A stretch of 64,000 bases of DNA from Candidatus Latescibacterota bacterium. Lineage in GTDB: Bacteria; Latescibacterota; UBA2968; UBA8231. Location: the NCBI GenBank assembly GCA_022820485.1, contig JAJEFJ010000099.1, forward strand, positions 34,942-98,941. Reading direction: 5' to 3'. A program made the translations under genes and the position numbers. This document shows, one piece after another, positions 1 through 64,000 of the stretch (positions within the stretch are counted from its first letter, which is position 1; each line of letters starts with the position of its first letter). The notes under the pieces were generated by a model. It was not told the origin of the DNA and did not search any database. It worked only from the letters and a program-made list of their open reading frames with translations.

Positions 1-205
1 GCGAGTGGGGAAATTGCGAGGTCCAAAATGAGATGCGCGCTGGCACGCAGAGCGGGTGCGGGGTGATTGCGTTTTCAAAGAGCACGCCGTCGTCGGCTAG
101 GCGTTCCATGGACGGGGTTTGGCAAAAGGTGTTGCCGTAGAGGTGGCTGGCCGTGGCGCGCTGTTGGTCGGTCATTATGACGAGGATGTTGGGGCGGTCG
201 GTCAT
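1..205 (-). CDS. Sulfatase (Cys-type, formylglycine-dependent), N-terminal part; the gene runs off the left edge
   Basis: Not in the ORF track because there is no stop in the window. Hand translation from ATG 205..203 gives MTDRPNILVIMTDQQRATASHLYGNTFCQTPSMERLADDGVLFENAITPHPLCVPARISFWTSQFPHS. It has the NILVIMTDQQR start and the C-x-P-x-R signature (CVPAR). Confidence 0.75.
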   Translation of the reverse strand, partial: MTDRPNILVIMTDQQRATASHLYGNTFCQTPSMERLADDGVLFENAITPHPLCVPARISFWTSQFPHS

Positions 206-234
206 GGGGGGTTCCTTTGGATGGATTGGATGCA

Positions 235-282
235 TTATGCCAGCATCAGCCACTCACCTTTGGGTTCCGGTATCGGATGGCA
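235..282 (-). pseudogene. hicB 3'-terminal remnant (15 codons plus stop)
   Basis: The minus strand reads CHPIPEPKGEWLMLA* with an in-frame TAA directly upstream. It matches at nucleotide level the 3' end of intact hicB at 2663..2710 (GDPIPEPKGERLMLA*). Confidence 0.6.
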
Positions 283-297
283 TTAAACCCCGATCCT

Positions 298-534
298 TCA
301 CACTAGAGTGGCATACTCATAAACTGGGGTCTCAATGGTACGGATGGGGCGGCATTGCTCCCACACCGCTTGCTGCAGGCGCTCAACGGTCTCCGGTGAG
401 AAGTGCTTCTCACCCGTCTCAACGTTGACTCGCGCCGGGACGTTTTCAATGAGGAAGAGTCTCCCACCGAACTCAATGTGGTACGTCACGTTTTTTTCGA
501 TCAGTGTCTCGTTCCATACTCTGTCTTCAGGCAT
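298..534 (-). CDS. Putative antitoxin partnered with the DUF4258 toxin; YgiT/MqsA-type zinc-ribbon-like sequence without Cys ligands
   Basis: 78-aa ORF overlapping the upstream toxin gene by 8 nt. IENVPARVNVETGEKHFSPETVERL resembles the YgiT pattern nVPa.vC..CGE.y.s, but with the cysteines replaced. Confidence 0.5.
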   Translation of the reverse strand: MPEDRVWNETLIEKNVTYHIEFGGRLFLIENVPARVNVETGEKHFSPETVERLQQAVWEQCRPIRTIETPVYEYATLV

Positions 535-847
535 CGTCCTGTTTCCTTATCTTGAAGTCGATCCATCTTGAGGGATCCGGTTCATAGAGGGTAATGATCT
601 TGATTATGGGTCTCATCGGATAGCTGCAATGAATATGCAGCGGCCTCTGTGATAACGTAAAGCCGAGAACTAGACAACTGGGTCCGTATTTGTCGTGCGG
701 ATAGTCTTCGATGACTTCACTCCGTTCCATGGCATCTCGGAAATCCTGCATGCTAATCCCGCGAATAATGCTCTGGTCGGTAGCATGTTGTGAGAACTCA
801 ACCTGACCAATCCTGATTTTCCTGCGTATTGCATTGAGAATTTCCAT
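527..847 (-). CDS. DUF4258-family toxin-like protein
   Basis: 106 aa. VEFSQHATDQSIIRGIS...VIEDYPHDKYGPSCLVLGFTLSQRPLHIHCSY fits the DUF4258 pattern (F..HA...R.I ... e.yp.d..g.s.L.lg ... lHv). Confidence 0.6.
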   Translation of the reverse strand: MEILNAIRRKIRIGQVEFSQHATDQSIIRGISMQDFRDAMERSEVIEDYPHDKYGPSCLVLGFTLSQRPLHIHCSYPMRPIIKIITLYEPDPSRWIDFKIRKQDDA

Positions 848-880
848 GGAATGTAGTGCAGGGCTTGTTCGTCAAAGGGC

Positions 881-2606
881 TTAGCTGTGAGCGAGTACGT
901 CGTCTAGAGACCGGGCAGTTCGGTACTCCGCCGGTGATTCGCTCACATTGAGCGCGGCGAAGTGCGCCTTGCCGCACTCGATTTTGGCACTTTCGGCATT
1001 GTGGAGATCACTGGCGAACAGGCTGGCCTTGGTTTCGACTACAAAATATAGCCGCTCGCCGTCGTCGTGCTCAACCAGCACGGCCCAGTCCGGGTTGTAG
1101 CTGCCAAGCGGCGTCGGCACCGCGAACCATCCCGGCAGTTTGGCGTACACCTTGACCGCAGTATTATTCTCTAACTGGTCTGCAAAGGAACGCTCAATGT
1201 CGGAGTCGTACACCACCTGATCATACACTGACTTCTCCGTGTCCGAGATCATGTTTTTCAGATAGCCGGTTAGTTCCTCTTGGTCAAATAACTCCTGTGC
1301 ATAGTAGTACTCGTCTCCGAGGCGTTGGTACTTGACGCCATTTACTAAAGCGAGACGCTTACAGCGATTGATAGCTTGCGCGGCGAGGTCGATGAATTGT
1401 TGTGGATTGCGCTTGAAATCATCGAGGCGTCCGCTCTCCGAGAGGATGCGGTGGATGCTGCGGCGCGTGAGTTGTGTGCGGTCCTGAAGCTCGGTGAGCA
1501 CATCGGGTAGCTCTACATCGGCCTCGTCTAGCACCACGGTTGCCGCCCCCTCGCGTTCGGTTGCCTCGACTCCTGCTTGGCCGATGGCGATGAGTGTCTT
1601 GGACTCGCCCTGTCGCGTCGATATATCCCTCTGCTTTCAGGTGTTCCCACAAATTTTTCGACGCTTCGGAACCGAGAGCCTTCGTCTGTCCGTCTATGCC
1701 GACGACCGGAATGGCGGCAAACTGATGCTCCTCCACGACGCCGAAGCGGATGCCGGTGTCGGCCTCGATCTCCTGCTGAAGATTCTCGGCAAATTCTTCG
1801 TAGCTCTCCGTGGCAATAACCGTGAGCGTGTTGATCTCAAAGCCATGCAGGCGCTGGCCCTCTTGATTGACGCACACTTTGATCCCCTGTGGACGCAGGC
1901 GCTTTTCCTTGTCGAAGTGCTCGCGGATGGTGCGGCGAATCATTTCGCGCTGGACGGCGAGAGCATCCACGTCGCCGTAGGATTCGCCCAACCGGAGAAA
2001 GCGCTCATCGCCGGGTACGCGTAACTCGACGAATTCGTTGCCCTTTTCGACGCGGATTTCGCCAATGCGACAGTCTTGGTAGATCGCACGTTTGGTGATT
2101 TGTTCGAAATCGTCGCCATCTTGGACAGTGACCTCTCGCCGACGGACCCCAGCCGCCGTTTCGACATCGAGTTCGATCTTGGCGCTGATCGTGCCGCGCT
2201 GGTTGCGCGTTGACACCAAGCGGACATAGGGCTTGTTGTGAGCGTCCTCGACGGTCGCCGACGCCACCTCAATTTGCTCGAAGATAGTGCGCAGGTACAC
2301 ATAGGTCTTGCCAGTGCCGGTCTCCATCTCGACAGTGAAATCGCCCGAATCTAAAGAGGCCGAAGGGGGCAAGCCGTTGCGGAACTGGACATCGTTCAGA
2401 TTCGCAAGTATCTGATCGTCGGGCAGGCTCAGCCGGTTGCCGGTGCCCAGATCGCTTTCCGTAAAGCCGAGACCAGCCTGAGCATCCGCAGTATTGTGCG
2501 TGACCGTGAACTCGGTGTGGCAGACCTCTTGGCCGCGAAACAGGTCGCAGACTGCTTCGATAGCTTGAAGTTGGTAGTCGAGGTTGGGTTCAAAGTGGAA
2601 TTTCAT
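881..2606 (-). pseudogene. res: Type III restriction endonuclease Res subunit, decayed (two internal deletions plus a frameshift)
   Basis: Track ORFs 1419..2657 and 881..1537 overlap in different frames. The N-terminus is MKFHFEPNLDYQLQAIEAVCDLF...METGTGKTYVYLRTIFE (Walker A). It then jumps straight to mid-protein sequence and again from GIKV to LTVIATESYEEFAENLQQEIE, so most of the helicase core is missing. The C-terminus YNPDWAVLVEHDDGERLYFVVETKAS is the PD-(D/E)xK nuclease motif. About 575 codons remain, where Res subunits are roughly 900-1000 aa. Confidence 0.8.
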
Positions 2607-2662
2607 GTGATGGCTCAGAAAACCTTTCCATTCGTAGATGCCGTTGAATCGGAACACCTTCG

Positions 2663-2875
2663 TTACGCCAGCATCAGCCGCTCACCTTTGGGTTCTGGTA
2701 TTGGATCGCCGAACTCTTTCGCGGTATCAATCCAGAGAGCCATCGCTTGATTGACGTGTCTGAGAGCGTCTTCTTGCGTATCACCATGAGCCATACATCC
2801 AGGAAGCTCAGGCACTTCAGCCACGAAAGCGTCGTCGTCGTTGCTCCAATAGAGAATAATCTCGTACTTGTACAT
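2663..2875 (-). CDS. hicB: HicB-family antitoxin
   Basis: 70 aa. YEIILYWSNDDDAFVAEVPELPGCMAHGDTQEDALRHVNQAMALWIDTAKEFGDPIPEP is a typical HicB N-terminal fold sequence. It is start/stop-overlapped with hicA. Confidence 0.85.
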   Translation of the reverse strand: MYKYEIILYWSNDDDAFVAEVPELPGCMAHGDTQEDALRHVNQAMALWIDTAKEFGDPIPEPKGERLMLA

Positions 2876-3126
2876 CAGTCTTCTCCTAGTTCGTACTTCA
2901 GGATCACCTTACGGACCTGCTGTACTTGATAGGGTTTCGCATGACCATTGTCGCGCTGTATATTGATTTTCTCCGTAACGCCATCCTTCCTGAATATATG
3001 ATGGCTTCCCTGCACTCGCTCGGTGAAGCCCAGATTTCGGAGCAGACCACGTAAGTCGCCGAAGCGGATGTTCGCATCTGATCGACCGCTGAGAATTTTT
3101 TGCAGAAGCTGCTCGTATCGGCTCAT
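2875..3126 (-). CDS. hicA: HicA-family mRNA interferase toxin
   Basis: Internal ATG at 3126 of track ORF 2875..3234. MSRYEQLLQKILSGRSDANIRFGDLRGLLRNLGFTERVQGSHHIFRKDG...HAKPYQVQQVRKVI carries the HicA GSHH motif. Confidence 0.85.
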   Translation of the reverse strand: MSRYEQLLQKILSGRSDANIRFGDLRGLLRNLGFTERVQGSHHIFRKDGVTEKINIQRDNGHAKPYQVQQVRKVILKYELGED

Positions 3127-3172
3127 GCTTGAGCTCCACCCAACCGTCGTATCTACAAGCTCCGCACGTTCC

Positions 3173-4665
3173 CTAATCCGTGCTGTTCCAGAATGGCCGC
3201 CATATTCGTCTTGTCTTGGCGACATCATCTTCAAAGGCGCTGTCGCGGAAAATCACCGTGGTGTCGCCTTCGGATTCGAGTTGATTATGCCACTCGGCAA
3301 TGCAGAAGGCCAACGAATCGACTTCCTCCCGGTCGATATGCTCGTCGAGGCAGGCGATCAACGTCCTGGTCCCGATGGAATGCACGGCCTTGCCCGCGAT
3401 GGTTCTGGTCTCGATAGGCACGCATAGGTCGAGGCCGAGCTTGAGCAGCAACTCGTAGAGGATGTCGTCTTGGCTTCGATTCGGTTTGATATGGTCGATA
3501 CTGTCGAGCAACGTTCCTTCCAAGTCGTCGCCGTCCGGCTCCCAGGCGCGGATATTAGAGGAGTCGAGCTTGAAGACGCGGAAGCCGAGGTCGCCAGTGA
3601 AAGTCGGGTTGTTTGACCGCACTTCTTCGCTGGCTTGGCGCAGTCTGTCCTTGGTGAGGTCGGCAATGGTAGCGGGACTGCTACTGGCATCCTGAGTTAA
3701 TGGCTCCGGTAGCTGAACTAGGATGCAGCGTCGATTGCTCTGATCGTCGGCGTTTTGGCGAAAGACTGCGTCCATGGTGGACCCGGTTCCAGCGAAGAAA
3801 TCTAGGCCAATGTCGTTCTCCGACTGAGACGTGGCAATTTGCAGCATTCGGCGTACTAGGCGCGTTGGCTTCGGCGTGTCGAATACGACATCGGAGGTTG
3901 GAGAACGCATAAGCGCCAGTAACTCCTTTTTTGCCTCCTGAGTATGGCCGACTTCGTCATAACGCCAGAGCGTTTGGGGAACCCTGCCATCCTGAACCTC
4001 TGACTCTCTTCGCCAAAGATGTCCTCCATTACACATCGCAGGTTGTGGACTTCGTGGTCGGCAATGCTGATGAATATTGCGCCGTCGTCGCGAAGCAAGT
4101 TCCGCGCCAGCTTCAAACGCGGATACATCATGTTCAGCCAGTCGGTGTGGAACCGCCCCGAGGCTTCCGTATTCGACGACAGCTTCCGGTTATCGTCGTC
4201 GGTCTGTCCCGTCAACTTCAGATAATTCTGGATGTTGTCCCGGTAGTCGTCGGGATAGATGAAATCCTTCCCCGTGTTATACGGTGGGTCAATGTAAATC
4301 AGCTTAACCTTCCCAGCATAGCTCTTCTGCAACAGTTTGAGTACCTCTAGGTTATCACCCTCGATCATCAGGTTCTGCGTCGTGTCCCAATCAACGCTTT
4401 CCTCCGGGCAGGGGCGCAAGGTGCCGGTCGAAGGCGTCAGCGCAAGCTGCCGCGCTTGGCGCTTGCCGTACCAGTTAAGGCCGTACTTCTCCTCGCGCTC
4501 GTCCACCTCGCCGCCGAGAAGTGACTTGAGCACCTCAAAGTCGATCTTGCCCTCGGTAAAGGCTTCGGGAAACAGGGCCTTCAGACGTTCGATGTTCTCG
4601 GCGATAACATCGGACGAGCACGTCTCTGGGTCGTTGGCAGTGATCTTTTTCACAAGTCTCCTCAA
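3173..4665 (-). pseudogene. mod: Type III / beta-class N6-adenine DNA methyltransferase Mod, frameshifted and missing its central region
   Basis: ORF 3856..4665 carries LIYIDPPYNTGKDF (motif IV) and makes sense up to DIFGEE (about nt 4006). ORF 3173..4036 in another frame makes sense from QTLWRYDEV (about nt 3973) through FDTPKPTRLVRRML and DFFAGTGST (motif I). The usual IIWxK...HE block and the target-recognition region between them are absent. Confidence 0.75.
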
Positions 4666-4699
4666 TTTACCATCTGGTATGTACGGCCGCTGTCGATCC

Positions 4700-4874
4700 G
4701 CCGATTGCCGGTGCCTCGATCGCTTTCCGCAAAGCCGAGGCTAGCCTGATTACCTGCCGCATCGCGCGTGACCGTGAACTCGCTGCGGCAGATCTTCTAG
4801 TTGCGAAATAGGTCGCAGACCGCGTCGATGGCTTGGAGTTGGTAGTCGAGGTTGGATTCAAAGTGGAGTTTCAT
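4700..4874 (-). pseudogene. Second copy of the res 5' end only (175 bp, in-frame stop)
   Basis: The minus strand reads MKLHFESNLDYQLQAIDAVCDLFRN*KICRSEFTVTRDAAGNQASLGFAESDRGTGNR. It aligns without gaps to 2432..2606, roughly four-fifths identical by eye. Homology ends just before the mod start. Confidence 0.75.
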
Positions 4875-5283
4875 CAGGTGCTTCGGTGGGAATGGACCAG
4901 TCTTCGCAATCAAGACCTTTCACCCGCCCGAATTCCCGGGTGTTGGCGGTCACTAGAACCAGACCGCGAGCCAGTGCTTGACCCGCAATCAGGGTGTCGA
5001 GCGGCCCAATGGGACGTCCGATCGCTTCAAGAGTTGCCCGAACCGCGCCGGCTGCACGAGCGTCCGCCGCATCAAAGGGCACGACTTCAAAGGCGATGCG
5101 ATCGAGCAAGCCGAGATTCCGATCCTTGTGTGTACTCTTAAAGGCTCCGTAGTAGAGTTCGTAGGTCACGAGAGCCGGCAACCCAAAATCCGCAGGAGTA
5201 TGGCGTCGCACCCGACTAGCAAGCGCGGGGGGCCGGCCGTTCAGTAGCGCAATGCAAGCGTTGGTATCGAGTAGATAGCGCAT
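4858..5283 (-). CDS. vapC: VapC-family PIN-domain toxin
   Basis: 141 aa. MRYLLDTNACIALL...TYELYYGA...DTLIAGQALARGLVLVTANTREF contains the PIN acidic residues. ATGA-type overlap with vapB. Confidence 0.85.
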   Translation of the reverse strand: MRYLLDTNACIALLNGRPPALASRVRRHTPADFGLPALVTYELYYGAFKSTHKDRNLGLLDRIAFEVVPFDAADARAAGAVRATLEAIGRPIGPLDTLIAGQALARGLVLVTANTREFGRVKGLDCEDWSIPTEAPDETPL

Positions 5284-5531
5284 TACTCAAAGGCGGTATC
5301 GAGGGCTGGCCGGATTTGATGCGGCGGCTGGTTGCGGCCTGCGGCCAAGAAATCCTCCGAGAATTTTCCTTGGATGGAATCGAGCCACGCCCAATCCGTG
5401 ACAACGGGTTCGAGGACTACAGCCACCCCTTGCTTGCGAATGCGCACTTCCTCGCCGTCCATGCGGAATTCCTTTGGCAGCCGAACGGCCTGAGAGCGCC
5501 CAGTCCAAAATAGTTTTGCCGTCTTAGCCAT
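5283..5531 (-). CDS. vapB: VapB / AbrB-SpoVT-type antitoxin
   Basis: 82 aa. MAKTAKLFWTGRSQAVRLPKEFRMDGEEVRIRKQGVAVVLEP is a swapped-hairpin AbrB-like N-terminus. AAGGAGGG lies upstream of the ATG. Confidence 0.8.
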   Translation of the reverse strand: MAKTAKLFWTGRSQAVRLPKEFRMDGEEVRIRKQGVAVVLEPVVTDWAWLDSIQGKFSEDFLAAGRNQPPHQIRPALDTAFE

Positions 5532-5841
5532 TGGTCCCTCCTTTTTTGGCGATTAATATATAGCATAGATATATATCACGCCAGCATCCGCCGAGATTTC
5601 GCCTATTGCTAACTCTTTCTTGGTTTTCCACTTGGGTACGGGTTGATCGGCAGCTTGCAGCGCATCTTCTCAAATGGGAAAATAGTGCTTTTGATGTTTC
5701 CCTTCGTCTAGTACTCCGTTGCGATTTTTCTATATTATCGAGTGTCGCCTATAATGGGAAAATCCCGATGGATGCACCAACCCAGAGCGACTCGTACGAG
5801 CCGCCTTGTCTCGTGCGGATGAGCAGGCCGGATAACGACCT

Positions 5842-7053
5842 ATGAATCGACCGTCGCGTTTTGCGCGCATTACCGCTGGCTTGGATCTCAATGCTCTGCT
5901 CAGCCCGCTGCGCAAATCTTTTTGGCTGTCCCTAGGAATCGCCGTGCTCCTGAACGCGATCTTGGTTCTGCTCAATCCCTTCCAGCAGCAGGCTGAAAAA
6001 GCGCCCCGGCCGCTAACCACCAAATTCGTCAAACGCCAACCGCGCCTGACCAAGGCGCTGGAATTGCGCAAAATTCCCCAACGCAAACGCCCGATGATCC
6101 GCCGCCAAGTGCGCACTGCCGCCGCCCGCATGGATCAGGTGCAAGCTACTGCGGCATTCTCCACGCGTGCCATCATCGCTCGTTCGACGGGCATGGCGAA
6201 TATGCTCCAAGTTGGACAAAGCAACCCACAGGCGCTTCCGGCGGCGCTGGAACCGGTCGTGGGGGTAACCGCGAACTTGGGAATCAGCCGCTCGCCCGAG
6301 CACAAAATCGACATGGGTTTGGAGATGCTGGATGTCGATGCCATGGACACGGGCCGCTACCGCGCCTTGGTGATACAGGATCCCAACGACAAGCAAGGGC
6401 TCAAGGGCTTTGTCAAATTTGCCCGCGTGGTCTCGGCCACGTATATGGCTGAAACCCAGACCAATGTCGTCGATGGCGGGCTCAACACGCGGGAAATCGA
6501 CGTCCTGTGCGATATGCTCAACGAGTGGACCGGCTTGCGCACCGAGTTCGTCGGCAGCTTTACCTTTGATGACGACCGCTTTCTAACGGTGCCGATCGTC
6601 ATCCCCCAAGGCGAGCCTAACGAAAACGAGTTGGACAATCTGGCGCGCTACCTGCTGGCGGGGGGCTTTGTTATGGCCGAGCAATTCGACTTTGAGGGGT
6701 TTTGGACGGAGGCTCTGGAAAAATACGGAGGACTGGTCAAGGGGCGCGATTTTTATACCGAACGCCTGCGGGAAGATCATCCGATATTCACGGCCTATTT
6801 TGACTTGGGAGACGGCGTCGCGCAGGGCGCCTCGCGTTTTGACGATCCGTACTACTGGAATGTGGTGAAAGGCTTGTTCGTCAAGGGACGACTAGTGGCC
6901 GTGCCTCGGGCCAACTCGGGTATTGGGGGGTATATGGGCTTTGCCGCCGAACGCGATGCGACCCGCATACTCCAGTTTGCGGTCAACACCGTGATCTACG
7001 CCCTGACCCAAGAAGGGTCCATGACGCAGCGGTTGATGCAGATTGTCCACTGA
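5842..7053 (+). CDS. Membrane-anchored DUF4159-like protein
   Basis: 403 aa with an N-terminal TM helix (FWLSLGIAVLLNAILVLL). The C-terminal part NLARYLLAGGFVMAE...EDHPIFTAYFDL...AVNTVIYALTQ fits my recollection of DUF4159. Confidence 0.5.
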   Translation: MNRPSRFARITAGLDLNALLSPLRKSFWLSLGIAVLLNAILVLLNPFQQQAEKAPRPLTTKFVKRQPRLTKALELRKIPQRKRPMIRRQVRTAAARMDQVQATAAFSTRAIIARSTGMANMLQVGQSNPQALPAALEPVVGVTANLGISRSPEHKIDMGLEMLDVDAMDTGRYRALVIQDPNDKQGLKGFVKFARVVSATYMAETQTNVVDGGLNTREIDVLCDMLNEWTGLRTEFVGSFTFDDDRFLTVPIVIPQGEPNENELDNLARYLLAGGFVMAEQFDFEGFWTEALEKYGGLVKGRDFYTERLREDHPIFTAYFDLGDGVAQGASRFDDPYYWNVVKGLFVKGRLVAVPRANSGIGGYMGFAAERDATRILQFAVNTVIYALTQEGSMTQRLMQIVH

Positions 7054-7064
7054 GGAGGGAGCCG

Positions 7065-8699
<1,635 letters not shown>

Positions 8700-8717
8700 T
8701 AAATGGTGCTCCTTGTG

Positions 8718-9767
8718 CTAAACGCTCGGTAGAACGGCTCCGACCCGCTGAGCGCAATCGAGGATTTGCCGCCAAGTTTCTTCCTCGACCGTCACGCCGG
8801 CCTGCCGCCGCTGTCGCTCTTGCTTTTCCAATTCTCCAGGCAGGAGAATGGCATCGACGCCTTCGGCCTTGGGCGAGGCCCGCAAGTAATCCGCGAACGC
8901 CCGCACTTGGGCCGCGTATTCGGCGAACGGCTGGAAGCGCCCAATGTCGATGACCAGCAAGAAGCAGCCGTTGCCGATCCGCGTCTTCCGGCCCCGCGCA
9001 CAACCCGCCCCGCTCAGCGCCCCGCCCAACAGTTCCACCACGACCCCGAGTCCGTAGCCCTTGTGGCCCATGACGCCGCCAAAGGGCAAGAGGCTGCCGC
9101 GCGGCTCGTCGTAAAAGTCCGCCGGATCTGTCGATGGCTGGCCGGTTGCGTCGATGATCCATCCTTCGGGGACCGGCTCCCCTCGGTTGCGCTTGACTCG
9201 CACCTTGCCCTCGGCGACGACGCTAGTCGTGATGTCCAGCACGAGTGCGCCGCCCTCTCCGTCGGGCCAGCCGCCCGCCAGCGGGTTGGTGGCCAAGCGC
9301 CCGGCGATACCGCCCCAAGGGGCCACGCTGGCACCGCCGCCGTGCGAGTTGGCGCAGAGCAGGCCGATCATGTTCGCTTCGGCGATGTGCTCCACATAGC
9401 TGCCGAGGCGACCGATGTGGTTGGCGTTTTTGACGGTTATGGCTGCGACTCCGCAGTTGCCAGCGCGTTCCAAGCCCATCTCCACCGCTTGGTTCATCAC
9501 GACTTGGCCAAATCCCCAGTGTCCGTCGAGCACGGCCGCCGCGGTCGTCTGGCGCACGATTTCGACCTCGGCGTGGGGGACGATCTCCCCCTTTTCAATG
9601 GTGCTTATGTACTGGGGAATGCGGATGACGCCGTGCGAATCGTGTCCCACGGCATTGGCGTCGGCCAGTAGCTTGGCGACGACATCGGCTGCCGCAGATG
9701 GTACACCGGCTGCGGCGAAGATGGCTGCGCCGACTTGGCGCAAGTGTTCGATGGAAAATGCGGGCAT
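8718..9767 (-). CDS. Ldh_2-family (malate/L-lactate/sulfolactate-type) dehydrogenase
   Basis: 349 aa. GHDSHGVIRIPQYI, GFGQVVMNQA, NANHIGRLGSY and LATNPLA are characteristic Ldh_2 blocks. Confidence 0.8.
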   Translation of the reverse strand: MPAFSIEHLRQVGAAIFAAAGVPSAAADVVAKLLADANAVGHDSHGVIRIPQYISTIEKGEIVPHAEVEIVRQTTAAAVLDGHWGFGQVVMNQAVEMGLERAGNCGVAAITVKNANHIGRLGSYVEHIAEANMIGLLCANSHGGGASVAPWGGIAGRLATNPLAGGWPDGEGGALVLDITTSVVAEGKVRVKRNRGEPVPEGWIIDATGQPSTDPADFYDEPRGSLLPFGGVMGHKGYGLGVVVELLGGALSGAGCARGRKTRIGNGCFLLVIDIGRFQPFAEYAAQVRAFADYLRASPKAEGVDAILLPGELEKQERQRRQAGVTVEEETWRQILDCAQRVGAVLPSV

Positions 9768-9771
9768 AGAG

Positions 9772-11235
9772 TTATCGGGTAATTGACGACGCCAGCACGG
9801 CCAGCAGGTTGTGTGCCTGTTCCTCGGAGAGTTTGGCTCGCCGCCGCGCCTTGTCGATTAGGGTTTCGGAACTAGCGACCTTGCCCTCGGCGTATATCTT
9901 TAGGGCTTCGCGGCAGAGCGATTGCACTAAGCGGAGAGCTTGGTCGCCATCGACGCCGACCTCGGCGGCAGCATTGGCGATCTGCTCCTGCAGCCGTCCC
10001 TGCTCTAGGTCGGCCAGCGTCTTGGCCAGCAGTTTTTGCAAGAAGTGCTGGGCCTGCGCCCGCCAAGTTCCCGCGTATTCGGCGATGTCCATGACTATTC
10101 CGTCGGTGCGGGCATTAATGCGGTCCGCGGTCAGGCGCGCCAGCGAGTGGGTCAATCTATAATAGAGCGAATCGACTTGGCCCTGCGACACCCCCTCGTC
10201 GTCGTTGAGCGCTCGCACCCAATCCGGCGCTGGATGCCTCTTGGCCAACAACGACCGATTCAGCCGCGACCTAATCGTGGGTGCCGACTCAGTTTGCACG
10301 GCTTCTTGTGCCCGGCTTGGGCCAGAATCCCCGCTGGCCGCTTGCGCCGGAGTTTCCCGCGGGGCGACCGGACTTTTCTCAACGGCAATCGAGTCTTGTT
10401 GCTCCAGTTCCTTTTCTTCCGCTCGTTCCTCCCGGACTGCTACTTTCGGCACGGTAATCTCCCGCGTCTTCTCAGCGATCTCCGCCATGACTTCCTGCTT
10501 GGGCAGTAGGCGCAATCCCGGAGGCTGCCCCTTGAGCTGCACCTTGCCCTGCCACCAGATCCACTTGTTGCTCTGCCGCACTTTGTCGCGCAATTCCTCG
10601 TTGGGCAGGTCGGAATCCGGCAGCAGAAAGAGCGCGTCGAGCACCATGTCGGGCTGGGGATAGAAGCCCAGCCAGCGCCAGGGAATGCCCACTTCAAAGG
10701 TGTAGAGCTGATCGCGCCGTGCCGCGCCGGCTTTTACCGACACGAGTTCTGTAGGCTTCTGGCGCTGCATGCCCCCCCACAGATAGGGAGTACCGTTGGC
10801 CGGACTCAGCCAGATGGTATGTCCCAAGGGCTGCTCGGGGCCGCGCAGGAAAATTTTCAGGTGATCGTAGTAAAACATCGCATCCTTGCGCTCCCCGGAT
10901 GGACCGCGCCATTCGCTTTTGTCGGGGGGAATCTGTTGGGCATCTACGATATCGTCAACTACCGCGGCTGCCACGTAAACGTAGTCGGCATCCCACATCA
11001 GGTAGAGGTCGGCTTCGTGATCTGCCGAGCCGGTAAAGGCCCCCCGCACGCCCACGCGCTCGCCGCCGGGAACTAGGCCGATGCGCTCGGGTGCCCCCCA
11101 CTCGACCAATACGCCGTCGAGCGTTGGCTTGGCAGCCGTCGGCATCACGGCGACCGGCTCGGCACCGCCAGCTCCCACGGCCATCAGGCTCGCCCACGCG
11201 GCCCAGGCAGCATGCCGCATACTCACTCGTCCCAA
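9772..11235 (-). CDS. Secreted hypothetical protein (beta-rich N-domain, Pro/Glu linker, helical C-domain)
   Basis: 487 aa with signal-like AAWAAWASLMAVGAGGA. LDGVLVEWG...DLYLMWDADYVYVAAAVVDD resembles CBM9/DOMON-type carbohydrate-binding modules (weak). Confidence 0.45.
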   Translation of the reverse strand: MGRVSMRHAAWAAWASLMAVGAGGAEPVAVMPTAAKPTLDGVLVEWGAPERIGLVPGGERVGVRGAFTGSADHEADLYLMWDADYVYVAAAVVDDIVDAQQIPPDKSEWRGPSGERKDAMFYYDHLKIFLRGPEQPLGHTIWLSPANGTPYLWGGMQRQKPTELVSVKAGAARRDQLYTFEVGIPWRWLGFYPQPDMVLDALFLLPDSDLPNEELRDKVRQSNKWIWWQGKVQLKGQPPGLRLLPKQEVMAEIAEKTREITVPKVAVREERAEEKELEQQDSIAVEKSPVAPRETPAQAASGDSGPSRAQEAVQTESAPTIRSRLNRSLLAKRHPAPDWVRALNDDEGVSQGQVDSLYYRLTHSLARLTADRINARTDGIVMDIAEYAGTWRAQAQHFLQKLLAKTLADLEQGRLQEQIANAAAEVGVDGDQALRLVQSLCREALKIYAEGKVASSETLIDKARRRAKLSEEQAHNLLAVLASSITR

Positions 11236-11381
11236 TCGGGCCGCTCGAACACAGTGCTTCCCTTCCTCGACATGATTGCTCAGTCACCTAGCTATTTCGG
11301 GCGAATAGTGCGGAATGCGGGTTGGTCGGAGAATAGTACGACCGCTCTTGTAGCGGGTCAACCGCGACATGGTCGCGGTGG

Positions 11382-13451
11382 TCAATAAGCCAAGCCCACT
11401 GGTATGAGCCGTTTGATTACTGCCGCCTCCCCTTCGACTTCTAGCCCGAGCAGGTAGAGGCCGGTCGGCAAAAGTGACCCGCTGTCGTCGCGGCCGTCCC
11501 AACGAATGCGCTGTAGGCCCGACTTCTGGCTGCCTATCGCTAGGGTCGCGACTTTGCGGCCGTCGAGCGCGTGGATATTCAGCCGGGTTGCTACGGTACG
11601 GGGCAGCCCTAAGAGAGTGTACTCGATTTCCAGCAGGTCGTTGATGCCGTCGCCGTTGGGCGTGACGACCGCAGTAGAGAGGCGCAGGTCGCGGATCTTT
11701 TCGGCCTGAGTGGTTGAGGCGGCAAGGACGCGTAGGGTACTAGTGGCAATATCGTCGCCGACATCGCCGTCCTGTACGGGCTGAGGCAGGCTCTGGCGCT
11801 GGCTGTCGAGTACTTCGCCGTCGAAGGTCCAGGCAAAGTCGAAGACCTCGGCGGCGAAGACGACGCGGATCAACTCGTTGCGCCCGGCGCTCAGGCGCTC
11901 CGGCAAGTGTACTGTCAACCCGGCCGCGCTTTCGACTATCTCGCTCGCTTCCACCTGTCGCAAAGGGGTGCCCATTTCGAGGTGCTTGAACGCGGGCTGT
12001 CCGCCGGTGCGGATGCGCAGCGCGTCGAAGCCGGTGTCGCCAGCGGAAACTTCCGCTTTGACATCGTAAACAAACTCTGTCGTCGCGCCCATTTCCACCT
12101 CGGCAACGCCGCGCAGGGGCTGGGGGTCGTCCAAGCGGGCCACTTCGCCGATAACGGAGGTAGCCAGAGTCGGCGAGGTTTCGATCCACAGGGAGTCGAG
12201 CCGCACGAAGGCGTCGAAATCCTCGCTGTTCAGCACGATTTTTAGCTGTAGATGGGAGCCGGACCGCAGGCCGAGCGTTTGGCCCGACTCGAATGTTGGG
12301 ACCGACCAGAAGGTCCAGTTGTCTTGGTCGTATTCGATGCCGGCGCGAATTCCCGGCTTGGGGCGCGTCGTCAGCGTCAGCGTTCCGCCTTGGCCGTCGT
12401 CGGTGTTGACTGCCCCACTCGGGTTTTTGAGCACGTCTTGGTAGCGTTGCTGCGACACTGGGACGCGAGTGCCCATGTCGGTGAACTCGTAGTAGATGTC
12501 CGGCTTGGGGTCAATGCCAGTGCGCGCCTCGACTTGGATTGAGACGGGGGCGTCAGGGGCCTCCACCGGCTCGCCATCCACCATTCGCAGCGGGGTCGCC
12601 GACCAAGAGAAGCGGCCGAAGTTGACCTTCGGTCCCAGATCGAATATCCGCGTCTTGTACACCGCACGCAGGGGAACACCCTCGCCGAAGAGTTCGAAAT
12701 CACCAATGGTACCTCGGTGGGCTTGGCCTTTGGCGAAGATTGCCTGGGACGATATTTGCAGGGCCTCGATCTGGGCGGCTTCGAGCGAGCGCGAGAGCCG
12801 GCGGATATAGCGGGCGAAGCGCACGTACTGGCGGGGGAACTGGTGCTGTACGACGGGACGGAAATTTTCCTGCACATCGGCGATCTGCCGCCATTCGTTT
12901 GGGTTATGGGCGGCGATGTAGAGTTCGTAGGCGGGTACGACATCTTCGCGCAGACTCTTCCCGTCCGAGCGGTATCCCTGCGAGGGCGTGTAGAACCCGA
13001 AGGCGAAGATGGGCACTGGCACGGCTAGGTCGAAGGTGAAGGTGCGGCCGTCGGGACTGCCGCCCGAAGAGGGCGCGAGATAGGACGTGCTGTCGCCATC
13101 TACCAAGCGCAAATTGCCAGACACTCGCGGTCTTTCGCCGTCGACGTAGCCCAGTTCGCGGGGATTCCAACTGCCCCAGTTGGTCAGATAGGAAAAGACG
13201 GAGCGGTCGGGCTGTATATAGACGGGCTGTATCGCGCCGGGCGTGGTCGTCTCATCGATGAGAATGGCGACCGAGTCGTGCTCGGCCCATTCCAAGCCGC
13301 TACCGCCTAGCTGCCACAAGGCAATGTCGGCCTCCGCTGTGGAGATCCACGACGCGACCAGCCATAGCAAGATGAGCGCATAGGTCATCTGATTCCTATG
13401 GCTGAGTGCTCGGCAGGTAGTCAGGCGTTGGGTTGGTTTCGACTTGTCCAT
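11382..13451 (-). CDS. Secreted large protein with a discoidin-like segment and a C-terminal FlgD-Ig-like domain
   Basis: 689 aa. N-terminal hydrophobic helix, then LVDGDSTSYLAP. The C-terminus VVTPNGDGINDLLEIEYTL...IHALDGRKVATL...WDGRDDSGSLLPTGLYLLGLEV fits the FlgD_ig pattern. Confidence 0.6.
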   Translation of the reverse strand: MDKSKPTQRLTTCRALSHRNQMTYALILLWLVASWISTAEADIALWQLGGSGLEWAEHDSVAILIDETTTPGAIQPVYIQPDRSVFSYLTNWGSWNPRELGYVDGERPRVSGNLRLVDGDSTSYLAPSSGGSPDGRTFTFDLAVPVPIFAFGFYTPSQGYRSDGKSLREDVVPAYELYIAAHNPNEWRQIADVQENFRPVVQHQFPRQYVRFARYIRRLSRSLEAAQIEALQISSQAIFAKGQAHRGTIGDFELFGEGVPLRAVYKTRIFDLGPKVNFGRFSWSATPLRMVDGEPVEAPDAPVSIQVEARTGIDPKPDIYYEFTDMGTRVPVSQQRYQDVLKNPSGAVNTDDGQGGTLTLTTRPKPGIRAGIEYDQDNWTFWSVPTFESGQTLGLRSGSHLQLKIVLNSEDFDAFVRLDSLWIETSPTLATSVIGEVARLDDPQPLRGVAEVEMGATTEFVYDVKAEVSAGDTGFDALRIRTGGQPAFKHLEMGTPLRQVEASEIVESAAGLTVHLPERLSAGRNELIRVVFAAEVFDFAWTFDGEVLDSQRQSLPQPVQDGDVGDDIATSTLRVLAASTTQAEKIRDLRLSTAVVTPNGDGINDLLEIEYTLLGLPRTVATRLNIHALDGRKVATLAIGSQKSGLQRIRWDGRDDSGSLLPTGLYLLGLEVEGEAAVIKRLIPVGLAY

Positions 13452-15754
13452 CAGTAGGCTACCGAGATTAGGTGGTTCTCGCTGCGGGTAAGCGCGTCGC
13501 CTTCCGCGGTGACGCGGAGGATGTAGATACCGGGTGCGACCGTGCGACCTTGGCTATCGCGTCCGTCCCATTGATAGGTCTGGTGCCCGGCTGTGGTGGC
13601 TGCGTCGCTGATGAGGGCGACCCGGCGGCCAGTCAAGGTATAGACGCCGATAATGACTGGTCGGGGATCGAGCACTTTGAACAGGTCGAGGTCAATTTGC
13701 AACCGGTCTGAGATACCGTCGCCATTGGGCGTTATTACCCGGTTCGATAGCGACAGATCCGCAAAGAGTCGCCCGTCGGTGGGCAGGGAGACAAATATCC
13801 GGTCGCTGGCAATAGCCGCCTCGGCGTCGCCCGGATCGACCTGTTGACGCGCAGTGGTTGACAGGGCGCTGTTGAACAGAAAGGCTTCAAAGCGGGTCTG
13901 GTTGAGATAGAGGGTGCTCTCAAAGTCGATTTCGATTAGGGTCGAGCGGCGAACCGGCTCGGAGAGGAAGAGCTTGAAACCATTTTCAGTTTCTTCGACC
14001 GTGGGGGCGATTGGCTCGCCGGCGAGGCGCAGCGCGCGGAAGGAGGCCCCGGCGGTGGAGGCGAGTTGGATCTGATCGAAGCCCCGGCTCGATGAGACGA
14101 ACTCGGAGCGAAGATAGTAGGTAAACTGACTCATTTCGCCGGGGGCAACCTCGACGGGAAAGACTTCGGCTCGCGTCTCTTGAGCGAGCGGATTGTCGAA
14201 TTCGAGGACGATCTCGTCTAAAGTGGCGGCGGTGAAAGGATCTTCGGAGAGGAAGCGAATGTCCAATTGCACGTAGCGTCGAGGACCGGGCGAGAGAAAG
14301 ACTTGGCCAGAGGTCGCGTAAGCCCGGCTCCAGTTGCTCCAGTCGGCTCCGGCGGCGCGGATGGTGTCGATGGCTCCTCGGAAGCTGGGGATCAGCTTGT
14401 CGTATTTTCGCTGGGTGACTTGCTTGCCGTTTTTGTCGTAGAAGACGTACTGGTTGTCGAGGATGTTGCCGGTGCGGCTGCGAATTTCGACGTGAGACCC
14501 CGGCGGCGCGTCGAGGTTCCAGCCGATTTCCGCAATGTGCTGTATGGAACCGAGGTCGTAAATGGGCGAACGCGCCCTGACTTCGGCGGGGTAGCCCTCG
14601 CCAAATACCTGCCATTCGGCCGTGGTGCCGATGCGGCCGTTAAAGGCTTCAAAGCCCTCGGACATGGGGAAAATCAGCCGCACGTGGCGGACTTTGCGCA
14701 AGGGGAAGCGCTCTTGAAAGTGGCGGACTTGCGTTAGGTTGCGGCGATCCGAGGGCAATTCGCCCAGCAGTTCCCAACTCAACGAGCCATCCGGTGCCCG
14801 GGAGCCGTCGGAGACAAAAAACTGATACCACAGATAATTGAAGACGCCAGACCGGTGGCGACCCGAGCCTTTGCCCGGGGCTACGCCGCTGTCATCGCCC
14901 AGCATCCGCACCCGATCCACCCAGTATAGCGCACCTAGGTCTATTTCGAACTGTCCGATCTGCTGTTCGGGCTGGGTACCCGAGCCGCCGCGATGCACCG
15001 TGCCCCAGTAGGTGGTGATATCGCCATCGACGAGGGTATTGCTGATCCCCTTCGACTCGATGAGCGTGCGGCCCAACTTAGAGGTGGCTTCAGAAATGAT
15101 TTCGACGCTGCCCCCGCGGCCCCAGATCCCCAGCGAAAGGTTGTCGCCGATGCTTTCGACCACCACCTCGCTCAGGCGGATATTCTCCGTGGGCAGGTCG
15201 GCTTCAATGCGGATATTCTTCAGCGGCTTAAGCTCATAGTCGATCTCGATGATGTGGGCTTGGTTAAAGCTGTAGCGCCAGCGCTTGTTGTAGCGCAGGG
15301 TGCCAGGGAGGATGGAATTGGCATTGCTGAAAAAAGGCTCGCCGTCGGAGGTAAGGACTTTGAAAAACTCCAGCGGGGTGCTGTCGGCGGCGAAGTGGAG
15401 CTGGATGTTGCGCGCCGAGACCACGCGCCCCAGATCGACTTCAATCCACCAATCCTCGACGCGGGCGTTTGGATCGGGTGCCCAATAGGTCGCCGGATCG
15501 CCGTCGATGAAATGGCGGGCGTCGCCGGGGTTGGAGCCGACTTTGCGGATGCCGCCGCTGGCAAAGTCTAAGGCGTTGGCCACGGCGTTGATGTTGCGGC
15601 GGACAAAGGTGGGTTTGAGCGTACCGCGTGCGACTTCGACGGCGTTGCCGGGCAGTTGCCATTGGCGCCAGTCGTTGGAGGTGGCGATGCGAAGTTGGTC
15701 GCCAGCGAGGGGCGTGGCGAGCAGTAGAGCACTTATGAGGATGGCGTTGCGCAT
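13451..15754 (-). CDS. Secreted large protein, two F5/8-type-C (discoidin)-like segments plus a C-terminal FlgD-Ig-like domain
   Basis: 767 aa with a signal peptide. FIDGDPATYWAPDP...WWIEVDLGRVVSARNIQLHF and LVDGDITTYWGT...FEIDLGALYWVDRV. The C-terminus is ITPNGDGISDRLQIDL...YTLTGRRVALI...WDGRDSQGRTVAPGIYILRV. ATGA overlap with the next gene. Confidence 0.6.
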   Translation of the reverse strand: MRNAILISALLLATPLAGDQLRIATSNDWRQWQLPGNAVEVARGTLKPTFVRRNINAVANALDFASGGIRKVGSNPGDARHFIDGDPATYWAPDPNARVEDWWIEVDLGRVVSARNIQLHFAADSTPLEFFKVLTSDGEPFFSNANSILPGTLRYNKRWRYSFNQAHIIEIDYELKPLKNIRIEADLPTENIRLSEVVVESIGDNLSLGIWGRGGSVEIISEATSKLGRTLIESKGISNTLVDGDITTYWGTVHRGGSGTQPEQQIGQFEIDLGALYWVDRVRMLGDDSGVAPGKGSGRHRSGVFNYLWYQFFVSDGSRAPDGSLSWELLGELPSDRRNLTQVRHFQERFPLRKVRHVRLIFPMSEGFEAFNGRIGTTAEWQVFGEGYPAEVRARSPIYDLGSIQHIAEIGWNLDAPPGSHVEIRSRTGNILDNQYVFYDKNGKQVTQRKYDKLIPSFRGAIDTIRAAGADWSNWSRAYATSGQVFLSPGPRRYVQLDIRFLSEDPFTAATLDEIVLEFDNPLAQETRAEVFPVEVAPGEMSQFTYYLRSEFVSSSRGFDQIQLASTAGASFRALRLAGEPIAPTVEETENGFKLFLSEPVRRSTLIEIDFESTLYLNQTRFEAFLFNSALSTTARQQVDPGDAEAAIASDRIFVSLPTDGRLFADLSLSNRVITPNGDGISDRLQIDLDLFKVLDPRPVIIGVYTLTGRRVALISDAATTAGHQTYQWDGRDSQGRTVAPGIYILRVTAEGDALTRSENHLISVAY

Positions 15755-15833
15755 GGGATGTATCCGGTTGAGCCAAGCCTATAATCCAATATAGGACGCG
15801 CAAAAGGAGTCTAACAACAAATAATTCCCCGCG

Positions 15834-16211
15834 CTAGGCCACTCCGATGGAAGCGTGGATCTGCGCAAACTTCCATTCACCCGCCTCCCGCTCCAAGACG
15901 CCCGTCAAACGCAGGGCCAGTTCCTCGTCTTGGCCCTGCCATTTGAGCCGCCACTGCTGCCGGGTGTAGAACCAAGCCACCGAGTCGCGCTCCTGCACGT
16001 CGAGATGTTCTGTGTCGATGGTGAAATCCTGGGTACTGGCGACGTGGTGATGGTAGTACTGGACAGCGCGCCCACCGCCCTCGATGTATTCCCCCGGTTC
16101 AGTGCCGATCTTGACAAAGTGATCGGCTGGGGAGATGAGATCGATGAGCCGGTCGGCATCGCCTGTTGTCAACGCGGCGAAGTAGGCCTCGACCGTCTGG
16201 CGGGCGTTCAC
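15834..16211 (-). CDS. SnoaL/NTF2-like fold protein
   Basis: 125 aa. QTVEAYFAALTTGDADRLIDLISPD...W(K)FAQIH is typical of the NTF2-like family. Confidence 0.6.
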   Translation of the reverse strand: MNARQTVEAYFAALTTGDADRLIDLISPADHFVKIGTEPGEYIEGGGRAVQYYHHHVASTQDFTIDTEHLDVQERDSVAWFYTRQQWRLKWQGQDEELALRLTGVLEREAGEWKFAQIHASIGVA

Positions 16212-16375
16212 TGCACTCGCTCGTGGGGAATGGAGGCTTGGGGCACAATGGCAATCTCCTCAGTGAATTTGCAGGTAGCGTAACTTCTTGCGATCCGCAG
16301 CAATCCGCAAGTTTGACAGCCAACGGCTCGCTTGTATAATTGAGCCTCCTCATCGCTTTCCTAGTATCCGACGCC

Positions 16376-17476
16376 ATGGCCCGCATCCTGCTCGCCCTTT
16401 TCATCGCCGTTCCGCTCCGCGCCGATATCTACGACCGCCTCGACGAGCTGACCCATCACCTGCGCTCGGGTGGGGTGCCCCGCGACGGCATCCCGGCCAT
16501 GACCAACCCCCTGAGCGTTGCGCCGGAAGACGCGCACTATCTCGCGGATTCGGATCTAGTCCTCGGCGTGGTGGCAAACGGCGCAGCGCGGGCTTATCCG
16601 CATCGCCTCGGTTGGAAGCACGAAGTCATCAACGACCAGCTCGGCGGCCAGTACATCAGCGTCACGTTCTGCCCGCTGACTAGCACTGGACTCGTTTTTG
16701 ACGCGATGGCTGCGGACTCAACACAAATCGAACTCGGCGTTTCCGGCATGATACTCAACAGCAACTTGGTGCTGTACGACCGACGCGACGAGAAAACCCT
16801 GTACCCGCAGATGATCTACACCGGCATTAGTGGCACGCGCAAAGGGCAGTGCCTCCAGCTCTTGCCCGTGATCGAGACGACGTGGGGCCTGTGGCGTGCG
16901 CTGCATCCGCACACCACGGTCGTCCAAGCGGCGACCGGCCTCGACCGCTACCCGGATTATATCCGCGCCCTGTATCCGCTCGATGCGTACGGCCACTACC
17001 CTTATGGCAATTACCGCAGCGACCATCGGATGATTATTTTTCCGCTGACTACCGCTCGGCCTAGCGATCGATTGTCGGCCAAGGAAATGGTCTTGGGATT
17101 GCGAGTCGCTGGCGAGAGCAGGGCCTATCCGTTCAGCAGGATGCCCGCTAAGGCCGTCATCAATGATCGCATTGGCGACCGAGATATGCTGGTGCTCTAC
17201 GACGCCGAGACGGCCACTGCCATTCCCTACAGCCGCGTTGTTCGCGGCCAAGTTTTGAGCTTTCGCATCCTCGGCCGCACCGGCGACCTGCCTTTGGCCT
17301 TTGCCGACGTAGAGACCGGCAGCGAGTGGAACATGCTCGGCGAGGCCCTTGCTGGCCCGCTCAAGGGAGCGCAGTTAGAGCAGATCCCAGCCTATAATTC
17401 GATGTGGTTTGGGTGGTCGGCCTACTGGCCGGATACCCGCTTGTGGAATGGCGAGGGCATCTTGCCCCCACCCTGA
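16376..17476 (+). CDS. DUF3179-domain protein
   Basis: Internal ATG of track ORF 16340..17476. GVPRDGIPAMTNP...AYPHRLGWKHEVINDQLGGQYISVTFCPLTSTGLVFD is the hallmark DUF3179 block. Confidence 0.7.
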   Translation: MARILLALFIAVPLRADIYDRLDELTHHLRSGGVPRDGIPAMTNPLSVAPEDAHYLADSDLVLGVVANGAARAYPHRLGWKHEVINDQLGGQYISVTFCPLTSTGLVFDAMAADSTQIELGVSGMILNSNLVLYDRRDEKTLYPQMIYTGISGTRKGQCLQLLPVIETTWGLWRALHPHTTVVQAATGLDRYPDYIRALYPLDAYGHYPYGNYRSDHRMIIFPLTTARPSDRLSAKEMVLGLRVAGESRAYPFSRMPAKAVINDRIGDRDMLVLYDAETATAIPYSRVVRGQVLSFRILGRTGDLPLAFADVETGSEWNMLGEALAGPLKGAQLEQIPAYNSMWFGWSAYWPDTRLWNGEGILPPP

Positions 17477-17496
17477 TTCTGAGAAGGAGCTTGGCT

Positions 17497-18630
17497 ATGC
17501 ACGAAGTCCCCAAAGGGAAAATTACTTGCATTGAAAAATGCGTGCTGCGCGGCACTCGGCCGCGCTACATAGGCTTCAACGCCCGCATTCCCGCGCACGG
17601 ATCGCAGATCTCGGATCCGGTCGTCCGAATTCGCACGGACAGTGGGGCTTGGGGCTTGGGTTGGTCGCGCATTGGCGAGGACGAGGCGCGGGCGCTGCTC
17701 GGCAAGGAGATCGGCGATCTCTTCCAACTCCCCGACGGCTGCCTGCCCGCAGGCCGCAACCTCGACCTGCCGCTGTGGGATTTGGTGGCGCGGATGATGG
17801 ATTTGCCGCTGTACCGCCTGCTCGGTGCCCGCGGCAAACGCGAGGTCGAAGTGTACGACGGCTCGGTCTATATCGACGATTTGGAAGCCACAGATGAGGA
17901 ACAGGTCAAAGACATCTTCCGCGGCGAAGTAGAAACCGGCCATGAGCACGGCTATTTGCACTTTAAGATCAAGGTTGGCCGCGGCGCGCGCTGGATGCCC
18001 ACGGATGCGGGCCTCAAGCGCGACGAGCTGGTCATTCGCACGGTGCGCGAAGCCGCCGGCCCGCAGGCCAAGGTGCTTATCGACGCCAACATGGGCAATA
18101 CGCTCAACACGGCTATCGCCCTGTTGGACGCCTGCGCGGACGTGGACATCTATTGGTTTGAGGAGCCTTTTGCCGAAGACGCTCCGCTCAATCAAGCACT
18201 CAAGGAACACATCGTCTCAAATGACTGGGACACGCTGGTGGCCGACGGGGAATTTGCGCCGCCGCCGTACTTTTTTGATTTGGTAGAGAAGGGATTTATC
18301 GACGTGGTGCAGCACGATTTTCGCGCCATGGGGCTGACGTGGTGGCGGAGCACGTCGGCACGGCTAGAGCAGTGGAACGCGCTCTGCGCCCCCCACTGCT
18401 GGGGGTCGTACGTCGAGCGCTTTCACCACGCCCATTTCGCCGCTTCGATCCCCAACTTCTGCCTGCTCGAAGCCGCACCGGCTGCCATGACCGGGCTAAT
18501 CACCGATGGCTGGCGACTGGCCGACTCCATCCTGCACGTACCCGACACACCCGGCGCAGGTCTCGACATCGAGCCGCGCATCTTCGCGCAGGGCATGGAG
18601 GATCGAGAGGGATTTAGGGTGGCGATTTGA
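17497..18630 (+). CDS. Enolase-superfamily enzyme (mandelate racemase/muconate lactonizing type)
   Basis: ATG at 17497 preceded by GAGAAGGAG. KIKVGRG, LIDANMGNTLNTAIALL, IYWFEEPF are the metal-ligand D/E/E blocks. Confidence 0.75.
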   Translation: MHEVPKGKITCIEKCVLRGTRPRYIGFNARIPAHGSQISDPVVRIRTDSGAWGLGWSRIGEDEARALLGKEIGDLFQLPDGCLPAGRNLDLPLWDLVARMMDLPLYRLLGARGKREVEVYDGSVYIDDLEATDEEQVKDIFRGEVETGHEHGYLHFKIKVGRGARWMPTDAGLKRDELVIRTVREAAGPQAKVLIDANMGNTLNTAIALLDACADVDIYWFEEPFAEDAPLNQALKEHIVSNDWDTLVADGEFAPPPYFFDLVEKGFIDVVQHDFRAMGLTWWRSTSARLEQWNALCAPHCWGSYVERFHHAHFAASIPNFCLLEAAPAAMTGLITDGWRLADSILHVPDTPGAGLDIEPRIFAQGMEDREGFRVAI

Positions 18631-18748
18631 GGGTGAAAAATAAAGAATAGGGAGGCGAAAATCGCAGTTATGCATATCTTTGTACAATCCCCTTTATCCC
18701 CTGCCGTTTTTCTGTCCTAAATACGCTGTAAGTGAGGAGGAGTGTGCG

Positions 18749-20164
18749 ATGACAGACGATCTTCATATCAACCCGTTCGAGAAGATCGACACCAATCAGG
18801 TCGCCGAAGATCTGCATATCGTAGAGGATAGCCAACGGAACGCGAGGCGGGGGCGGCCCGCATTAGACAGTGCAGAAGACGATCTCGACCCCACGGAACG
18901 CAAGGTTATCGGGCTAATTGAGAGCGCTCAAGCGCAGGCACAGCAGGTGTGTGAGAGCGAGCTAAAAGCCTACCGGGAGCGGCTCGTCGCGCTAGATTTT
19001 CGGGAGCAGCTAAGCTCTATTGACATTGAAACGGCCAAACAACGAGCGGAATTCGATCAGCACGTCGATAAGGCCATCGTGGAGTTGAGCAGAGAACAAC
19101 AGGGGCTGCGCCGCAAAAAAGAAGACATGCAGCAGTTTAAGGAACAAAATGGCCTTCACCGCGAGCCGCAGCCCCGCAGTTGGGACGATAAGATATTTAA
19201 CATCGGCATCATCGCCGTGCTCTTTCTCATTGAGACATTCGGCAATGCCTCCTTTCTGGCCAAGGGCAACGAATTTGGGCTGTTCGGCGCGTACACCGAG
19301 GCGATTGTCATTTCGTTTGTCAACCTCGGGATTGCCTTTTTGCTCGGCATCCTCGTGACCAATTTTAACCACGTTCACCGGGTCAGAAAGTCCGTGGGCA
19401 TCCTCACCGCAGTGGTGTTTCTGGCCTTTGCATTGTTTTTCAACTTGATGGTGGCGCACTATAGGGAAACAACGGGCACAGTGCTCGACGAAGGGGGCAA
19501 ACTCGCCATCGCCGCTTTTGGCGCAAATCCATTGGGGCTGGAGGACTTCCAATCGTGGATCCTGTTCTTCATGGGATTCCTCTTTGCGATTATTAGCTTT
19601 ATCGATGGAATCCTATGGGATGATCGCTATCCGGGGTACGCCAAGTGTGCGCACGTGTTTGCGGAGGCCGACGAAGCATACAACGAATTCTATCAGTCCT
19701 GCCTAAAGGGATTGAAGGAAACGTCGAATGAGGCGGTGCAGGCGCTGGAGAACATCAAGCAAAACCTTTTGCTCGCCGGGCGACAACACGATTCTATCAT
19801 CGACGATCATCGCCGCCTTATCAGATCGTTCGACGATCATCTAGATCACTTGGAGCACGCGTGCAACCACTTGCTCCAGCTCTACCGGGATACCAACCGG
19901 GCGATGCGCGACGGCGAAGCGCCAGCGCGATTCAAGAAGCCTTGGCATATCGTGAAAACGCCCATCGACACCAGCTTGCCAAAGGCCATGCTGACGCGCG
20001 AGGAAATTTTGAAGATCACTAGCGCCGCAGAAATAAAAATTGACAAAGGCGTCGCCGAACTACACACTCAGTACGATATGGGCAGCGAGGAATTGCGCCC
20101 GTTGGCTCCGCATCGGAGGCAGGCGGATAGCCGGATCCCGAGGGACGACCAGGAAGAGAGTTAA
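18749..20164 (+). CDS. Unassigned integral membrane protein: coiled-coil-like N-region, four TM helices, helical His/Asp-rich C-region
   Basis: ATG at 18749 preceded by GAGGAGG, inside track ORF 18680..20164. Hydrophobic helices: IFNIGIIAVLFLIETFGNASFL, LFGAYTEAIVISFVNLGIAFLLGILV, VGILTAVVFLAFALFFNLMVAHY, WILFFMGFLFAIISFIDGILW. I recognise no named family. Confidence 0.6.
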   Translation: MTDDLHINPFEKIDTNQVAEDLHIVEDSQRNARRGRPALDSAEDDLDPTERKVIGLIESAQAQAQQVCESELKAYRERLVALDFREQLSSIDIETAKQRAEFDQHVDKAIVELSREQQGLRRKKEDMQQFKEQNGLHREPQPRSWDDKIFNIGIIAVLFLIETFGNASFLAKGNEFGLFGAYTEAIVISFVNLGIAFLLGILVTNFNHVHRVRKSVGILTAVVFLAFALFFNLMVAHYRETTGTVLDEGGKLAIAAFGANPLGLEDFQSWILFFMGFLFAIISFIDGILWDDRYPGYAKCAHVFAEADEAYNEFYQSCLKGLKETSNEAVQALENIKQNLLLAGRQHDSIIDDHRRLIRSFDDHLDHLEHACNHLLQLYRDTNRAMRDGEAPARFKKPWHIVKTPIDTSLPKAMLTREEILKITSAAEIKIDKGVAELHTQYDMGSEELRPLAPHRRQADSRIPRDDQEES

Positions 20165-20964
20165 TGAGCGCGGGTAAGCTATCGAATAAAACGATAGCCG
20201 GGGGTGCGATGATCGCGGGGGTCATCGTCGTCTTGCTTGTTTTTGTGTTGTTAAAGCCCCCCTCGGTCGAGCGCGATCCAAAGACCCTTTGCCGGTCGGA
20301 AGGGCCCTCGGCGATTACGGCGATTCTGCTCGATCGCACGGATTCGTTCATGCCCACCACCAAATCCGATCTGGAGACCCGGATCTGGAACCTGCTCGAT
20401 GAGATCGAGGAAAATCACGAGATCAGTCTTTTTGCGGTGGACCCTGAGCATGGTGGGAGCCTCGATCCGATCATCAAGGTCTGTAGCCCCGGCGACCCTA
20501 AAAACGTCGATCACCTCACGCAATCCGAAGCAATCATTCGGCGCAACTGGCAGCAGAAATTTCGCACGCCTTTAGAAGAGGAGCTCGGCAAGCTGCTCAC
20601 CAATAAAGAGGCGAAATCGTCGCCGATCATGGAGTCGGTGCAGTCGGTTGCCATAAAGCATTTCCAGAGCACCAAGCGGCGCGATGTGCCGCGGCGTCTC
20701 ATCGTCGTTTCAGATCTGCTGCAGAACAGCGACGCGATTTCGTTCTACAAGGATGAGCCGGATTTCCAGCGCTTCCACGGCAGTCCCCAAGCCCGAGGGC
20801 TAAACCCAGATCTGCGGGGCGTCGAGATCGAGCTATGGCTCATTCAGCGGAAGCAACGGCAGCAGGGAGACGGAGAAGCCGTGTTGCAATTTTTCCGCTC
20901 TTGGCTGGCGGAACACGGAGGCCGAGTTCGCGCGTCCGTGCGAACTTCGGGCATAAATAATTGA
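20164..20964 (+). CDS. Membrane-anchored vWA-like protein (variant MIDAS D-x-T-x-S)
   Basis: 266 aa with a TAATG overlap to the upstream gene. TM helix IAGGAMIAGVIVVLLVFVLL, then AILLDRTDSF ... SSPIMESVQSV ... RRLIVVSDLLQNSD, in the order expected for a von Willebrand A fold. Confidence 0.5.
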   Translation: MSAGKLSNKTIAGGAMIAGVIVVLLVFVLLKPPSVERDPKTLCRSEGPSAITAILLDRTDSFMPTTKSDLETRIWNLLDEIEENHEISLFAVDPEHGGSLDPIIKVCSPGDPKNVDHLTQSEAIIRRNWQQKFRTPLEEELGKLLTNKEAKSSPIMESVQSVAIKHFQSTKRRDVPRRLIVVSDLLQNSDAISFYKDEPDFQRFHGSPQARGLNPDLRGVEIELWLIQRKQRQQGDGEAVLQFFRSWLAEHGGRVRASVRTSGINN

Positions 20965-20974
20965 TATTAACCGC

Positions 20975-21190
20975 TCAATCGTCCAAGCCAAGTGCTTTTC
21001 TCACCTCGGAAGAGGAATGTACCTTTTCCTCTCCTTGGCGGACGCGTTCTAGCACGGCCATGGCGAGGTAGTAATCTTCGATGTCCTCAAGGCTGCGTTC
21101 AGTGAGCTTGCGCCGGTAAAAAGCCTTGCTACGCCCGGTCTCGGACACCAGCAGGTCGAGCCGTCGCTCGGTCTCGGGATCTAGTTGCAT
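20975..21190 (-). CDS. Ribbon-helix-helix (CopG/RelB-type) antitoxin, orphan
   Basis: MQLDPETERRLDLLVSETGRSKAFYRRKLTERSLEDIEDYYLAMAVLERV...EVRKALGL. ATG at 21190 (the track ORF starts at GTG 21235). There is no toxin ORF downstream. Confidence 0.65.
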   Translation of the reverse strand: MQLDPETERRLDLLVSETGRSKAFYRRKLTERSLEDIEDYYLAMAVLERVRQGEEKVHSSSEVRKALGLDD

Positions 21191-21285
21191 CGTGGTTGCC
21201 TCATCAGAGAGTCTTAACGCATGTTGGATGTCCACAAGTAAAAACTAAGCTGGACATCAAGCCTCGCATCTTCGTCAGTCTGCTT

Positions 21286-22485
21286 ATGGAATTCATATAT
21301 CAACCCGCTTCAGCCAATCGACTCGGAGATTACCTCAAAGCCAATCTCTCGGCCCCCAGGCCTTGGACACAATTCCGCGCTGCAGTCGCTTTCGCAAAGT
21401 GCTCCGGCACCAAGCATATTGCTCCCTCGTTGGGGGATTTCGCAAAGGAGAACCAAGTTGAAATCATCGTCGGAATCGACCACCGCGGAACCTCTTTTGA
21501 AGGACTCAGCGATCTCATAGAGGCAGTTGCTCCTCACGGTCGGGTAATAGTTTTTCACAATCGGTTGCCATATACCTTCCATCCGAAAATCTATCTTTTC
21601 AAATCCGATACTGCTGCCGAAGTCATACTCGGTTCGGGCAATCTGACAGAAGGTGGCCTGTTTACCAACTATGAAGCCGCGCTCCGATTGTCGTTTGATC
21701 TCACAGATTCGATCGAAGCTGCTAGGCTCCGATCTATTGAAGACGTCCTTGATGCTTGGGCCAATCCCGCACTAGGTACTGCACAAATCCTTGATGAAAC
21801 CATTCTTAATCGGCTGCTAGATCTCGATCTTGTTCCTAAAGAGGCCCTTGCTGATCCCGAAATGAGGGACACGATGGCCCCCCAATCCACAGCGGCAGGG
21901 AACGTCGAGGATGAAGTCGAAACAGAACCTCTTTTCGCCGCTCGGCCCGAACCACGCGCCCCAACGACACCACGCGCCCCAACGACACCACGTTTCACCA
22001 AGGCAGAAGAGGTGGGCAAACCAAGAACGGGGACAAAGGGCTTCGTCATGACTCTCCACCGCACCGATGTCGGCGTCGGCCAGACCACTACTGGCACTTC
22101 TAGGCGTTCGCCGGAGATATTTATTCCGCTTTCAGCCCGAAATGCCAATCCCGATTTTTGGAAATGGCCCCATGCCTTTATTCCCGATCCAAGCAAGCAA
22201 GGTAAGAGTGATCGCTCTAATGTGCGTATGAGCCTTGACGGCCAGATCATCTCCGTCAACATGATGAATTGGCCCGACAAACACGACTTTCGCTTACGCA
22301 ATGAGGCATTGCGCAATGCTGGGAGCGTTGGAGACATCATGCTAATGGAAAAAGTCGATGATCTAGCATGCGACTTTGAGTACTACGTGGAGATAATATC
22401 CAAAGGTACTTCTCAATTTCCAGTATATCGTGCCCTTTGTACAGAGTCCGTGCCTAATTCAGAAAAACGCTATGGCTACTACTGA
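21286..22485 (+). CDS. BfiI/NgoFVII-like restriction endonuclease: N-terminal PLD (HKD) nuclease domain plus a C-terminal B3-like DNA-binding domain
   Basis: ATG at 21286 in track ORF 21196..22485. FHPKIYLFKSD...VILGSGNLTEGG is the HxK...GSxN motif. The C-terminal KGFVMTLHRTDVG...PEIFIPLSARNANPDFW...HDFRLRNEALRNAGSVGDIMLMEK fits a B3/EcoRII-N-type pseudobarrel. Confidence 0.7.
   Translation: MEFIYQPASANRLGDYLKANLSAPRPWTQFRAAVAFAKCSGTKHIAPSLGDFAKENQVEIIVGIDHRGTSFEGLSDLIEAVAPHGRVIVFHNRLPYTFHPKIYLFKSDTAAEVILGSGNLTEGGLFTNYEAALRLSFDLTDSIEAARLRSIEDVLDAWANPALGTAQILDETILNRLLDLDLVPKEALADPEMRDTMAPQSTAAGNVEDEVETEPLFAARPEPRAPTTPRAPTTPRFTKAEEVGKPRTGTKGFVMTLHRTDVGVGQTTTGTSRRSPEIFIPLSARNANPDFWKWPHAFIPDPSKQGKSDRSNVRMSLDGQIISVNMMNWPDKHDFRLRNEALRNAGSVGDIMLMEKVDDLACDFEYYVEIISKGTSQFPVYRALCTESVPNSEKRYGYY
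21952..21992. repeat. 18-bp tandem repeat (about 2.3 copies) in the interdomain linker of the PLD nuclease
   Basis: ccacgcgccccaacgaca occurs at 21952..21969 and 21970..21987, followed by a partial copy. It encodes PRAPTTPRAPTTPR. Confidence 0.9.
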
Positions 22486-24068
22486 GGCTTTTCAAGCGTC
22501 AAGATATGTTCTGACTTCATCGCGTTTTTCCGAAAAATGTCCCGCGATGCGAGCATGTCCATTGGCAGACTGCTCGTTACTTTGAACCCAAGTGTCTCCG
22601 CGATCGCCGCTAGATGATCGGCAGTGCAAATTTCAACCACCTCGCGACCAGCCGTAGTCCGGTTATTGCCAATTACTAAAAACATCACCCCACCTGGGCG
22701 CAGGAGACTCTCTGTCTGTTCGATTACAGAGTGCATATCAAAGAAGTACTTCGACAACAGAGCCGACATGTTGCGTCGCCGAAAGCCGACCGCTGTCGCT
22801 TTATTGAGTCGATCAATCCGTTCAATCAAAGCACGTGTAGCCGTAGGTAGAAGTAGCTTATTTTCTTCGTAGAAAGCCCAGTACTGCGTCCGACACCTTT
22901 CGGTTACCTCTCGGTTGCCTATCATCATCCCATCCCGTGCCCGATGATTAGCGCGACGTAGAAGCCCGAGATAAATCAGGCTCAACCGATCCGTATCAAT
23001 GTAGGGCAATGCCGTTGCATAAGGGGGCGAAGTGATCACCGCATCAACCTTGCCGATCAGTGTCGGTATGGCATCCACGGCCCGACGTGCATCGGCCTCT
23101 TGTACTGTATAAGTGCCTAATCTCTCTTGGCCTCGTTCTGCGAGGAAAGCAGCGACGATTTTAGTCGAGCGTAGGGCTTCATTGAGAAAGAGCGTTATCA
23201 CTTCGCCGGTTTTGAGTTCGACCACCTGCTTGCGTACCCGCAGATCGTCGTTTTTTTGCCAAGAGACGCTGCGCAGTATATTGCTCAAGCAAATCCGATA
23301 GAAGTCTTGTAGTTCCAGCGTTGGCAACCGCTGCACAGATCCTATTACTTGGTCGAGCTCCATCAGAGTGTGCGCCGCAAACCACCGCTCCAAATATGTT
23401 TGATCGTCCTTTGGCAGCGACGCAAAGTACTTTCTTGTAGTCTGATCTGATAGAGATGTACAAAGAACCTCTTGCAGCGTCCCGTATGCTTCCATTAATG
23501 ACTCTGCATTCAACGCTAATGCCTGGCACTTTATCTTGGCGATGAATACCGAAAGCGGATTCATGTCGAGCCCGTACGCTTCGCGTCCAGCAAGCCGCGT
23601 CTCGACCAGTGTGGTGCCGCTACCGCACATCGGATCGAGCACAATGCCGTTATCAGGCACTTGGGCGATATTTATGAGTGCCCGCACCAGTTGCGGAAAG
23701 AATTTACCTCGATACTCGTGTAGCCCGTGAGTAGCATAGCGCAAGCAGCGTTTTTTAGGCAGCTTGGCGGGAACGGAGGGTATCAGCCCGTTGAACATCC
23801 CCCCGTTGTGTGCGCTGACCCAGGTTGCCTCACGTCGGATTTGGATCGTCAGCCCGTCTGGCTCGGTGCCGACTTCCTGCCAGTACGCCAAGGCGTTGCG
23901 CAGGGTACCGAGATTGGCCGCATCGGGCACCGAGAATAGTGAGGCGTTCGCCTCATCGCCATCTACCGGTATGACATCACCTGGGGACAGGGCCCGCAAT
24001 TCCTGCAGCGCAAGCTGTCGCTCAAACGGCTGTATATATCCCTTAATTCTACACGTTAGGAAACCCAT
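22479..24068 (-). CDS. DNA methyltransferase, SPPY type (N4-cytosine or N6-adenine), copy 1
   Basis: 529 aa. YATHGLHEYRGKFFPQL, LDPMCGSGTTLVE (motif I) and VITSPPYATALPYID (motif IV). Confidence 0.8.
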   Translation of the reverse strand: MGFLTCRIKGYIQPFERQLALQELRALSPGDVIPVDGDEANASLFSVPDAANLGTLRNALAYWQEVGTEPDGLTIQIRREATWVSAHNGGMFNGLIPSVPAKLPKKRCLRYATHGLHEYRGKFFPQLVRALINIAQVPDNGIVLDPMCGSGTTLVETRLAGREAYGLDMNPLSVFIAKIKCQALALNAESLMEAYGTLQEVLCTSLSDQTTRKYFASLPKDDQTYLERWFAAHTLMELDQVIGSVQRLPTLELQDFYRICLSNILRSVSWQKNDDLRVRKQVVELKTGEVITLFLNEALRSTKIVAAFLAERGQERLGTYTVQEADARRAVDAIPTLIGKVDAVITSPPYATALPYIDTDRLSLIYLGLLRRANHRARDGMMIGNREVTERCRTQYWAFYEENKLLLPTATRALIERIDRLNKATAVGFRRRNMSALLSKYFFDMHSVIEQTESLLRPGGVMFLVIGNNRTTAGREVVEICTADHLAAIAETLGFKVTSSLPMDMLASRDIFRKNAMKSEHILTLEKPQ

Positions 24069-24072
24069 TTCA

Positions 24073-25326
24073 TTATACTTTCTGCAGAATCAAGATATTT
24101 TCGGTATTGATCTTCCCAATTTTGGGATTAAAGGCCTTTCGGGTTGGCGCAATCGATCGTTGAATCCGCGCTATCTCTCGGAAGCCAACGGTAGCCCCCG
24201 CTTCCGCGATTAGCGATGCGTTGTCGATGCGTGCTCCGTTTAAGGTTGAATCCCCGATCACGAAGCAGGCGTGGCGATGGTCGCGCAACCTGTTGCGCAG
24301 CCACTGGAAAATCTGCTCAAACTCTGCACTAAAGGTCGCGGCTGTGGCCCGATTGCGACCTTTAGCACTGTATTTGCGATGGCTGCCTATCTCAATCCTC
24401 TTAAATTGTTCTGGCTCATATCCGAGCCAGAGTAAGCGAGTGCGGTGGTAGAGATGGTAACTATAGGCATTGGGATAGGGGGGCGAAGTGATCACTAGAT
24501 CAAATGGTTCGGTTTCGGGTGCCTCTAGGATATTCGCGTTCAACACGCGGCAAGAAGAACGGTCATCGAGCACTTTGGTAAGTTCGCGCACTGCCGAGAT
24601 GGCGGCATCGAGATGGGCCAGATAGCGCCGCACTGCACCTCCTAACTTGCTCTGCTTTTCGCGCCGGACATAGCGGGTATCCGAATCCTGTTTTGAGACT
24701 GCCACAATAATCGCAGAAAAAACCACCGCACATAAGGTATGGGCTGCCTTACTTGGGACTTGGTCAATCAGGCGGCGCAATTCGGCTAGTTCCTCTACAA
24801 CATGGGGTTTGAACCAGAACTGGCACATCTCTGGATCCGGCCTCCAGCCAGCGGATTGAAAGGGTTGTCCGGTATAGAATAGATCGCCACTGTTAAGCTC
24901 GGTCTCCACCAAAAGATGCTGGCAGTGGGCGCGATGCGCGGCCAATTCCTCGAATTCCGACTGTGCGAGTGGTGTGGTTTTGGCCTTGCTGATGAGGACG
25001 GCGAGGGGATTTGCGTCAATGCCGATCGCGTGATGTTTAAGCTGGAGTGCCTCCAAGAGCGTGGTCCCGCTGCCACAAAAAATATCTGCGACCGTTTCTC
25101 CGGACGACGATAGCTCCTCGATTAAGGCATTGGGTATTTGTGGAATAAATTTTGCCGGATAGGGGTGTAAGTTATGTGTTAGATAGTCTGTTTTGGCGGT
25201 TGCAAAGTCCCATTCAATGGCCTGTAAGCGAGTGCTGATGACTTCGTCGTTGTGCGCTATGGAACACACTGCTTCTCGTCCACTGTTTTTGGCGAAGGCG
25301 ACGATTTCAGCGTCATTTGGGCACAT
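24073..25326 (-). CDS. DNA methyltransferase, SPPY type (N4-cytosine or N6-adenine), copy 2
   Basis: 417 aa. THNLHPYPAKFIPQI, DIFCGSGTTLLEA (motif I) and VITSPPYPNAYSYHLY (motif IV). Separated by 4 nt from copy 1. Confidence 0.8.
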   Translation of the reverse strand: MCPNDAEIVAFAKNSGREAVCSIAHNDEVISTRLQAIEWDFATAKTDYLTHNLHPYPAKFIPQIPNALIEELSSSGETVADIFCGSGTTLLEALQLKHHAIGIDANPLAVLISKAKTTPLAQSEFEELAAHRAHCQHLLVETELNSGDLFYTGQPFQSAGWRPDPEMCQFWFKPHVVEELAELRRLIDQVPSKAAHTLCAVVFSAIIVAVSKQDSDTRYVRREKQSKLGGAVRRYLAHLDAAISAVRELTKVLDDRSSCRVLNANILEAPETEPFDLVITSPPYPNAYSYHLYHRTRLLWLGYEPEQFKRIEIGSHRKYSAKGRNRATAATFSAEFEQIFQWLRNRLRDHRHACFVIGDSTLNGARIDNASLIAEAGATVGFREIARIQRSIAPTRKAFNPKIGKINTENILILQKV

Positions 25327-25399
25327 AAAATTTCTCTGTTAATCTCCTTCTCCAACCTTTTTATCACCAAGGTACGAACTTCAGACTCTATATCTATAG

Positions 25400-26014
25400 T
25401 CAATTAGTCAATCCGTGATCTCTAGCGTAGCTAGAGAAATGACAAGTCTGCCATTCTCGAATTAACGGTAAGAGCGGGTGCTCCACCATTCCTGCCCGTT
25501 TCCAATCAGCATTTATCTCTCCCAAGGAACGTATAGTGTATCCTATCGTACCCACAGAAAGAACAGCTAAACAGCCGCCCGTGGATGGCAACTCATTAGG
25601 TCCCAGATTAGGCGACCCGTCGCCTTCGTAACAAAAACTGGAACCATTAGGTGCAGCCCTTATCCACCTCCAATCAATGTCATCCTGAACCTCTTTAGGC
25701 GATACGTAATATAAATTATTCAATGATTTCACTACATCCTCCGAGCAACGATTTATGGGTTGTATAAACCCTATAAGGTCTGACTCGTTCGGTATGTACT
25801 CAGGGGGACAGTCATCATCTCGACACAATGCCCATCCCCTCCTTGCCACCGCATCTATTATTCGCGCATGGTCGTCAGCCGTCATAGACTTACAACCCCT
25901 AGAGCGAACATACTTGATAAACTTGACAAGGTAGGGTTTCAACTTGATAGCCCCCGTAAGATAAGGACCAAAATCCTCCGGCAGGATTGATAAATGCCTC
26001 TGTGAAAACCACAT
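25400..26014 (-). CDS. Hypothetical protein, first gene of the methyltransferase strand
   Basis: ATG at 26014 preceded by AGGAGG (the track ORF extends to 26044). 204 aa with no motif I recognise. AT-rich codon usage. Confidence 0.5.
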   Translation of the reverse strand: MWFSQRHLSILPEDFGPYLTGAIKLKPYLVKFIKYVRSRGCKSMTADDHARIIDAVARRGWALCRDDDCPPEYIPNESDLIGFIQPINRCSEDVVKSLNNLYYVSPKEVQDDIDWRWIRAAPNGSSFCYEGDGSPNLGPNELPSTGGCLAVLSVGTIGYTIRSLGEINADWKRAGMVEHPLLPLIREWQTCHFSSYARDHGLTN

Positions 26015-26214
26015 GATAATCCTCCTACAAATTCTAAAACGCAAAAAATCCTTGAAAAGGCTTAAAATTTTAATGGAATATCAATCCCAAACCTGAGTCT
26101 AATGTCGAACAAAATGCGAGCGCTTTCCGAGCTTGCCTCCTTACCTACTCATTTGTTCAATATACTTGCCAGAGAGAACACAAGCAAGCGAAGTTATCGG
26201 TGACGAGTACCCGC

Positions 26215-27075
26215 TCAGCGTTCCAACCACCTCGGCAAGCGAATTTCAGCAGACTGCTGCCAGGCCGTCAGATAAAGCGAGGCCGTAAAGCGCACGGAGG
26301 TGCGGGCCAAATCTAAGGTCCGGGCGCGCACGCGAGCGTCGTTCTCGTCTTCCCAATGGCCCCACAGCGCGTACACCTCTTCAACCCGCCAGTTGCTTTT
26401 TTTGATCTGGCCAGTGATGGCCTTCATCAGCGAATCAAAGGCTGCAACGTCCTGCTCGGCCGCCAACTCCTCGGGCGCAAAGCCGAGCCGCTCCACCGCT
26501 GAATCCACCTGTTCGTGGATGCCCTTACCCATAACCGTGCCGTCCGCTTGCTTCTTGCCGTCGTAGTTCAGGGTCGCGTGCAGAGGTTGGCAGATGTCTT
26601 GGGCATAGTGGGCGAGAATGCCCGCATAGACGAGGCACTTCTGTTGGATCGCCTCGTTCTCCGGCCACTGGCGATGCTCGGCAAAGGCCACGGCTAGCCG
26701 CTCGGTCCACTCGGCGATGGCGTACGGGGCCATCCCAACCCGTGGCGGGTCCAATTGTAGCTCGAAGCACAAGGCGATAAAGTCAAAGCGCTTCGCCGGA
26801 ATTGCGCGTCCCTCAAGGTATTCTATATCGAAATAGTGCTCTCCGTGTTCGGCGTGGCTCAACAAGGGGGTGCGGCGATTCTTAAACAGGTCTGGGTCGA
26901 AGACTACGTGGCTGGGAATGTCGCCGCCTTGACGAAAGAAAGCCGGCATTTCTTCCGGCAGGGCCAGCACCGCCGCCTCGGTCAGAATCCCGTGTCCATC
27001 CCCCCACCAAGCCTGGGCTGGAACGGCCACTAAACTGGCGACGACTGTAAGCCATGTTGCGCGGATTGTTCTCAT
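26215..27075 (-). CDS. Secreted S1/P1-nuclease-family protein
   Basis: 286 aa. A signal peptide is followed by WWGDGHGILTEAAV (the W-G-x-x-G-H start of the mature enzyme) and AHYAQDICQPLHAT (the H..D..QPLH zinc-ligand block). Confidence 0.65.
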   Translation of the reverse strand: MRTIRATWLTVVASLVAVPAQAWWGDGHGILTEAAVLALPEEMPAFFRQGGDIPSHVVFDPDLFKNRRTPLLSHAEHGEHYFDIEYLEGRAIPAKRFDFIALCFELQLDPPRVGMAPYAIAEWTERLAVAFAEHRQWPENEAIQQKCLVYAGILAHYAQDICQPLHATLNYDGKKQADGTVMGKGIHEQVDSAVERLGFAPEELAAEQDVAAFDSLMKAITGQIKKSNWRVEEVYALWGHWEDENDARVRARTLDLARTSVRFTASLYLTAWQQSAEIRLPRWLER

Positions 27076-27144
27076 TAGGTTTGTGTCCTTTCTTTGTGCA
27101 AATTACATGCAAGTGTCCAGCAACTCTCAACCGCGAGGATCTCC

Positions 27145-27972
27145 ATGAAACTCTCGCTCTCGGTCCGCGTGGCCGAAAAATTCCACGCCAAGCGCGAAGC
27201 CAATATGACGCTCGAACAATTGGCCGCCCTCGCCACCGACCACGGGTATAGCGGGCTGTGTATGCGTGCCTCGCAAGTGGGCGTCCACAGCCCATCAGAG
27301 ACGGTTGCCGCGGCGCGCGACCTGCTCGACCGCTACTCGCTGGCCGCCTCCATGCTCACCGGCGACTTTCCCATCCCCGAAAACTCCGACCAAGGGCCAG
27401 ATGCCCTCCGCAATATAACGCCCTATCTAGATCTGGCCGAACAGCTCGGCGCTCCGCTGCTGCGCGTCTGTCTGAAAAAGGACGAAGATATCACTTGGGC
27501 GCGCCGGGCCGCGGACGAAGCTGCCGAGCGCGATATGCGCCTAGCGCACCAGTGCCACACTCGCAGTCTCTTCGAGGAAATTGACCGCTCGCTGCAAGTT
27601 TTGGCGAGCATTGGCCGCGCCAATTTCGGCCTGATCTACGAACCGGCCAACCTGGAGCTATGCGGCCAGCCTTATGGGCTGGATGCCATCCGCCGCTTCG
27701 CGCCACACCTATTCAATGTATATCTGCAAAATCACGTCTTGACCGCCGACGGTCCAGACTCGCTTGAGACGTGGTGTCGTGGCGAAGTGCGGTTCCGCCA
27801 GATTCCCTTGTGGGAGGACGGGGGGATTCGCTTCCCGCCGCTGATGGATGCACTGTGCGCGGTCGGCTACGAGGGCTATGTGACGGTCCATCAGGCCTCG
27901 GCCGATCTGGGCACTGAAGCTGCGGTCCGCGAAAGCGCCCGCTATCTCAAGCGGCTGTTGGCGACCAATTGA
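27145..27972 (+). CDS. Sugar phosphate isomerase/epimerase (xylose-isomerase-like TIM barrel)
   Basis: ATG at 27145 in track ORF 27094..27972. LRVCLKK...AHQCHTRSLFE...IYEPANLE...VYLQNH is the family pattern. Confidence 0.65.
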   Translation: MKLSLSVRVAEKFHAKREANMTLEQLAALATDHGYSGLCMRASQVGVHSPSETVAAARDLLDRYSLAASMLTGDFPIPENSDQGPDALRNITPYLDLAEQLGAPLLRVCLKKDEDITWARRAADEAAERDMRLAHQCHTRSLFEEIDRSLQVLASIGRANFGLIYEPANLELCGQPYGLDAIRRFAPHLFNVYLQNHVLTADGPDSLETWCRGEVRFRQIPLWEDGGIRFPPLMDALCAVGYEGYVTVHQASADLGTEAAVRESARYLKRLLATN

Positions 27973-28047
27973 CGACCGCTAGGCGTACCTTGATATTTAG
28001 ATGTTTGTTCGCAAACCCTTTCACAAGTAGGAAAAAGGAGAACTATC

Positions 28048-28683
28048 ATGGCTATCCGACTCGGCGACGAAGCCCCGGATTTCAGCGCGGAAACCACCGC
28101 GGGCCCGATCAATTTTCACGAATGGCTCGGCGATTCTTGGGGAGTGCTCTTTTCCCATCCCGCCGACTTCACCCCGGTCTGCACCACGGAGTTGGGTGCA
28201 GTGGCCAACATCGAAGCGGAGTTCAAAAAGCGCGGCGTCAAGATCATCGCCTTGAGCGTCAACTCGGTTGACGACCACGAGGGCTGGATCGCCGACATCA
28301 ACGAGACCCAAAGCGCCAATGTCGATTTCCCGCTGATCGCCGATCCCGACCGCCAAGTCGCCGATCTCTACGACATGATTCATCCCAACGCGCTCGACAA
28401 CATGACCGTGCGCTCAGTTTTCGTCATCGGCCCGGACAAAAAGGTCAAGCTGACGCTGACCTACCCGGCTTCGACCGGCCGCAATTTCGACGAAATTTTG
28501 CGCGTGATTGACTCGCTGCAACTGACGGCCAATTACTCAGTCGCTACCCCGGCCAACTGGGAAGACGGCGACGACTGCATCGTGGTCCCGGCCCTGTCGG
28601 ACGAGGAAGCTACCGAGAAATTCCCCCAGGGATTCACCGCGGTTAAGCCCTACCTGCGCGTTACACCGCAGCCCAATAAGTAA
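28048..28683 (+). CDS. 1-Cys peroxiredoxin (Prx6 type)
   Basis: 211 aa. LGDEAPDFSAETTAGPINFHEWLGDSWGVLFSHPADFTPVCTTELG contains the PVCTTE active site. Confidence 0.9.
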   Translation: MAIRLGDEAPDFSAETTAGPINFHEWLGDSWGVLFSHPADFTPVCTTELGAVANIEAEFKKRGVKIIALSVNSVDDHEGWIADINETQSANVDFPLIADPDRQVADLYDMIHPNALDNMTVRSVFVIGPDKKVKLTLTYPASTGRNFDEILRVIDSLQLTANYSVATPANWEDGDDCIVVPALSDEEATEKFPQGFTAVKPYLRVTPQPNK

Positions 28684-28688
28684 GCGAT

Positions 28689-29768
28689 ATGAATTTAACT
28701 AGGCTGGTTTGGGCGGGTGCATTAGCCGCGCTGGTGTGGTGTGCGCCGGCCATTGCCGAATCCCTGACCGTGGTATCTTGGGGTGGTTCGTATGCACGCG
28801 CCTGCGTAAAAGGCTATCACGAGGCGTTTACGGAAGAGACGGGCATTGAAGTTCGCCTAGAGGACTACAACGGCGGCCTCGCCCAATTGCGCGCCCAAGT
28901 GGATGCCGGGGCCGTGCATTGGGACGTGATAGATATGGAACTCGCCGATGCCATGACCGGCTGCGACGAGGGCCTGCTCGAAGTGCTGGACCTTGAACTG
29001 CCTCTTGGGGCGAATGGCGAATCGCCCGCGGACGATTTTTACCCAGAAGCTATGGGCGAATGCGGCGTTGGCACGTTGTTCTACTCGACCGTCTATGCGT
29101 ACCACGCGGAGCATTTTAAGGAGCGCAAACCAGAGACCATCGCCGATTTTTTCGACCTTGAGGGGTTCCCGGGCCGGCGTGGGATGCGGCGCGTGCCGCT
29201 CGTCAACTTGGAGTTCGCCCTGATGGCCGACGGAGTGCCTCGGGAGGAGGTGTACGCTACCCTCGACACGCCCGAAGGGGTCAATCGCGCCTTCCGCAAG
29301 CTCGATACCATCAAAGATCAGGTGGTTTGGTGGGATGCGGGTGCGCAGCCGCCGCAGATGCTCGCCGATGGCGAAGTGGTGATGACCACCGCGTACAATG
29401 GACGCATCTTCAACGCGCAGATCTTGGAAAAGCAGCCGTTTACTATCGTCTGGGACGGTCAGGTGCTGGACACGGGCCAGCTCGTCATTGCGGCGGGTGC
29501 GCCGAATTTGGCGGCTGCGCGCAAGTTCCTCACCTTTGCGGCGCGGCCGTCGTCCATGGCCGGCGTGGGCCGCCACATCGCCTATGCGCCAGCGCGTCGT
29601 TCGGGCATGGACCTGATCTCGGTCCACGCTGAGACCGGCGAGGAGATGGCCCCGCACATGCCGACGTATCCAGCTAACGCGGCGGCAGCACTGCGCAACG
29701 ACTGGCGCTGGTGGAGCGACAACATGGACGAGATGAACGAGCGCTTCAGTGCTTGGCTGGCGCGCTAG
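28689..29768 (+). CDS. Periplasmic/extracellular solute-binding protein (PotD/PotF-like)
   Basis: 359 aa with a signal peptide. LTVVSWGGSYARA...WDVIDME...VVMTTAYNGRI is typical of polyamine-type binding proteins. Confidence 0.65.
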   Translation: MNLTRLVWAGALAALVWCAPAIAESLTVVSWGGSYARACVKGYHEAFTEETGIEVRLEDYNGGLAQLRAQVDAGAVHWDVIDMELADAMTGCDEGLLEVLDLELPLGANGESPADDFYPEAMGECGVGTLFYSTVYAYHAEHFKERKPETIADFFDLEGFPGRRGMRRVPLVNLEFALMADGVPREEVYATLDTPEGVNRAFRKLDTIKDQVVWWDAGAQPPQMLADGEVVMTTAYNGRIFNAQILEKQPFTIVWDGQVLDTGQLVIAAGAPNLAAARKFLTFAARPSSMAGVGRHIAYAPARRSGMDLISVHAETGEEMAPHMPTYPANAAAALRNDWRWWSDNMDEMNERFSAWLAR

Positions 29769-29792
29769 TAGCGGGAAAAGCTGTTTGATAGT

Positions 29793-29830
29793 GGGCCGGG
29801 GCATCTGTATTTGCCTCGGCCCGTTTTTTA
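29793..29830 (+). terminator. Rho-independent terminator-like hairpin between convergent genes
   Basis: gggccgggg (29793..29801) pairs with cctcggccc (29814..29822) with one mismatch, across a 12-nt loop. It is followed by gtttttta. Confidence 0.55.
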
Positions 29831-30664
29831 TAATTCGGCGAAAATAGCCTCTATGTCAGCCGTCTTTTTCCACTTGGCGAATTCTTTGTCCATCTTGGGC
29901 GACCACTTGCGATCCACTTCCCCGGGCGTGTAGCGGCCGTCGGCAATGCTCTTCTTGCCCCAATAGTCGCGCAGGCGGGTGTTTTCGGAGGACTCCACGA
30001 CCTCGCGGGCGTATTGCGGCGGCACGAAAATCACGCCCGTGGGGGTCGCCAGCACGATATCGCCCGGCATACAGGTCGCCTCACCTACCCGCACCGGACC
30101 GTTGATCTCGGCCATGGTCACCTCGCCGATGGCCGAGGGATGCAGCCCCTTGCAGAGCACGTTGATCGGCAACTGGCGCACGCGGTGATCGTCGCGGATG
30201 CCGCCATCGACGACTAGGCCCGTACCGCCGGTGTTGGCTGCGATCGCCGTGCCGAGATTGTCGCCGATAAAGGTCCCGCGCAGCACTTTGCCGAACAGAT
30301 CGACGACCAACACGTCGTTGGCGACCAAAGTGTCGATGACCCAGCTATTTTGGCCGCCGATCCGACCGCGCCGCTCACCTTCGGCATTGACGACGTCGTT
30401 GAAGTCGGGCCGGTGCGGGATGTAGCGGGCCGTTACCGCGCGGCCGACTAGCACGCGGCTTGGATGCAGGTTGATCCAGTCGCCTTCGAACTGGAACGCA
30501 TGTCCCTTGCCCATCAGTACGCCCCAGGCTTCCTCGACGGTCACCCACTTCATCCGCTCGACGATATCGTCGTCGACTTTGGGCCGCCCGTCGCGAAAGC
30601 GCGGGCCTGTGTACGCGCTCGTTATGTTCTTTATTTTGCTCGGTGCGTTGAGTTCAAACGCCAT
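29828..30664 (-). CDS. RraA-family protein (RraA / HMG-CHA aldolase-like)
   Basis: ATG at 30664 preceded by GAAGGAG (the track ORF runs to 30748). GDNLGTAIAANTGGTGLVVDGGIRD is the family core. Confidence 0.7.
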   Translation of the reverse strand: MAFELNAPSKIKNITSAYTGPRFRDGRPKVDDDIVERMKWVTVEEAWGVLMGKGHAFQFEGDWINLHPSRVLVGRAVTARYIPHRPDFNDVVNAEGERRGRIGGQNSWVIDTLVANDVLVVDLFGKVLRGTFIGDNLGTAIAANTGGTGLVVDGGIRDDHRVRQLPINVLCKGLHPSAIGEVTMAEINGPVRVGEATCMPGDIVLATPTGVIFVPPQYAREVVESSENTRLRDYWGKKSIADGRYTPGEVDRKWSPKMDKEFAKWKKTADIEAIFAEL

Positions 30665-30769
30665 GGTCGCTCCTTCGATGAAATAAAAAAATGGCCGCGC
30701 ATCCTTTGCGGACCGCGACCAAGCTAATACATCTCGTCCGAGCGTCAACCCGGCGAAAGGGTAGAATGG

Positions 30770-31198
30770 CTAAAAGGGGAGGTCGTCGTGGTTGGGACCG
30801 GCCGCAGGGGCCGCGGCGAGTTCGTGGCTGTTGCCGTTGCCATTGACTGCAACGGCCTCGGCGGCCCGCTCTGCGCCGAGCATTTTCATGGTGATGGCGA
30901 CGATCTCGGTGGTCTGGCGCTTCTGACCTTGCTGATCTTCCCAAGAGCGCGTTTGCAGCTTGCCCTCGATATAGACTTTGCTGCCCTTTTTTAGGTACTG
31001 ACCAGCGATTTCGGCGAGGCGCCGCCACAAGACGATGCGGTGCCACTCGGTGCGCTCTTGGCGCTGCCCGTCCTTGTCGTTCCACGACTCGCTGGTGGCC
31101 AAGCTGAAGTTGGCAACCTGAGCGCCGCTGGGGGTAAAGCGGGTCTCGGGATCGGACCCTAAGTTGCCGATGAGTAAGACTTTGTTGAGACTCGACAT
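30770..31198 (-). CDS. ssb: Single-stranded DNA-binding protein
   Basis: ATG at 31198. [39 protein letters not shown]...TEWHRIVLW...[19 protein letters not shown], with the acidic tail DDLPF. Confidence 0.9.
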
Positions 31199-31199
31199 A

Positions 31200-31409
31200 T
31201 TACTGCTCCTTTCGGTTGTGCAGGCTGAGAGGAGCCTGCTTCCACTCGCTGCGCTGACGGCGCTTGCGCGCTTGGGGCGTCTCAATGCCGTAGCGGCGAC
31301 AGAGGCGGCTGAAACTGCCCGGGGCAATGCCCAAGGCCGAGCCGGCGTCGTGGTTGCTAGCATAGATCCGCGCAGCGCGTTCGATGCGATCTTTGGCGAT
31401 AGGCGGCAT
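31200..31409 (-). CDS. Small basic protein with a possible helix-turn-helix
   Basis: 69 aa, AAGGAG upstream of the ATG, stop abutting the ssb start. [21 protein letters not shown] looks HTH-like. Confidence 0.4.
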
Positions 31410-31456
31410 GAAGTTTCTCCTTTTGTGCCAGGCTTCGACCTGAGCTCAGCCGAAGG

Positions 31457-31600
31457 TTAGGTGAGATAGCGGAAAACGGGAAAGCTCCAGACGACGAAGA
31501 TTGCTCCTGTGCATAGCGGCCCCAGTCGGCTCACTTGGCGCTGGGTGCGCTTGTTTTTGCTCACTTGGCGCAAGGTGTGAAATGCAAAAATTGGGTTCAT
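31457..31600 (-). CDS. Possible 47-aa small protein with a hydrophobic C-terminal helix
   Basis: Hand translation: MNPIFAFHTLRQVSKNKRTQRQVSRLGPLCTGAIFVVWSFPVFRYLT*. AGGAGA lies about 8 nt upstream. Below the track's size cutoff. Confidence 0.3.
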   Translation of the reverse strand: MNPIFAFHTLRQVSKNKRTQRQVSRLGPLCTGAIFVVWSFPVFRYLT

Positions 31601-31628
31601 TGCTCTGCTCTCCTGTGGCCAGCGGCTA

Positions 31629-31712
31629 TTAGTTGAGAAGCGGCTTCACCGCGAATACAAAGAGGCTGACGAGGGCGTACATCAGGCCCTGACTGATGAT
31701 CTCGCGTCGCAT
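31629..31712 (-). CDS. Possible 27-aa hydrophobic peptide
   Basis: Hand translation: MRREIISQGLMYALVSLFVFAVKPLLN*. AGGAG lies about 9 nt upstream. Confidence 0.25.
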   Translation of the reverse strand: MRREIISQGLMYALVSLFVFAVKPLLN

Positions 31713-32059
31713 GTGGTTTTGCTCCTGGCGATGTGGTCTGTAGTGCTCGGTTTTCCAACGCAAAAAAGGCCCTTTTTTACTTCGATTACCTGCACAAAAA
31801 GATAGTAAACATTTGTATATAAGTCAAGAAATTTGCCCCGTTTTTTTGCCTCATTTTACGGGGCATTTTCCATCTAACCAAAAAACAATAACTTATTGAT
31901 ATAAAAAAACTTTTTTAGTTTAATAAATTTCCATTAAGATATGATAAAGCGAATAGTATCCCGGTCTGCAAACGCGGTAGTGCAGTGCAGTGCTTTGTTT
32001 GTTAGATTATGGGCACTGATGGCACAACGGCTACGAGCCTACGAGAAAGGAGAAAAGCC

Positions 32060-32473
32060 ATGAGTACAGTACTCGTCCACATTGGCGTCCGGGCCACGGA
32101 CCTCGAAAAAACCATCCGCTTTTGGCGCGACGGCCTCGGCCTGCCCGTGGTTTCGACCCACGGAAGCTGCTACGACCTCAGCGATGGTCACCACAACTTC
32201 CGGGTCTTTCAGCACAACGGCCCGGACCGTCCGTCCCACGTCAGCGGGATGCTCGACTATCTGCACATCGGCGTGCGGGTGCCCGACCTCGAAGAGACCG
32301 GCCGCCGCCTATTGGATATGGGCTATGAAATTTTTTCCGATGGTTTGGGCGGCAAGGAGCCGATCGATGTCCACAACATCAGCGAAGGAGCCTTCAAGGT
32401 CGAAGACCCAGACGGCATTACCGTAGATGTGACGGCCAGCGACGACCAATGGCCCGGTGCAGTCCTCAAATAA
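32060..32473 (+). CDS. VOC/glyoxalase-family protein
   Basis: ATG at 32060 preceded by AAAGGAG. HIGVRATDLEKTIRFWRDGLGL ... LHIGVRVPDLEETGRRL are the paired beta-alpha-beta-beta-beta modules. Confidence 0.7.
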   Translation: MSTVLVHIGVRATDLEKTIRFWRDGLGLPVVSTHGSCYDLSDGHHNFRVFQHNGPDRPSHVSGMLDYLHIGVRVPDLEETGRRLLDMGYEIFSDGLGGKEPIDVHNISEGAFKVEDPDGITVDVTASDDQWPGAVLK

Positions 32474-32515
32474 CCCGACGACACGCCAATACCTACCCCT
32501 AATTGAGAGGATCTA

Positions 32516-33913
32516 ATGCCAGCTAAAAAGCCCAACGTCATTCTCTTCGGCATCGACAGCCTGCGCGCCGATCACATGAGTTGTTATGGCTACCACCGCC
32601 AGACCACGCCCCACATCGACCGCTTTGCCGCCGATGCCGTGCTCTTTGAAAAGAACTACTCGGCCCACATCCCCACGACTTCGGCCTACGCCTCCATGCT
32701 CACTGGCCTCGACTGCTTTGGCACCAGCGTCGTTGCCCTGCGCCACCAAGGCGGCTTGCCCGAGCGCATCCGCACCCTCCCCGAAATCCTGCGCCAGAAC
32801 GGCTACGACACCTCGTGCGTCGGCTTTAGCGGCAATCCCAGTTCGCGCGGCTTTGACCGCTATTTCGACTATGCCAGTTGGGGTTCGTTTGCCGAAGGCC
32901 GCAGCCCCAAGGCCGAAAACCTCAACCAAGTTGCCATTCCCGAACTGGAACGGCTAGCGCAAGCCGAGCAGCCGTTTTTCCTCTTCTTGCGACACATGGA
33001 TCCGCACGCCCCGTATCTGCCGCCAGCCCCCTTTGAGCGGATGTTTTACAGCGGCGACGAATTCGACCCAACAAACCAGAGCATGGAGCCGGTGTTTAGC
33101 TTCAAACCCTTCTGCGACTTCTTTGCCGATTGGATGCCGCCGGGGGTGCGCGACCGCCACTACGTCGATGCCCAATACGACGGTGCCGTCGCCTATATGG
33201 ACGCCTGCATCCAGCGCATCCTCACTCGCGTCGAAGAGCTGGGCTTGAGCGACGATACCTTAATCGTCATCAACGGCGATCACGGCGAGACCCTGTACGA
33301 GCACGAGTGCTGGTACGACCACCACGGCATGTACGAAAACACGCTGTACGTGCCGCTGATCATCCGCCTACCCGGTGCGCTGCCGGCTGGCGAGTGCGTC
33401 TCTGGTACCACCTTGCACCAAGATTTGGTGCCGACCATCCTCGAACTCCTCGACATCCGCACCGATATTGCCTTCGACGGCCAGTCGCTACTGCCGCTGG
33501 TCGCAAGCGAGAAAGCCTCCAACTACTCGGACTTTTACATCACCGAATGCACTTGGATGCGCAAGCACGGCTGGCGCACCCCGGAGTGGAAGCTGATGGT
33601 CGCACTAGAGCCGGACTTCCACTTCAAGCCCGAAGTCGAGCTATACAACTTGGTCGCCGACCCGCTGGAGTTGAAAAACTTGGCCAAAAAAGAGCCGGGG
33701 ATTGTTGCCGCGCTGAAGGAGCGGATGGAGGCGTGGATCGCCAAGCGCGAGCGGGAGACAGGCGAGATTAACCCGATGTACACCAATTTGCAATGGCACG
33801 GCGCGAAGACGCACGAGGGGCCGTTTGAGACTTCGCAACAGGCGTACGACACGCTGCACATTGGTTCGGTGGGGGCGGCAGACAAATTGCAGGCGGGTAA
33901 TAAAAAGAAATAG
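32516..33913 (+). CDS. Sulfatase-like hydrolase/transferase (alkaline-phosphatase superfamily) lacking the C/S-x-P-x-R signature
   Basis: 465 aa. PNVILFGIDSLRADHMSCYGY and INGDHGE are sulfatase-fold blocks. The position of CxPxR reads HIPTTSAYASMLTG. Confidence 0.75.
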   Translation: MPAKKPNVILFGIDSLRADHMSCYGYHRQTTPHIDRFAADAVLFEKNYSAHIPTTSAYASMLTGLDCFGTSVVALRHQGGLPERIRTLPEILRQNGYDTSCVGFSGNPSSRGFDRYFDYASWGSFAEGRSPKAENLNQVAIPELERLAQAEQPFFLFLRHMDPHAPYLPPAPFERMFYSGDEFDPTNQSMEPVFSFKPFCDFFADWMPPGVRDRHYVDAQYDGAVAYMDACIQRILTRVEELGLSDDTLIVINGDHGETLYEHECWYDHHGMYENTLYVPLIIRLPGALPAGECVSGTTLHQDLVPTILELLDIRTDIAFDGQSLLPLVASEKASNYSDFYITECTWMRKHGWRTPEWKLMVALEPDFHFKPEVELYNLVADPLELKNLAKKEPGIVAALKERMEAWIAKRERETGEINPMYTNLQWHGAKTHEGPFETSQQAYDTLHIGSVGAADKLQAGNKKK

Positions 33914-33996
33914 TAGCAGCGCCATGCGTTCTTGTGCAGGTTGCGCCCGCTCCCATATTCTCTATGAGTGGGCGCAACTTATAGAGGAGAGTTACT

Positions 33997-34557
33997 ATGA
34001 CTACGCAACCGCAGAAGCGTCCCTTCACAGTCAGCGAATACTACCGCATGGCCGAGACTGACATTCTCACCGAGGAGGATCGCGTTGAGCTTATCGCCGG
34101 GCAGATCGTCGCCATGAGCCCCATTGGCAGCCGCCACGCCGCTTGCGTAAAACGCCTCAATGTATTGATGGGAAAAATGGTCGGGGATTCCATGTTGATC
34201 GGCGTCCAAGACCCCATCACCCTCGACGCGTACTCGGCCCCCGAACCCGACCTAGTGCTACTCCGTCCCCGCGCCGACTTCTACGCGGCGGCCCATCCAT
34301 CGGCAGCCGATGTGCTGCTGGCCATTGAAGTCGCCGACACGTCGGCCGACTACGACCGCGAGGTCAAGCTGCCTCTCTACGCTCAAGCTGGTCTTCCCGA
34401 AGTGTGGCTGATCGACCTGCAAAAAGGCCGCATCGAAGTGTACGCCCGGCCCCAAGGCGGCGCGTACCAACAGCGCATCGAAGTCACAGCCGACGCTACC
34501 CTCATCTCGCCGACGATCCCCCAGCTCGCATTGGCCGCTGCCGACGTGTTGGGTTGA
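33997..34557 (+). CDS. Uma2-family (DUF820) endonuclease
   Basis: 186 aa. FTVSEYYRMAE...VELIAGQIVAMSP...PEPDLVLL...LAIEVADTS...DREVKLPLYAQAGLPEVWLIDL. Confidence 0.85.
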   Translation: MTTQPQKRPFTVSEYYRMAETDILTEEDRVELIAGQIVAMSPIGSRHAACVKRLNVLMGKMVGDSMLIGVQDPITLDAYSAPEPDLVLLRPRADFYAAAHPSAADVLLAIEVADTSADYDREVKLPLYAQAGLPEVWLIDLQKGRIEVYARPQGGAYQQRIEVTADATLISPTIPQLALAAADVLG

Positions 34558-34559
34558 TG

Positions 34560-35705
34560 TTACGCTTCCTCTTTCCACGCCCAATCCAACCACGGGACTA
34601 GCGCTTCGATGTCGCTGGTTTCCACGGTGGCTCCTCCCCAGATCCGCAGGCCGGGCGGCGCGGCGCGATAGCCGTTGATATCGTAGGCGACGCCCTCGTC
34701 CTCTAGCGTGGCGACGAGTGCTTTGACCTTTGCCCGCTGCGCGTCCTCAGTTAAACCGGCAAACCACGCATCGGCGATCCGCAGGCAAATTGACGTACTA
34801 GAGCGAATCTCCCGCCGTGCGGGCAAAAACGCGATCCATTCGCTTGCGGCTTCCCACTGCTCTAGCACCGCGAGGTTGGCCTGCGTGCGCCGCACGAGTT
34901 CGGGCAAGCCGCCGATGCTCTCGGCCCAGCGCAGCCCGTCGAGCGCGTCTTCTACGCACAGCAGGGAGGGCGTGTTGATGGTGTCGCCCTTGAACAGGGC
35001 CTCGTTGAGCTGGCCGCCTTGGGTCATGCGGAAGAGCTTGGGCAAGGGCCAAGGCGGCGTGAAGCTGAGGAGCCGCTCGACTGCGCGCGGGCTGAGGATG
35101 AGCATTCCGTGTGCGGCCTCGCCGCCCATGACCTTTTGCCAAGAGTAGGTTACTACATCGAGCTTTTCCCAGGGCAGATTCACGGCGAAGACCACGGATG
35201 TCGCGTCGCAGATGGTCAGGCCCGCGCGGTCGGCGGCGATCCACTCGCCGTCAGGCACCTTCACCCCGGAGGTCGTGCCGTTCCACGCAAAGACTACGTC
35301 GCGGTTGCAGTCAACTTGAGACAAGTCGGGCAACTGTCCAAAGTCCGCGTCGAAGACGCGCACATCTTCTAGGCCTAAGTGTTGGGTGATGTCCGTCGCC
35401 CACCCCTTGCTGAAGCTCTCCCAAGACAGGACATCGACGCCGCGTGCGCCAAGCATCGACCACAGGCACATCTCTACGGCACCTGTATCTGAACCCGGCA
35501 CTACGGCCATGCGGTAATCGGCCGGTACGCCTAGAAGTGTACGCGACCGCTCAATGACTTCTTGCAGCTTGGCCCGCCCGATTGTGGCGCGATGCGAGCG
35601 TCCTACGGCCGCGTCTTTTAGGGCCGCAAGATTCCATCCCGGGCGCTTGGCGCAAGGGCCGGAAGAAAAACAGGGATTTTGCGGTTTAACGGCTGGCTTG
35701 GTCAT
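34560..35705 (-). CDS. serC: Phosphoserine aminotransferase (long SerC form)
   Basis: 381 aa. [18 protein letters not shown]...GRSHR...SWQKVMGGE is the pattern of the about 380-aa serC class. Confidence 0.75.
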
Positions 35706-36467
35706 CTACTCGGTCCGCGCCAGCATTCCGCCATCTACGGTCAACGCAGTTCCGGTTATAAAGGACGCCTCGTCCGAAGCGAGGAATAGCACGGCGTTGG
35801 CGATATCTTCGCCCGTGCCCAAGCGCTGGGCCGGCACCATCTGGGCGTAGCGCACGCGCTCTTCCTCCGGCACTTGTAGATCATCCCACAGGGGCGTCAA
35901 GATTGCGCCGGGCAGCACCGCGCAGACGCGGATGTCTGGCCCGTAGTCAATGGCGAGGGTCCGCGTCAGGCCCAAAACTCCGGCCTTGGCCGCGTCGTAG
36001 GCCGTGGCCGTGGCAAAGCTGACCAGCGAATGCACCGAGCCGGTGTTGATAATCACGCCGCCCCCAGTTTTGCGCATGATTGGGATGCCGTATTTAGCGG
36101 CGAGGAAAATCGCCTTCAAGCCGATGTTCAACGTGCCGTCCCAATCTTTTTCGTCGAGCTCGGTCGCCGGGCCGTGGCGGAACCATATTGCGTTGTTGTG
36201 GACGATATCTACGCGGCCAAAGGCTTCTTCGGTGCGTGCGAACATCTCGATGACCTCGGCAGACTCGCCCACATCGGTGCAGACGAAAATGGCTTCGCCG
36301 CCATCGGCGTTGATTCTATCGACGACCTGCTGGCCGCCATCGGCGTTGACATCTGCCACGCAGACGGACGCGCCTTCGTGCGCCAGAACTTGAGCGGTGA
36401 CTTCCCCGATTCCCGAGGCTGCGCCTGTTACAATGGCCGCTTTACCGGCGACCCGATCCTTGTTCAT
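35706..36467 (-). CDS. Short-chain dehydrogenase/reductase
   Basis: 253 aa. VTGAASGIGE (TGxxxGxG), NNA, and YDAAK (YxxxK). Confidence 0.85.
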   Translation of the reverse strand: MNKDRVAGKAAIVTGAASGIGEVTAQVLAHEGASVCVADVNADGGQQVVDRINADGGEAIFVCTDVGESAEVIEMFARTEEAFGRVDIVHNNAIWFRHGPATELDEKDWDGTLNIGLKAIFLAAKYGIPIMRKTGGGVIINTGSVHSLVSFATATAYDAAKAGVLGLTRTLAIDYGPDIRVCAVLPGAILTPLWDDLQVPEEERVRYAQMVPAQRLGTGEDIANAVLFLASDEASFITGTALTVDGGMLARTE

Positions 36468-36482
36468 AGTTGATCTCCTGTT

Positions 36483-39400
36483 TCAGAAGTTGGATATGCT
36501 GTCTGTAAATATTCTCTTCATGTAGTCGTATTGCTCGTTGCGCTCGGCGAACAGAATATGCGCGTCGGTAAACCGCGTCTTATCCCAATTACCATCGTCG
36601 TATCGCTTATGAAGGTCGTGGTAAGACGTTGCGGAAACGATGTACGAGTCTAGCGTCACGTCCTGATGCTGACTCCTCGCGCCGGTCTCCTTCGCCAATT
36701 CCGGCAGCCTTTCGTGAAGTCGCGCCTTGTCGTCGTGCAGGTATGCGTTTGCGTGGAGCATTCCGTGCGGCTCAACAAAGACGATGTGCTGTTTCTTACC
36801 CTTTTTGATCCAGAGGATGAAATCGGGATAGAAGCCGCTCGTCTCAAAGAAGCCAACGCCAGCACCGCGACTTAGATTCCGCAGGAGGAACACTTCTATC
36901 CCGGCGAGGGATTGGTCGGATTCGGCTGTCCAATAGGCTTTCACATCCCTGACGAACCGCTGTTCGTTCTCGTTCAACGCTGGGGGTGCGCTCTTTACTT
37001 TATCGCCCTTCTCAATCAACAGAGGCTGATAGAGATGCCGGTCAAAGTGAAAACGGGGCAACTCCTCTGTTTCTTCTGCGTATAGCCGCTCACCTTCATC
37101 GATCAGCTTTTCAATCTCGTCGATTAATGCGTGTTCGGATTGCCGGATGCTGACCACGTATTGGCCCTTGGCCTCCGGCTCTCGGCTAAAGCTCAAATTC
37201 GGATCACGCTCGTCGAGGGGCTTATAGATCATCCGCTCCGACTCCCAACGCTCCCGCCGTACCCGATAGAAAGCGTCCACGTACTTCCGCAAAATACAGG
37301 TTGCGGCCTCTTGTAGGCGATCCACATCCTCAATCGACTGTGGCCGGACGACCGACTCTTCGGCAATCAGACGGTACTGACCGTCGTCCGCGATAATCTG
37401 TCGTGGTACATCCGGCTGCACGATCAAGTTGTCGCGGCCTTTCTGCTCTTTGTATTCGAGTAGGTCGAGATACGCCTGCTCCCAATCAATCAAGGATAAA
37501 CTTTTTGAGGGAATAGACTGCTCGGCACCTGAGTGGGCTCCAACCCCGGCGAGGCCGGTAGGGTCGCTTTCTAAGGCTTGGACCTTCAAGGACATATCGA
37601 CACGCACCGTCACGTCATGGTCGGGCTCCAGGCGAATATCTTCCTCCTTGGCGAAGTCGCGCTCGTCTGGCACTCTGGGTATCACCAATCCCTTTTGTAG
37701 CAAGCTCTCATTGGGACGAATGAACAGCGGCAGTTCCCGGTATGCTTCGGTCTCTACGCCTTCCCGCTCCAAGTAATTACGGAATTTATCCATGTAGTTG
37801 GCACGCACTGCGAAGATGTTGAGCGTTTCCAGCAAGCCAATGTGATTCGGGTGGTTGCCGTCGTCTAGCGCTGCGCTCCGCTTGAGACTAGCGCCTTTGC
37901 CTCGCAGGCGCACCCCGCGCCCGAAGAGCTGGATGATTTCCGAGCCCTCGCTGCGGCCGATGTTCAGCAGACCCATATTCGAGACGCGCCAAGAGTTCCA
38001 GCCCTCCATGAACTTCTTCGCGCCAATCAGGACCTCAATCTTGGTATGCGGTCCATTGATGCCATCGAACAGGGAGCCAGCCAGTGCGTCCTCCTCCAGC
38101 GTTAGACCGGCGTCGTCGGACTCTACTAGATTCTTGAATGCGCTAATATCGCCGATGTAGATGAGACCGAAGTAGGATTGGGCACCGCTTGCCTTGAGAC
38201 CCAATTCGCCAGCGGCCCCTCGGATCGCGCACAAGTGCAATCCGCCGCCGGCCGGGACGTGGAATACCTTTTCTAGGATGTCTTGGTATATCCCATCGGG
38301 GGGCTGTTCCATTGCCCGCAGGTACTTGAATTTCTCCGCAAACACGTCCAGGCCGTCTGGTGCGATCAAACCGCTCTCGCCTTTGACGAGTCGCTCAATG
38401 ACCGACAGCACCCAGCCACCTTTGTTCTCCAGAACGCGATGTAGGAACCGCGCCACCGTCAGCACGTCGCTATGTTTCTGCTTCTTCTTGGAATACACCG
38501 CGTTCACTGTGCTACCCACGAAGACCCACAGCGGCCGTTCCAAGTGATAAGGTCGCAACGCTTGGGCGTGCTCGGCGAACACGCATTGCTGTTCGTAGAA
38601 CGACAGTAGGTTGCCGAGCAAAAGCGTCTCTGTCGCCTCCTCGGTCGTCTCCTCCAAGAGGTTGAGCACGCGGAAGTCCTTGCCGTACCCGTCGCCGTGG
38701 AAGTAGCGGTACGAGTAGTCAAAGACGATGGCTTTCCCGTACTCCACCGTAAGCTCGTTCTTACTCGCCGCGCTCAGGGCTTGGCCGAACGTGGCACTAT
38801 ATTCAAAGGTAAAGCCGCGCTCGCCTAGTGCGTCGCGAAAGCTGCGCCATGCTTCGCCTCCCGATCCTTTGTGCCCTTCATCGACGAAAATCAGGTTGTT
38901 GCCCTCGAATGCCTCGACGGGTACGCTCACACCGCCGCCGCGCTTTTGCTCAACCAGTTTGGTTATCTCAATGACCCGGACCACGTCGTTTGCGTCCATC
39001 ATCAGACCGCTCTCGTCGAGGTCGAATCTCCGGCAGGGGATATCCGAGGCCGTCATCTCTTCGAGATGCTGATCGCTTAGCCCCTCGTTGGGGGTAATCA
39101 GCAGAACGTTGTCTAGGGGCTGATTATTGTAGTACAGGAATTGGCGGTAATTGAAGTGCATGATGAGGGTTTTACCGCTGCCGGTCGCCATCCAAAAGGC
39201 TAGTTTTTTAAGGTCGGATTCAGAAAACGGCTCACCGGCATCGCGCTCAACGACAAACTCGTTCAGAGAGCGGAGCATCTCTCCCCGGTGGTTGAAGTAT
39301 CCATCGAGGAACACTTCCGCGTAGAGCGCCGCCAAGTACTGGAAGTAGCGCAAGGTAATCGGCTCGGAGCGGCGGGCGTTTATGGCGTGCAGATGGTTGC

Positions 39401-39626
39401 GGATATTGTCGTCGTACTCGGCCAAAGTGTCCGGCGAAATGCTCACCGCGTCCCCGCGACTTATCAGCCGATGATAGACAAAGCTGTGGCCTTCGGCATC
39501 GAATCCCTCGTCAGAATCCTTCATACCCGCCAGTAGGTCGCGGTTGTGCTCGTAGCCAAACTGTCGGTTGAGCCATGCTAGCAGGACTAGGTGCTGCTCC
39601 AAGTTGGCGATTTGAACTGGCGGCAT
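36483..39626 (-). CDS. res: Type III-like restriction subunit: SF2 helicase plus a C-terminal PD-(D/E)xK-like nuclease
   Basis: 1047 aa. WMATGSGKTLIMH (motif I), LIFVDEGHKG (motif II), and the C-terminal FYPDFILWIKKGKKQHIVFVEPHG. The start lies 2 nt after the hepT stop. Confidence 0.75.
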   Translation of the reverse strand: MPPVQIANLEQHLVLLAWLNRQFGYEHNRDLLAGMKDSDEGFDAEGHSFVYHRLISRGDAVSISPDTLAEYDDNIRNHLHAINARRSEPITLRYFQYLAALYAEVFLDGYFNHRGEMLRSLNEFVVERDAGEPFSESDLKKLAFWMATGSGKTLIMHFNYRQFLYYNNQPLDNVLLITPNEGLSDQHLEEMTASDIPCRRFDLDESGLMMDANDVVRVIEITKLVEQKRGGGVSVPVEAFEGNNLIFVDEGHKGSGGEAWRSFRDALGERGFTFEYSATFGQALSAASKNELTVEYGKAIVFDYSYRYFHGDGYGKDFRVLNLLEETTEEATETLLLGNLLSFYEQQCVFAEHAQALRPYHLERPLWVFVGSTVNAVYSKKKQKHSDVLTVARFLHRVLENKGGWVLSVIERLVKGESGLIAPDGLDVFAEKFKYLRAMEQPPDGIYQDILEKVFHVPAGGGLHLCAIRGAAGELGLKASGAQSYFGLIYIGDISAFKNLVESDDAGLTLEEDALAGSLFDGINGPHTKIEVLIGAKKFMEGWNSWRVSNMGLLNIGRSEGSEIIQLFGRGVRLRGKGASLKRSAALDDGNHPNHIGLLETLNIFAVRANYMDKFRNYLEREGVETEAYRELPLFIRPNESLLQKGLVIPRVPDERDFAKEEDIRLEPDHDVTVRVDMSLKVQALESDPTGLAGVGAHSGAEQSIPSKSLSLIDWEQAYLDLLEYKEQKGRDNLIVQPDVPRQIIADDGQYRLIAEESVVRPQSIEDVDRLQEAATCILRKYVDAFYRVRRERWESERMIYKPLDERDPNLSFSREPEAKGQYVVSIRQSEHALIDEIEKLIDEGERLYAEETEELPRFHFDRHLYQPLLIEKGDKVKSAPPALNENEQRFVRDVKAYWTAESDQSLAGIEVFLLRNLSRGAGVGFFETSGFYPDFILWIKKGKKQHIVFVEPHGMLHANAYLHDDKARLHERLPELAKETGARSQHQDVTLDSYIVSATSYHDLHKRYDDGNWDKTRFTDAHILFAERNEQYDYMKRIFTDSISNF

Positions 39627-39628
39627 TT

Positions 39629-39973
39629 CTATGCCTCTTCACCGACGATGGCTTGCAGTTGTTCAATGAGCGGCGGCAAGTCGTTCTGAATAATTTTCCA
39701 TAGAATATCTAGATTAGCGTCATAGTAGCCGTGAACTAGTCGGTTACGCAGGCCGATAATCTGGGGCCAGGGAATTTCTTGGTGGCGCTGCTGTGTATCC
39801 TCGGAAACGCGGTTGGCCGCTTCGCCCACAATCTCTACCAATTTCTGCAGGGCGAGTTGCATTACTCGGTCTTCTATCAAGTCATTCAGAGTTGCTTCTC
39901 CTAGTAAGACGACGGCTTCCTCAGCGTGGATGAGCATATCCACGAGGCTTACCCGGTCGTCACGCCTGCTCAT
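39629..39973 (-). CDS. hepT: HepT (DUF86) HEPN toxin
   Basis: ATG at 39973 in track ORF 39629..40132. It carries the GLRNRLVHGYYD motif (R-x4-H-x-Y). 14-nt overlap with mntA. Confidence 0.85.
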   Translation of the reverse strand: MSRRDDRVSLVDMLIHAEEAVVLLGEATLNDLIEDRVMQLALQKLVEIVGEAANRVSEDTQQRHQEIPWPQIIGLRNRLVHGYYDANLDILWKIIQNDLPPLIEQLQAIVGEEA

Positions 39974-40271
39974 ACTGCACCTCTGCCGAACTGAGTATCT
40001 CCTCCCGGAGCAGCCAATTGCGACTGCTTTCGACTCCCCTGAAAGTGTGCATATCCACTTTCCGCCCAAGTATCTCCGACAGCTCGTCCTGCATGGTGAT
40101 GAACCCCAGCCCCGGCGTCTGGTCCGGTTCAAAGTCCACGATTACATCCACGTCGCTTTCAGGTGTGAAGTCATCGCGCAGCACCGAGCCGAACAGGGCC
40201 AGACGCCGGATGTGGTTGCGCCGACAAAATTTAGCGATCTCGTCTTTTGGAATTTCGATTCGCGCATTCAT
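39960..40271 (-). CDS. mntA: MntA-type minimal nucleotidyltransferase antitoxin
   Basis: 103 aa. LALFGSVLRDDFTPESDVDVIVDF is the G-S-x10-D-x-D motif. Confidence 0.85.
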   Translation of the reverse strand: MNARIEIPKDEIAKFCRRNHIRRLALFGSVLRDDFTPESDVDVIVDFEPDQTPGLGFITMQDELSEILGRKVDMHTFRGVESSRNWLLREEILSSAEVQYEQA

Positions 40272-40303
40272 GGCGTTATTCCTGAAAACATTGTGTCATT
40301 TCT

Positions 40304-40720
40304 TTATTGACGTTGCTCATGGTCTTTTTCGTAAATCAACTTTTCAGCCCAACTCACGACTGTTTCGGCAAGACCAATAACCCGCCGATATTCTTCGTCA
40401 TCGACGGGTTCACTACTCCTAGGATATCGAGATTCAACAGCATAGTCTGTTAGGATTGCACTTTCTTCTACCTCTTGAGGGACATCGACACCTTCGGGTA
40501 AAAGATCGAGCAATGTTCTGATATTGTGCGTTCTAGGGAAATCAATTTCAAGAAATATCAAAACGGCTTTCAATGTCTTTTCAGCAGCTTGCTGGGCATG
40601 GAAACAGAGATTTTCCAGCAAGACACCTTCCGGTTTTTCTATGCGGGCAAGCTCCAAGTCGCTTTTAGCGTAACGAAGCCAATCCTCAGCGCTACCTGGA
40701 ACACGAGATTCAGAGTCCAT
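40304..40720 (-). CDS. HEPN-domain protein (classical HEPN family)
   Basis: 138 aa. WLRYAKSDLELA...CFHAQQAAEKTLKAVL...PRTHNIRTLLDLL...LTDYAVESRYP. Confidence 0.8.
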   Translation of the reverse strand: MDSESRVPGSAEDWLRYAKSDLELARIEKPEGVLLENLCFHAQQAAEKTLKAVLIFLEIDFPRTHNIRTLLDLLPEGVDVPQEVEESAILTDYAVESRYPRSSEPVDDEEYRRVIGLAETVVSWAEKLIYEKDHEQRQ

Positions 40721-41090
40721 AAATCTCTATACCTTCCTTTAAAGCACTTTTATAGATCAAGCCCCTATTATCCTTGTACTTTTCCAAGTCCTGCGGGGTT
40801 GCTACTACGATATCAAAGGGTACACCCAAACCCGTAATTTCCCGATACAGCTTCTGCGCCGTTCTCCGTCGGTGAACACCCTCGGGCATGACTACGAGCA
40901 GATCGATGTCGCTATGCTCTCCTGCGTCTCCTCTGGCGGCTGAGCCAAAGAGGATTATTTGTAGAGGGTTTACACTCTTTACAATGTCGCCGACTAATTT
41001 ATCTATGACCGTGCGAGCCGTTTTATCTTTGCTTCCAGCGAGGCTTCGACGGTCGGGTCCACCAGTAGCTTCTTCAATGGTGTTGTTCAT
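40710..41090 (-). CDS. Nucleotidyltransferase-domain protein (MNT partner of the HEPN protein)
   Basis: 126 aa. ILFGSAARGDAGEHSDIDLLVVM. 11-nt overlap with the HEPN gene. Confidence 0.8.
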   Translation of the reverse strand: MNNTIEEATGGPDRRSLAGSKDKTARTVIDKLVGDIVKSVNPLQIILFGSAARGDAGEHSDIDLLVVMPEGVHRRRTAQKLYREITGLGVPFDIVVATPQDLEKYKDNRGLIYKSALKEGIEIYGL

Positions 41091-41132
41091 GGTATGTTCC
41101 TGCAGTTCTCAGTGTCGTCGTATGAGTCCTTC

Positions 41133-44100
41133 TTATGCCTGTGTCTCTGCAAACATCCGTCGTTTGAACACTGGTTCCAGCGCCTTGGCCTCACGGATTA
41201 AGGAATCGCCGTTGACATAGACCTCGTCCGCGCCGTCGGTCAGTTGCTGCTCGGCTACGAACTCCTTGTCGCGCACCAGAGCGGCCTTATCCCAGCCTTG
41301 GGTTTCTCGCCAGATGACGACGATCCGCTGCTGGTCAATCTGGCCGCGATAGACCAAGTATCGCCGGTCGTCGTCATAATATACGCGCCGCGTCTCGACG
41401 CGCAGGCCGAGCAAGTAGTTGAAGGTCTCTGGGATGTCGGAGATTTGCTGCCGCGTCTGACCGTCGGCGTGGATGTGCAGCGTATAGCGGAAGGGCTGCG
41501 ATAGCTTCTCCACGTTCAGCAGGGTCGCGCTGCGCTTGGTTTCCCATTGGAGCATGTACTTGAGCAAGTAGTCGTCGAACTGCAACGCTTGCTGCGCGGA
41601 ATCCTCGTCGAAATCGATGTTGTTCAGCGCGTCCTCATAGCTTTCGAGACGCATATACTTGATGATACGCGGTCCATGCTTGGCCTCTTGAGGTTTTGCC
41701 ATGCACTTGGGCTTGCCATCCTTCCATTGGGGCGTGAACGCGACCTTTTTGATACGCGGTAGGAGTACGGTGTCGAAGTGGTTACCCATCTCGACAAGGA
41801 TGAATTTGCGTTGGCCTCCGTCTTCTCGATTCAGGTTGATGACGGCGTGGCCGGTTGTGCCAGAGCCGGCGAAGTAGTCGAGGATCGTCGAAGTCTTTCC
41901 ACTCCAATAGCGAAGACAATCCACGACCAAATGTACTGATTTAGGGTAGCTGAATTGTTGATCTCCGATGACATCAATAAGGAGCTTAGTCCCATGAGTT
42001 GTAGCAGAGTACTTTGAGTCTGTCCATAGCGTTTTTGGTTTCTTGCCTTTGGGCATTCGAGATTTCTTAACTATCTCGAACCTCCCTGCTTTTTCGATAA
42101 CCGAAATATCGCCACTCTTAATGTCTCGACGCGCCCCTTCTGGATTGTTGCGCCAAATTCGCCTCTCTCCCTTTGGGTCGATCGGCCATATTTCTTCAGC
42201 ACCCTCGAATGAGTCAACACTCACTTGTCTTGTGTCTCGGTCAATGTAGAGCGGATACCACTGTCCTGGTCGGTCAGACGGACGCGAATTACCTCCTCTT
42301 CGACGCAAGTTGTCCCAAAGAAAAAATCCTGTCTCATCCTTATGGTTATACGCTTCCCTCTCTTCTGCCGTCAGATCGCGTTCCTGCATTTCCGTTTGCT
42401 CAATATCGTTTGCATAAACATGACAATAGTCGTGACTGAGTGCAGGTGTATTAGGGCGTATGTTTTGTCCTGCGGGGTTTACCTCAATAGCAATCGTCGC
42501 GATTCGATTATCTTGTCCAAAACATGTGTCCAAAATACTCCGAAGTTTCCATGTCTCTGTATCATCAATCGCACACTGCAACACACCTTGCTCGGCCAAA
42601 AGTAGCTTCGCCATGCTCGCTCGATTCTGGATCATAGCCAGCCATGATGAGTGTTTATATTCATTCTTGTAAACGAAAGTGTTTTCGCTCGTGTTATAGG
42701 GAGGATCAATGTAGATCGTGTTCACTTGCTCCCGGTAACGTTCCTGCAACGCATTCAACGCCTGCCAATTTTCACTGCGGATCAGCACCCCATCCGTCAT
42801 CCCTTCCAAGTCATCAAAGCTACCCAATAGCCGATCCACGAAATCTCGGTCGAAGTGTTTGCTATCGAGGACGAGTGTCGGATGCGCTCTTAAGAACTCA
42901 ACGCGCTTGCCTGCCTTGTCCTTGCTCGCGTTGAACAGGTCGATTTGATCTTCGTCAATGCTGAACAGCACCTTCCATTCGTCCCACTGCGCTTCACACC
43001 CGGCGATGTCCTCATAGAAACCCTCGTCAATGTGCCCAACCGCAATGCAATAGTGCGTCTCGGTGACGAACTTGCGCTTCTCCCACAACATTTTCTGGAA
43101 GCCTTCAATCTGGTCGAGGAAGTCGATAATCTGGCCGCCGACCGACCGAATCGTCCGCATCATCTGAAACCAGCCCTCAGAGCGGTCCTCGCCAGCCACT
43201 TCCATATCGCCGAGGTTCAGCACCTCGTTCTTCAGGTAGAAATCGAGTTCGCGGACGAGAAAGCCCTTCAGATCCTTGTGGATGAAGAAGTCCGACGTGT
43301 TCCGCCGAGTATATTGGCGCAAGTGGTGTTCGAGAAAGGAGACAGCCTGCCCGTCGTCGTTCCGACGTTTTTCACCCGTCAAGGCCGCCAGTGCGTCAGG
43401 TGTCTTATCCAACTGCTTGGGAATCTCTGCCACAGCTTTAGTGATGATAGTCTCCTGCTGATTCTTCTTGCCGTAAGTAATTTCCTCCTGTTCAGTCAGG
43501 GGCCGATACTCAAACGGAATGTCGAGTCGCTTGGCCTCCGCGTCCCAAGTAGGTGCCTCAGTGCATGGCAGAAAAAACCGCTTGTCGCCCTTGATATTGT
43601 CCTGCTCAATGTCGGCGACCTGAAGTTTGAAATGCACGGTGATGTCACGCACTGCAAACGAATAGTCGCGGAAATGCTCGCCGGTCTTGATGTAGTATTG
43701 GTCGCTGTTGGCCCAATGGAGATGCACTTCTTCGCCGTTGTACGGAATGGCGTAGCGTTGGCGTTTGGAGTATCGACGCTTAGAGATGAAATCGCCATCT
43801 TGGTAGTATCGGCTAAAGAAGGCGTATAGGTGATTGAAGATGGCCGCTTCGAGAGCGTCGCGGCCTTGGCCGCCTGCGGATTTAGCCTTCAACTCCAAGT
43901 ATTCCTTACCAAGCGGCGTGTTGTGATATATCTCTGCCAGATTCCCATCAGCATCGATGGCATCGTCCCCAAAGTTTCCCCCAATCCGCTGACGAACCTC
44001 CTGTAAACTTTCCTCAACCTGTGCTTGCTCGGCCAACGCGCCGCTTTCGAGTTGCTCAGCTATCGCTTTTGGCAAATCATCGGTTATGAATCGCTCAATA

Positions 44101-44210
44101 ACCTCTCGTTTATGGTTCATTATGCGGTATATGCCAAAGTCCAAATCGGCGCAGTCGAACTGAAATAGCTCGCGCAAAAGCGTCTGGAAAATGGCTAGGG
44201 GATTAGTCAT
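41133..44210 (-). CDS. mod: Large Mod-type N6-adenine (beta-class) DNA methyltransferase with an about 470-aa N-terminal extension
   Basis: 1025 aa. NTIYIDPPYNTSENTF (motif IV, residues about 499-514) and LDYFAGSGTTGHAVINLN (motif I) downstream. The N-terminus has LDFGIYRIMNHKREV and FFIHKDLKGFLVRELDFYLKNEVL. Confidence 0.8.
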   Translation of the reverse strand: MTNPLAIFQTLLRELFQFDCADLDFGIYRIMNHKREVIERFITDDLPKAIAEQLESGALAEQAQVEESLQEVRQRIGGNFGDDAIDADGNLAEIYHNTPLGKEYLELKAKSAGGQGRDALEAAIFNHLYAFFSRYYQDGDFISKRRYSKRQRYAIPYNGEEVHLHWANSDQYYIKTGEHFRDYSFAVRDITVHFKLQVADIEQDNIKGDKRFFLPCTEAPTWDAEAKRLDIPFEYRPLTEQEEITYGKKNQQETIITKAVAEIPKQLDKTPDALAALTGEKRRNDDGQAVSFLEHHLRQYTRRNTSDFFIHKDLKGFLVRELDFYLKNEVLNLGDMEVAGEDRSEGWFQMMRTIRSVGGQIIDFLDQIEGFQKMLWEKRKFVTETHYCIAVGHIDEGFYEDIAGCEAQWDEWKVLFSIDEDQIDLFNASKDKAGKRVEFLRAHPTLVLDSKHFDRDFVDRLLGSFDDLEGMTDGVLIRSENWQALNALQERYREQVNTIYIDPPYNTSENTFVYKNEYKHSSWLAMIQNRASMAKLLLAEQGVLQCAIDDTETWKLRSILDTCFGQDNRIATIAIEVNPAGQNIRPNTPALSHDYCHVYANDIEQTEMQERDLTAEEREAYNHKDETGFFLWDNLRRRGGNSRPSDRPGQWYPLYIDRDTRQVSVDSFEGAEEIWPIDPKGERRIWRNNPEGARRDIKSGDISVIEKAGRFEIVKKSRMPKGKKPKTLWTDSKYSATTHGTKLLIDVIGDQQFSYPKSVHLVVDCLRYWSGKTSTILDYFAGSGTTGHAVINLNREDGGQRKFILVEMGNHFDTVLLPRIKKVAFTPQWKDGKPKCMAKPQEAKHGPRIIKYMRLESYEDALNNIDFDEDSAQQALQFDDYLLKYMLQWETKRSATLLNVEKLSQPFRYTLHIHADGQTRQQISDIPETFNYLLGLRVETRRVYYDDDRRYLVYRGQIDQQRIVVIWRETQGWDKAALVRDKEFVAEQQLTDGADEVYVNGDSLIREAKALEPVFKRRMFAETQA

Positions 44211-44247
44211 AACTCATTACCTTTTATTGATTCATGCAAATTTTTGT

Positions 44248-45330
44248 CTAGCTCAATCGACATGCCGGCGCAAACGTCTCAATCTCCCAATCGTCTTGCG
44301 AACCGAACTTCCGGCGAAGACGGATCATTCCGGGGGGCAGAGCCACGCGACTGATCCTTTTGCTGGTTTCCCTGATTGTCCTTTCTATCGCTCTTGTCCT
44401 GTTCCGTAATGATTTGCGAATGGGAACGTCGATTGGTGCAGTTGCGTAAGCCTTTTTTGTAAATGAGAGAATACGTCGTACATCGCCCTCCGTCGGCAAC
44501 ACCCGCCCACCTTTTTGCCACGGAGTGAGTGCCGCTATTGGTTCACTATGCAGCATCTCACTCCACATTCGATCTTCATGGGCATTCTGGGAGCCATGAT
44601 GTGGAATTTTGAAAACTGAGGCTTTGCAGTTTGGACGTTCACGGGCAGCGAGTATCTCTAACCAGCCGCGTCCTTCAAGATCAGATCCAAGAAGTATTAC
44701 TGCATCTTCAATTTTAATCAACAAAACGACTGCAATTTTGTTCGGCGTCAAGGTATGAGTACGTCTTTTGGTTTCGCGTTCCTGTGGTCGGAGACGGCCT
44801 ATTTCTTGGAGGAACAGACCAAAATCCTTGTCGAAAGGTGAGAGGGCCCATATCTCGCAACCGTCGCGGTTGAAAATGCGACGGTTGGCGATGGCGAATA
44901 CAGGCTTGGAAGACCTTGCAGCAAGCAATGAGAAGACCTTGTAGAATTCCTGCATTCCAGAGCCAGTCTTGGACATAGGGCGGCTCGCCATAGCACCCAC
45001 CGCCGCGAGAAACTCATCCGTACGCAGAACACTTGCACAGCAGAACGTCGCCTTGTCACAGACCTCGACTAATTTTCCCATGCCGCGTATATGGTCGTCA
45101 TGCCAGTGGGTGGCGACGATGAGGCGAACCGCTTCAGTAGGATTTAATCCCATATCGCGGAGATAAGCCAACGCCGCTGGATGCGACTCCGCGTTTAGGC
45201 AGGAATCGACAATTACCCAATTTCCATTTCCTATATGAAGGAGTATACATTCTCCGTAACCAGGCCCTATAACCGTCACTTCCATCACATTGTGTTTAGG
45301 CGGCACTCCACGGGCAGTTAATCCGCCCAT
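44248..45330 (-). CDS. Metallo-beta-lactamase-fold protein
   Basis: 360 aa. MEVTVIGPGYGECILLHIGNGNWVIVDSC, VATHWHDDHIRGM (HxHxDH), and FKIPHHGS. The start overlaps the upstream gene by 13 nt (alternative ATG at 45285). Confidence 0.75.
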   Translation of the reverse strand: MGGLTARGVPPKHNVMEVTVIGPGYGECILLHIGNGNWVIVDSCLNAESHPAALAYLRDMGLNPTEAVRLIVATHWHDDHIRGMGKLVEVCDKATFCCASVLRTDEFLAAVGAMASRPMSKTGSGMQEFYKVFSLLAARSSKPVFAIANRRIFNRDGCEIWALSPFDKDFGLFLQEIGRLRPQERETKRRTHTLTPNKIAVVLLIKIEDAVILLGSDLEGRGWLEILAARERPNCKASVFKIPHHGSQNAHEDRMWSEMLHSEPIAALTPWQKGGRVLPTEGDVRRILSFTKKAYATAPIDVPIRKSLRNRTRAIERTIRETSKRISRVALPPGMIRLRRKFGSQDDWEIETFAPACRLS

Positions 45331-45929
45331 AACTGAGCGACCCTCCTAGCCCATTCCTCCCCTTCGGCTATATCCTGTTTGGTCACAACAGGAAGGTCGC
45401 GAAAGACGATTTGGGAGACGCGCCGCTTGGTTCCACTTGCGGAACGCTCATAGCCGATGACCCAGCGAAAAATGCTGCCGAGACGCAGACGCCTTAGATC
45501 GTCTTCTGAAATCTCGGAAAGAGGAATGACGGCTTCTTCCTCTTCATGCGAGGAATCGGCGGTCAGGTCTAACAGCCGCGCTGTGAAGTCGTCTTCTCCT
45601 GTCTCTATGACATATCCTTCCCATTCCTGAAGCGCATGGAATGTTATCCGGGACATGGTCTGTGATACTTGATCTAGGCTAGGTAAATCAATGATCGAGC
45701 TAACATCGGAATTGATCCCGGCTGACGTCGGGCGATTTTCAATTGAGGTCTCTGCGCCTCCGGGGTCGCGTAGAGTAGTTCCTTGGGTTTGTTCTAGTAC
45801 AGCCTCTACACGTTTAGGATGTCTTTCTCGAAGCAACTGGTCAGAGGTGCTAAGGACACTCGAACTTTCATTGACATCGGATAAATTGTTACGTCTGTTG
45901 TCCACAAGGGTGAATGCTGTCTCCGACAT
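45318..45929 (-). CDS. Hypothetical protein (disordered-looking N-half, about 110-aa C-terminal domain)
   Basis: 203 aa with no recognisable motif. Tightly packed between neighbours (2-nt gap upstream). Confidence 0.5.
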   Translation of the reverse strand: MSETAFTLVDNRRNNLSDVNESSSVLSTSDQLLRERHPKRVEAVLEQTQGTTLRDPGGAETSIENRPTSAGINSDVSSIIDLPSLDQVSQTMSRITFHALQEWEGYVIETGEDDFTARLLDLTADSSHEEEEAVIPLSEISEDDLRRLRLGSIFRWVIGYERSASGTKRRVSQIVFRDLPVVTKQDIAEGEEWARRVAQLWAD

Positions 45930-45931
45930 AC

Positions 45932-46627
45932 TTATCTCCTTGTTAATGACATAATGTGATCGATGATTTGATCTGCACGCCGAAGAGATTCATCAAAGTT
46001 ATCCTCCAGCAGCATAACAATCTCACGGGTCCCCATTTGGCTCTCTACATTCTCAATGATATAGTGGTCGTTGACCTGAACGTAAACGCCGGGCCGACCT
46101 CTGCCGATCTGGTTTGATGGTTGTACTACCACGTTTACTCGTCCACCGAGCGGTCTCCCTTCTGGATTGATCTGTGTCATGGTAAGGGAAGTCATGCCGC
46201 CTTGTTCCTCGTCCGATTCAAGTTTCTTGCCCCAGTCTCCCCAAGGCTCGACAGGTGCCAGCAGTCTGCCGAGGCGATTTTGCTCGCCAAAGCTCCGTAA
46301 GGGAAAATGCACTTCCCGGTTGATTCCTAGGACTTTAAGGGGCATATGGGGAAGGTGTTCTCGGAAAATACGGATGGCTAGGTCCCGCAGACGAATGAAG
46401 GGGGCCTGAGTCGTGTTAATTAGGAAGGATTCTGGTTGGACATGCAGGTTGAGCCAATCCGCATTGAACATCGCAATCTGGGGATGAATAATTTTCGTAT
46501 CTGCGATTTCGGCAGTCCTTTCGGAAAGAAGCCCATGCCATCCGAACCACGCAGGTGTGAAAATTGCAGGATTGAAATGGCCGAGCATGACGAGCGAGAC
46601 ACCAGTGATTTCGGGTTCAATTCTCAT
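45932..46627 (-). CDS. Hypothetical protein
   Basis: 231 aa, first gene of the array. LKVLGINREVHF is faintly reminiscent of the R.GLRY.N block of TIGR04255-type proteins, which is not enough to assign it. Confidence 0.5.
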   Translation of the reverse strand: MRIEPEITGVSLVMLGHFNPAIFTPAWFGWHGLLSERTAEIADTKIIHPQIAMFNADWLNLHVQPESFLINTTQAPFIRLRDLAIRIFREHLPHMPLKVLGINREVHFPLRSFGEQNRLGRLLAPVEPWGDWGKKLESDEEQGGMTSLTMTQINPEGRPLGGRVNVVVQPSNQIGRGRPGVYVQVNDHYIIENVESQMGTREIVMLLEDNFDESLRRADQIIDHIMSLTRR

Positions 46628-46708
46628 TGCTGATTACTCCTTGAGTCAGCTCTCGGAGTTGTCCGAGAGCTATGCTCCGATGGCTCATGCGCTAGTTATA
46701 AATAACGC

Positions 46709-46765
46709 TTACGCCTCGACCTCTGCAAATATCCGCCGCTTGAACGTCGGCTCCAGCGCCGGTAG
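46709..46765 (-). pseudogene. Remnant of the 3' end of a second mod gene
   Basis: The minus strand reads ...PALEPTFKRRIFAEVEA*. The intact Mod ends ...KALEPVFKRRMFAETQA* (41133..41189). The nucleotide similarity is obvious by eye. Confidence 0.65.
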
Positions 46766-46821
46766 GCGCGTCGAACTGTAATGCTTGCTGCACAGCAGCA
46801 CATAACGCTCTGTACAACCCC

Positions 46822-47166
46822 TCAGACGTGCAATTGCAAATCAAACACTAGCTCCATATTGGCCCACCACTCACCCTCTTTGGCCTCGGGCACCTGCTGC
46901 TGAAAGGTCCGCATCAGTTCGTCCCATTCCTTCGCTTTGGGATTCTGCTCGACGTAGCGCGGGAAGTCGCGGGCTGGGTCGAACTCGTCGGTCGCGGTCA
47001 TGTACATGAACATCCGCTGGCCCAAGAGAAAGATTTTCATGTCGGTGATGCCGACCTCGCCTAGGCCCTGAAGCGGCTCGGGCCAGGGGTCGGCGTGGTA
47101 TGCCTTGTACTGGGCGATCAGTTCGGAATCGTCCTTCAACTCAATGGTTAGGCCAAAGTGCTGCAT
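46822..47166 (-). CDS. L-rhamnose mutarotase-like (RhaM/DUF718) protein
   Basis: 114 aa. YKAYHADPWPEPLQGL...GITDMKIFL...MFMYM...WANMELVFDL follows the RhaM pattern. Confidence 0.6.
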   Translation of the reverse strand: MQHFGLTIELKDDSELIAQYKAYHADPWPEPLQGLGEVGITDMKIFLLGQRMFMYMTATDEFDPARDFPRYVEQNPKAKEWDELMRTFQQQVPEAKEGEWWANMELVFDLQLHV

Positions 47167-48488
47167 TGCGTTCCTCCTTGGTTTTCAGCGCGATAAGCTG
47201 CGGCCAAAAGCGACACGGGGTGGACGACGTCCACGGCGGCTTGTGCGCGGCGGACGCCGTATTGGAGTTGGATGGCGCAGCCCGTGTTGCCCGTGGCCAC
47301 TGCGGTCGCACCGGTCGCGCACACGTGCACCATCTTGCGGTCGAGTAGCTGCATGGACAGCTCGGGTTGGGTGATGTTGTAGATGCCGGCGCTGCTGCAG
47401 CACCAGTCGGCCTCTGCTAGTGGCACAAGTTCCAGATTGGGCACGGCTTGGAGCACCTCTTGTGGGGCCGCGGAAACCCGCTGCCCGTGCTTGAGGTGGC
47501 ACGACTCGTGGTAGGCGACCTGTTGTGCGGGCATTGCGGCACGGGGTTGGCGCAAGCCGATGTCAGCGAGCCATTCGTGGACGTCTTTTACTTTTGCGCT
47601 CCACGCGGCGGCTCGTTCTGCGTAAGTGGGATCGTCGACTAGCAAGCGGTCGTAGTGTTTGCAGTGTAAGCCGCAGCCGCCGGCGTTGACGACGATGGCG
47701 GCTAGGTTTTCAGCGTCAAAGGCGTCGATGTTGAGCCGCGCCTGCTGCTGCGCTTGTTCGACCGCGCCGTTGTGCGCGTGCAGGGAGCCGCAACACGCCT
47801 GGGCTTCCGGCAGCAGCACATGACAACCGTTGTGCTGTAAGACGCATATGGTGTCGGCGTTTACCTCGGCAAAGGATATGTCTTGGACGCAGCCGGCCAA
47901 CAGCGCGACTCGGTAGCGCGGTGTGGGCGGATTGGACTGCTGCAAATCTCGGCGATACAACTGGTTGGTAAAGCGCGGAGAAATCTGCGGTGCTAGGGGC
48001 TCCAGTTTCCCCAAGCCAAAGGGCAGCAGTCTGAGGAGGCCGCTGCGGCGCGCCAGTGCTTGCAGGCCGCTGCGCTGGAATGCGCGCAACAAGCGCGCCA
48101 CGGCCCGCAGGCGCGTCTGTTTGGCAAAGAGCCAGCCGAGGATCCAACGGCGGACAAAATTTCGCACTGCGCCGTCGAGCAAGCCCTGCCGCTCCACTTC
48201 GGCGCGGGCGTTTTCAAATAGCGCGGCGTAATCCACGCCAGCCGGACACGCGGTCTGGCAGGCGAGGCAGCCGAGGCAGAAGTACATTTCTTCGGCAAAG
48301 GTCGTACTGGCCTCTAGCTCGCCATCGGCTATGGCTCGCATCATGGCGATCCGTCCCCTCGGCGACGAGCGCTCGTGCAGGGTCGCGTCGTACGTCGGGC
48401 AGGTCGGCAGACACATGCCGCAGTGCATGCACTGCTGGAGGACCGAGTAATCCAAGTCTTGGAGCAAGTTCAGGCCGTCGTCGCTCAA
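47148..48488 (-). CDS. glcF: Fe-S subunit of a glycolate/D-lactate oxidase (GlcF-like)
   Basis: 446 aa. CMHCGMCLPTCPTY and CLGCLACQTACPAGV are 4Fe-4S motifs. CCG-type Cys-rich repeats lie C-terminally. Confidence 0.8.
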   Translation of the reverse strand: MSDDGLNLLQDLDYSVLQQCMHCGMCLPTCPTYDATLHERSSPRGRIAMMRAIADGELEASTTFAEEMYFCLGCLACQTACPAGVDYAALFENARAEVERQGLLDGAVRNFVRRWILGWLFAKQTRLRAVARLLRAFQRSGLQALARRSGLLRLLPFGLGKLEPLAPQISPRFTNQLYRRDLQQSNPPTPRYRVALLAGCVQDISFAEVNADTICVLQHNGCHVLLPEAQACCGSLHAHNGAVEQAQQQARLNIDAFDAENLAAIVVNAGGCGLHCKHYDRLLVDDPTYAERAAAWSAKVKDVHEWLADIGLRQPRAAMPAQQVAYHESCHLKHGQRVSAAPQEVLQAVPNLELVPLAEADWCCSSAGIYNITQPELSMQLLDRKMVHVCATGATAVATGNTGCAIQLQYGVRRAQAAVDVVHPVSLLAAAYRAENQGGTQCSTLA

Positions 48489-49864
48489 TCGAACATGTTC
48501 CCTCGGTTTAGGATGCCCTTGGGGTCGAAGGCGGTCTTGACCCGCTTGAGAATTTCCAGCCCCACCGGCCCGAGTTGCCTAGGCAAGTAAGGTTTTTTGG
48601 CCAAGCCGACCCCGTGCTCGCCCGTGATGGTCCCACCTAATTCCACGGCGTGGGCAAAAACCTCGGCCATGGCCTTTTCGACGCGGGCCATTTCCTCGGC
48701 GTCGCGCTCGTCGCACAGGAAGGTGGGGTGCAGGTTGCCGTCGCCAAAGTGGCCGAAGGTCCCTACCCGCACTTGGTGCCGCTGGCCGACTTCTTGCACG
48801 TAGGCGACCATGGCCGCTAGCTCGCTGCGCGGCACGGTGATGTCCTCCAGCACGACTGTCGGTGCCAGTCGCGCCAGCGCGCTAAAGGCCGTGCGTCGGG
48901 CTGCGGCGAGTTGCTGAGCCTCTGCGTCCGAGGCGGCTAGCCGCACCGAGCGGGCGCCGCCCTCGCGGGCAATGGCCTCGATCTGGGCGGCCTGCTCGGA
49001 GACCTGCGCGGGGTGCCCATCGACTTCCATTAACAGCACGGCCTCGCAATCCGTCGGTAGGCCGATGTTGGCGTGGGCCTCTACGCACTCGATGGTAGTG
49101 TGGTCGAGGAATTCGAGGGTGCAAGGGATGATTTTTTGCGCGATAATCGCCGAGACTGTGGCCGCGGCCTGCGTCATCTCGTCGTAGAGGCCGAGCAAGG
49201 TCTTTTTACTTGCAGGTGCTGGAACCAGTTTCAGCGCGATTTTGGTAATGACGCCGAGCATTCCCTCGGAGCCGATGAAGAGGTCCTTGAGCGTGAATCC
49301 GGCCACGTCCTTGACGCATTTGTTGCCGGTCTCCAAGACCTGCCCGTCGGCTAAGACCACTTCCAGCCCCATCACGTAGTCGCGCGTCACGCCGTATTTT
49401 AACCCGCGCAGCCCCCCGGAATTGTTGGCGACATTGCCGCCGATAGTCGAGATCTTAATTGAGCCGGGATCTGGGGGATAGAACAGGCCGGCGGATTGGG
49501 CCGCGTCGGCGATCTGCTGGGTGAGGACTCCCGGCTGGACGACCATGACTAGGTTGGCCGCGTCTAGCTCTAGAATTTGGTTGAGTCGGACCAAACAGAG
49601 TGCGACTCCTCCTTGCGAGGGAACCGATCCTCCGGCTAACCCCGTGCCCGAGCCGCGCGGAACCACGGGTACTCCGCGCTGGTTGCACAGGGCCAAGAGT
49701 TGGGCGACCTCCTCCCGACTTTCCGGTAACGCCACGCAAGCGGGGCGTTGGTGCAGCAGGGCGGTTCCGTCGAAGGCATAGACGCTGCAATCCTCGGCGG
49801 AAGTCAAAAGCTGATCCTCGCGCAAGAAGGTGCCGAGATCGCTTATCAGGGCGGCATGATCCAT
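48485..49864 (-). CDS. glcD: FAD-linked oxidase subunit (GlcD-like)
   Basis: 459 aa. VVPRGSGTGLAGGSVP, GGNVANNSGG, and C-terminal GEHGVGLAK. 4-nt overlap with glcF. Confidence 0.85.
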   Translation of the reverse strand: MDHAALISDLGTFLREDQLLTSAEDCSVYAFDGTALLHQRPACVALPESREEVAQLLALCNQRGVPVVPRGSGTGLAGGSVPSQGGVALCLVRLNQILELDAANLVMVVQPGVLTQQIADAAQSAGLFYPPDPGSIKISTIGGNVANNSGGLRGLKYGVTRDYVMGLEVVLADGQVLETGNKCVKDVAGFTLKDLFIGSEGMLGVITKIALKLVPAPASKKTLLGLYDEMTQAAATVSAIIAQKIIPCTLEFLDHTTIECVEAHANIGLPTDCEAVLLMEVDGHPAQVSEQAAQIEAIAREGGARSVRLAASDAEAQQLAAARRTAFSALARLAPTVVLEDITVPRSELAAMVAYVQEVGQRHQVRVGTFGHFGDGNLHPTFLCDERDAEEMARVEKAMAEVFAHAVELGGTITGEHGVGLAKKPYLPRQLGPVGLEILKRVKTAFDPKGILNRGNMFD

Positions 49865-49878
49865 CGCGGTGCGCCCTC

Positions 49879-50670
49879 TTACGCACTTGGATGCCGCAGT
49901 CGCTGCAACTCGTCGGGCAGGTGCTCGGTGCGGTTGAGATATCTGATAACCGTGGTGCCGCCGGGCGCGAGCGCGACGCGGGTAATCGCCGTGTTCTCGT
50001 GCTCGTAATAGGAGCCGTCGTCCGGTGCTTGGTTACCCAAGGCCGAAAGCAACAGGCTCATAAAGCCGCCGTGGGTCACGAAGCCGATGCGCGTATTCTC
50101 CCCCGCCCGCGCTCGCAAGTCTGCGGCTACGCCGATAGCGCGGTGCTGGGCTTGCTGCTCCGTTTCCTTGCCCGCGTCCCACCATCCGTCTTCGCCGACT
50201 TCCGCCGATGGGATGCTAGTGGGAAAACGCGCGGCAATCTCCGCTCGCGTCAGGCCGGGATAGCCAACGGTTCCCCGCTCGCCGCCGTGGTCGAGGAAAA
50301 TGCCGCCCATCTCGTGAATAGCTACCCAGATCTCCGACTTCGATTCCATTGCCTGTTCGATCGCTTGCCCCGTGTGTAGGGTGCGGATCATTGGACTGCA
50401 ATAAAGCTGGTCAAAAAAGGGCCGATCCTCTGCGCGCTCGGTCGGGGCGAGGTGCAACCCCTCCGCTAGATATGCAGCTACCCGCTCGGCCTGTACTCGG
50501 CCTTTAGCGGTCAATTCGGGATCGGCGACGCGCTGGCTGACATCGGTCAGCGCGTTATTGGTGGACTCGCCGTGGCGGATCAGAAATAGGTCCATAGCCT
50601 CCTCAAAAGTGATATGGTTATCGAGGGCGTTGTTGGTGGACTCGCCGTGGCGGATCAGAAACAGGTCCAT
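49879..50670 (-). CDS. Histidine-phosphatase (phosphoglycerate-mutase-family) protein; the 5' end is duplicated, alternative start at 50595
   Basis: MDLFLIRHGESTNNAL occurs twice, 25 codons apart. The RHGE catalytic motif is present. Confidence 0.75.
   Translation of the reverse strand: MDLFLIRHGESTNNALDNHITFEEAMDLFLIRHGESTNNALTDVSQRVADPELTAKGRVQAERVAAYLAEGLHLAPTERAEDRPFFDQLYCSPMIRTLHTGQAIEQAMESKSEIWVAIHEMGGIFLDHGGERGTVGYPGLTRAEIAARFPTSIPSAEVGEDGWWDAGKETEQQAQHRAIGVAADLRARAGENTRIGFVTHGGFMSLLLSALGNQAPDDGSYYEHENTAITRVALAPGGTTVIRYLNRTEHLPDELQRLRHPSA
50552..50670. repeat. Direct duplication of the 44-bp gene start, 75 bp apart
   Basis: 50552..50595 and 50627..50670 differ at 2 of 44 positions by eye. 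Confidence 0.9.
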
Positions 50671-50739
50671 GGCATTCTTGACAGTAGTATGGATAGTGGT
50701 TAGTGGTTAATGACCACCTACTACCGAACCACCAACGTT

Positions 50740-52227
50740 ATGGATATTAAAGTAATTCAAGGAGCTATTCAAAAACAGGACGCGGATGTCCTCGTGGTCA
50801 ATCTCTTTGCCGGAGCGCGCCCTGGCGGGGCTACGGGTGCGGTTGACCAAGCCCTCGGCGACCAAATCTCGGCGGCGATTGACTTGGGCGACTTCGAGGG
50901 CAAGGTTGGTCAGACCTTGCTGCTGTACACGCACGGCCAGATTCCAGCGCCGCGCGTGCTCGTCGTCGGCTTGGGCGAGCAGGAGGGCTTTGACCTCGAA
51001 CGGGCGCGCCGCGCCGCTGGTACAGCTATCGGCACCCTCGGCCGCTTAGGTACCAAGAGCGCGGCCACCATCTTGCACGGTACGGGCGCGGGCAACTTGC
51101 CCGTCGAGCCGGCCGCGCAAGCTGTAGCCGAAGCCTCGCTGTTGGCGGCCTATCGCTTTGACGAGTACCGCTCGCGCCCCCAATCGCAGTCGCTGACCAA
51201 GCTACACATCGTAGAGTTCGACTCGACTAAGCTCAGAGAGGCGCGGCGCGGAGTTCGCCGGGGCCGCGCGCTCGGCGAGGCCACCTGTCTCGCTCGCGAT
51301 TTGGTCAATCACCCCGGCGGCGAAGTGACGCCGGCCTACTTGGCCCGCGCGGCCCGCCGCCTAGCCAAAACCCACGATCTGCGCTGCCGAGTCTTCAGCG
51401 CAAAGGGCTTGGCCGAACTAGGCATGGGTGCCTTAGTGGCCGTTGGCCAGGGCAGCGCCAACAATCCGCGTTTTATCGTCCTTGAACACGGCCCTCGCCG
51501 AGGGAAACCGCTGGTGTTTGTCGGCAAGGGCATCACCTTCGATAGCGGTGGTCTCTCGCTCAAGAGTGTCGAAGGCATCCGCACGATGAAGGCCGACATG
51601 TCCGGTGCCGCGGCCGTCTTGGGCGCGATGCAGGCAGTGGCTGCGCTCGGTCTCAAGCGGCGGGTTGTTGGCCTGATCGCCGCTGCTGAGAACATGCCCT
51701 CCAGCACCGCCTTCCGCCCCGACGACGTGCTGCGCACCCTCGCGGGCAAGACCATTGAGATCGTCAGTACGGACGCCGAAGGACGCCTCGTCTTGGCCGA
51801 TGCCCTCGCCTATGCGACCCGGTACGAGCCGGCCGCGGTCGTCGATCTGGCGACCCTTACCGGCGCTTGTGTAACTGCGCTGGGGCACCACGCTTCAGGC
51901 TTGTTTGCCAACGACGACGATTTGGCGGATCGGTTGCTCGCCGCTGGAGAGCAGACTGGCGAGCGGCTCTGGCGTCTGCCGCTGTGGCCCGAGTATCGCG
52001 AGCAGATTGACAGCGACATCGCCGATATGAAAAACTCGGGCGGGCGGCCAGCGGGTGCCAGTACGGCTGCGGCGCTGTTGGCCGAATTCGCCGACTATTC
52101 TTGGGCGCACCTCGACATTGCCGGCACTGCTTGGTGTACAAAGGCCAAACCCTACGTGCCGCGAGGCGGCGTCGGCGTCGGCGTGCGCTTGTTGACCCAA
52201 CTTGCCCTCGATTGGAGCTCATCATGA
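50740..52227 (+). CDS. pepA: Leucyl aminopeptidase (M17)
   Basis: MDIKVIQGAI... start (the track ORF begins at 50710). VGKGITFDSGGLSLK, NTDAEGRL-like STDAEGRLVLADAL, and ATLTGA. Confidence 0.9.
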   Translation: MDIKVIQGAIQKQDADVLVVNLFAGARPGGATGAVDQALGDQISAAIDLGDFEGKVGQTLLLYTHGQIPAPRVLVVGLGEQEGFDLERARRAAGTAIGTLGRLGTKSAATILHGTGAGNLPVEPAAQAVAEASLLAAYRFDEYRSRPQSQSLTKLHIVEFDSTKLREARRGVRRGRALGEATCLARDLVNHPGGEVTPAYLARAARRLAKTHDLRCRVFSAKGLAELGMGALVAVGQGSANNPRFIVLEHGPRRGKPLVFVGKGITFDSGGLSLKSVEGIRTMKADMSGAAAVLGAMQAVAALGLKRRVVGLIAAAENMPSSTAFRPDDVLRTLAGKTIEIVSTDAEGRLVLADALAYATRYEPAAVVDLATLTGACVTALGHHASGLFANDDDLADRLLAAGEQTGERLWRLPLWPEYREQIDSDIADMKNSGGRPAGASTAAALLAEFADYSWAHLDIAGTAWCTKAKPYVPRGGVGVGVRLLTQLALDWSSS

Positions 52228-53216
52228 CTATTCGCACGATCCACGTAGGAGCGGGCGGCCGCGGCCGCTGGCCCCTGAACCGCTTCCGCGACCGCACCGA
52301 CTTTGAGGCCGTCGCCTTAGTCGATGTTAACGTAGAGAACCTCGCCACGGCGCGGGAGACTACCGGCCTAGGCGAGGCGGCGTGTTTTTCTACGCCGGCC
52401 GATGCCCTGCAAGCCGTTGACGCGGACGCCGTGGTGGTCATTACGCCACCCGACCTGCACGCTGGCCAGTGCTTGGAAGCGGTCCGCGCTGGCAAGCACG
52501 TACTGGTGGAAAAGCCTTTCACCAAAGACCTCAGCCAAGCGCGGCAAATCGTCGCCGAGGCGACCGAACGCGGCCTCAAGGTCGCCGTCACCCAAAACGC
52601 CCGCTACTATCCGCCGGTCTTAACCATCCGTCGCCTGCTGCAAAGCGGGGAATTGGGCCATCCTTCCTTTGGCTTGATGACCAAATACGGCTGGCGTCCA
52701 CGAGTGCATCATTCGGGCGCGGACCGGCACGCCTATTTGTGGGAGCGCGGCATCCACGACTTCGACCAATTGCGCCACTTGCTCGACTCCGAGCCGCGAC
52801 GGCTGTTCTGCCACAGCTTCAACCCGCCTTGGAGTCCGTACAGTGGCGGCGCGGCCATCGACGGCTGGATCGAGTTCCACAACGGCACCACGTTCAATTT
52901 TCAGTGTACCTTTGCTACCCATAAAGGCGGCTCAAGCTGGCGGCTGGATTGCGAGAAGGGCACGGTCGAAGAGGTCTCCGGCGGCTTGGCGCTCCGGCGG
53001 CCTGGGGCCGATGAAGACGAGATCATACCGATGGACGAAAATCCCCATCCCGAGGAAGTCCTCTTAGACGGCTTCCGCGAATACGTGCTCAACGACGTGG
53101 AGCCGTCTTTCTCCGGCCCGCGCAATTTGGCTACTGTGGGCCTGATCAACGCCTTGGGAGCCTCGTCAGAGCAAGGCGTTGTGATCGACTTTGACGAGTA
53201 CATGGCCGCCGAATAG
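52224..53216 (+). CDS. Gfo/Idh/MocA-family oxidoreductase
   Basis: ATG at 52224 forms an ATGA overlap with the pepA stop. IHVGAGGRGRW and HVLVEKPF are the motifs. Confidence 0.8.
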   Translation: MTIRTIHVGAGGRGRWPLNRFRDRTDFEAVALVDVNVENLATARETTGLGEAACFSTPADALQAVDADAVVVITPPDLHAGQCLEAVRAGKHVLVEKPFTKDLSQARQIVAEATERGLKVAVTQNARYYPPVLTIRRLLQSGELGHPSFGLMTKYGWRPRVHHSGADRHAYLWERGIHDFDQLRHLLDSEPRRLFCHSFNPPWSPYSGGAAIDGWIEFHNGTTFNFQCTFATHKGGSSWRLDCEKGTVEEVSGGLALRRPGADEDEIIPMDENPHPEEVLLDGFREYVLNDVEPSFSGPRNLATVGLINALGASSEQGVVIDFDEYMAAE

Positions 53217-53309
53217 AGGACGGGACGTGTAGGCATATTCATTGCCAAGGGGGTGTGTGAGGACGCCGACGGTAGAGGATGTGCTCGACAAATTTCGAGG
53301 GAATAGACC

Positions 53310-54407
53310 ATGAGAAACAGGCTTGATGCGATAACTCTCAAAGGGTTCAAAACCATTCGAGAGCTGAAGGATTTCAAGCCTCGTCCCTTGACTGTGCTGA
53401 TTGGACCCAACGGTGCTGGCAAGTCCAATTTTATCTCTTTTTTTCGCATGATGAGAAGGGCGTTGGAAGACCAGAATAGTCTTCAGTTTTATGTAAGTCA
53501 GCAAGGCGGTGCTAGTACCTTGTTGCACGATGGCCCGGACGAGACCCAAGAGATTGAAGCAGCACTGACGATTCAGACAGATGCTGGCGAAAATCAGTAC
53601 GCGTTTCGGCTGGTTTTTGCGGCAGGAGATATCTTGGTTTTCGTGGACGAGCACTACATGATTCCTGATAGAGGTCATGGTTGGTCATCATCGAAAGATA
53701 TCGGACATCGCGCTCCACAAATCCTTGAGCAAGCTGGCCAAGAAGAGTCTGCTCGTGTTGTTCTGGATCTCCTACAAAAAATCGTCGTCTATCAATTCCA
53801 CAACACATCGGACACCGCTCGCATACGCAGGAAATGGGGTACATACGACAACCGCTGGTTGAAGGCGGACGCTGCCAATATTGCGCCCTTTCTGCTTCGC
53901 TTGAAGGAAGATGACAACAGGTGCTATCAGCGGATTGTAGATACTATTCGGTTAATCCTGCCTTTTTTTTCTGATTTCGTGCTGGAGCCACGACACGAAC
54001 ATCTCCTTCTGAACTGGCGCGAGCGAAATAGTGATCAGGTATACAGTGTGTCGCAGGCGTCGGATGGCATGTTGCGGGTCTTATCGCTTGTTACCCTTCT
54101 CCTTCAGCCAGAACGGGATTTGCCGGACGTTTTGATTCTCGACGAACCGGAACTTGGATTGCACCCCTATGCTATTAACGTCGTCGGCGGTTTGATAAGC
54201 GCTGCATCGACCAAGGTCCAGGTCATCGTCGCTACGCAATCCACGGCGCTGGTCGATTGCTTTGAGCCAGAGGATATTGTCGTCGTTGAGCGCGAGGGTC
54301 GCAGCTCTACTTTCAGGCAGCTAAACGCCGAAGACCTCAAAGAATGGCTTGAAGACTATTCGCTTTCCGAGTTGTGGGAAAAGAACGTGCTCGGAGGGCG
54401 ACCGTAG
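53310..54407 (+). CDS. ABC-type (AAA_21-like) ATPase
   Basis: 365 aa. LIGPNGAGKSNF (Walker A), SDGMLRVLSL (signature-like), and VLILDEPELGLHP (Walker B). Confidence 0.8.
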   Translation: MRNRLDAITLKGFKTIRELKDFKPRPLTVLIGPNGAGKSNFISFFRMMRRALEDQNSLQFYVSQQGGASTLLHDGPDETQEIEAALTIQTDAGENQYAFRLVFAAGDILVFVDEHYMIPDRGHGWSSSKDIGHRAPQILEQAGQEESARVVLDLLQKIVVYQFHNTSDTARIRRKWGTYDNRWLKADAANIAPFLLRLKEDDNRCYQRIVDTIRLILPFFSDFVLEPRHEHLLLNWRERNSDQVYSVSQASDGMLRVLSLVTLLLQPERDLPDVLILDEPELGLHPYAINVVGGLISAASTKVQVIVATQSTALVDCFEPEDIVVVEREGRSSTFRQLNAEDLKEWLEDYSLSELWEKNVLGGRP

Positions 54408-55158
54408 TGGGCATCAGACTGAATTTCATCGTTGAGGGGCAGACCGAAGAAGCGTTTGTAAAACAGATATTAAGTCCGTATCTAGCGGGGTTTGAGGTCT
54501 GGGCGCAGGTTCGCTGTGTCCTAACGAGCCGGAGTCGCAACATTAAATATCGTGGGGGTATTGATAGTTATGGGAAGGCCAAGAATGATATCAATGCTTG
54601 GATAAAAGAAGATCGGAATTCGGACGTGCGTTTCACAACTATAGCGACCGCAAAACAAATCCTGAGTTTTTGACTCCTATAAAACGTGAGAATCCGTTTT
54701 GCGGTCGCTATATGTTCGATGTGTACGGTCTGCCGACGAATTTTCCCGGCCACAAAGACGCGAAGCAGAGATTCGACCCCTACGGACGGGTCAAGGTACT
54801 GGAGGACGCTCTGAGAGAAGACATTTCTGATCGGCGATTTATCCCGCATTTTCAGCTTCACGAATTCGAGGCATTATTGCTGTCCGATCCTCAGAAACTC
54901 GATTCGCAGTTTGATAACAGCACTGGAATACGACAACTTGTCAATATGGTCGCCGGTTTTGACTCGCCGGAGCTCATTAACGACGGAAATAACACTGCCC
55001 CTTCAAAACGAATTATCGACGAAATACCGGAATACGAAAGAATGAAACCATCCGCGGCTCCTATTGTTGCGGAGAAGATCGGATTGCCTACGTTGCGATT
55101 GAAATGTAAACATTTCGGCGAATGGCTTTGTAGGCTGGAGACGCTGAATAAGGAGTGA
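54407..55158 (+). pseudogene. DUF4276-family protein gene interrupted by a 71-bp insertion
   Basis: GTG at 54407 overlaps the ATPase stop (TAGTG). Track ORFs 54374..54673 and 54598..55158 are in different frames. Removing 54641..54711 restores ...NSDVRFTT|MFDVYGLPTNFPG..., the expected continuous DUF4276 sequence. Confidence 0.7.
54642..54710. mobile_element. 69-bp MITE-like element with 15-bp perfect terminal inverted repeats and a TA target duplication
   Basis: tagcgaccgcaaaac (54642..54656) pairs with gttttgcggtcgcta (54696..54710). It is flanked by TA at 54640..54641 and 54711..54712. Confidence 0.65.
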
Positions 55159-56195
55159 ACGCAATAATGCCAATGGACGAACAAACCGCCCGCAGCCTGC
55201 ACCAAGACTCCTTGGTCATTGATTCGCACAACGACAGCATCGTCGCCCTGATCCGTCGGGGCATGTCCATCGACGGCGCACAGCGCGCTGACTTTCACCA
55301 GCGCGACGGGGCTGTTGCTTATTTGCGCCAGTACCAGTCGCCGGACGATGGCGTTCAGCTCGACTTGCTCAAGGCGCGCGAGGGCGGGCTGGACGCGGCG
55401 TTTTTCGCCGTTGATTGCACCCGCCCGTGGGGCAACCACTTGCTCTACTGCATGGACGCCTTGGGCCATTTTTTGCAGGAGGTGGAAGAACACAGCGGGG
55501 ACATTGCCATTGCGCGTTGCGCGGCGGACATTGAGCGCGCCCGTGCCGAGAGTCGCCTAGCGGCCATACTGGCAGTGGAAAACAGCGATGCACTGGAGAA
55601 AAGCCCTCACATCCTGCCGCTGCTCTACCAGTTGGGCGTCCGCGCCATGACCCTCACCCACAGCACCCGCTCTTGGGCCGGAGATGGCTGCGAGGTCGCA
55701 GGAGGTGGCGGCCTGACCGGCTTTGGCCGCCAGCTACTGGCGCAGATGAACGAGCTAGGCGTGGTCGTCGATGTCTCCCATCTCAACGAGGCGGGCTTTT
55801 GGGACGTAGCCCAAGCGGCCCAAGCTCCCTTCATGGCTACCCATAGCTGCTGCCGCGCCCTCTGCGACCACCCGCGCAACCTCCGCGACGAGCAGCTACG
55901 CACGCTCGCCGAAAAGGGCGGGGTCGTGGCCATCACCTTTGTCCCGGACTTTATCGACGCGCACAACCCCACCTTCGACGGCCTGATCGACCACATTGAA
56001 CACGCGGTCGCCGTCGCTGGCATCGACCACGTCGGCTTGGGCTCGGATTTTGACGGTGGCGGCTTGCTGTTGGAAGACGCGACCTGTCTCCCGGACATTG
56101 CGGTGGGCTTGGCCAAACGCGGCTATGCCGAGGCCGATGTCCGCAAAATTCTCGGCGCGAACCAACTGCGGTTCTTGCAACAGGTCATCGGCTGA
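55155..56195 (+). CDS. Membrane-dipeptidase-family (M19) peptidase
   Basis: 346 aa. LVIDSHNDS, LTHSTRSWAGDG, VVDVSHLN, and GLGSDFDG. Confidence 0.8.
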   Translation: MNAIMPMDEQTARSLHQDSLVIDSHNDSIVALIRRGMSIDGAQRADFHQRDGAVAYLRQYQSPDDGVQLDLLKAREGGLDAAFFAVDCTRPWGNHLLYCMDALGHFLQEVEEHSGDIAIARCAADIERARAESRLAAILAVENSDALEKSPHILPLLYQLGVRAMTLTHSTRSWAGDGCEVAGGGGLTGFGRQLLAQMNELGVVVDVSHLNEAGFWDVAQAAQAPFMATHSCCRALCDHPRNLRDEQLRTLAEKGGVVAITFVPDFIDAHNPTFDGLIDHIEHAVAVAGIDHVGLGSDFDGGGLLLEDATCLPDIAVGLAKRGYAEADVRKILGANQLRFLQQVIG

Positions 56196-57684
56196 GTCCG
56201 TAGAGCGCTCCGAACTTCTCCCACAAGTAGGAGATGAAGTAATCGGCGCTCAGTTTCGCGCTCGTGACCTCCTCGACCAATTCGCTGGCCGTCGCCCGCG
56301 AGCCGCGGGCGTGGATTTTCTCGTTGAGCCAAGTTTTGAGCGGCCCGAGTTCGCCCTGCGCGATCTGTGCTTCGAGGTCGGGCAAGTCCTGGTGGGCTTG
56401 GTGAAAAAACTGGGCTGCGTACAGATTGCCCAAGGTGTAGGTTGGAAAATAGCCCAGCAGGCCGCAGGACCAGTGCGTGTCTTGGAGCACGCCAAGGGCG
56501 TCGTTGGGAGGACGGATGCCCAAGTATTGTTCCATCCGCTCGTTCCACACCTCGGGCAACTCGGCCACGGCAACTTGTCCCTCAATGAGGTCGCACTCCA
56601 GTTCAAAACGCAGCAGGATGTGGAGGTTGTACGTCACCTCGTCGGCCTCGACCCGGATCAGCGATGGCTCGACTTGATTGACCGCCGCGTAAAAGGCGTC
56701 TAGATCGACCGCGCTGAGTTGCTGGGGGAAAAGCGCTTGCAGCTTGGGCAGGTAGTGCGTCCAAAAGGCTTTACTACGGCCGACCATGTTCTCCCACAGC
56801 CGCGATTGCGACTCGTGAATGCCCAGCGAGACGCTCTCGCCGGCCGGGGTGCCGATCGCATCGGCGGGCAGGCCCTGTTCGTACAGCCCGTGCCCGGCCT
56901 CGTGGATGGTGCCAAAGAGCGAGCCGGGCAGCCAATCGGCACTGTAGCGCGTGGTCAGCCGCACGTCGTCGCGGGACGTACCCGCGCAAAACGGATGCAC
57001 CGCCAAGTCGAGCCGTCCGGCCTCCAGGTCAAAGCCCATGTCTGCTAACACTTGTTGTCCCAACTGCTCTTGTTGCTCGATGGGGTATTCTTGGTCGAGT
57101 ACGCCCCGCGCCGGGTACTGTCCGGTAGCGGTGATTTGTTCAACTAGTGGTACGAGTTGCTCTTTGAGTTGGGCAAAAACTGGGGCGATTTCCTCGGCCC
57201 GCGCATAAGGTTCGTACTCGTTGAGCAGCGCGTTGTACATCGCGCCTTCGTAGCCGACCCGCTCGGCGACCTCCTTTTTGAGCGCGACGATTTTCTCCAG
57301 CCAAGGCTGGAAAAGGGAGAAGTCCGATTTTTCCCGCGCCTCGATCCAAGCCTCGTGTCCCAAGGACTCGGTCTGGCTTAGCTCGATGACTAGTTCCTTG
57401 GGGAGCTTGAGCGACCGGCTCTGCTGGCGGTCGATTTCGCGGACGTTGACGGCTGCGTCGCCTGTTAGATTGGCGTCTTTGAGGTCGGCTACGAGTGAGA
57501 CCAACTCTGGGGCAGTGAGCCGCTCGTGGTACAGACCGGCCAAGGTCCCCATTGCTCTGGCCCGCATGGCTGCGCCGCGCGGCGGCATGTAGGTCTCTTG
57601 GTCCCAGCTCATCAGCCCCTGCGCGTGGTGTATGTCAGCCAGTTCGTGGAGGCGTTCTACAAAGGTTTCATACGTCCTGCTCAT
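56185..57684 (-). CDS. Carboxypeptidase Taq-type metallopeptidase (M32)
   Basis: 499 aa. GLMSWDQETYMPP, HPF, IHEAGHGLYEQG (HExxH), and IRVEADEVTYNLHI. Confidence 0.85.
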   Translation of the reverse strand: MSRTYETFVERLHELADIHHAQGLMSWDQETYMPPRGAAMRARAMGTLAGLYHERLTAPELVSLVADLKDANLTGDAAVNVREIDRQQSRSLKLPKELVIELSQTESLGHEAWIEAREKSDFSLFQPWLEKIVALKKEVAERVGYEGAMYNALLNEYEPYARAEEIAPVFAQLKEQLVPLVEQITATGQYPARGVLDQEYPIEQQEQLGQQVLADMGFDLEAGRLDLAVHPFCAGTSRDDVRLTTRYSADWLPGSLFGTIHEAGHGLYEQGLPADAIGTPAGESVSLGIHESQSRLWENMVGRSKAFWTHYLPKLQALFPQQLSAVDLDAFYAAVNQVEPSLIRVEADEVTYNLHILLRFELECDLIEGQVAVAELPEVWNERMEQYLGIRPPNDALGVLQDTHWSCGLLGYFPTYTLGNLYAAQFFHQAHQDLPDLEAQIAQGELGPLKTWLNEKIHARGSRATASELVEEVTSAKLSADYFISYLWEKFGALYGLSR

Positions 57685-57716
57685 GGCGTTGCCTTTCCTT
57701 GCGTTGGATTAATTGA

Positions 57717-57891
57717 CTTGAAAACGACGGGTTTGCCCCAAATCGGGATTTTCTGGTAGCGCTTTTCATAGGGAAACCAGAAGAATACGGATTAAAAATC
57801 GAGATTTTCCATTTCCAAAATTTAATCTGTATAACTCGTTGTTGAGCAGTCAGTTACGAAAATAGCAGGACTGAAACCTGTCGTTTTTAAG
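57717..57891. repeat. About 175-bp intergenic segment bounded by an imperfect 20-bp inverted repeat
   Basis: cttgaaaacgacgggtttgc (57717..) pairs with tgaaacctgtcgtttttaag (..57891), 17 of 20 complementary by eye. An internal direct repeat aaatcgRgattttc occurs at about 57740 and 57796. Confidence 0.5.
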
Positions 57892-57936
57892 TAATTGAGG
57901 TTACGCATCGTACGAATTGTCGGGGCCTGTGCGTAA

Positions 57937-58081
57937 ATCACTTAGGTTACTGATGTCACGCATCTGCGCCTGTAGGGGCGTCCCTTGTGGGCGCCCAAGC
58001 GACACCGCGCATTCAGCCAGCGGGATCCTACGAGGGCAACCACAAGAGTTGCCCCTACAATGCGTAGCATCACTTAGGTTA
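57937..58081. repeat. REP/BIME-like element: two inverted GC-rich hairpin units between 13-bp direct repeats
   Basis: atcacttaggtta occurs at 57937..57949 and 58069..58081. Unit A is tgtaggggcgtcccttgtgggcgccc (57971..57996). Unit B is gagggcaaccacaagagttgcccctaca (58032..58059), whose reverse complement is tgtaggggcaactcttgtggttgccctc. Confidence 0.6.
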
Positions 58082-58160
58082 AATTAACGGTTGCTCCCAA
58101 GCGAATTTTTGCGTGTCTTCTGTCCATCAATCTGTGACCCCATCATCCTCGGAGGCTCCC

Positions 58161-59390
58161 ATGAAGATCACCCACGCTGAAGCCATTGCCCTCAACATCC
58201 CTTTCTACGCCGATCACGTCACCCGCGCCATGCAGCGCGCCTCTACCCACGACGAACGCGTGTGGGTGGTGCGCTTGGAGACGGACAACGGCCTCGTCGG
58301 CTGGGCTGACAACCACGGCCAGCCATCGGTTGATGGCCTCGTCGGGCAAAACCCGGCCAGCCTGATAAACCGCGACGATATTGGCTTTGGGGCGCAAGTC
58401 GCCTGCCTCGACCTAGTGGGCCAAGACAACGGCGTGCCCGTACACGAACTGCTCGGCGTCAAGCTCCGCGACCGCTGCCCCATATCTTGGTGGGATATAG
58501 ATATGCCGCCCCAAGACTGGGTCGCCGAGGCCGAGGAATCACTAAGGCGCGGGTACACCACCTTTAAGATGAAGGCCCGCCCGTGGCGCGACATCATCGC
58601 CCAAACCGATGCGGTCGCCAAGGTCGTCCCAGCCGACTACAAATTCGACGTTGACTTCAACGGCTTCTTGCTCAATCAAGCCAAGGCCGAGATCATCCTG
58701 CAACAGCTCGACGAAAACCCCAATGTCGGCATGTACGAAAGCCCGTTTTACCTGCACTCGGACGTAGATGGCGCGCGGATTTTGCGCGAGCGGGTGCGCA
58801 AACCCATTGTCGAGCACTACCAAGACCAATATCTGCGCAACGACTGCTGCGATGGTTTCGTCATCGGCGGCGGCGCGACCGATACCCGGCGGACGGCAAC
58901 GCTCGCGGCCGCCCAGAACAAGCCCTTTTGGCTCCAGCTCGTCGGCGCTGGCATGACCACTACGTATGCGGCCCACCTCGGCTCGGTGCTCTCGCACGCC
59001 CAACTGCCCTATATCACCTGCCACGAGCTGTGGGAGGACGACCTGTTGCAAGAGCCTATCGAAGTCCGCGACGGCTATATGCCGGTTCCAGATGCGCCCG
59101 GCTTGGGCGTCTCGGTGGATGAAGAGGCGATTGCAAAGTACCGGGTGGATCCCGCAGAGCCGACGCCCACACACCGCTACATGGCCCAAAAGCGCATTCT
59201 CCGCGTGTACTGGCCGGGTGACGGCAAAGCGCGGGAGTGGGAATTTACCGCTGAAGCCCACTATCAGCAGGCCTTCTACGCTGGCAACATCCCCGGTTTT
59301 GAGCAAGGCGTCGATTTAGAAGTGATTGAGGACGACAACAGCGCGGCCTTCCAAAAGCGGCACGAGGCTCTGTTGGCGCAGGGGCGCTAG
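58161..59390 (+). CDS. Enolase-superfamily enzyme (mandelate racemase/muconate lactonizing type)
   Basis: ATG at 58161 preceded by GGAGG (the track ORF starts at 58113). FKMKARPW, DVDFNG, MYESPF. Confidence 0.7.
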   Translation: MKITHAEAIALNIPFYADHVTRAMQRASTHDERVWVVRLETDNGLVGWADNHGQPSVDGLVGQNPASLINRDDIGFGAQVACLDLVGQDNGVPVHELLGVKLRDRCPISWWDIDMPPQDWVAEAEESLRRGYTTFKMKARPWRDIIAQTDAVAKVVPADYKFDVDFNGFLLNQAKAEIILQQLDENPNVGMYESPFYLHSDVDGARILRERVRKPIVEHYQDQYLRNDCCDGFVIGGGATDTRRTATLAAAQNKPFWLQLVGAGMTTTYAAHLGSVLSHAQLPYITCHELWEDDLLQEPIEVRDGYMPVPDAPGLGVSVDEEAIAKYRVDPAEPTPTHRYMAQKRILRVYWPGDGKAREWEFTAEAHYQQAFYAGNIPGFEQGVDLEVIEDDNSAAFQKRHEALLAQGR

Positions 59391-60397
59391 TCGCGCTGCC
59401 GAGCGATCACTTCGTAATCCGTCAGCGCGTAGCCAATGCCCACGTAGTCGAGCAGGTTGAGCAGCGCCCGCAGCGCGACCCCGAAACCATCGACGCCGCT
59501 GAAGCCGCCGAACTGCCCGCCGCCCTTTAGGTGTGGCTCTAGGTCGAGGAACACGCCGGGGACTCCCTGCTGTTTCAACTCGTGCTCTAGGGCTGGGATG
59601 CGGGTGCGGAAGTCGCGCAATATGGCCTCGTGCGCAGAGTCGCCGCGGTCGGCGGGCACGAAGTTTTTCAGCCGCTCCTCATCTACAACGCCCTCCCATT
59701 GGAGAGCCGGGTCGATCTTGTAGTCCTTGATGTGCATCCAGCCAATTCCCTCGCGCATCGCATGGTACTCGGCTAAGGTCTCGACCGGGGTGAAGTTTTG
59801 GCTCGACAGATTGCCGCCGTCGAAAATCAGGCACAAGTTGGGGTGGTCCACCATCTCGAATAGCTCTTGCAGGAGCCGCCCGTTCTGGCCGACGAGATTG
59901 GCCTCGACCTCTAGGCCGAAAATGGTCTCGCCCCGGCTGCAGACTTCGGCGATTTGCGCCAGCCGCTCGGCCGCTGGCTCTACGTAATTCGCTGGATCCT
60001 CGCCCTGGGGGTGGTAAAACGAGAACCCGCGAATCAGCCGCGTCTCGAACTCGCCAGCCAGATCTACGGCCCGCTGCACGTCCTGTTGCAAGTATTGGTC
60101 GAATGGGATGTAGGCATTCGAAGAGCCGTCTTCCACATCGAGCAGCTTGACCTTGCCAATCGGCGAGCCGATCGAAGCCACTGCAATCCCGAATTCGCCG
60201 TGCAATTGGCGCAGCCGCGCTATCTCGGGCTGCGTTAGCTGCATCACATTTTTGACGCCCTGTCCCACATCGACAAAGCGCAAGCTGTAGTGCGACATGC
60301 CCAGCGTCGCGAGCATGGCTAGCTGGGCTTCAGCCTTTTTGTCCTTTGGTCCCTCGTCGGCAAAGCCGCTGATGATCACTTTGGGTGTTTCGCGCAT
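59387..60397 (-). CDS. TIM-barrel sugar phosphate isomerase/epimerase-like protein
   Basis: 336 aa. FGLEVEAN...IFDGGN...HIKDY resembles xylose-isomerase-like fold families. Confidence 0.55.
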   Translation of the reverse strand: MRETPKVIISGFADEGPKDKKAEAQLAMLATLGMSHYSLRFVDVGQGVKNVMQLTQPEIARLRQLHGEFGIAVASIGSPIGKVKLLDVEDGSSNAYIPFDQYLQQDVQRAVDLAGEFETRLIRGFSFYHPQGEDPANYVEPAAERLAQIAEVCSRGETIFGLEVEANLVGQNGRLLQELFEMVDHPNLCLIFDGGNLSSQNFTPVETLAEYHAMREGIGWMHIKDYKIDPALQWEGVVDEERLKNFVPADRGDSAHEAILRDFRTRIPALEHELKQQGVPGVFLDLEPHLKGGGQFGGFSGVDGFGVALRALLNLLDYVGIGYALTDYEVIARQRD

Positions 60398-60510
60398 GAA
60401 ATTCTCCTGGAAATTCTCCTAAGTATAGAACTTGTGCAGACCTTGACAAAATTCACCTTCACTGCTGTCTTAGGGCTTTTCGCAACCCAACCCTATAGAA
60501 GAAACTAAGG

Positions 60511-63066
60511 ATGAAACCTCTATATCGCCTCCATATCATTCCGTCCCTGCCCGAGCAACTGACGCCGCTATGGGAGCTAGGGCACAACCTCTGGTGGAGT
60601 TGGAGCAAGGAAACTATCCGCACCCTCTACCAGATTGACCCGGAAGTGTGGGTCGAGAGCCAACGCGATCCCCTGCGCTTTTGGACTCTCCTGCAGCCGG
60701 AACAGCTCGACGCCCTAATCGACGACGAGCAACTGCGGGGCCGCATCGAGCGCGTCGTCGAGCAATTCGAGGGCTATTTGTCGCAGCCGACGTGGTTTGG
60801 CCAGACGCACGGCGAAAGCCAAATGCAGGTTGCGTACTTCTCGGCGGAATTCGGCCTGACCGAGAGTCTGCGCATCTATTCCGGGGGCTTGGGCGTGCTC
60901 GCCGGTGACCATCTCAAGGCTGCCAGTGATCTAGGCATTCCCTTCGTCGGAGTCGGTTTGCTCTACCGCGAAGGCTATTTCCGCCAAGCCCTCAACGCCG
61001 ATGGCTGGCAGATAGAGCGCAATCCAGAAAACGACTTCTACCAGATGCCCGTACAGCCGGTCCACGGCGGCGATGGAGAGCACCTGAGCATTGAGGTTCC
61101 CTTTGCCCACGGCTCGGTGCAGGCGCGGATCTGGCAGGTGCAGGTGGGCCGGGTGCAGCTCTATTTGCTCGATACCAATCTCGACGAAAACGCCCCGGCG
61201 GACCGCGATATTACCGCCCGCCTCTACGGCGGCGACGCGGCCATGCGCATCCGGCAGGAGATTCTCCTCGGCATCGGCGGCCTGCGCGCCCTGCAAGCCG
61301 TGGGCATCGAACCCACTGTCTGCCACATGAACGAGGGGCACTCGGCCTTTTTGGCCCTAGAGCGGATTCGGCGGTTAATGACCGAGCACGGCTATTCGTT
61401 TGCCACGGCCCGCGAGGCCAGCATCGTCGGCAATGTGTTCACCACGCACACGCCGGTCGCCGCAGGCAACGACTGGTTTCCCGCGCACTTGATTGAGGCG
61501 CACTTGGGCTATTTCCGCGAGTGGCTCGGCCTGTCGCACGAGGAATTTATCGGCTTGGGCCGGGTTGATCCCCGCGATCCCCACGCCGACTTCTGCATGA
61601 CGGTTTTGGCGCTCCGGCTTTCGGGCCGAGCCAATGGCGTCAGTCGGCTGCACGGCGCGGTTAGTCGCCGCATGTGGCAGGGCCTGTGGCCCGACTTTGC
61701 CGAGCGCGAAATCCCCATCGGCCACGTCACCAACGGCGTCCATCTCCACACGTGGATTTCGCTGGAAATGGCCGAGTTGTTCGACCGCTATCTCGGCGAC
61801 ACTTGGCGGTTGGTATCGGCTGACGAGCGGGACTGGGACCCGGTCTATCAGATCCCCGACCGCGAGTTGTGGGACACGCACCAGCAGCGGCGCAAGCGGC
61901 TGATTGACGTGACTTGCCATCACTTGCGCCAGCAGCTACAGGGCCAAGGTGTACCGAAGGCCAAAATTGAACAAACCTTAGCGCGGCTCGACCCCGAGGT
62001 GCTGACCATTGGCTTTGCCCGCCGCTTTGCCACCTACAAGCGCGGCAACCTGATCTTCCGCCATATTGAGCGGCTCAAGGCCCTGTTCTCCGACGCGGAG
62101 CGGCCCGTGCAGATGCTCTTCGCTGGCAAGGCCCATCCCCACGACGACGCGGGCAAAGAGCTGATCCGCCAAATCGTCCACCTCGCACGGCAAGCGCCCT
62201 TTAATGGCCGGATTTTCTTTTTGCAAGACTACGACATGAACCTCGCCCGCTATTTGGTGCAAGGGTGCGATGTCTGGCTCAACAACCCTCGCCGCCCCTT
62301 GGAGGCTTCGGGCACGTCGGGCATGAAGGCTGCGGTCAATGGCGTGCTCAACGTCAGCGTATGCGATGGCTGGTGGGACGAAGCCTGCGACGACCACGCT
62401 GGTTGGACCATTGGCCGCGGCGAGGACTACGACGACGAACAGTATCAAGACGCAGTCGAATCCAACTCGCTCTACGACCTGCTAGAGACCGAGGTGATCC
62501 CGCTGTTCTACCAGCGCGATGCAGACGGATTGCCCAGCGGTTGGATCGCCCGCATGAAGGAGACCATTGCCCAGCTTGTGCCGCAGTACAACACGCACCG
62601 CATGGTGCGCGAATACACCGAGCGGTTCTACTTGCCTGGGCAAGCTCGCTTTGCGGAATTGGCGGCTGACCGCGAGCGAGTCCAGCGGCTGACGCATTGG
62701 AAGTCGCACGTGCGCTCCAAGTGGGCGCAGGTCCAGATCGGCGCGGTGGACGCTGAATTTCCTCGGCTGCTCAAGGTGGGGATGCAGGTGCCGTTGCGCG
62801 CCGCAGTGGCCTTGGGCGAGCTAACGCCAGAGGATGTTCGCGTCGAGATCTACGCCGGTCGTCTCAACGCCCAGCGCGAATTTGCGCAGACTGAGGTGTA
62901 TCCGCTGGAATTGGACGGTCGGAATGGCGATGGCACCTACCACTTCGTCGGCACCTTCACGTGCGCGGCGGCTGGCTCGCACGGCTACACCCTGCGCGTA
63001 GTGCCCTCGCACCCCGACTTGCAAAATCCCTTGGAGATGGGGTTGGTCCATTGGGCGAAGGGGTAA
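60511..63066 (+). CDS. glgP: Alpha-glucan (glycogen/maltodextrin) phosphorylase, GT35, DUF3417-type N-terminus
   Basis: 851 aa. LWELGHNLWWSW, YFSAEFG...IYSGGLGVLAGDHLKAASDLG, and EASGTSGMKAAVNG (PLP-lysine block). Confidence 0.9.
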   Translation: MKPLYRLHIIPSLPEQLTPLWELGHNLWWSWSKETIRTLYQIDPEVWVESQRDPLRFWTLLQPEQLDALIDDEQLRGRIERVVEQFEGYLSQPTWFGQTHGESQMQVAYFSAEFGLTESLRIYSGGLGVLAGDHLKAASDLGIPFVGVGLLYREGYFRQALNADGWQIERNPENDFYQMPVQPVHGGDGEHLSIEVPFAHGSVQARIWQVQVGRVQLYLLDTNLDENAPADRDITARLYGGDAAMRIRQEILLGIGGLRALQAVGIEPTVCHMNEGHSAFLALERIRRLMTEHGYSFATAREASIVGNVFTTHTPVAAGNDWFPAHLIEAHLGYFREWLGLSHEEFIGLGRVDPRDPHADFCMTVLALRLSGRANGVSRLHGAVSRRMWQGLWPDFAEREIPIGHVTNGVHLHTWISLEMAELFDRYLGDTWRLVSADERDWDPVYQIPDRELWDTHQQRRKRLIDVTCHHLRQQLQGQGVPKAKIEQTLARLDPEVLTIGFARRFATYKRGNLIFRHIERLKALFSDAERPVQMLFAGKAHPHDDAGKELIRQIVHLARQAPFNGRIFFLQDYDMNLARYLVQGCDVWLNNPRRPLEASGTSGMKAAVNGVLNVSVCDGWWDEACDDHAGWTIGRGEDYDDEQYQDAVESNSLYDLLETEVIPLFYQRDADGLPSGWIARMKETIAQLVPQYNTHRMVREYTERFYLPGQARFAELAADRERVQRLTHWKSHVRSKWAQVQIGAVDAEFPRLLKVGMQVPLRAAVALGELTPEDVRVEIYAGRLNAQREFAQTEVYPLELDGRNGDGTYHFVGTFTCAAAGSHGYTLRVVPSHPDLQNPLEMGLVHWAKG

Positions 63067-63218
63067 GGGACGCGTCGATCAAACAGAAACGCTTGGCCTT
63101 GTAAGACGAATCGCCAGCGACCCTCTTTGTGTGCGACGATAGAGAAAATAAGCCATCGTTACCCCATTATGGGGAGTATCGACGAGATCGGAAAACCTAA
63201 CCAAGGAGTAAAACGCTG

Positions 63219-63749
63219 ATGCAACGACAGATAGTAGTCCTTTTATCCCTGATGTTTCTTGCTTCTTGCGGAGACGACAATCCCGTCGCGCCTGCCGAAA
63301 AGCTCGACAAGAATCTCGTCGGTTCGTGGGTTTTTGACAGTACCGACTTTATCGACACGATGGCAGCCGGTATGACAGAATTCCTGCGCGATGAGGGCGT
63401 TTCTCAAGACGTTATAAGGACGACTATCGCCGAGTTTCGCACCGAGGTTTCCGGCATGGATGAACTGTTTCGTCTGACCCTTCGCTTCAATGCCGATGGA
63501 TCGTACGAAGACGACCACGGAGGTCGTGGTACATGGTGGGTTGAAGGCAACATATTGATCCAAGCCGGAAATGGCGAAGAGGAGCGAATCAGGTATTTCG
63601 TCGATGGCGACGACCTCACCTTCATTTTCGATTACGAGTTTTTGATGGATAGCTTCCGCGAAGATGGAGATTTAACCGATGAAGAGCTTGTATTTATCCG
63701 TATTTTAGACGAGGACGTAAAAATCCGCTTCTTCTTCAAGCGCAAGTAA
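63219..63749 (+). CDS. Lipoprotein, unknown function
   Basis: 176 aa. The lipobox is LMFLASCGDD. AAGGAG lies upstream. Confidence 0.55.
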   Translation: MQRQIVVLLSLMFLASCGDDNPVAPAEKLDKNLVGSWVFDSTDFIDTMAAGMTEFLRDEGVSQDVIRTTIAEFRTEVSGMDELFRLTLRFNADGSYEDDHGGRGTWWVEGNILIQAGNGEEERIRYFVDGDDLTFIFDYEFLMDSFREDGDLTDEELVFIRILDEDVKIRFFFKRK

Positions 63750-64000
63750 GGCAGTTGCTCTGCGTCAATGTCGGCGCGTTCCGCATTAACCGCGTGCGCT
63801 CGTAATGTGCGCTCGCTTCAATAACTATACCCGGGATTATGGCTATAAGTGGTTTTAAAACTCCGGGTTCGGTTCTTTGTGTGTAGAAAAAGCGTCGGAT
63901 GAGAGGCATCCCATCCTATGAAAAGCGCTCAAGGCGAAGGCTCTTGACGGCCCTTGATGCGACCTGACGCTAGTTTTGAAACCAGCTCTAGATAAGGTCC

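Follow-up and report, generated by a model that had tools for sequence, protein, structure and literature searches.

In abortive-infection (Abi) systems of the RexAB type, RexB is a four-TM ion channel that is gated by its partner. Zorya consists of a ZorA-ZorB 5:2 PMF motor and type-specific partners, namely ZorC/D, ZorE or ZorF/G, which are soluble and cytoplasmic, and it acts directly, not abortively (PMC11946911). In the literature searched, a long cytoplasmic tail is described for ZorA and goes unmentioned for other 5:2 motors, and no description was found of a Zorya type with vWA or membrane partners. Additionally, inner-membrane-tethered periplasmic vWA proteins beside TolQ(R)-like motors have been put forward as candidate 'force transducers' (Mol Biol Evol 2025, PMC12204202).

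Here we analyse a gene pair, g1-g2, in a 64,000-nucleotide stretch of Latescibacterota DNA (the window). Unlike Zorya, the window holds no ZorA/ZorB-like genes, and the partners g1 and g2 are integral-membrane or periplasmic proteins, not soluble cytoplasmic ones. The likeness to Zorya is found in relatives of the pair, where two further genes, g3 (MotA/ExbB-type with a long coiled-coil tail) and g4 (acidic TM helix plus OmpA-like domain), show the ZorA/ZorB architecture. Nucleases are often attached to the operons of these relatives, as in Zorya, but they are exported. The partner pair, again unlike Zorya, lies upstream of the motor genes, and the TM domain of g3, unlike that of ZorA, is weakly MotA/ExbB-like. 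In the PADLOC scan, g1 and g2 match none of the ZorC-G partner models and give sub-threshold Zorya matches of coiled-coil type alone (ZorA1 17.8 bits, ZorC 11.4 bits).

Like the vWA force transducers, g2 combines an N-terminal TM helix with a periplasmic vWA fold, and MotA/TolQ-type genes adjoin it in relatives; next to the pair in the window there is no tolQ/exbB/motA-type motor gene, whereas such genes are present in the four-gene relatives. Unlike the force transducers, g2 has a TM helix with neither the SHLS/His motor-binding motif nor the TolR-like transpore Asp, lacks the long disordered Pro-rich periplasm-spanning linker of the first family described, is recognised by no Pfam vWA model, and is always paired with g1, a protein absent from that study (PMC12204202). 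As a membrane-anchored vWA protein, g2 also resembles BatA/BatB of Bacteroides aerotolerance, with BatB (3ibs, 4jdu) among its best Foldseek matches, but it has no sequence-level match to BatA or VWA_2 and its motif is DxTD.

The pair differs from MoxR-vWA and TerY systems in having no MoxR ATPase, DUF58, kinase or phosphatase partner. Specifically, no MoxR ATPase or kinase/phosphatase adjoins it in the window or in the Pfam-annotated tables of the related loci examined, and none of the MoxR, kinase or phosphatase families is among the 25 commonest Pfam families of 132 nearest-neighbour proteins. The initial annotation of this DNA had likewise noted the lack of an ATPase, kinase or protease partner, and none was found for either gene in the window. 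Finally, the pair shares with RexAB a four-TM inner-membrane protein and a partner gene alongside it, but g1, unlike RexB, has two large cytoplasmic coiled-coil domains, and its partner is periplasmic.

The g1-g2 gene pair

The first gene, g1 (18749..20164, + strand), encodes an inner-membrane protein of 471 aa from an unannotated family, as judged from its ORF, homologues and AF2 model. Direct reading of the sequence places a Shine-Dalgarno (SD)-like GAGGAGG (18734..18740, + strand) 8 nt before the ATG, and this ATG agrees with the aligned N-termini of homologues (alignment A1). The start first proposed, giving 471 aa from the GAGGAGG-preceded ATG, is thus confirmed by ORF, SD spacing and homologue N-termini together. 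The second gene, g2 (20164..20964, + strand), encodes a membrane-anchored protein of 266 aa in type-II (N-in) orientation, whose periplasmic domain has a divergent vWA fold, a call based on the ORF, the AF2 model and Foldseek. At the junction of the two genes (20152..20166, + strand), an SD-like GGAAGAG is followed by TAATG (20162-20166), in which the g1 stop and the g2 ATG have one base in common, just as the earlier claim that g2 begins inside the g1 stop had it. This overlap indicates that the two genes are translationally coupled. Across the 22 sister loci, the start of the longest g2 ORF falls on the final base of the g1 stop or, in three loci, 3 nt upstream.

Full-length homologues clustered at 90% identity form 64 clusters for g1 and 44 for g2; such numbers exclude chance ORFs and establish both as real genes. 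At 50% identity, g1 comprises about 3,750 clusters, 2,005 of which are at E<=1e-30. Scans for tRNA, Rfam families and promoters/terminators around the pair returned nothing relevant.

Structure of g1

The AF2 model of g1 (pLDDT 89.6) consists of a cytoplasmic helical bundle and four TM helices, in line with the three-part layout of N-terminal helical region, four hydrophobic helices and helical tail originally read from the letters. The helices comprise residues 48–133, the four TM segments (between 145 and 288), a long helix of 90 residues (297–386) and residues 417–452. Residues 1–144, forming an N-terminal hairpin, and residues ~297–455, containing the C-terminal long helix, are shown by the model as predicted cytoplasmic helical domains. 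The TM core (aa 145–288; 19181..19612, + strand), delimited by alignment A1, the AF2 model and loop charge counts, contains the four TM helices and a short periplasmic helix. In alignment A1, its invariant residues are E162 and N166 from TM1, G177, G180, N192 from TM2, and H237 and R239, the last two lying in an AHYRE motif at the periplasmic end of TM3. Two short, highly conserved loops, the first of which is FLAKGNEFG, face the periplasm; the membrane topology of both g1 and g2 was assigned from the charge bias of loops and tails.

The view that g1 falls outside any named family survived every search for a relative. It has no significant match in Pfam, PADLOC, NCBIfam or PHROGs, sequence profiles of the PDB return generic coiled coils alone, and Foldseek against PDB and BFVD returns long-helix proteins alone (TM <0.25), with no solved or viral structural relative. 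Member-wise Pfam scans of 44 family members gave scattered coiled-coil noise and weak RexB matches in 3 of the 44 at E<=0.1 (best 0.0053), which are below threshold and not recurrent. For the window protein, the RexB match falls in the TM region with E 0.028 and 15.3 bits, against a Pfam cutoff of 27. The idea that g1 is a second MotA/ZorA-like subunit was ruled out by hhalign (probability 1.9% against g3 and 0.3% against TolQ+ExbB). Large as it is, the g1 family is covered by none of the models of Pfam, NCBIfam, PADLOC and PHROGs, and the literature searched does not describe it.

Structure of g2

The AF2 model of g2 (pLDDT 84.9) contains an N-terminal TM helix (residues 6–29) followed by an alpha/beta domain. 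The N-terminal tail is rich in K/R, and charge counts give an N-in orientation with a periplasmic domain. Foldseek relates the domain to vWA and integrin I domains, VWF A1/A3, BatB and Rpn10, with 77 matches at E<=1e-3, a top probability of 1.0, E ~1e-5 and a target-normalised TM of 0.45–0.57. The two methods together support what had been proposed for g2, namely one TM anchor and an alpha/beta vWA fold. The vWA assignment is purely structural, since no Pfam vWA model (VWA, VWA_2, VWA_3 and others) matches any of 32 family members at E<=0.5; a PDB sequence-profile search with g2 also gave no match. In Pfam, PADLOC, NCBIfam and PHROGs, g2 is as devoid of significant matches as g1.

The canonical MIDAS motif reads D-x-S-x-S ... 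T ... D. In g2, the first MIDAS loop position is taken by D57-R-T59-D60 (20332..20343, + strand), with invariant D, T and D after beta-strand 1. The invariant S153-P154 (20620..20625, + strand) at the start of helix 155–167 forms a candidate second metal-site loop, and the invariant S183-D184 (20710..20715, + strand) at the end of strand 177–183 is topologically equivalent to the MIDAS Asp after vWA beta-strand 4 (all positions from alignment A2 and the AF2 model). As shown by the model, D57, T59, D60, S153 and D184 would form a conserved acidic/hydroxyl cluster at the MIDAS position; the site is degenerate, with these five residues invariant and the S61 position variable, and metal binding is putative. 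Because S61 varies among homologues, the D-x-T-x-S variant of MIDAS initially ascribed to g2 is not the motif of the family, which is instead DxTD...SP...SD plus two invariant cysteines, C43 (20290..20292, + strand) and C107 (20482..20484, + strand) in alignment A2. Given the periplasmic location of the domain, C43 and C107 are a candidate disulfide.

In the model, beta-1 begins at aa 50, some 20 residues beyond the end of the TM helix (about aa 29), and this linker has no Pro-rich stretch. Across the family, the TM helix carries no acidic residue, except in four members with a truncated N-terminus, which rules out g2 as a MotB/TolR-like plug. An OmpA domain is absent from g2.

A four-gene operon in relatives

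The 80 genome loci compared comprise 22 from the Latescibacterota clade of the window (L001–L022) and 58 outside it. They span several phyla, and g2 stands behind g1 in 78 of them, so the pair came through the homologue synteny test suggested for it. The proposed two-gene module holds as a tightly coupled, syntenic pair but not as a complete unit elsewhere: outside the window clade, g3 follows the pair in 55 of 58 loci and g4 is present in 54 of 58, the gaps being mostly contig ends. We strongly infer that, elsewhere, g1-g2 almost always forms the first half of a widespread, undescribed operon, g1-g2-g3-g4, of which it is the invariant core and which otherwise holds a ZorA/ZorB-like motor.

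The g3 protein consists of a MotA/ExbB-like TM domain and a coiled-coil tail of ~300 aa, a ZorA-like architecture. When the TM-only region is scanned, MotA_ExbB ranks first among Pfam families, with matches in 9 of 26 members (best E 4e-5), and g3 matches ZorA in PADLOC (up to 3e-10) and in the PDB (8qyd and 8vvn, ~8e-9); these ZorA matches are largely coiled-coil-driven, with one of the alignments covering the junction of the last TM helix and the tail. The TM-only profile found no match in the PDB, hhalign against a two-sequence TolQ+ExbB template gave a probability of <1%, and HMM searches detected none of E. coli TolQ, ExbB and MotA; the claim of a proven MotA/ExbB homology was dropped on these results. 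We name g3 'MotA/ExbB-like, ZorA-like architecture', because its support comes from the member-wise Pfam scan and the ZorA matches.

The g4 protein crosses the membrane once, by a TM helix that contains an invariant Glu, a MotB/ZorB-like architecture, and in Alphaproteobacteria it carries an OmpA-like peptidoglycan-binding domain, as seen from OmpA matches and the PGAP name 'OmpA family protein'. The complete operon is found on pRL11 of Rhizobium johnstonii 3841 (RL_RS31080-31100) and in Thalassospira profundimaris, Mesorhizobium, Devosia and Paracoccus yeei. Since these cultured, genetically tractable hosts hold all four genes, the role of the operon is directly testable.

The pair without g3 and g4

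Profiles of g3 and g4 found no match in the whole 64-kb window (hmmsearch, E<=10). All nearest outgroups of the window clade (54–60% identity) have four genes, as do nearly all non-clade loci, and the window pair is therefore best seen as a reduced derivative of the four-gene operon. Sequence comparison thus argues strongly that the Latescibacterota window clade lost g3 and g4 and retained g1-g2. Within this clade, the pair is vertically inherited at a fixed, syntenic chromosomal position in 22 species-level genomes, in all of which both ORFs are intact. With dS reaching 0.5, the dN/dS is 0.093 for g1 and 0.11 for g2, and flanking genes give 0.086 and 0.137; the three regions of g1 give 0.06–0.13, and each is constrained. 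The window pair also retains all family-invariant residues of g1 and g2.

Additionally, the pair occurs without g3 and g4 in L093, a distant and independent lineage. Strong purifying selection in a clade lacking g3/g4, together with this second two-gene lineage, suggests that g1-g2 is a self-sufficient functional unit. The two lineages serve as natural 'deletion experiments', in which the g1-g2 half is selectable alone.

Genomic neighbourhood

The DNA behind g2 is an insertion (20965..26210, without strand; context only), recognised by blastn against L001–L022, its junctions and annotation. It encodes a RelB-like antitoxin (NCBIfam 5.9e-25), a PLD-family nuclease, two DNA methyltransferases (N6/N4) and a 214-aa ORF, and it separates the convergent ends of g2 and the gene at 26215. 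The insertion is confined to the window, L001 and L002, and in most sister genomes g2 directly abuts the gene at 26215. Annotation and GC content agree with the initial description of an antitoxin and an R-M system in AT-richer DNA, the pair itself having 54–57% GC, 4–7 points lower than the 60–62% of flanking core genes. The defence-island argument built on these neighbours is weak, however, and we reject them as evidence of defence because the cassette is a strain-specific insertion.

Of the 58 non-clade loci, 15 have signal-peptide SNases next to the operon, as do L081 and L095, and the L095 operon additionally holds an RNase_T exonuclease. Integrase, resolvase, type III CRISPR and AAA_15/21-DUF4276 genes are other neighbours. 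About 8–9 of the 132 nearest-neighbour proteins match PADLOC strongly, a modest enrichment in defence genes expressed in raw counts only, and most immediate neighbours of four-gene operons are housekeeping genes, such as those for PBP1A or LpxB. The family has a sporadic phyletic distribution, and 24 megaplasmids carry homologues. A phage origin was discarded: the single match among 2.9 million viral contigs is probably the Faunimonas genome contig of L057, to which it is equal in length. IMG/VR probably classed that contig as viral or prophage.

Possible functions of the pair

We tentatively favour, with a probability of roughly 0.4, the explanation that g1-g2 acts on its own as an envelope-surveillance module, probably directed against phages or MGEs; the most likely role of the pair is defence against phage or other incoming DNA. 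By analogy, a defence role is made plausible by the ZorAB-like partners, the exported nucleases beside many operons and the defence or MGE genes sometimes found nearby; the megaplasmid homologues and the lower GC of the pair have the same flavour. Against it count the fixed, vertically inherited locus of the window clade, which would suit a core function better than defence cargo, the mostly housekeeping neighbours of the four-gene operons, the weak MotA/ExbB likeness of g3 and the degenerate MIDAS-like site of g2. Mechanistically, the periplasmic vWA domain of g2 would bind a protein ligand via its metal-site-like face, and this ligand may be either part of the envelope, altered on attack, or a foreign component that enters the periplasm. 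With g1 and g2 presumably in contact in the membrane, the signal would run from g2 via the periplasmic loops and TM core of g1 to the cytoplasmic bundle of g1, and/or a putative ion path through g1, lined by E162, N166 and N192, would open. In four-gene relatives, g3/g4 would supply a PMF-driven motor to which the g1-g2 unit is coupled, often along with an exported nuclease.

If the operon is a defence system, it would extend the Zorya principle, in which an envelope-anchored PMF motor acts as infection sensor, to membrane/periplasmic partners and exported nucleases; if not, it would be a new PMF-motor-linked envelope machine. We consider it unlikely that the entire operon is an unrecognised, widespread Zorya-like system, with a ZorAB-type PMF motor wired to g1-g2 and often an exported nuclease. 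Such a system would encounter its target, either incoming DNA or the infecting particle, at the envelope or within the periplasm, and g1-g2, an autonomous sensor-effector without the motor, would represent a new class of two-component membrane immunity module. In the window clade, a conserved neighbouring gene for an exported, PLC/P1-nuclease-like protein could then encode its effector.

A somewhat unlikely alternative is that g1-g2 are accessory or transducer subunits of a PMF-driven 5:2 motor in a non-defence envelope machine for maintenance, adhesion, surface motility or transport, comparable to TolQRA or ExbBD-TonB, with the window-clade pair working alone or with a housekeeping motor. The candidate force transducers beside TolQ(R)-like motors (PMC12204202) offer a precedent, and the MotA/MotB-like g3/g4, the mostly housekeeping neighbours (e.g. 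PBP1A, LpxB) and the fixed syntenic locus with core-like dN/dS in 22 species-level genomes all fit. But g2 lacks the defining transducer features in its TM helix, the SHLS/His motif and the TolR-like Asp, and its ~20-residue linker is too short for the outer membrane; the long cytoplasmic tail of g3 is a trait described for ZorA, and the sporadic spread with its megaplasmid, integrase and nuclease associations is also at odds with such a machine. An abortive-infection pair, raised in the initial annotation as a possible type of membrane-embedded sensor/effector, in which g1 would be a toxic, membrane-depolarising ion channel and g2 its periplasmic sensor or gate, seems quite improbable to us. 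The membrane-embedded invariant Glu and Asn of g1, the His-Arg at the periplasmic end of TM3, the weak RexB matches in the TM region and the persistence of g1-g2 without a further effector gene are consistent with it. On the other hand, the RexB matches are far sub-threshold and not recurrent, the PADLOC Abi models match neither g1 nor g2, pore formation by g1 is putative, and Zorya, which among characterised systems comes closest to the parent operon, acts directly (PMC11946911).

The two remaining readings question the autonomy or the function of the pair. That it works in trans with a g3/g4-type, MotAB, TolQR or ExbBD motor from another genomic locus is improbable, even though a complete paralogous four-gene operon accompanies the pair in 4 of the 22 two-gene genomes (L023, L024, L025 and L027, alongside the two-gene loci L015, L019, L014 and L021, respectively). 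The 18 other two-gene genomes have no second g1-type match in the same scan, the distant L093 likewise has the pair alone, and the paralogues are just 43–51% identical, so that cross-talk between them is not assured. A decaying, functionless remnant, as the loss of g3 and g4 might suggest, has almost no chance of being correct: a dN/dS of ~0.1 on par with core neighbours effectively refutes decay, every region of g1 being constrained, the ORFs being intact in 22 of 22 genomes and the family-invariant residues all being kept. The autonomous surveillance module thus remains the explanation that we favour.

Architecture of the g1–g2 pair

The inner-membrane protein g1 (18749–20164, + strand, 471 aa) lies in an uninterrupted long ORF spanning 18680–20164. 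Its ATG at 18749, where the homologue starts also align, stands 8 nt 3' of GAGGAGG, and g2 (20164–20964, + strand, 266 aa) starts within the g1 stop codon (TAATG). At 90% identity the full-length homologues form 64 clusters for g1 and 44 for g2, with no Pfam domain or informative name among them. A g1 profile search returned 3,750 clusters at 50% identity, including 2,005 with E ≤ 1e-30, and the best 150 of the 3,750 are all essentially full-length, mostly 430–500 aa. The ORFs, the GAGGAGG-ATG, the TAATG overlap and the numerous full-length relatives of both proteins confirm the initial annotation's view of two real, translationally coupled genes.

The AlphaFold2 model of g1 (pLDDT 89.6, pTM 0.70) reproduces the layout first read from the sequence, comprising N-terminal helices (residues 48–81 and 84–133), four TM helices (145–170, 177–207, 211–242 and 267–288) with a short helix in the third loop (249–259), and a helical tail of a 90-residue helix (297–386) and a further one (417–452). 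The TM2–TM3 loop is K/R-rich and the TM3–TM4 loop is acidic, and both large helical domains are therefore placed in the cytoplasm. As shown by the homologue alignment, the invariant residues gather in the membrane core. TM1 contributes E162 and N166; TM2 opens with G177 and G180 and has N192 further along; and AHYRE, the motif that closes TM3, supplies H237 and R239. On this topology two conserved segments, FLAKGNEFG and AHYRE...NPLG, point into the periplasm. That g1 belongs to no named family also held: nothing significant was found in Pfam, PADLOC, NCBIfam or PHROGs, a Pfam scan of 44 homologues one by one gave only coiled-coil noise here and there plus three RexB matches below threshold, and Foldseek of the model against the PDB and viral models returned only generic long-helix proteins with TM <0.25.

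g2 carries a short N-terminal tail that is strongly basic family-wide, followed by one hydrophobic helix, from which we deduce an N-in, C-out orientation. No acidic residue occurs in this helix, the sole exceptions being four members with a truncated N-terminus. In the AlphaFold2 model (pLDDT 84.9, pTM 0.81) an alpha/beta domain starts about 20 residues past the membrane, and Foldseek identifies it as a vWA fold with 77 matches at E ≤ 1e-3 and probability 1.0, including integrin I domains, VWF A1/A3, BatB (3ibs, 4jdu) and Rpn10. The proposed TM anchor with a vWA-like fold is thus borne out. vWA sequence models match 0 of 32 family members, which makes this a strongly diverged vWA family. Its conserved pattern is C43, D57-x-T59-D60, C107-x-P109, S153-P154 and S183-D184. 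D57, T59 and D60 come after beta-1, and D184 comes after strand 177–183, which are the first and last MIDAS loop positions; the fifth-position Ser of the D-x-T-x-S form proposed earlier is not conserved. The invariant C43 and C107 in the periplasmic domain suggest a putative disulfide.

In relatives, g1 and g2 head a four-gene operon

We scanned one genome per GTDB species with a g1 motif, which gave 109 confirmed loci, 80 of them retrieved. These comprise 22 Latescibacterota orthologues with 89–99% identity (one filed under Gemmatimonadetes), 6 paralogues at 43–51% identity, five of which are in Latescibacterota genomes that also hold an orthologue or another paralogue, and 52 loci from Alphaproteobacteria (Hyphomicrobiales), Arenicellales, Vicinamibacterales, Bryobacterales and Gammaproteobacteria. 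g2 lies directly 3' of g1 in 78 of the 80, the exceptions being one contig end and one rearranged or misassembled short contig, so the two genes form a strictly syntenic pair. The two-gene module is not the basic form, however: 58 of the loci lie outside the clade of the window, and in these g1–g2 is followed by a third gene, g3, in 55 and a fourth, g4, in 54, the gaps being mostly truncated contigs. Nine further places found by exact protein all have four genes, among them the outgroups nearest to the window protein (54–60% identity), as does a plasmid locus (L089). Neither g3 nor g4 was found within the 64-kb window.

Some loci depart from this plan. At L074 (Vicinamibacterales, about 12750–17780) g3 is an ORF of about 1,000 aa, and another g3-like ORF lies between it and g4. 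On the short contig L077 a g2-profile match falls on the other strand and g1 is overlapped by a g4-like ORF, which is probably a misassembly or rearrangement. In a root-metagenome locus (L084, 1271–2419) the gene of a 382-aa DUF4236 protein overlaps the g1 start by 8 nt, which hints at a further operon gene upstream of g1 in some lineages.

g3 is about 400–470 aa long, with three or four N-terminal TM helices and then a coiled coil some 300 residues long; its TM region contains the invariant motifs GDNxYYxGF..T..L and F..A...T..G...R. In a TM-only Pfam scan, MotA_ExbB (PF01618) was by far the commonest family, matching 9 of 26 members with a best E of 4e-5. g3 also matches the PADLOC ZorA models at up to 3e-10 and the PDB ZorA chains 8qyd and 8vvn at about 8e-9, the 8vvn alignment crossing the junction of the last TM helix and the tail. 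The TM-only profile had no match in the PDB, and hhalign against TolQ and ExbB was negative. By these comparisons g3 appears MotA/ExbB-like with ZorA architecture, short of a proven homologue. g1 was also considered as a relative of g3 or TolQ/ExbB, and rejected as unrelated to either.

g4 exists in two forms, which have in common an N-terminal TM helix, GLTMAEIMLLLVF, whose Glu is invariant, and a helical linker after it, and which differ in the C-terminal domain. The alphaproteobacterial domain is OmpA-like (Pfam OmpA, E 3.7e-5), and the g4 of Rhizobium johnstonii 3841 pRL11 bears the PGAP name 'OmpA family protein'. The other form, from Latescibacterota, Thalassospira and Vicinamibacterales (L081–L087, e.g. 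L083 13757–14542), ends in an unrelated Cys-containing domain of about 110 aa with a conserved PSCW..DG..YIYD...ECRFFVRVFD, which had no family match. The PMF motor of Zorya is ZorA5B2, and g3 and g4 together share this motor architecture (PMC11946911).

The pair is maintained without adjacent motor genes

Since the nearest outgroups all have four genes, we conclude that the common ancestor of the 22 clade genomes lost g3 and g4. g1 and g2 are intact in 22/22 genomes of this clade, with dN/dS of 0.093 and 0.11, respectively (dS up to about 0.5), on par with the flanking enolase-superfamily gene (0.086) and a gene for a 286-aa protein (0.137). All regions of g1 are constrained (N-terminal 0.058, TM 0.107, C-terminal 0.128). 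Purifying selection on both genes excludes decay of the pair. Additionally, a distant second lineage (L093) has g1–g2 only, between housekeeping genes. The intact ORFs, the low dN/dS and this independent two-gene locus indicate that the pair is selectable on its own. The g1-motif scan also found a paralogous four-gene operon in 4 of the 22 clade genomes.

Neighbours and possible function

The commonest neighbour of the four-gene operons is an SNase-type thermonuclease beside g1 or g4. It flanks 15 of the 58 non-clade genome loci, all Alphaproteobacteria (14 directly, one about 2.8 kb off), and is also found at L081, L089 and L095 beyond these; the flanked loci include L035, L038, L040, L048, L054 and L061–L068. 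All three SNases checked have an N-terminal signal peptide, some have a C-terminal Zn-binding-like segment, and the L095 operon runs on into genes for an SNase and for an exonuclease of the RNase_T family. Three four-gene loci have integrases or a resolvase at their flanks, and type III CRISPR genes and AAA_15/21-DUF4276 genes lie near some operons. Strong PADLOC matches account for about 8–9 of 132 nearest-neighbour proteins (type I R-M, DRT1, PDC-S01, LeoA, SIR2 and a PbeA-like protein). The majority of neighbours are housekeeping genes. Homologues occur on 24 plasmids, for the most part megaplasmids of rhizobia and Paracoccus, where the annotated ones are almost all 'hypothetical', and on only one viral contig.

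g1 and g2 are translationally coupled inner-membrane proteins, g2 bringing a periplasmic vWA domain and g1 a cytoplasmic helical bundle. In evolution the pair has been tied to a ZorAB-like motor but is viable without it. We infer that the vWA domain of g2 would bind a periplasmic protein ligand via its metal-site-like face, and that the conserved polar core of g1 may relay the signal across the membrane, either to the cytoplasmic bundle or by ion conduction. In the four-gene systems, this relay would be coupled to the tail of the motor and to the exported nucleases. For the role of the pair, we tentatively favour an anti-phage or anti-MGE one (probability about 0.4) over a PMF-linked envelope function outside defence, which seems somewhat less likely; a specific channel version of the abortive-infection idea in the initial annotation is possible but less likely still.

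A Bat, MoxR, TerY or RexAB identity for g1–g2 was rejected. The window element is set apart from Zorya, as ZorA, ZorB and the ZorC–G proteins are absent, and g2 differs from the published motor-tethered vWA transducers in lacking their SHLS/His motif, transpore Asp and long linker (PMC12204202). The pair most resembles the partner half of a Zorya-like operon, and the system is best grouped with PMF-motor-associated envelope systems of the Zorya type. Neither the four-gene operon nor the g1 or g2 family turned up in the literature searched, and PADLOC-DB v2 has no model for the system. The autonomous pair is possibly categorically new.

Genomic surroundings of the pair in the window

The orphan antitoxin and R-M genes in AT-richer DNA, which had been read as a clue to the pair, are present but belong to a 5.2-kb insertion (20965–26210, GC 46–56%) at the precise point where g2 and the gene at 26215 converge with their 3' ends. 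This cassette encodes a RelB-like antitoxin with no adjacent toxin (20975–21235, −), a PLD-family nuclease (about 21292–22485, +), two N6/N4 DNA methyltransferases (22479–24068 and 24073–25326, both −) and a 214-aa ORF with no family and 45.7% GC (25400–26044, −). It was found only in the window and in the sister loci L001 and L002, which are without the segment of the 214-aa ORF (25334–26062). In most sister genomes g2 and the convergent gene at 26215 lie about 30 bp apart at this point, and others carry different cargo, RelB alone being common to four (95% nucleotide identity), so the site looks like an insertion hotspot. Confined to three loci, with varying cargo elsewhere, the cassette says little about g1–g2. 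The GC of the pair itself is 54–57% against 60–62% in the flanks, consistent with an old horizontal acquisition.

The gene at 26215–27075 (−) is conserved next to g2, in convergent orientation, in most sister genomes. It encodes the 286-aa protein, which has a signal peptide, a predicted mature N-terminus WWGDGHG and weak Pfam matches (E 0.02–0.04) to Zn-dependent phospholipase C and S1/P1 nuclease. The parallel to the exported SNases near four-gene operons may be coincidence. On the other side of the pair, the DNA upstream of the enolase-like gene (11231–17400) is a mosaic as well when the sister loci L001–L022 are compared, with blocks 11231–16290 and 13400–15740 present in some and absent in others. 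The pair thus lies between two variable regions, though itself fixed. Further lower-GC stretches (48–53% versus about 60%) at 40000–47000, 53000–55000 and 63000–64000 of the window hold large ORFs, e.g. 41133–44210 (1,025 aa) and 44248–45330, and may be additional horizontally acquired islands.

Follow-up and report, generated by a model that had tools for sequence, protein, structure and literature searches.

A cassette of three tightly coupled genes, here called A, B and C, in a Candidatus Latescibacterota genome is on balance probably an autonomous, horizontally exchanged module of the phage-defence (or abortive-infection) type rather than a component of the Type III restriction-modification (R-M) system beside which it lies. 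It is best read as an uncatalogued defence-type cassette with a DNase effector. The genes belong to a stretch of 64,000 nucleotides, analysed as a whole and referred to below as the window, in which the following features are relevant:

Gene A: 45932..46627, minus strand, 231 aa; open reading frame of an uncurated family with a predicted, internally duplicated alpha+beta fold
Gene B: 45318..45929, minus strand, 203 aa; open reading frame with a predicted disordered acidic N-half, an acidic OB-like beta-barrel and a C-terminal helix
Gene C: 44248..45330, minus strand, 360 aa; open reading frame for a ComEC-like MBL-fold metal-dependent nuclease (predicted effector) with a very basic C-terminal tail
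Spacer upstream of A: 46628..46821, minus strand, 194 nt; expected promoter region, containing a mod pseudogene scar
Type III Mod methyltransferase: 41133..44210, minus strand, 1025 aa; PADLOC MTase_III 8e-178, Pfam N6_N4_Mtase 1.3e-25; outside the cassette
Two putative nucleotidyltransferase/HEPN-type toxin-antitoxin (TA) pairs: 39629..41090, minus strand, between mod and res; open reading frames (40710-41090 with 40304-40720; 39960-40271 with 39629-about 39980)
Type III Res helicase-nuclease: 36483..39626, minus strand, 1047 aa; PADLOC REase_III 4.8e-141, Pfam ResIII 4e-11; outside the cassette

The tight coupling on the minus strand, first remarked in a preliminary description of this DNA, is upheld by the agreement between the ORF list and a second, independent gene prediction for the source contig, which gives the same A, B and C products. 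A and B are separated by 2 nt, B and C overlap by 13 nt and a further 37 nt lie between the end of C and the start of Mod at 44210. By PADLOC the Mod and Res of the window are bona fide Type III enzymes. The domain names given to the two TA pairs are provisional, coming from a reading of their sequences; homologous pairs recur next to the cassette in relatives, and at one such locus a comparable pair carries NTP_transf_2 and NTase_sub_bind. Upstream of A, the scar of a second mod gene that had been placed at 46709..46765 is real and, at about 46710..46791, slightly longer. Its translation, a frame-shifted 'AAVQQALQFD' and then 'LPALEPTFKRRIFAEVEA' and a stop, has as its counterpart in Mod '...SAQQALQFDD...KALEPVFKRRMFAETQA' and a stop, and it shares 81-85% nucleotide identity with the mod 3' ends of relatives. 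Where gene order is the same, the closest relatives have only about 64 nt from the rhaM gene to A, measured on ORF coordinates. Scanning revealed no sigma-70-like site on the minus strand in the spacer at 46628..46821 and no terminator-like site in the gap between C and mod, both scans being uninformative in that counts were at or below shuffle expectation. Because this 37-nt gap holds no terminator-like site, co-transcription of C with mod is plausible. The window contains no tRNA or Rfam elements, and no direct or inverted repeats of the kind that mark a transposable unit were found to flank the cassette.

A-B-C is a real unit. Of 80 related genome loci, drawn from at least 12 phyla or classes, 78 have the three genes in this order, far more than chance would give, and so do six distant loci in which the identity of A has dropped to 27-37%. 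The pairwise divergences of A, B and C are correlated (Mantel r = 0.82, 0.71 and 0.82; p = 0.001 each), and look-ups seeded with C met A- and B-sized unannotated genes upstream in three cases out of three. The suggestion that the three genes form one cassette and would be found together elsewhere is thus borne out. They are scattered patchily, in a manner reminiscent of HGT: a set of 185,579 species genomes yielded only 135 relatives. Decay is also seen: an IS lies between B and C at two loci, and C is truncated at four more. The cassette is concentrated in metagenome-assembled genomes (MAGs) of uncultured bacteria, some of which, to judge from isolate names, appear to be sponge- or coral-associated; a cultured carrier is Adhaeribacter swui KCTC 52873, on plasmid NZ_CP055155.1, where the three proteins are WP_185269975, WP_185269974 and WP_185269973.

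As had been proposed, C alone can be assigned to a known class of protein, and its sequence marks it as a probable ComEC-like MBL nuclease with an intact active site. The metal-binding motifs of the MBL superfamily (the Asp of motif 1, the HxHxDH of motif 2, the Asp of motif 4 and the C-terminal His) are present, motif 2 and the late His appearing as H75-W-H-D-D-H80 and H244-H245-G-S, and D42, H75-x-H77-x-D79-H80, D217 and H244-H245 are invariant among 51 homologues. The classical motif-3 His is not evident; invariant cysteines (C44, C91, C98 and C158) lie in that region. Pfam Lactamase_B is matched at 32.1 bits (cut-off 22.7; 1.4e-7) and PADLOC returns the RT-associated MBL (5e-13), the Lamassu MBL (5e-12) and PDC-M48B (5e-7). 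When the family profile was compared with solved structures, the best matches were the MBL domains of ComEC (9ic4_A, 2.5e-8; 30bt_A, 1.8e-6), with beta-lactamases much weaker. The protein is basic (pI 9.5), its tail (residues 263-360) extremely so (pI 11.3). Since the motifs are invariant, the nuclease domains of ComEC are the nearest structures and the MBLs of DRT, Lamassu and Avs1 are the nearest defence models, C is read as the effector and as a probable DNase.

A and B, by contrast with C, fall outside every curated family, again in accord with the first description: neither has a match in Pfam, NCBIfam (June 2026), PADLOC v2.0.0 or PHROGs, and no Pfam annotation attaches to any of the 556 close homologues of A or the 1,377 homologues of B. 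Sequence profiles of the two proteins returned only noise against the PDB, and no sensor, ATPase or protease domain was detectable in either. The A family is large, comprising 2,424 clusters at 50% identity in a profile search, and very highly conserved, with mean column identities of 58-71% in alignments; 73 divergent members gave nothing meaningful in Pfam or NCBIfam (one chance-level match in each). An AF2 model of A (pLDDT 88, pTM 0.86) has two beta-alpha-beta(3-4)-alpha halves. Foldseek places this model near AdoMetDC-like proteins at low TM (about 0.3 to solved structures); a single viral relative reaches TM 0.59-0.66 and TBP/VETF-like matches are weak, so that the predicted fold can be assigned only weakly. 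A suspected kinship with the TIGR04255-type family was dropped when NCBIfam gave no supporting match.

The preliminary description had also credited B with a low-complexity N-half and a compact C-terminal domain, and the AF2 model agrees: residues 1-79 have pLDDT below 50 and are predicted to be disordered, whereas residues 90-203 form a confident compact domain (blocks within 91-200 average 89-97). In the alignment the N-half is variable and a C-terminal domain of about 110 aa is conserved (QEWEG, FRWVIGYE, SQIVFRDLP). Nucleic-acid binders of the OB fold have a closed beta-barrel of five strands whose ligand-binding face is basic or aromatic. The modelled barrel of B fits such a fold in its topology and in its Foldseek matches (the LysRS N-domain, Csl4, eIF5A and Stn1; best E 4.6e-3, probability about 1), and this weak assignment has to be set against the acidity of the domain: B as a whole has a pI of 4.6 and a net charge of -15, and the barrel alone a pI of 4.7 (family median 4.8). 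Being so strongly acidic, B resembles a regulator or inhibitor of a basic nuclease more than a reader of nucleic acid, although unforeseen modes of binding, to protein or to nucleic acid, are conceivable even for an acidic OB-like barrel. Thus, where A and B had been put forward as 'specificity or regulatory partners', specificity finds no support and regulation suits B.

The idea that the cassette heads a Type III-like operon does not survive comparison of its genomic contexts. Mod and Res are the genes necessary and sufficient for Type III R-M. Such a system stands beside A-B-C at only seven of the 80 loci, so that judged by co-occurrence with Mod and Res the cassette fails as a Type III component, and it may precede mod, separate mod from res or follow res. 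Moreover, at the chromosomal site occupied in the window, between rhaM and SDR genes, three relatives carry A-B-C without mod or res. Given the seven loci, the three arrangements and these three same-site relatives, the link to the Type III system of the window is incidental and the apparent operon a local accident.

A commoner setting is the BREX-related Hma system (DUF499 ATPase, DUF1156 N6-methylase and PLD-helicase), within or beside which A-B-C lies at 26 of 80 loci, 23 of them flanked by HmaC/HmaB and three by a DUF7680 remnant. The flanking genes are recognised strongly (HmaC 6.6e-97, HmaB 1e-69, PLD-helicase 8.5e-74). Hma core genes are absent from the window, and in the Hma loci A-B-C is a passenger, not a core component. 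The same slot elsewhere holds genes for GmrSD_N, ABC-ATPase+DUF3696, AAA_21+HNH and STAND-TPR proteins. At least two further copies adjoin Type I R-M systems, and a CBASS-like locus lies near one of these. The proposal that the three genes travel together within R-M settings is supported; that such a setting is the rule is not, since the majority of loci have no R-M neighbour. Hma or Type III genes are found at 33 of 80 loci (about 41%) and neither at the other 47, of which 41 had their neighbours scanned and proved to be flanked mostly by unrelated housekeeping genes; over half of all loci lie outside recognisable defence islands. The varied positions relative to mod and res, the same-site copies lacking both and the housekeeping neighbours at these 41 loci are the grounds for regarding A-B-C as autonomous. 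A role in defence is read from the HmaC/HmaB flanks, the slot shared with defence genes, the Type I R-M and CBASS-like neighbours and the precedent of guilt by embedding, and of the functions first proposed it remains the best inference. Septu-like, GmrSD-like and STAND genes are among the companions in the slot.

The strongest competing reading, which we nevertheless consider unlikely, is that A-B-C is a dependent accessory of methylation-based restriction, a back-up effector that guards or complements R-M or Hma systems and fires, for example, when they are inhibited. PrrC is such a guard for Type I R-M, and PARIS-like modules have been proposed to play this part for BREX. The 33 loci in or beside Hma or Type III genes, the copies following Type I R-M and the junction of C with mod in the window, devoid of a terminator-like signal, would all suit this role, and embedded back-up nucleases are known for BREX and DUF499 systems (PMC12839542). 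A specific guard, however, is expected to co-vary with one partner, whereas the host systems here are of three unrelated architectures in which the position of the cassette varies; furthermore, the 47 loci with neither Hma nor Type III genes, mostly with housekeeping flanks where scanned, and the persistence of A-B-C at the window's own site without mod and res all speak for independence.

A little less likely again is a selfish, TA-like addiction module with no part in phage defence, in which C would be the toxin, B the antitoxin and A a regulator or chaperone. The layout is TA-like, with a small, acidic and partly disordered protein encoded just upstream of, and overlapping, a basic nuclease, and the scattered insertion sites, cross-phylum spread, frequent decay by IS insertion or truncation of C, and common proximity of MNT/HEPN TA pairs are in keeping with it. 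To be nested in defence operons of several genes, in a slot that validated defence genes also occupy, is nonetheless much more specific than mere residence in an island, and the very high conservation of A points to a role that goes further than autoregulation. In any case, a module can have TA and defence functions at once.

Two further readings are very improbable. A housekeeping module for DNA uptake, repair or recycling, analogous to ComEC, would account for the match of the C profile to the ComEC MBL domain and for the echo of ComEC's OB plus MBL domains in B and C, but the cassette has no membrane or competence domain, the neighbour scan found no conserved genes for competence, recombination or repair, the barrel of B is acidic and the rare, patchy occurrence is that of an exchanged element. 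An origin in phages and a phage-serving function (counter-defence or degradation of host DNA), with the chromosomal copies as prophage remnants, could draw on the match of C to phrog_28593 (3e-40) and on five IMG/VR contigs with distant cassettes, one of them between the terminase large subunit and portal genes and another between replication/anti-repressor and queuosine-pathway genes, yet A (in two versions) and C found no match in 50,697 isolated phage genomes, no phage genes are conserved around the cassette at the 80 genome loci and embedding in Hma operons is no prophage signature. The distant copies in predicted (pro)phages fit prophage-borne defence as well as a phage-side function, and are the only support for the anti-defence role that had been offered as an alternative.

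For the preferred reading, an autonomous defence module, we infer a defence function and roles for A and B that can be combined as follows. C would be the effector, a ComEC-like, MBL-fold, metal-dependent DNase, co-produced with A and B by translational coupling and kept inactive in uninfected cells. B may cover the basic, DNA-binding face of C, or its tail, and so act in trans as a gate, in the manner of an antitoxin; regulation by B is proposed because of the opposed charges of the two proteins (pI 4.6 against 9.5, with 11.3 for the tail of C), the overlap of their reading frames and the disordered N-half of B. A, as a pseudo-dimeric alpha+beta protein of a new family, could be the sensor or scaffold that links an infection cue to the release of C, whereupon C would degrade DNA. 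Lodged in methylation-based systems (Hma/DUF499, Type III and Type I R-M), the cassette would provide an independent second layer. A bolder version, which we regard as possible rather than probable, is that A-B-C is a new and widespread anti-phage system with protease-free control of a pro-nuclease, a gate in trans formed by B and perhaps a TBP-like sensor in A, nesting preferentially in methylation-based immunity and having spread through the MAGs of more than a dozen phyla.

If A-B-C is a defence system, it would bring a new mode of control for a ComEC-like MBL DNase, a type of effector already used by Hachiman, AVAST, Lamassu, DRT and canu, where control is proteolytic, and it would give a function to two large and completely unannotated protein families. 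It is also a clean natural case in which 'guilt by embedding' reaches as far as Type III R-M, and one in which a putative defence module has passed between many phyla of uncultured bacteria. The existence of a cultured carrier makes the hypothesis directly testable.

Comparison with known systems places A-B-C near several of them. The closest solved relative of the catalytic domain of C is that of ComEC, with which it has the '...KVPHHGS' motif in common. ComEC is a DNA-uptake channel that unites an OB domain (DUF4131), a polytopic competence domain and an MBL domain in one membrane protein. Both thus associate an OB-type barrel with a nuclease, but A-B-C has no transmembrane competence domain and carries its OB-like domain on a separate, acidic protein, C has a basic tail of 100 aa, and no competence genes form its context. 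C is not ComEC proper, being of soluble size at 360 aa and matching TIGR00361 ComEC_Rec2 at 17.8 bits (cut-off 190) over the MBL part only. The 6A-MBL anti-phage system likewise has an MBL-fold effector; C was rejected as a member (NF058524; 26.4 bits, cut-off 220, in an alignment of just 77 residues), and the partner that the system's name presumably denotes is absent from A-B-C. Type II TA systems, in which a growth-inhibiting toxin is neutralised by the protein encoded upstream, resemble A-B-C in the small, acidic, partly disordered protein encoded ahead of and overlapping a basic nuclease, and differ from it in that A-B-C has three genes, the first for a highly conserved 231-aa protein, and no detectable DNA-binding antitoxin domain.

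In its embedding A-B-C resembles the HEC-01 to HEC-09 and PDC candidates, which are also small cassettes between HmaC (DUF499) and HmaB (the DUF1156 methylase), are embedded in other R-M-type systems too and are solitary more often than embedded (10.1101/2024.01.29.577857). When nine Hma-embedded candidates were put to the test, seven proved protective (Payne et al. 2024 preprint, 10.1101/2024.01.29.577857). The screens for these candidates drew on RefSeq genomes, whereas A-B-C occurs mainly in uncultured MAGs. Identity with any of HEC-01 to HEC-09 is ruled out, as none has an MBL, and identity with PDC-M48 was also rejected: C only grazes PDC-M48B (at most 27.5 bits, over the N-terminal 77 residues) and PDC-M48A is unmatched by A or B. 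The PADLOC-DB version used (v2.0.0, 2023) carries Hma, HEC and PDC models. Literature searches, for a three-gene system with an MBL and an OB protein and for surveys of defence in sponge symbionts, brought up no account of A-B-C, and a survey of BREX/BR 'back-up nucleases' does not mention MBLs.

The nearest counterparts of C itself are the gated MBL pairs (HamM-HamAB, Avs1a-Avs1b, Lamassu, DRT(UG9) and CanABC), in which a ComEC-like MBL is likewise a stand-alone effector (Tuck et al., Science 2025, PMC12799240; PMC9226505). Exactly these MBLs are the nearest defence models of C (the RT-associated and Lamassu MBLs in PADLOC, Avs1a in NCBIfam), although the match to the Avs1a equivalog NF041809, at 22.7 bits, is far below the cut-off of 420. 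The characterised MBLs of the DRT, Lamassu and Avs1 group are DNA-specific pro-nucleases (PMC12799240). In the gated nucleases the active site is blocked by two disordered insertions in which residues for cleavage are conserved; relative to the ComEC MBL, the C family has about 40 extra positions between motif 2 and motif 4 (profile 97-204, chain 81-148). The gated pairs have an adjacent activating protease, trypsin-like or of the caspase family, whereas A and B have no match in Pfam (trypsin and caspase signatures included), NCBIfam or PADLOC, and no protease gene is a conserved neighbour of A-B-C at the 80 loci. The nuclease is encoded upstream of its partner in the trypsin-type pairs and last in A-B-C. 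CanABC shares with A-B-C the three genes and the terminal nuclease; the two were not equated, A having no caspase signature and no conserved Cys/His dyad, which B lacks as well. Like the gated MBL pairs, A-B-C is a module swapped among otherwise unrelated immune contexts.

Three minus-strand genes of the window, A, B and C (together ABC), lie beside a Type III restriction-modification (R-M) system with the positions and spacing claimed for them in the preliminary description. ORF calls on the window gave a 2-nt gap between A and B, a 13-nt overlap between B and C, and 37 nt from the C stop to the Mod start, and public gene calls for the source contig (ENA ERZ23491379, scaffold_190, 124 kb) contain the same three products.

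Features of the ABC locus
45932..46627, minus strand: gene A, ORF of 231 aa
45318..45929, minus strand: gene B, ORF of 203 aa
44248..45330, minus strand: gene C, ORF of 360 aa
Downstream of ABC: Mod, methyltransferase (PADLOC MTase_III, 8e-178)
39629-41090: two nucleotidyltransferase/HEPN-type toxin-antitoxin (TA) pairs, nested between mod and res
Downstream of ABC: Res, helicase-nuclease (PADLOC REase_III, 4.8e-141)

The Res-TA-TA-Mod-ABC block (36483-46821, ~10.3 kb) is a low-G+C island (48-58% versus roughly 60-65% in most flanking sequence), bordered by an SDR gene (35706-36467) and the L-rhamnose mutarotase gene rhaM (46822-47166). The mod scar reported upstream of A is real: at ~46710-46791 lies the 3' end of a mod gene that has shifted frame and lost internal sequence, and its DNA is 81-85% identical to mod 3' ends from relatives. 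The mechanical ORF of the second HEPN (39629-40132) runs into the MNT gene, which places the likely true start near 39980; in relatives the mod-res slot holds one TA pair, two, or a Fic/DOC gene.

A search with an A profile, covering one genome per species, identified 135 relatives, and 80 loci were fetched. The co-occurrence of the three genes elsewhere, proposed earlier as a test, was found: A, B and C are colinear and co-oriented in 78 of the 80 (the exceptions are one locus cut by a contig end and one lacking C). Across 50 loci the pairwise identities of the three proteins rise and fall closely together (r 0.71-0.82, Mantel p = 0.001), and the order persists at six distant loci despite only 27-37% identity in A, namely five IMG/VR contigs and an Adhaeribacter swui plasmid. 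Conversely, when three C homologues were used as seeds, unannotated A- and B-sized genes lay upstream of all three. About 72 loci appear intact and the rest are decayed, either by insertions exactly between B and C (transposase genes of the IS1595 family, L032 11754-12707, and IS4-type DDE_Tnp_1, L070 11282-12481) or by truncation of C (L010, L016, L044 and L066). Repeated inactivation of this kind would be compatible with the nuclease gene being costly to carry.

Carriers from the species-genome search are all MAGs, and include Latescibacterota, Poribacteria, Gemmatimonadota, Dehalococcoidia, Acidobacteriota, Binatia, Spirochaetia, Alpha- and Gammaproteobacteria, Rhodothermales, Thermodesulfobacteriota and Entotheonella; several presumably derive from sponge or coral holobionts, judging from isolate names. 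The sole cultured carrier found is A. swui KCTC 52873, on a 117-kb plasmid (NZ_CP055155.1, record 3121-5471), where RefSeq labels the A and B homologues 'hypothetical protein' (WP_185269975, WP_185269974) and WP_185269973 'MBL fold metallo-hydrolase', and the genes next to the cassette encode a DEAD/DEAH helicase and a member of a recombinase family (GO: DNA recombination). Neither flanking repeats nor a dedicated recombinase for ABC was found in a repeat search of the window and among the neighbours of ABC loci.

Protein C was rightly described as a ComEC/nuclease-type MBL: it scores above threshold for Pfam Lactamase_B, and with a family profile its best solved relatives are ComEC nuclease domains (2.5e-8 and 1.8e-6), the KVPHHGS block included. 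Residues D42, HWHDDH (75-80), D217 and HH (244-245) are invariant among 51 homologues. The nearest defence models are MBLs attached to DRT, Lamassu, PDC-M48 (a PADLOC candidate), 6A-MBL and Avs1, every score falling far under the family cut-off. C is basic (pI 9.5), particularly in its 100-aa C-terminal tail (pI 11.3). B has the low-complexity N-terminal half and compact C-terminal domain noted at the outset: residues 1-79 are poorly conserved and predicted to be disordered, whereas the following ~110 aa form a confidently predicted, highly conserved domain of five strands and a terminal helix, for which OB folds are the best structural matches, with weak E-values. This domain is acidic (pI 4.7, family median 4.8), and whole B carries a net charge of about -15. 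The model of A is confident (pLDDT 88, pTM 0.86) and comprises two similar beta-alpha-beta(3-4)-alpha halves. Foldseek matches it with high probability to AdoMetDC/prozyme and Bet v 1-like structures at a TM of only about 0.3, and a viral structure library yields a single good match (TM 0.59-0.66) with weak ones to a putative TBP and VETF-like factors; a duplicated TBP-like/helix-grip-type fold is therefore offered only as a lead. The A family is large (2,424 clusters at 50% identity, E<=1e-3), and no Pfam, NCBIfam, PADLOC or PHROG model matches it.

The position of ABC at the head of a Type III-like operon is a local arrangement. Homologous Mod/Res genes adjoin the cassette in only 7 of 80 loci and in three arrangements (ABC-Mod-TA-Res, the window's own; Mod-Fic-ABC-(MNT)-Res; and Mod-...-Res-ABC). 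Latescibacterota relatives differ at the window's chromosomal site (rhaM ... SDR): L002, L005 and L022 have ABC and a small TA pair with no Mod/Res, and L003, L004 and L006 have ABC, Mod, TA and Res. The association with Type III R-M is incidental; among recognisable contexts the Hma system is the most frequent, ABC being inside or beside it in 23 loci, with three more retaining only a DUF7680 remnant. The usual slot has HmaC (a DUF499 ATPase) and a DUF7680 gene on one side and, on the other, the DUF1156 methylase HmaB and then the PLD-SNF2 helicase; complete operons enclose ABC in L076 (6418-18541), L020, L023, L041, L045, L058, L062, L067, L068, L071 and L089. Other occupants of this slot are GmrSD_N, ABC-ATPase/DUF3696, AAA_21+HNH (Septu-like) and STAND-TPR genes, gene types for which a role as embedded defences has been demonstrated or suggested (10.1101/2024.01.29.577857; PMC12839542). 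The DUF7680 gene always separates HmaC from the embedding slot in ABC-carrying operons and is possibly a part of Hma that has gone unrecognised. HmaC, HmaB and HmaA share 57-96% protein identity (mostly about 65-73%) across MAGs of different phyla, so the whole Hma+ABC island seems to be horizontally exchanged.

ABC comes directly after Type I R-M genes in two further loci, and in one of the two a CBASS-like operon is close by. That locus, L090 (1-11083), is a dense defence island of HsdR-HsdM-HsdS, ABC, an ImmA/IrrE-type peptidase+HTH pair and an E2/E1/JAB+patatin (CBASS-like) gene. Neighbours in the remaining ~41 loci are mostly unrelated housekeeping genes, with few defence genes. Given such varied contexts, ABC is self-contained and mobile, with a marked tendency toward methylation-based immune loci; the suggestion that it moves as a unit within R-M contexts is borne out in Hma, Type III and Type I surroundings alike.

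The window has other notable features. At its start (1419-5283) is a second, apparently degenerate Type III-like R-M, in which the similarity of ORF 3173-4036 to Mod is confined to the catalytic C-terminal portion (31% identity with Mod residues 715-808, E 2e-10), ORF 1419-2657 has helicase motif I (ETGTGKTY) in only 412 aa, and a PIN-like ORF (4858-5283, 'LLDTNACIALL') adjoins. A low-G+C stretch (21196-26044, 46-53%) with four large ORFs may be a further R-M system; its minus-strand ORF 24073-25326 has a '...NLHPYPAKF' motif, which we take to be an N6/N4 DNA methyltransferase feature. A low-G+C pair (53310-55158, 47-50%) looks like a two-gene defence-type pair: an ABC/AAA_21-type ATPase (GPNGAGKSN, 365 aa) precedes two ORFs overlapping in different frames (54374-54673 and 54598-55158); the second gene may be frameshifted, and the 'IVEGQTEEAFV' motif of the former ORF is presumably that of DUF4276. 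Finally, a histidine-phosphatase-like minus-strand ORF (49879-50670) has a duplicated N-terminus, 'MDLFLIRHGESTNNAL' occurring twice, 26 residues apart, as might result from tandem duplication of 78 nt or from an artefact of assembly.

Gene structure, conservation, context, the proteins' physical character and an intact metal site are shown by the data, and from these we infer a mechanism. We lean towards ABC being an autonomous defence-type cassette with a DNase effector; the particular roles suggested for A and B are considerably more doubtful. Characterised stand-alone ComEC-like defence MBLs (HamM, Avs1a and CanC) are DNA-specific pro-nucleases, inactive until infection (PMC12799240), and by analogy C would most likely be the effector nuclease. 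In those systems a partner protease activates the nuclease, whereas none is detectable for C in the cassette, and its control must therefore differ. Most economically, C would be held inactive in an inhibitory complex with B, because acidic B and basic C are complementary in charge, their frames overlap and half of B is disordered; A might serve as sensor or scaffold. What was first noticed is confirmed, and the original idea of an MBL-nuclease defence or anti-defence module finds partial support.

That ABC is instead a back-up effector dependent on R-M-type systems is unlikely, and a purely selfish, TA-like module slightly more so. A housekeeping function in DNA processing is very improbable. 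Equally improbable is a phage-side function, for although distant copies occur on predicted (pro)phage contigs, between terminase large subunit and portal genes (L083, 3315-10288) or between replication-initiator/anti-repressor and queuosine-pathway (tRNA-ribosyltransferase/QueC-like) genes (L082, 1734-10872, 39% G+C), searches of 50,697 isolated phage genomes found no homologue of A or C.

Compared with known systems, the cassette is, by the defining membership tests, not Avs1a, 6A-MBL, PDC-M48, canu, ComEC, Hma core or Type III R-M, nor is it among the Hma-embedded candidates HEC-01 to HEC-09. No PADLOC v2.0.0 model matches A or B, and MBLs do not feature in a survey of nucleases embedded in BREX/DUF499 systems. 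Within Pfam, NCBIfam, PHROG and PADLOC of 2023 ABC is undescribed, as first suggested, and A and B match no curated family. It is notable in how widely it occurs, in that it nests within restriction-type systems of three classes, and in that two large families in it carry no annotation. ABC is thus a candidate defence module combining a familiar effector with two novel partners, closest in appearance to the Hma-embedded candidates and closest in its presumed working to the gated MBL nuclease modules.
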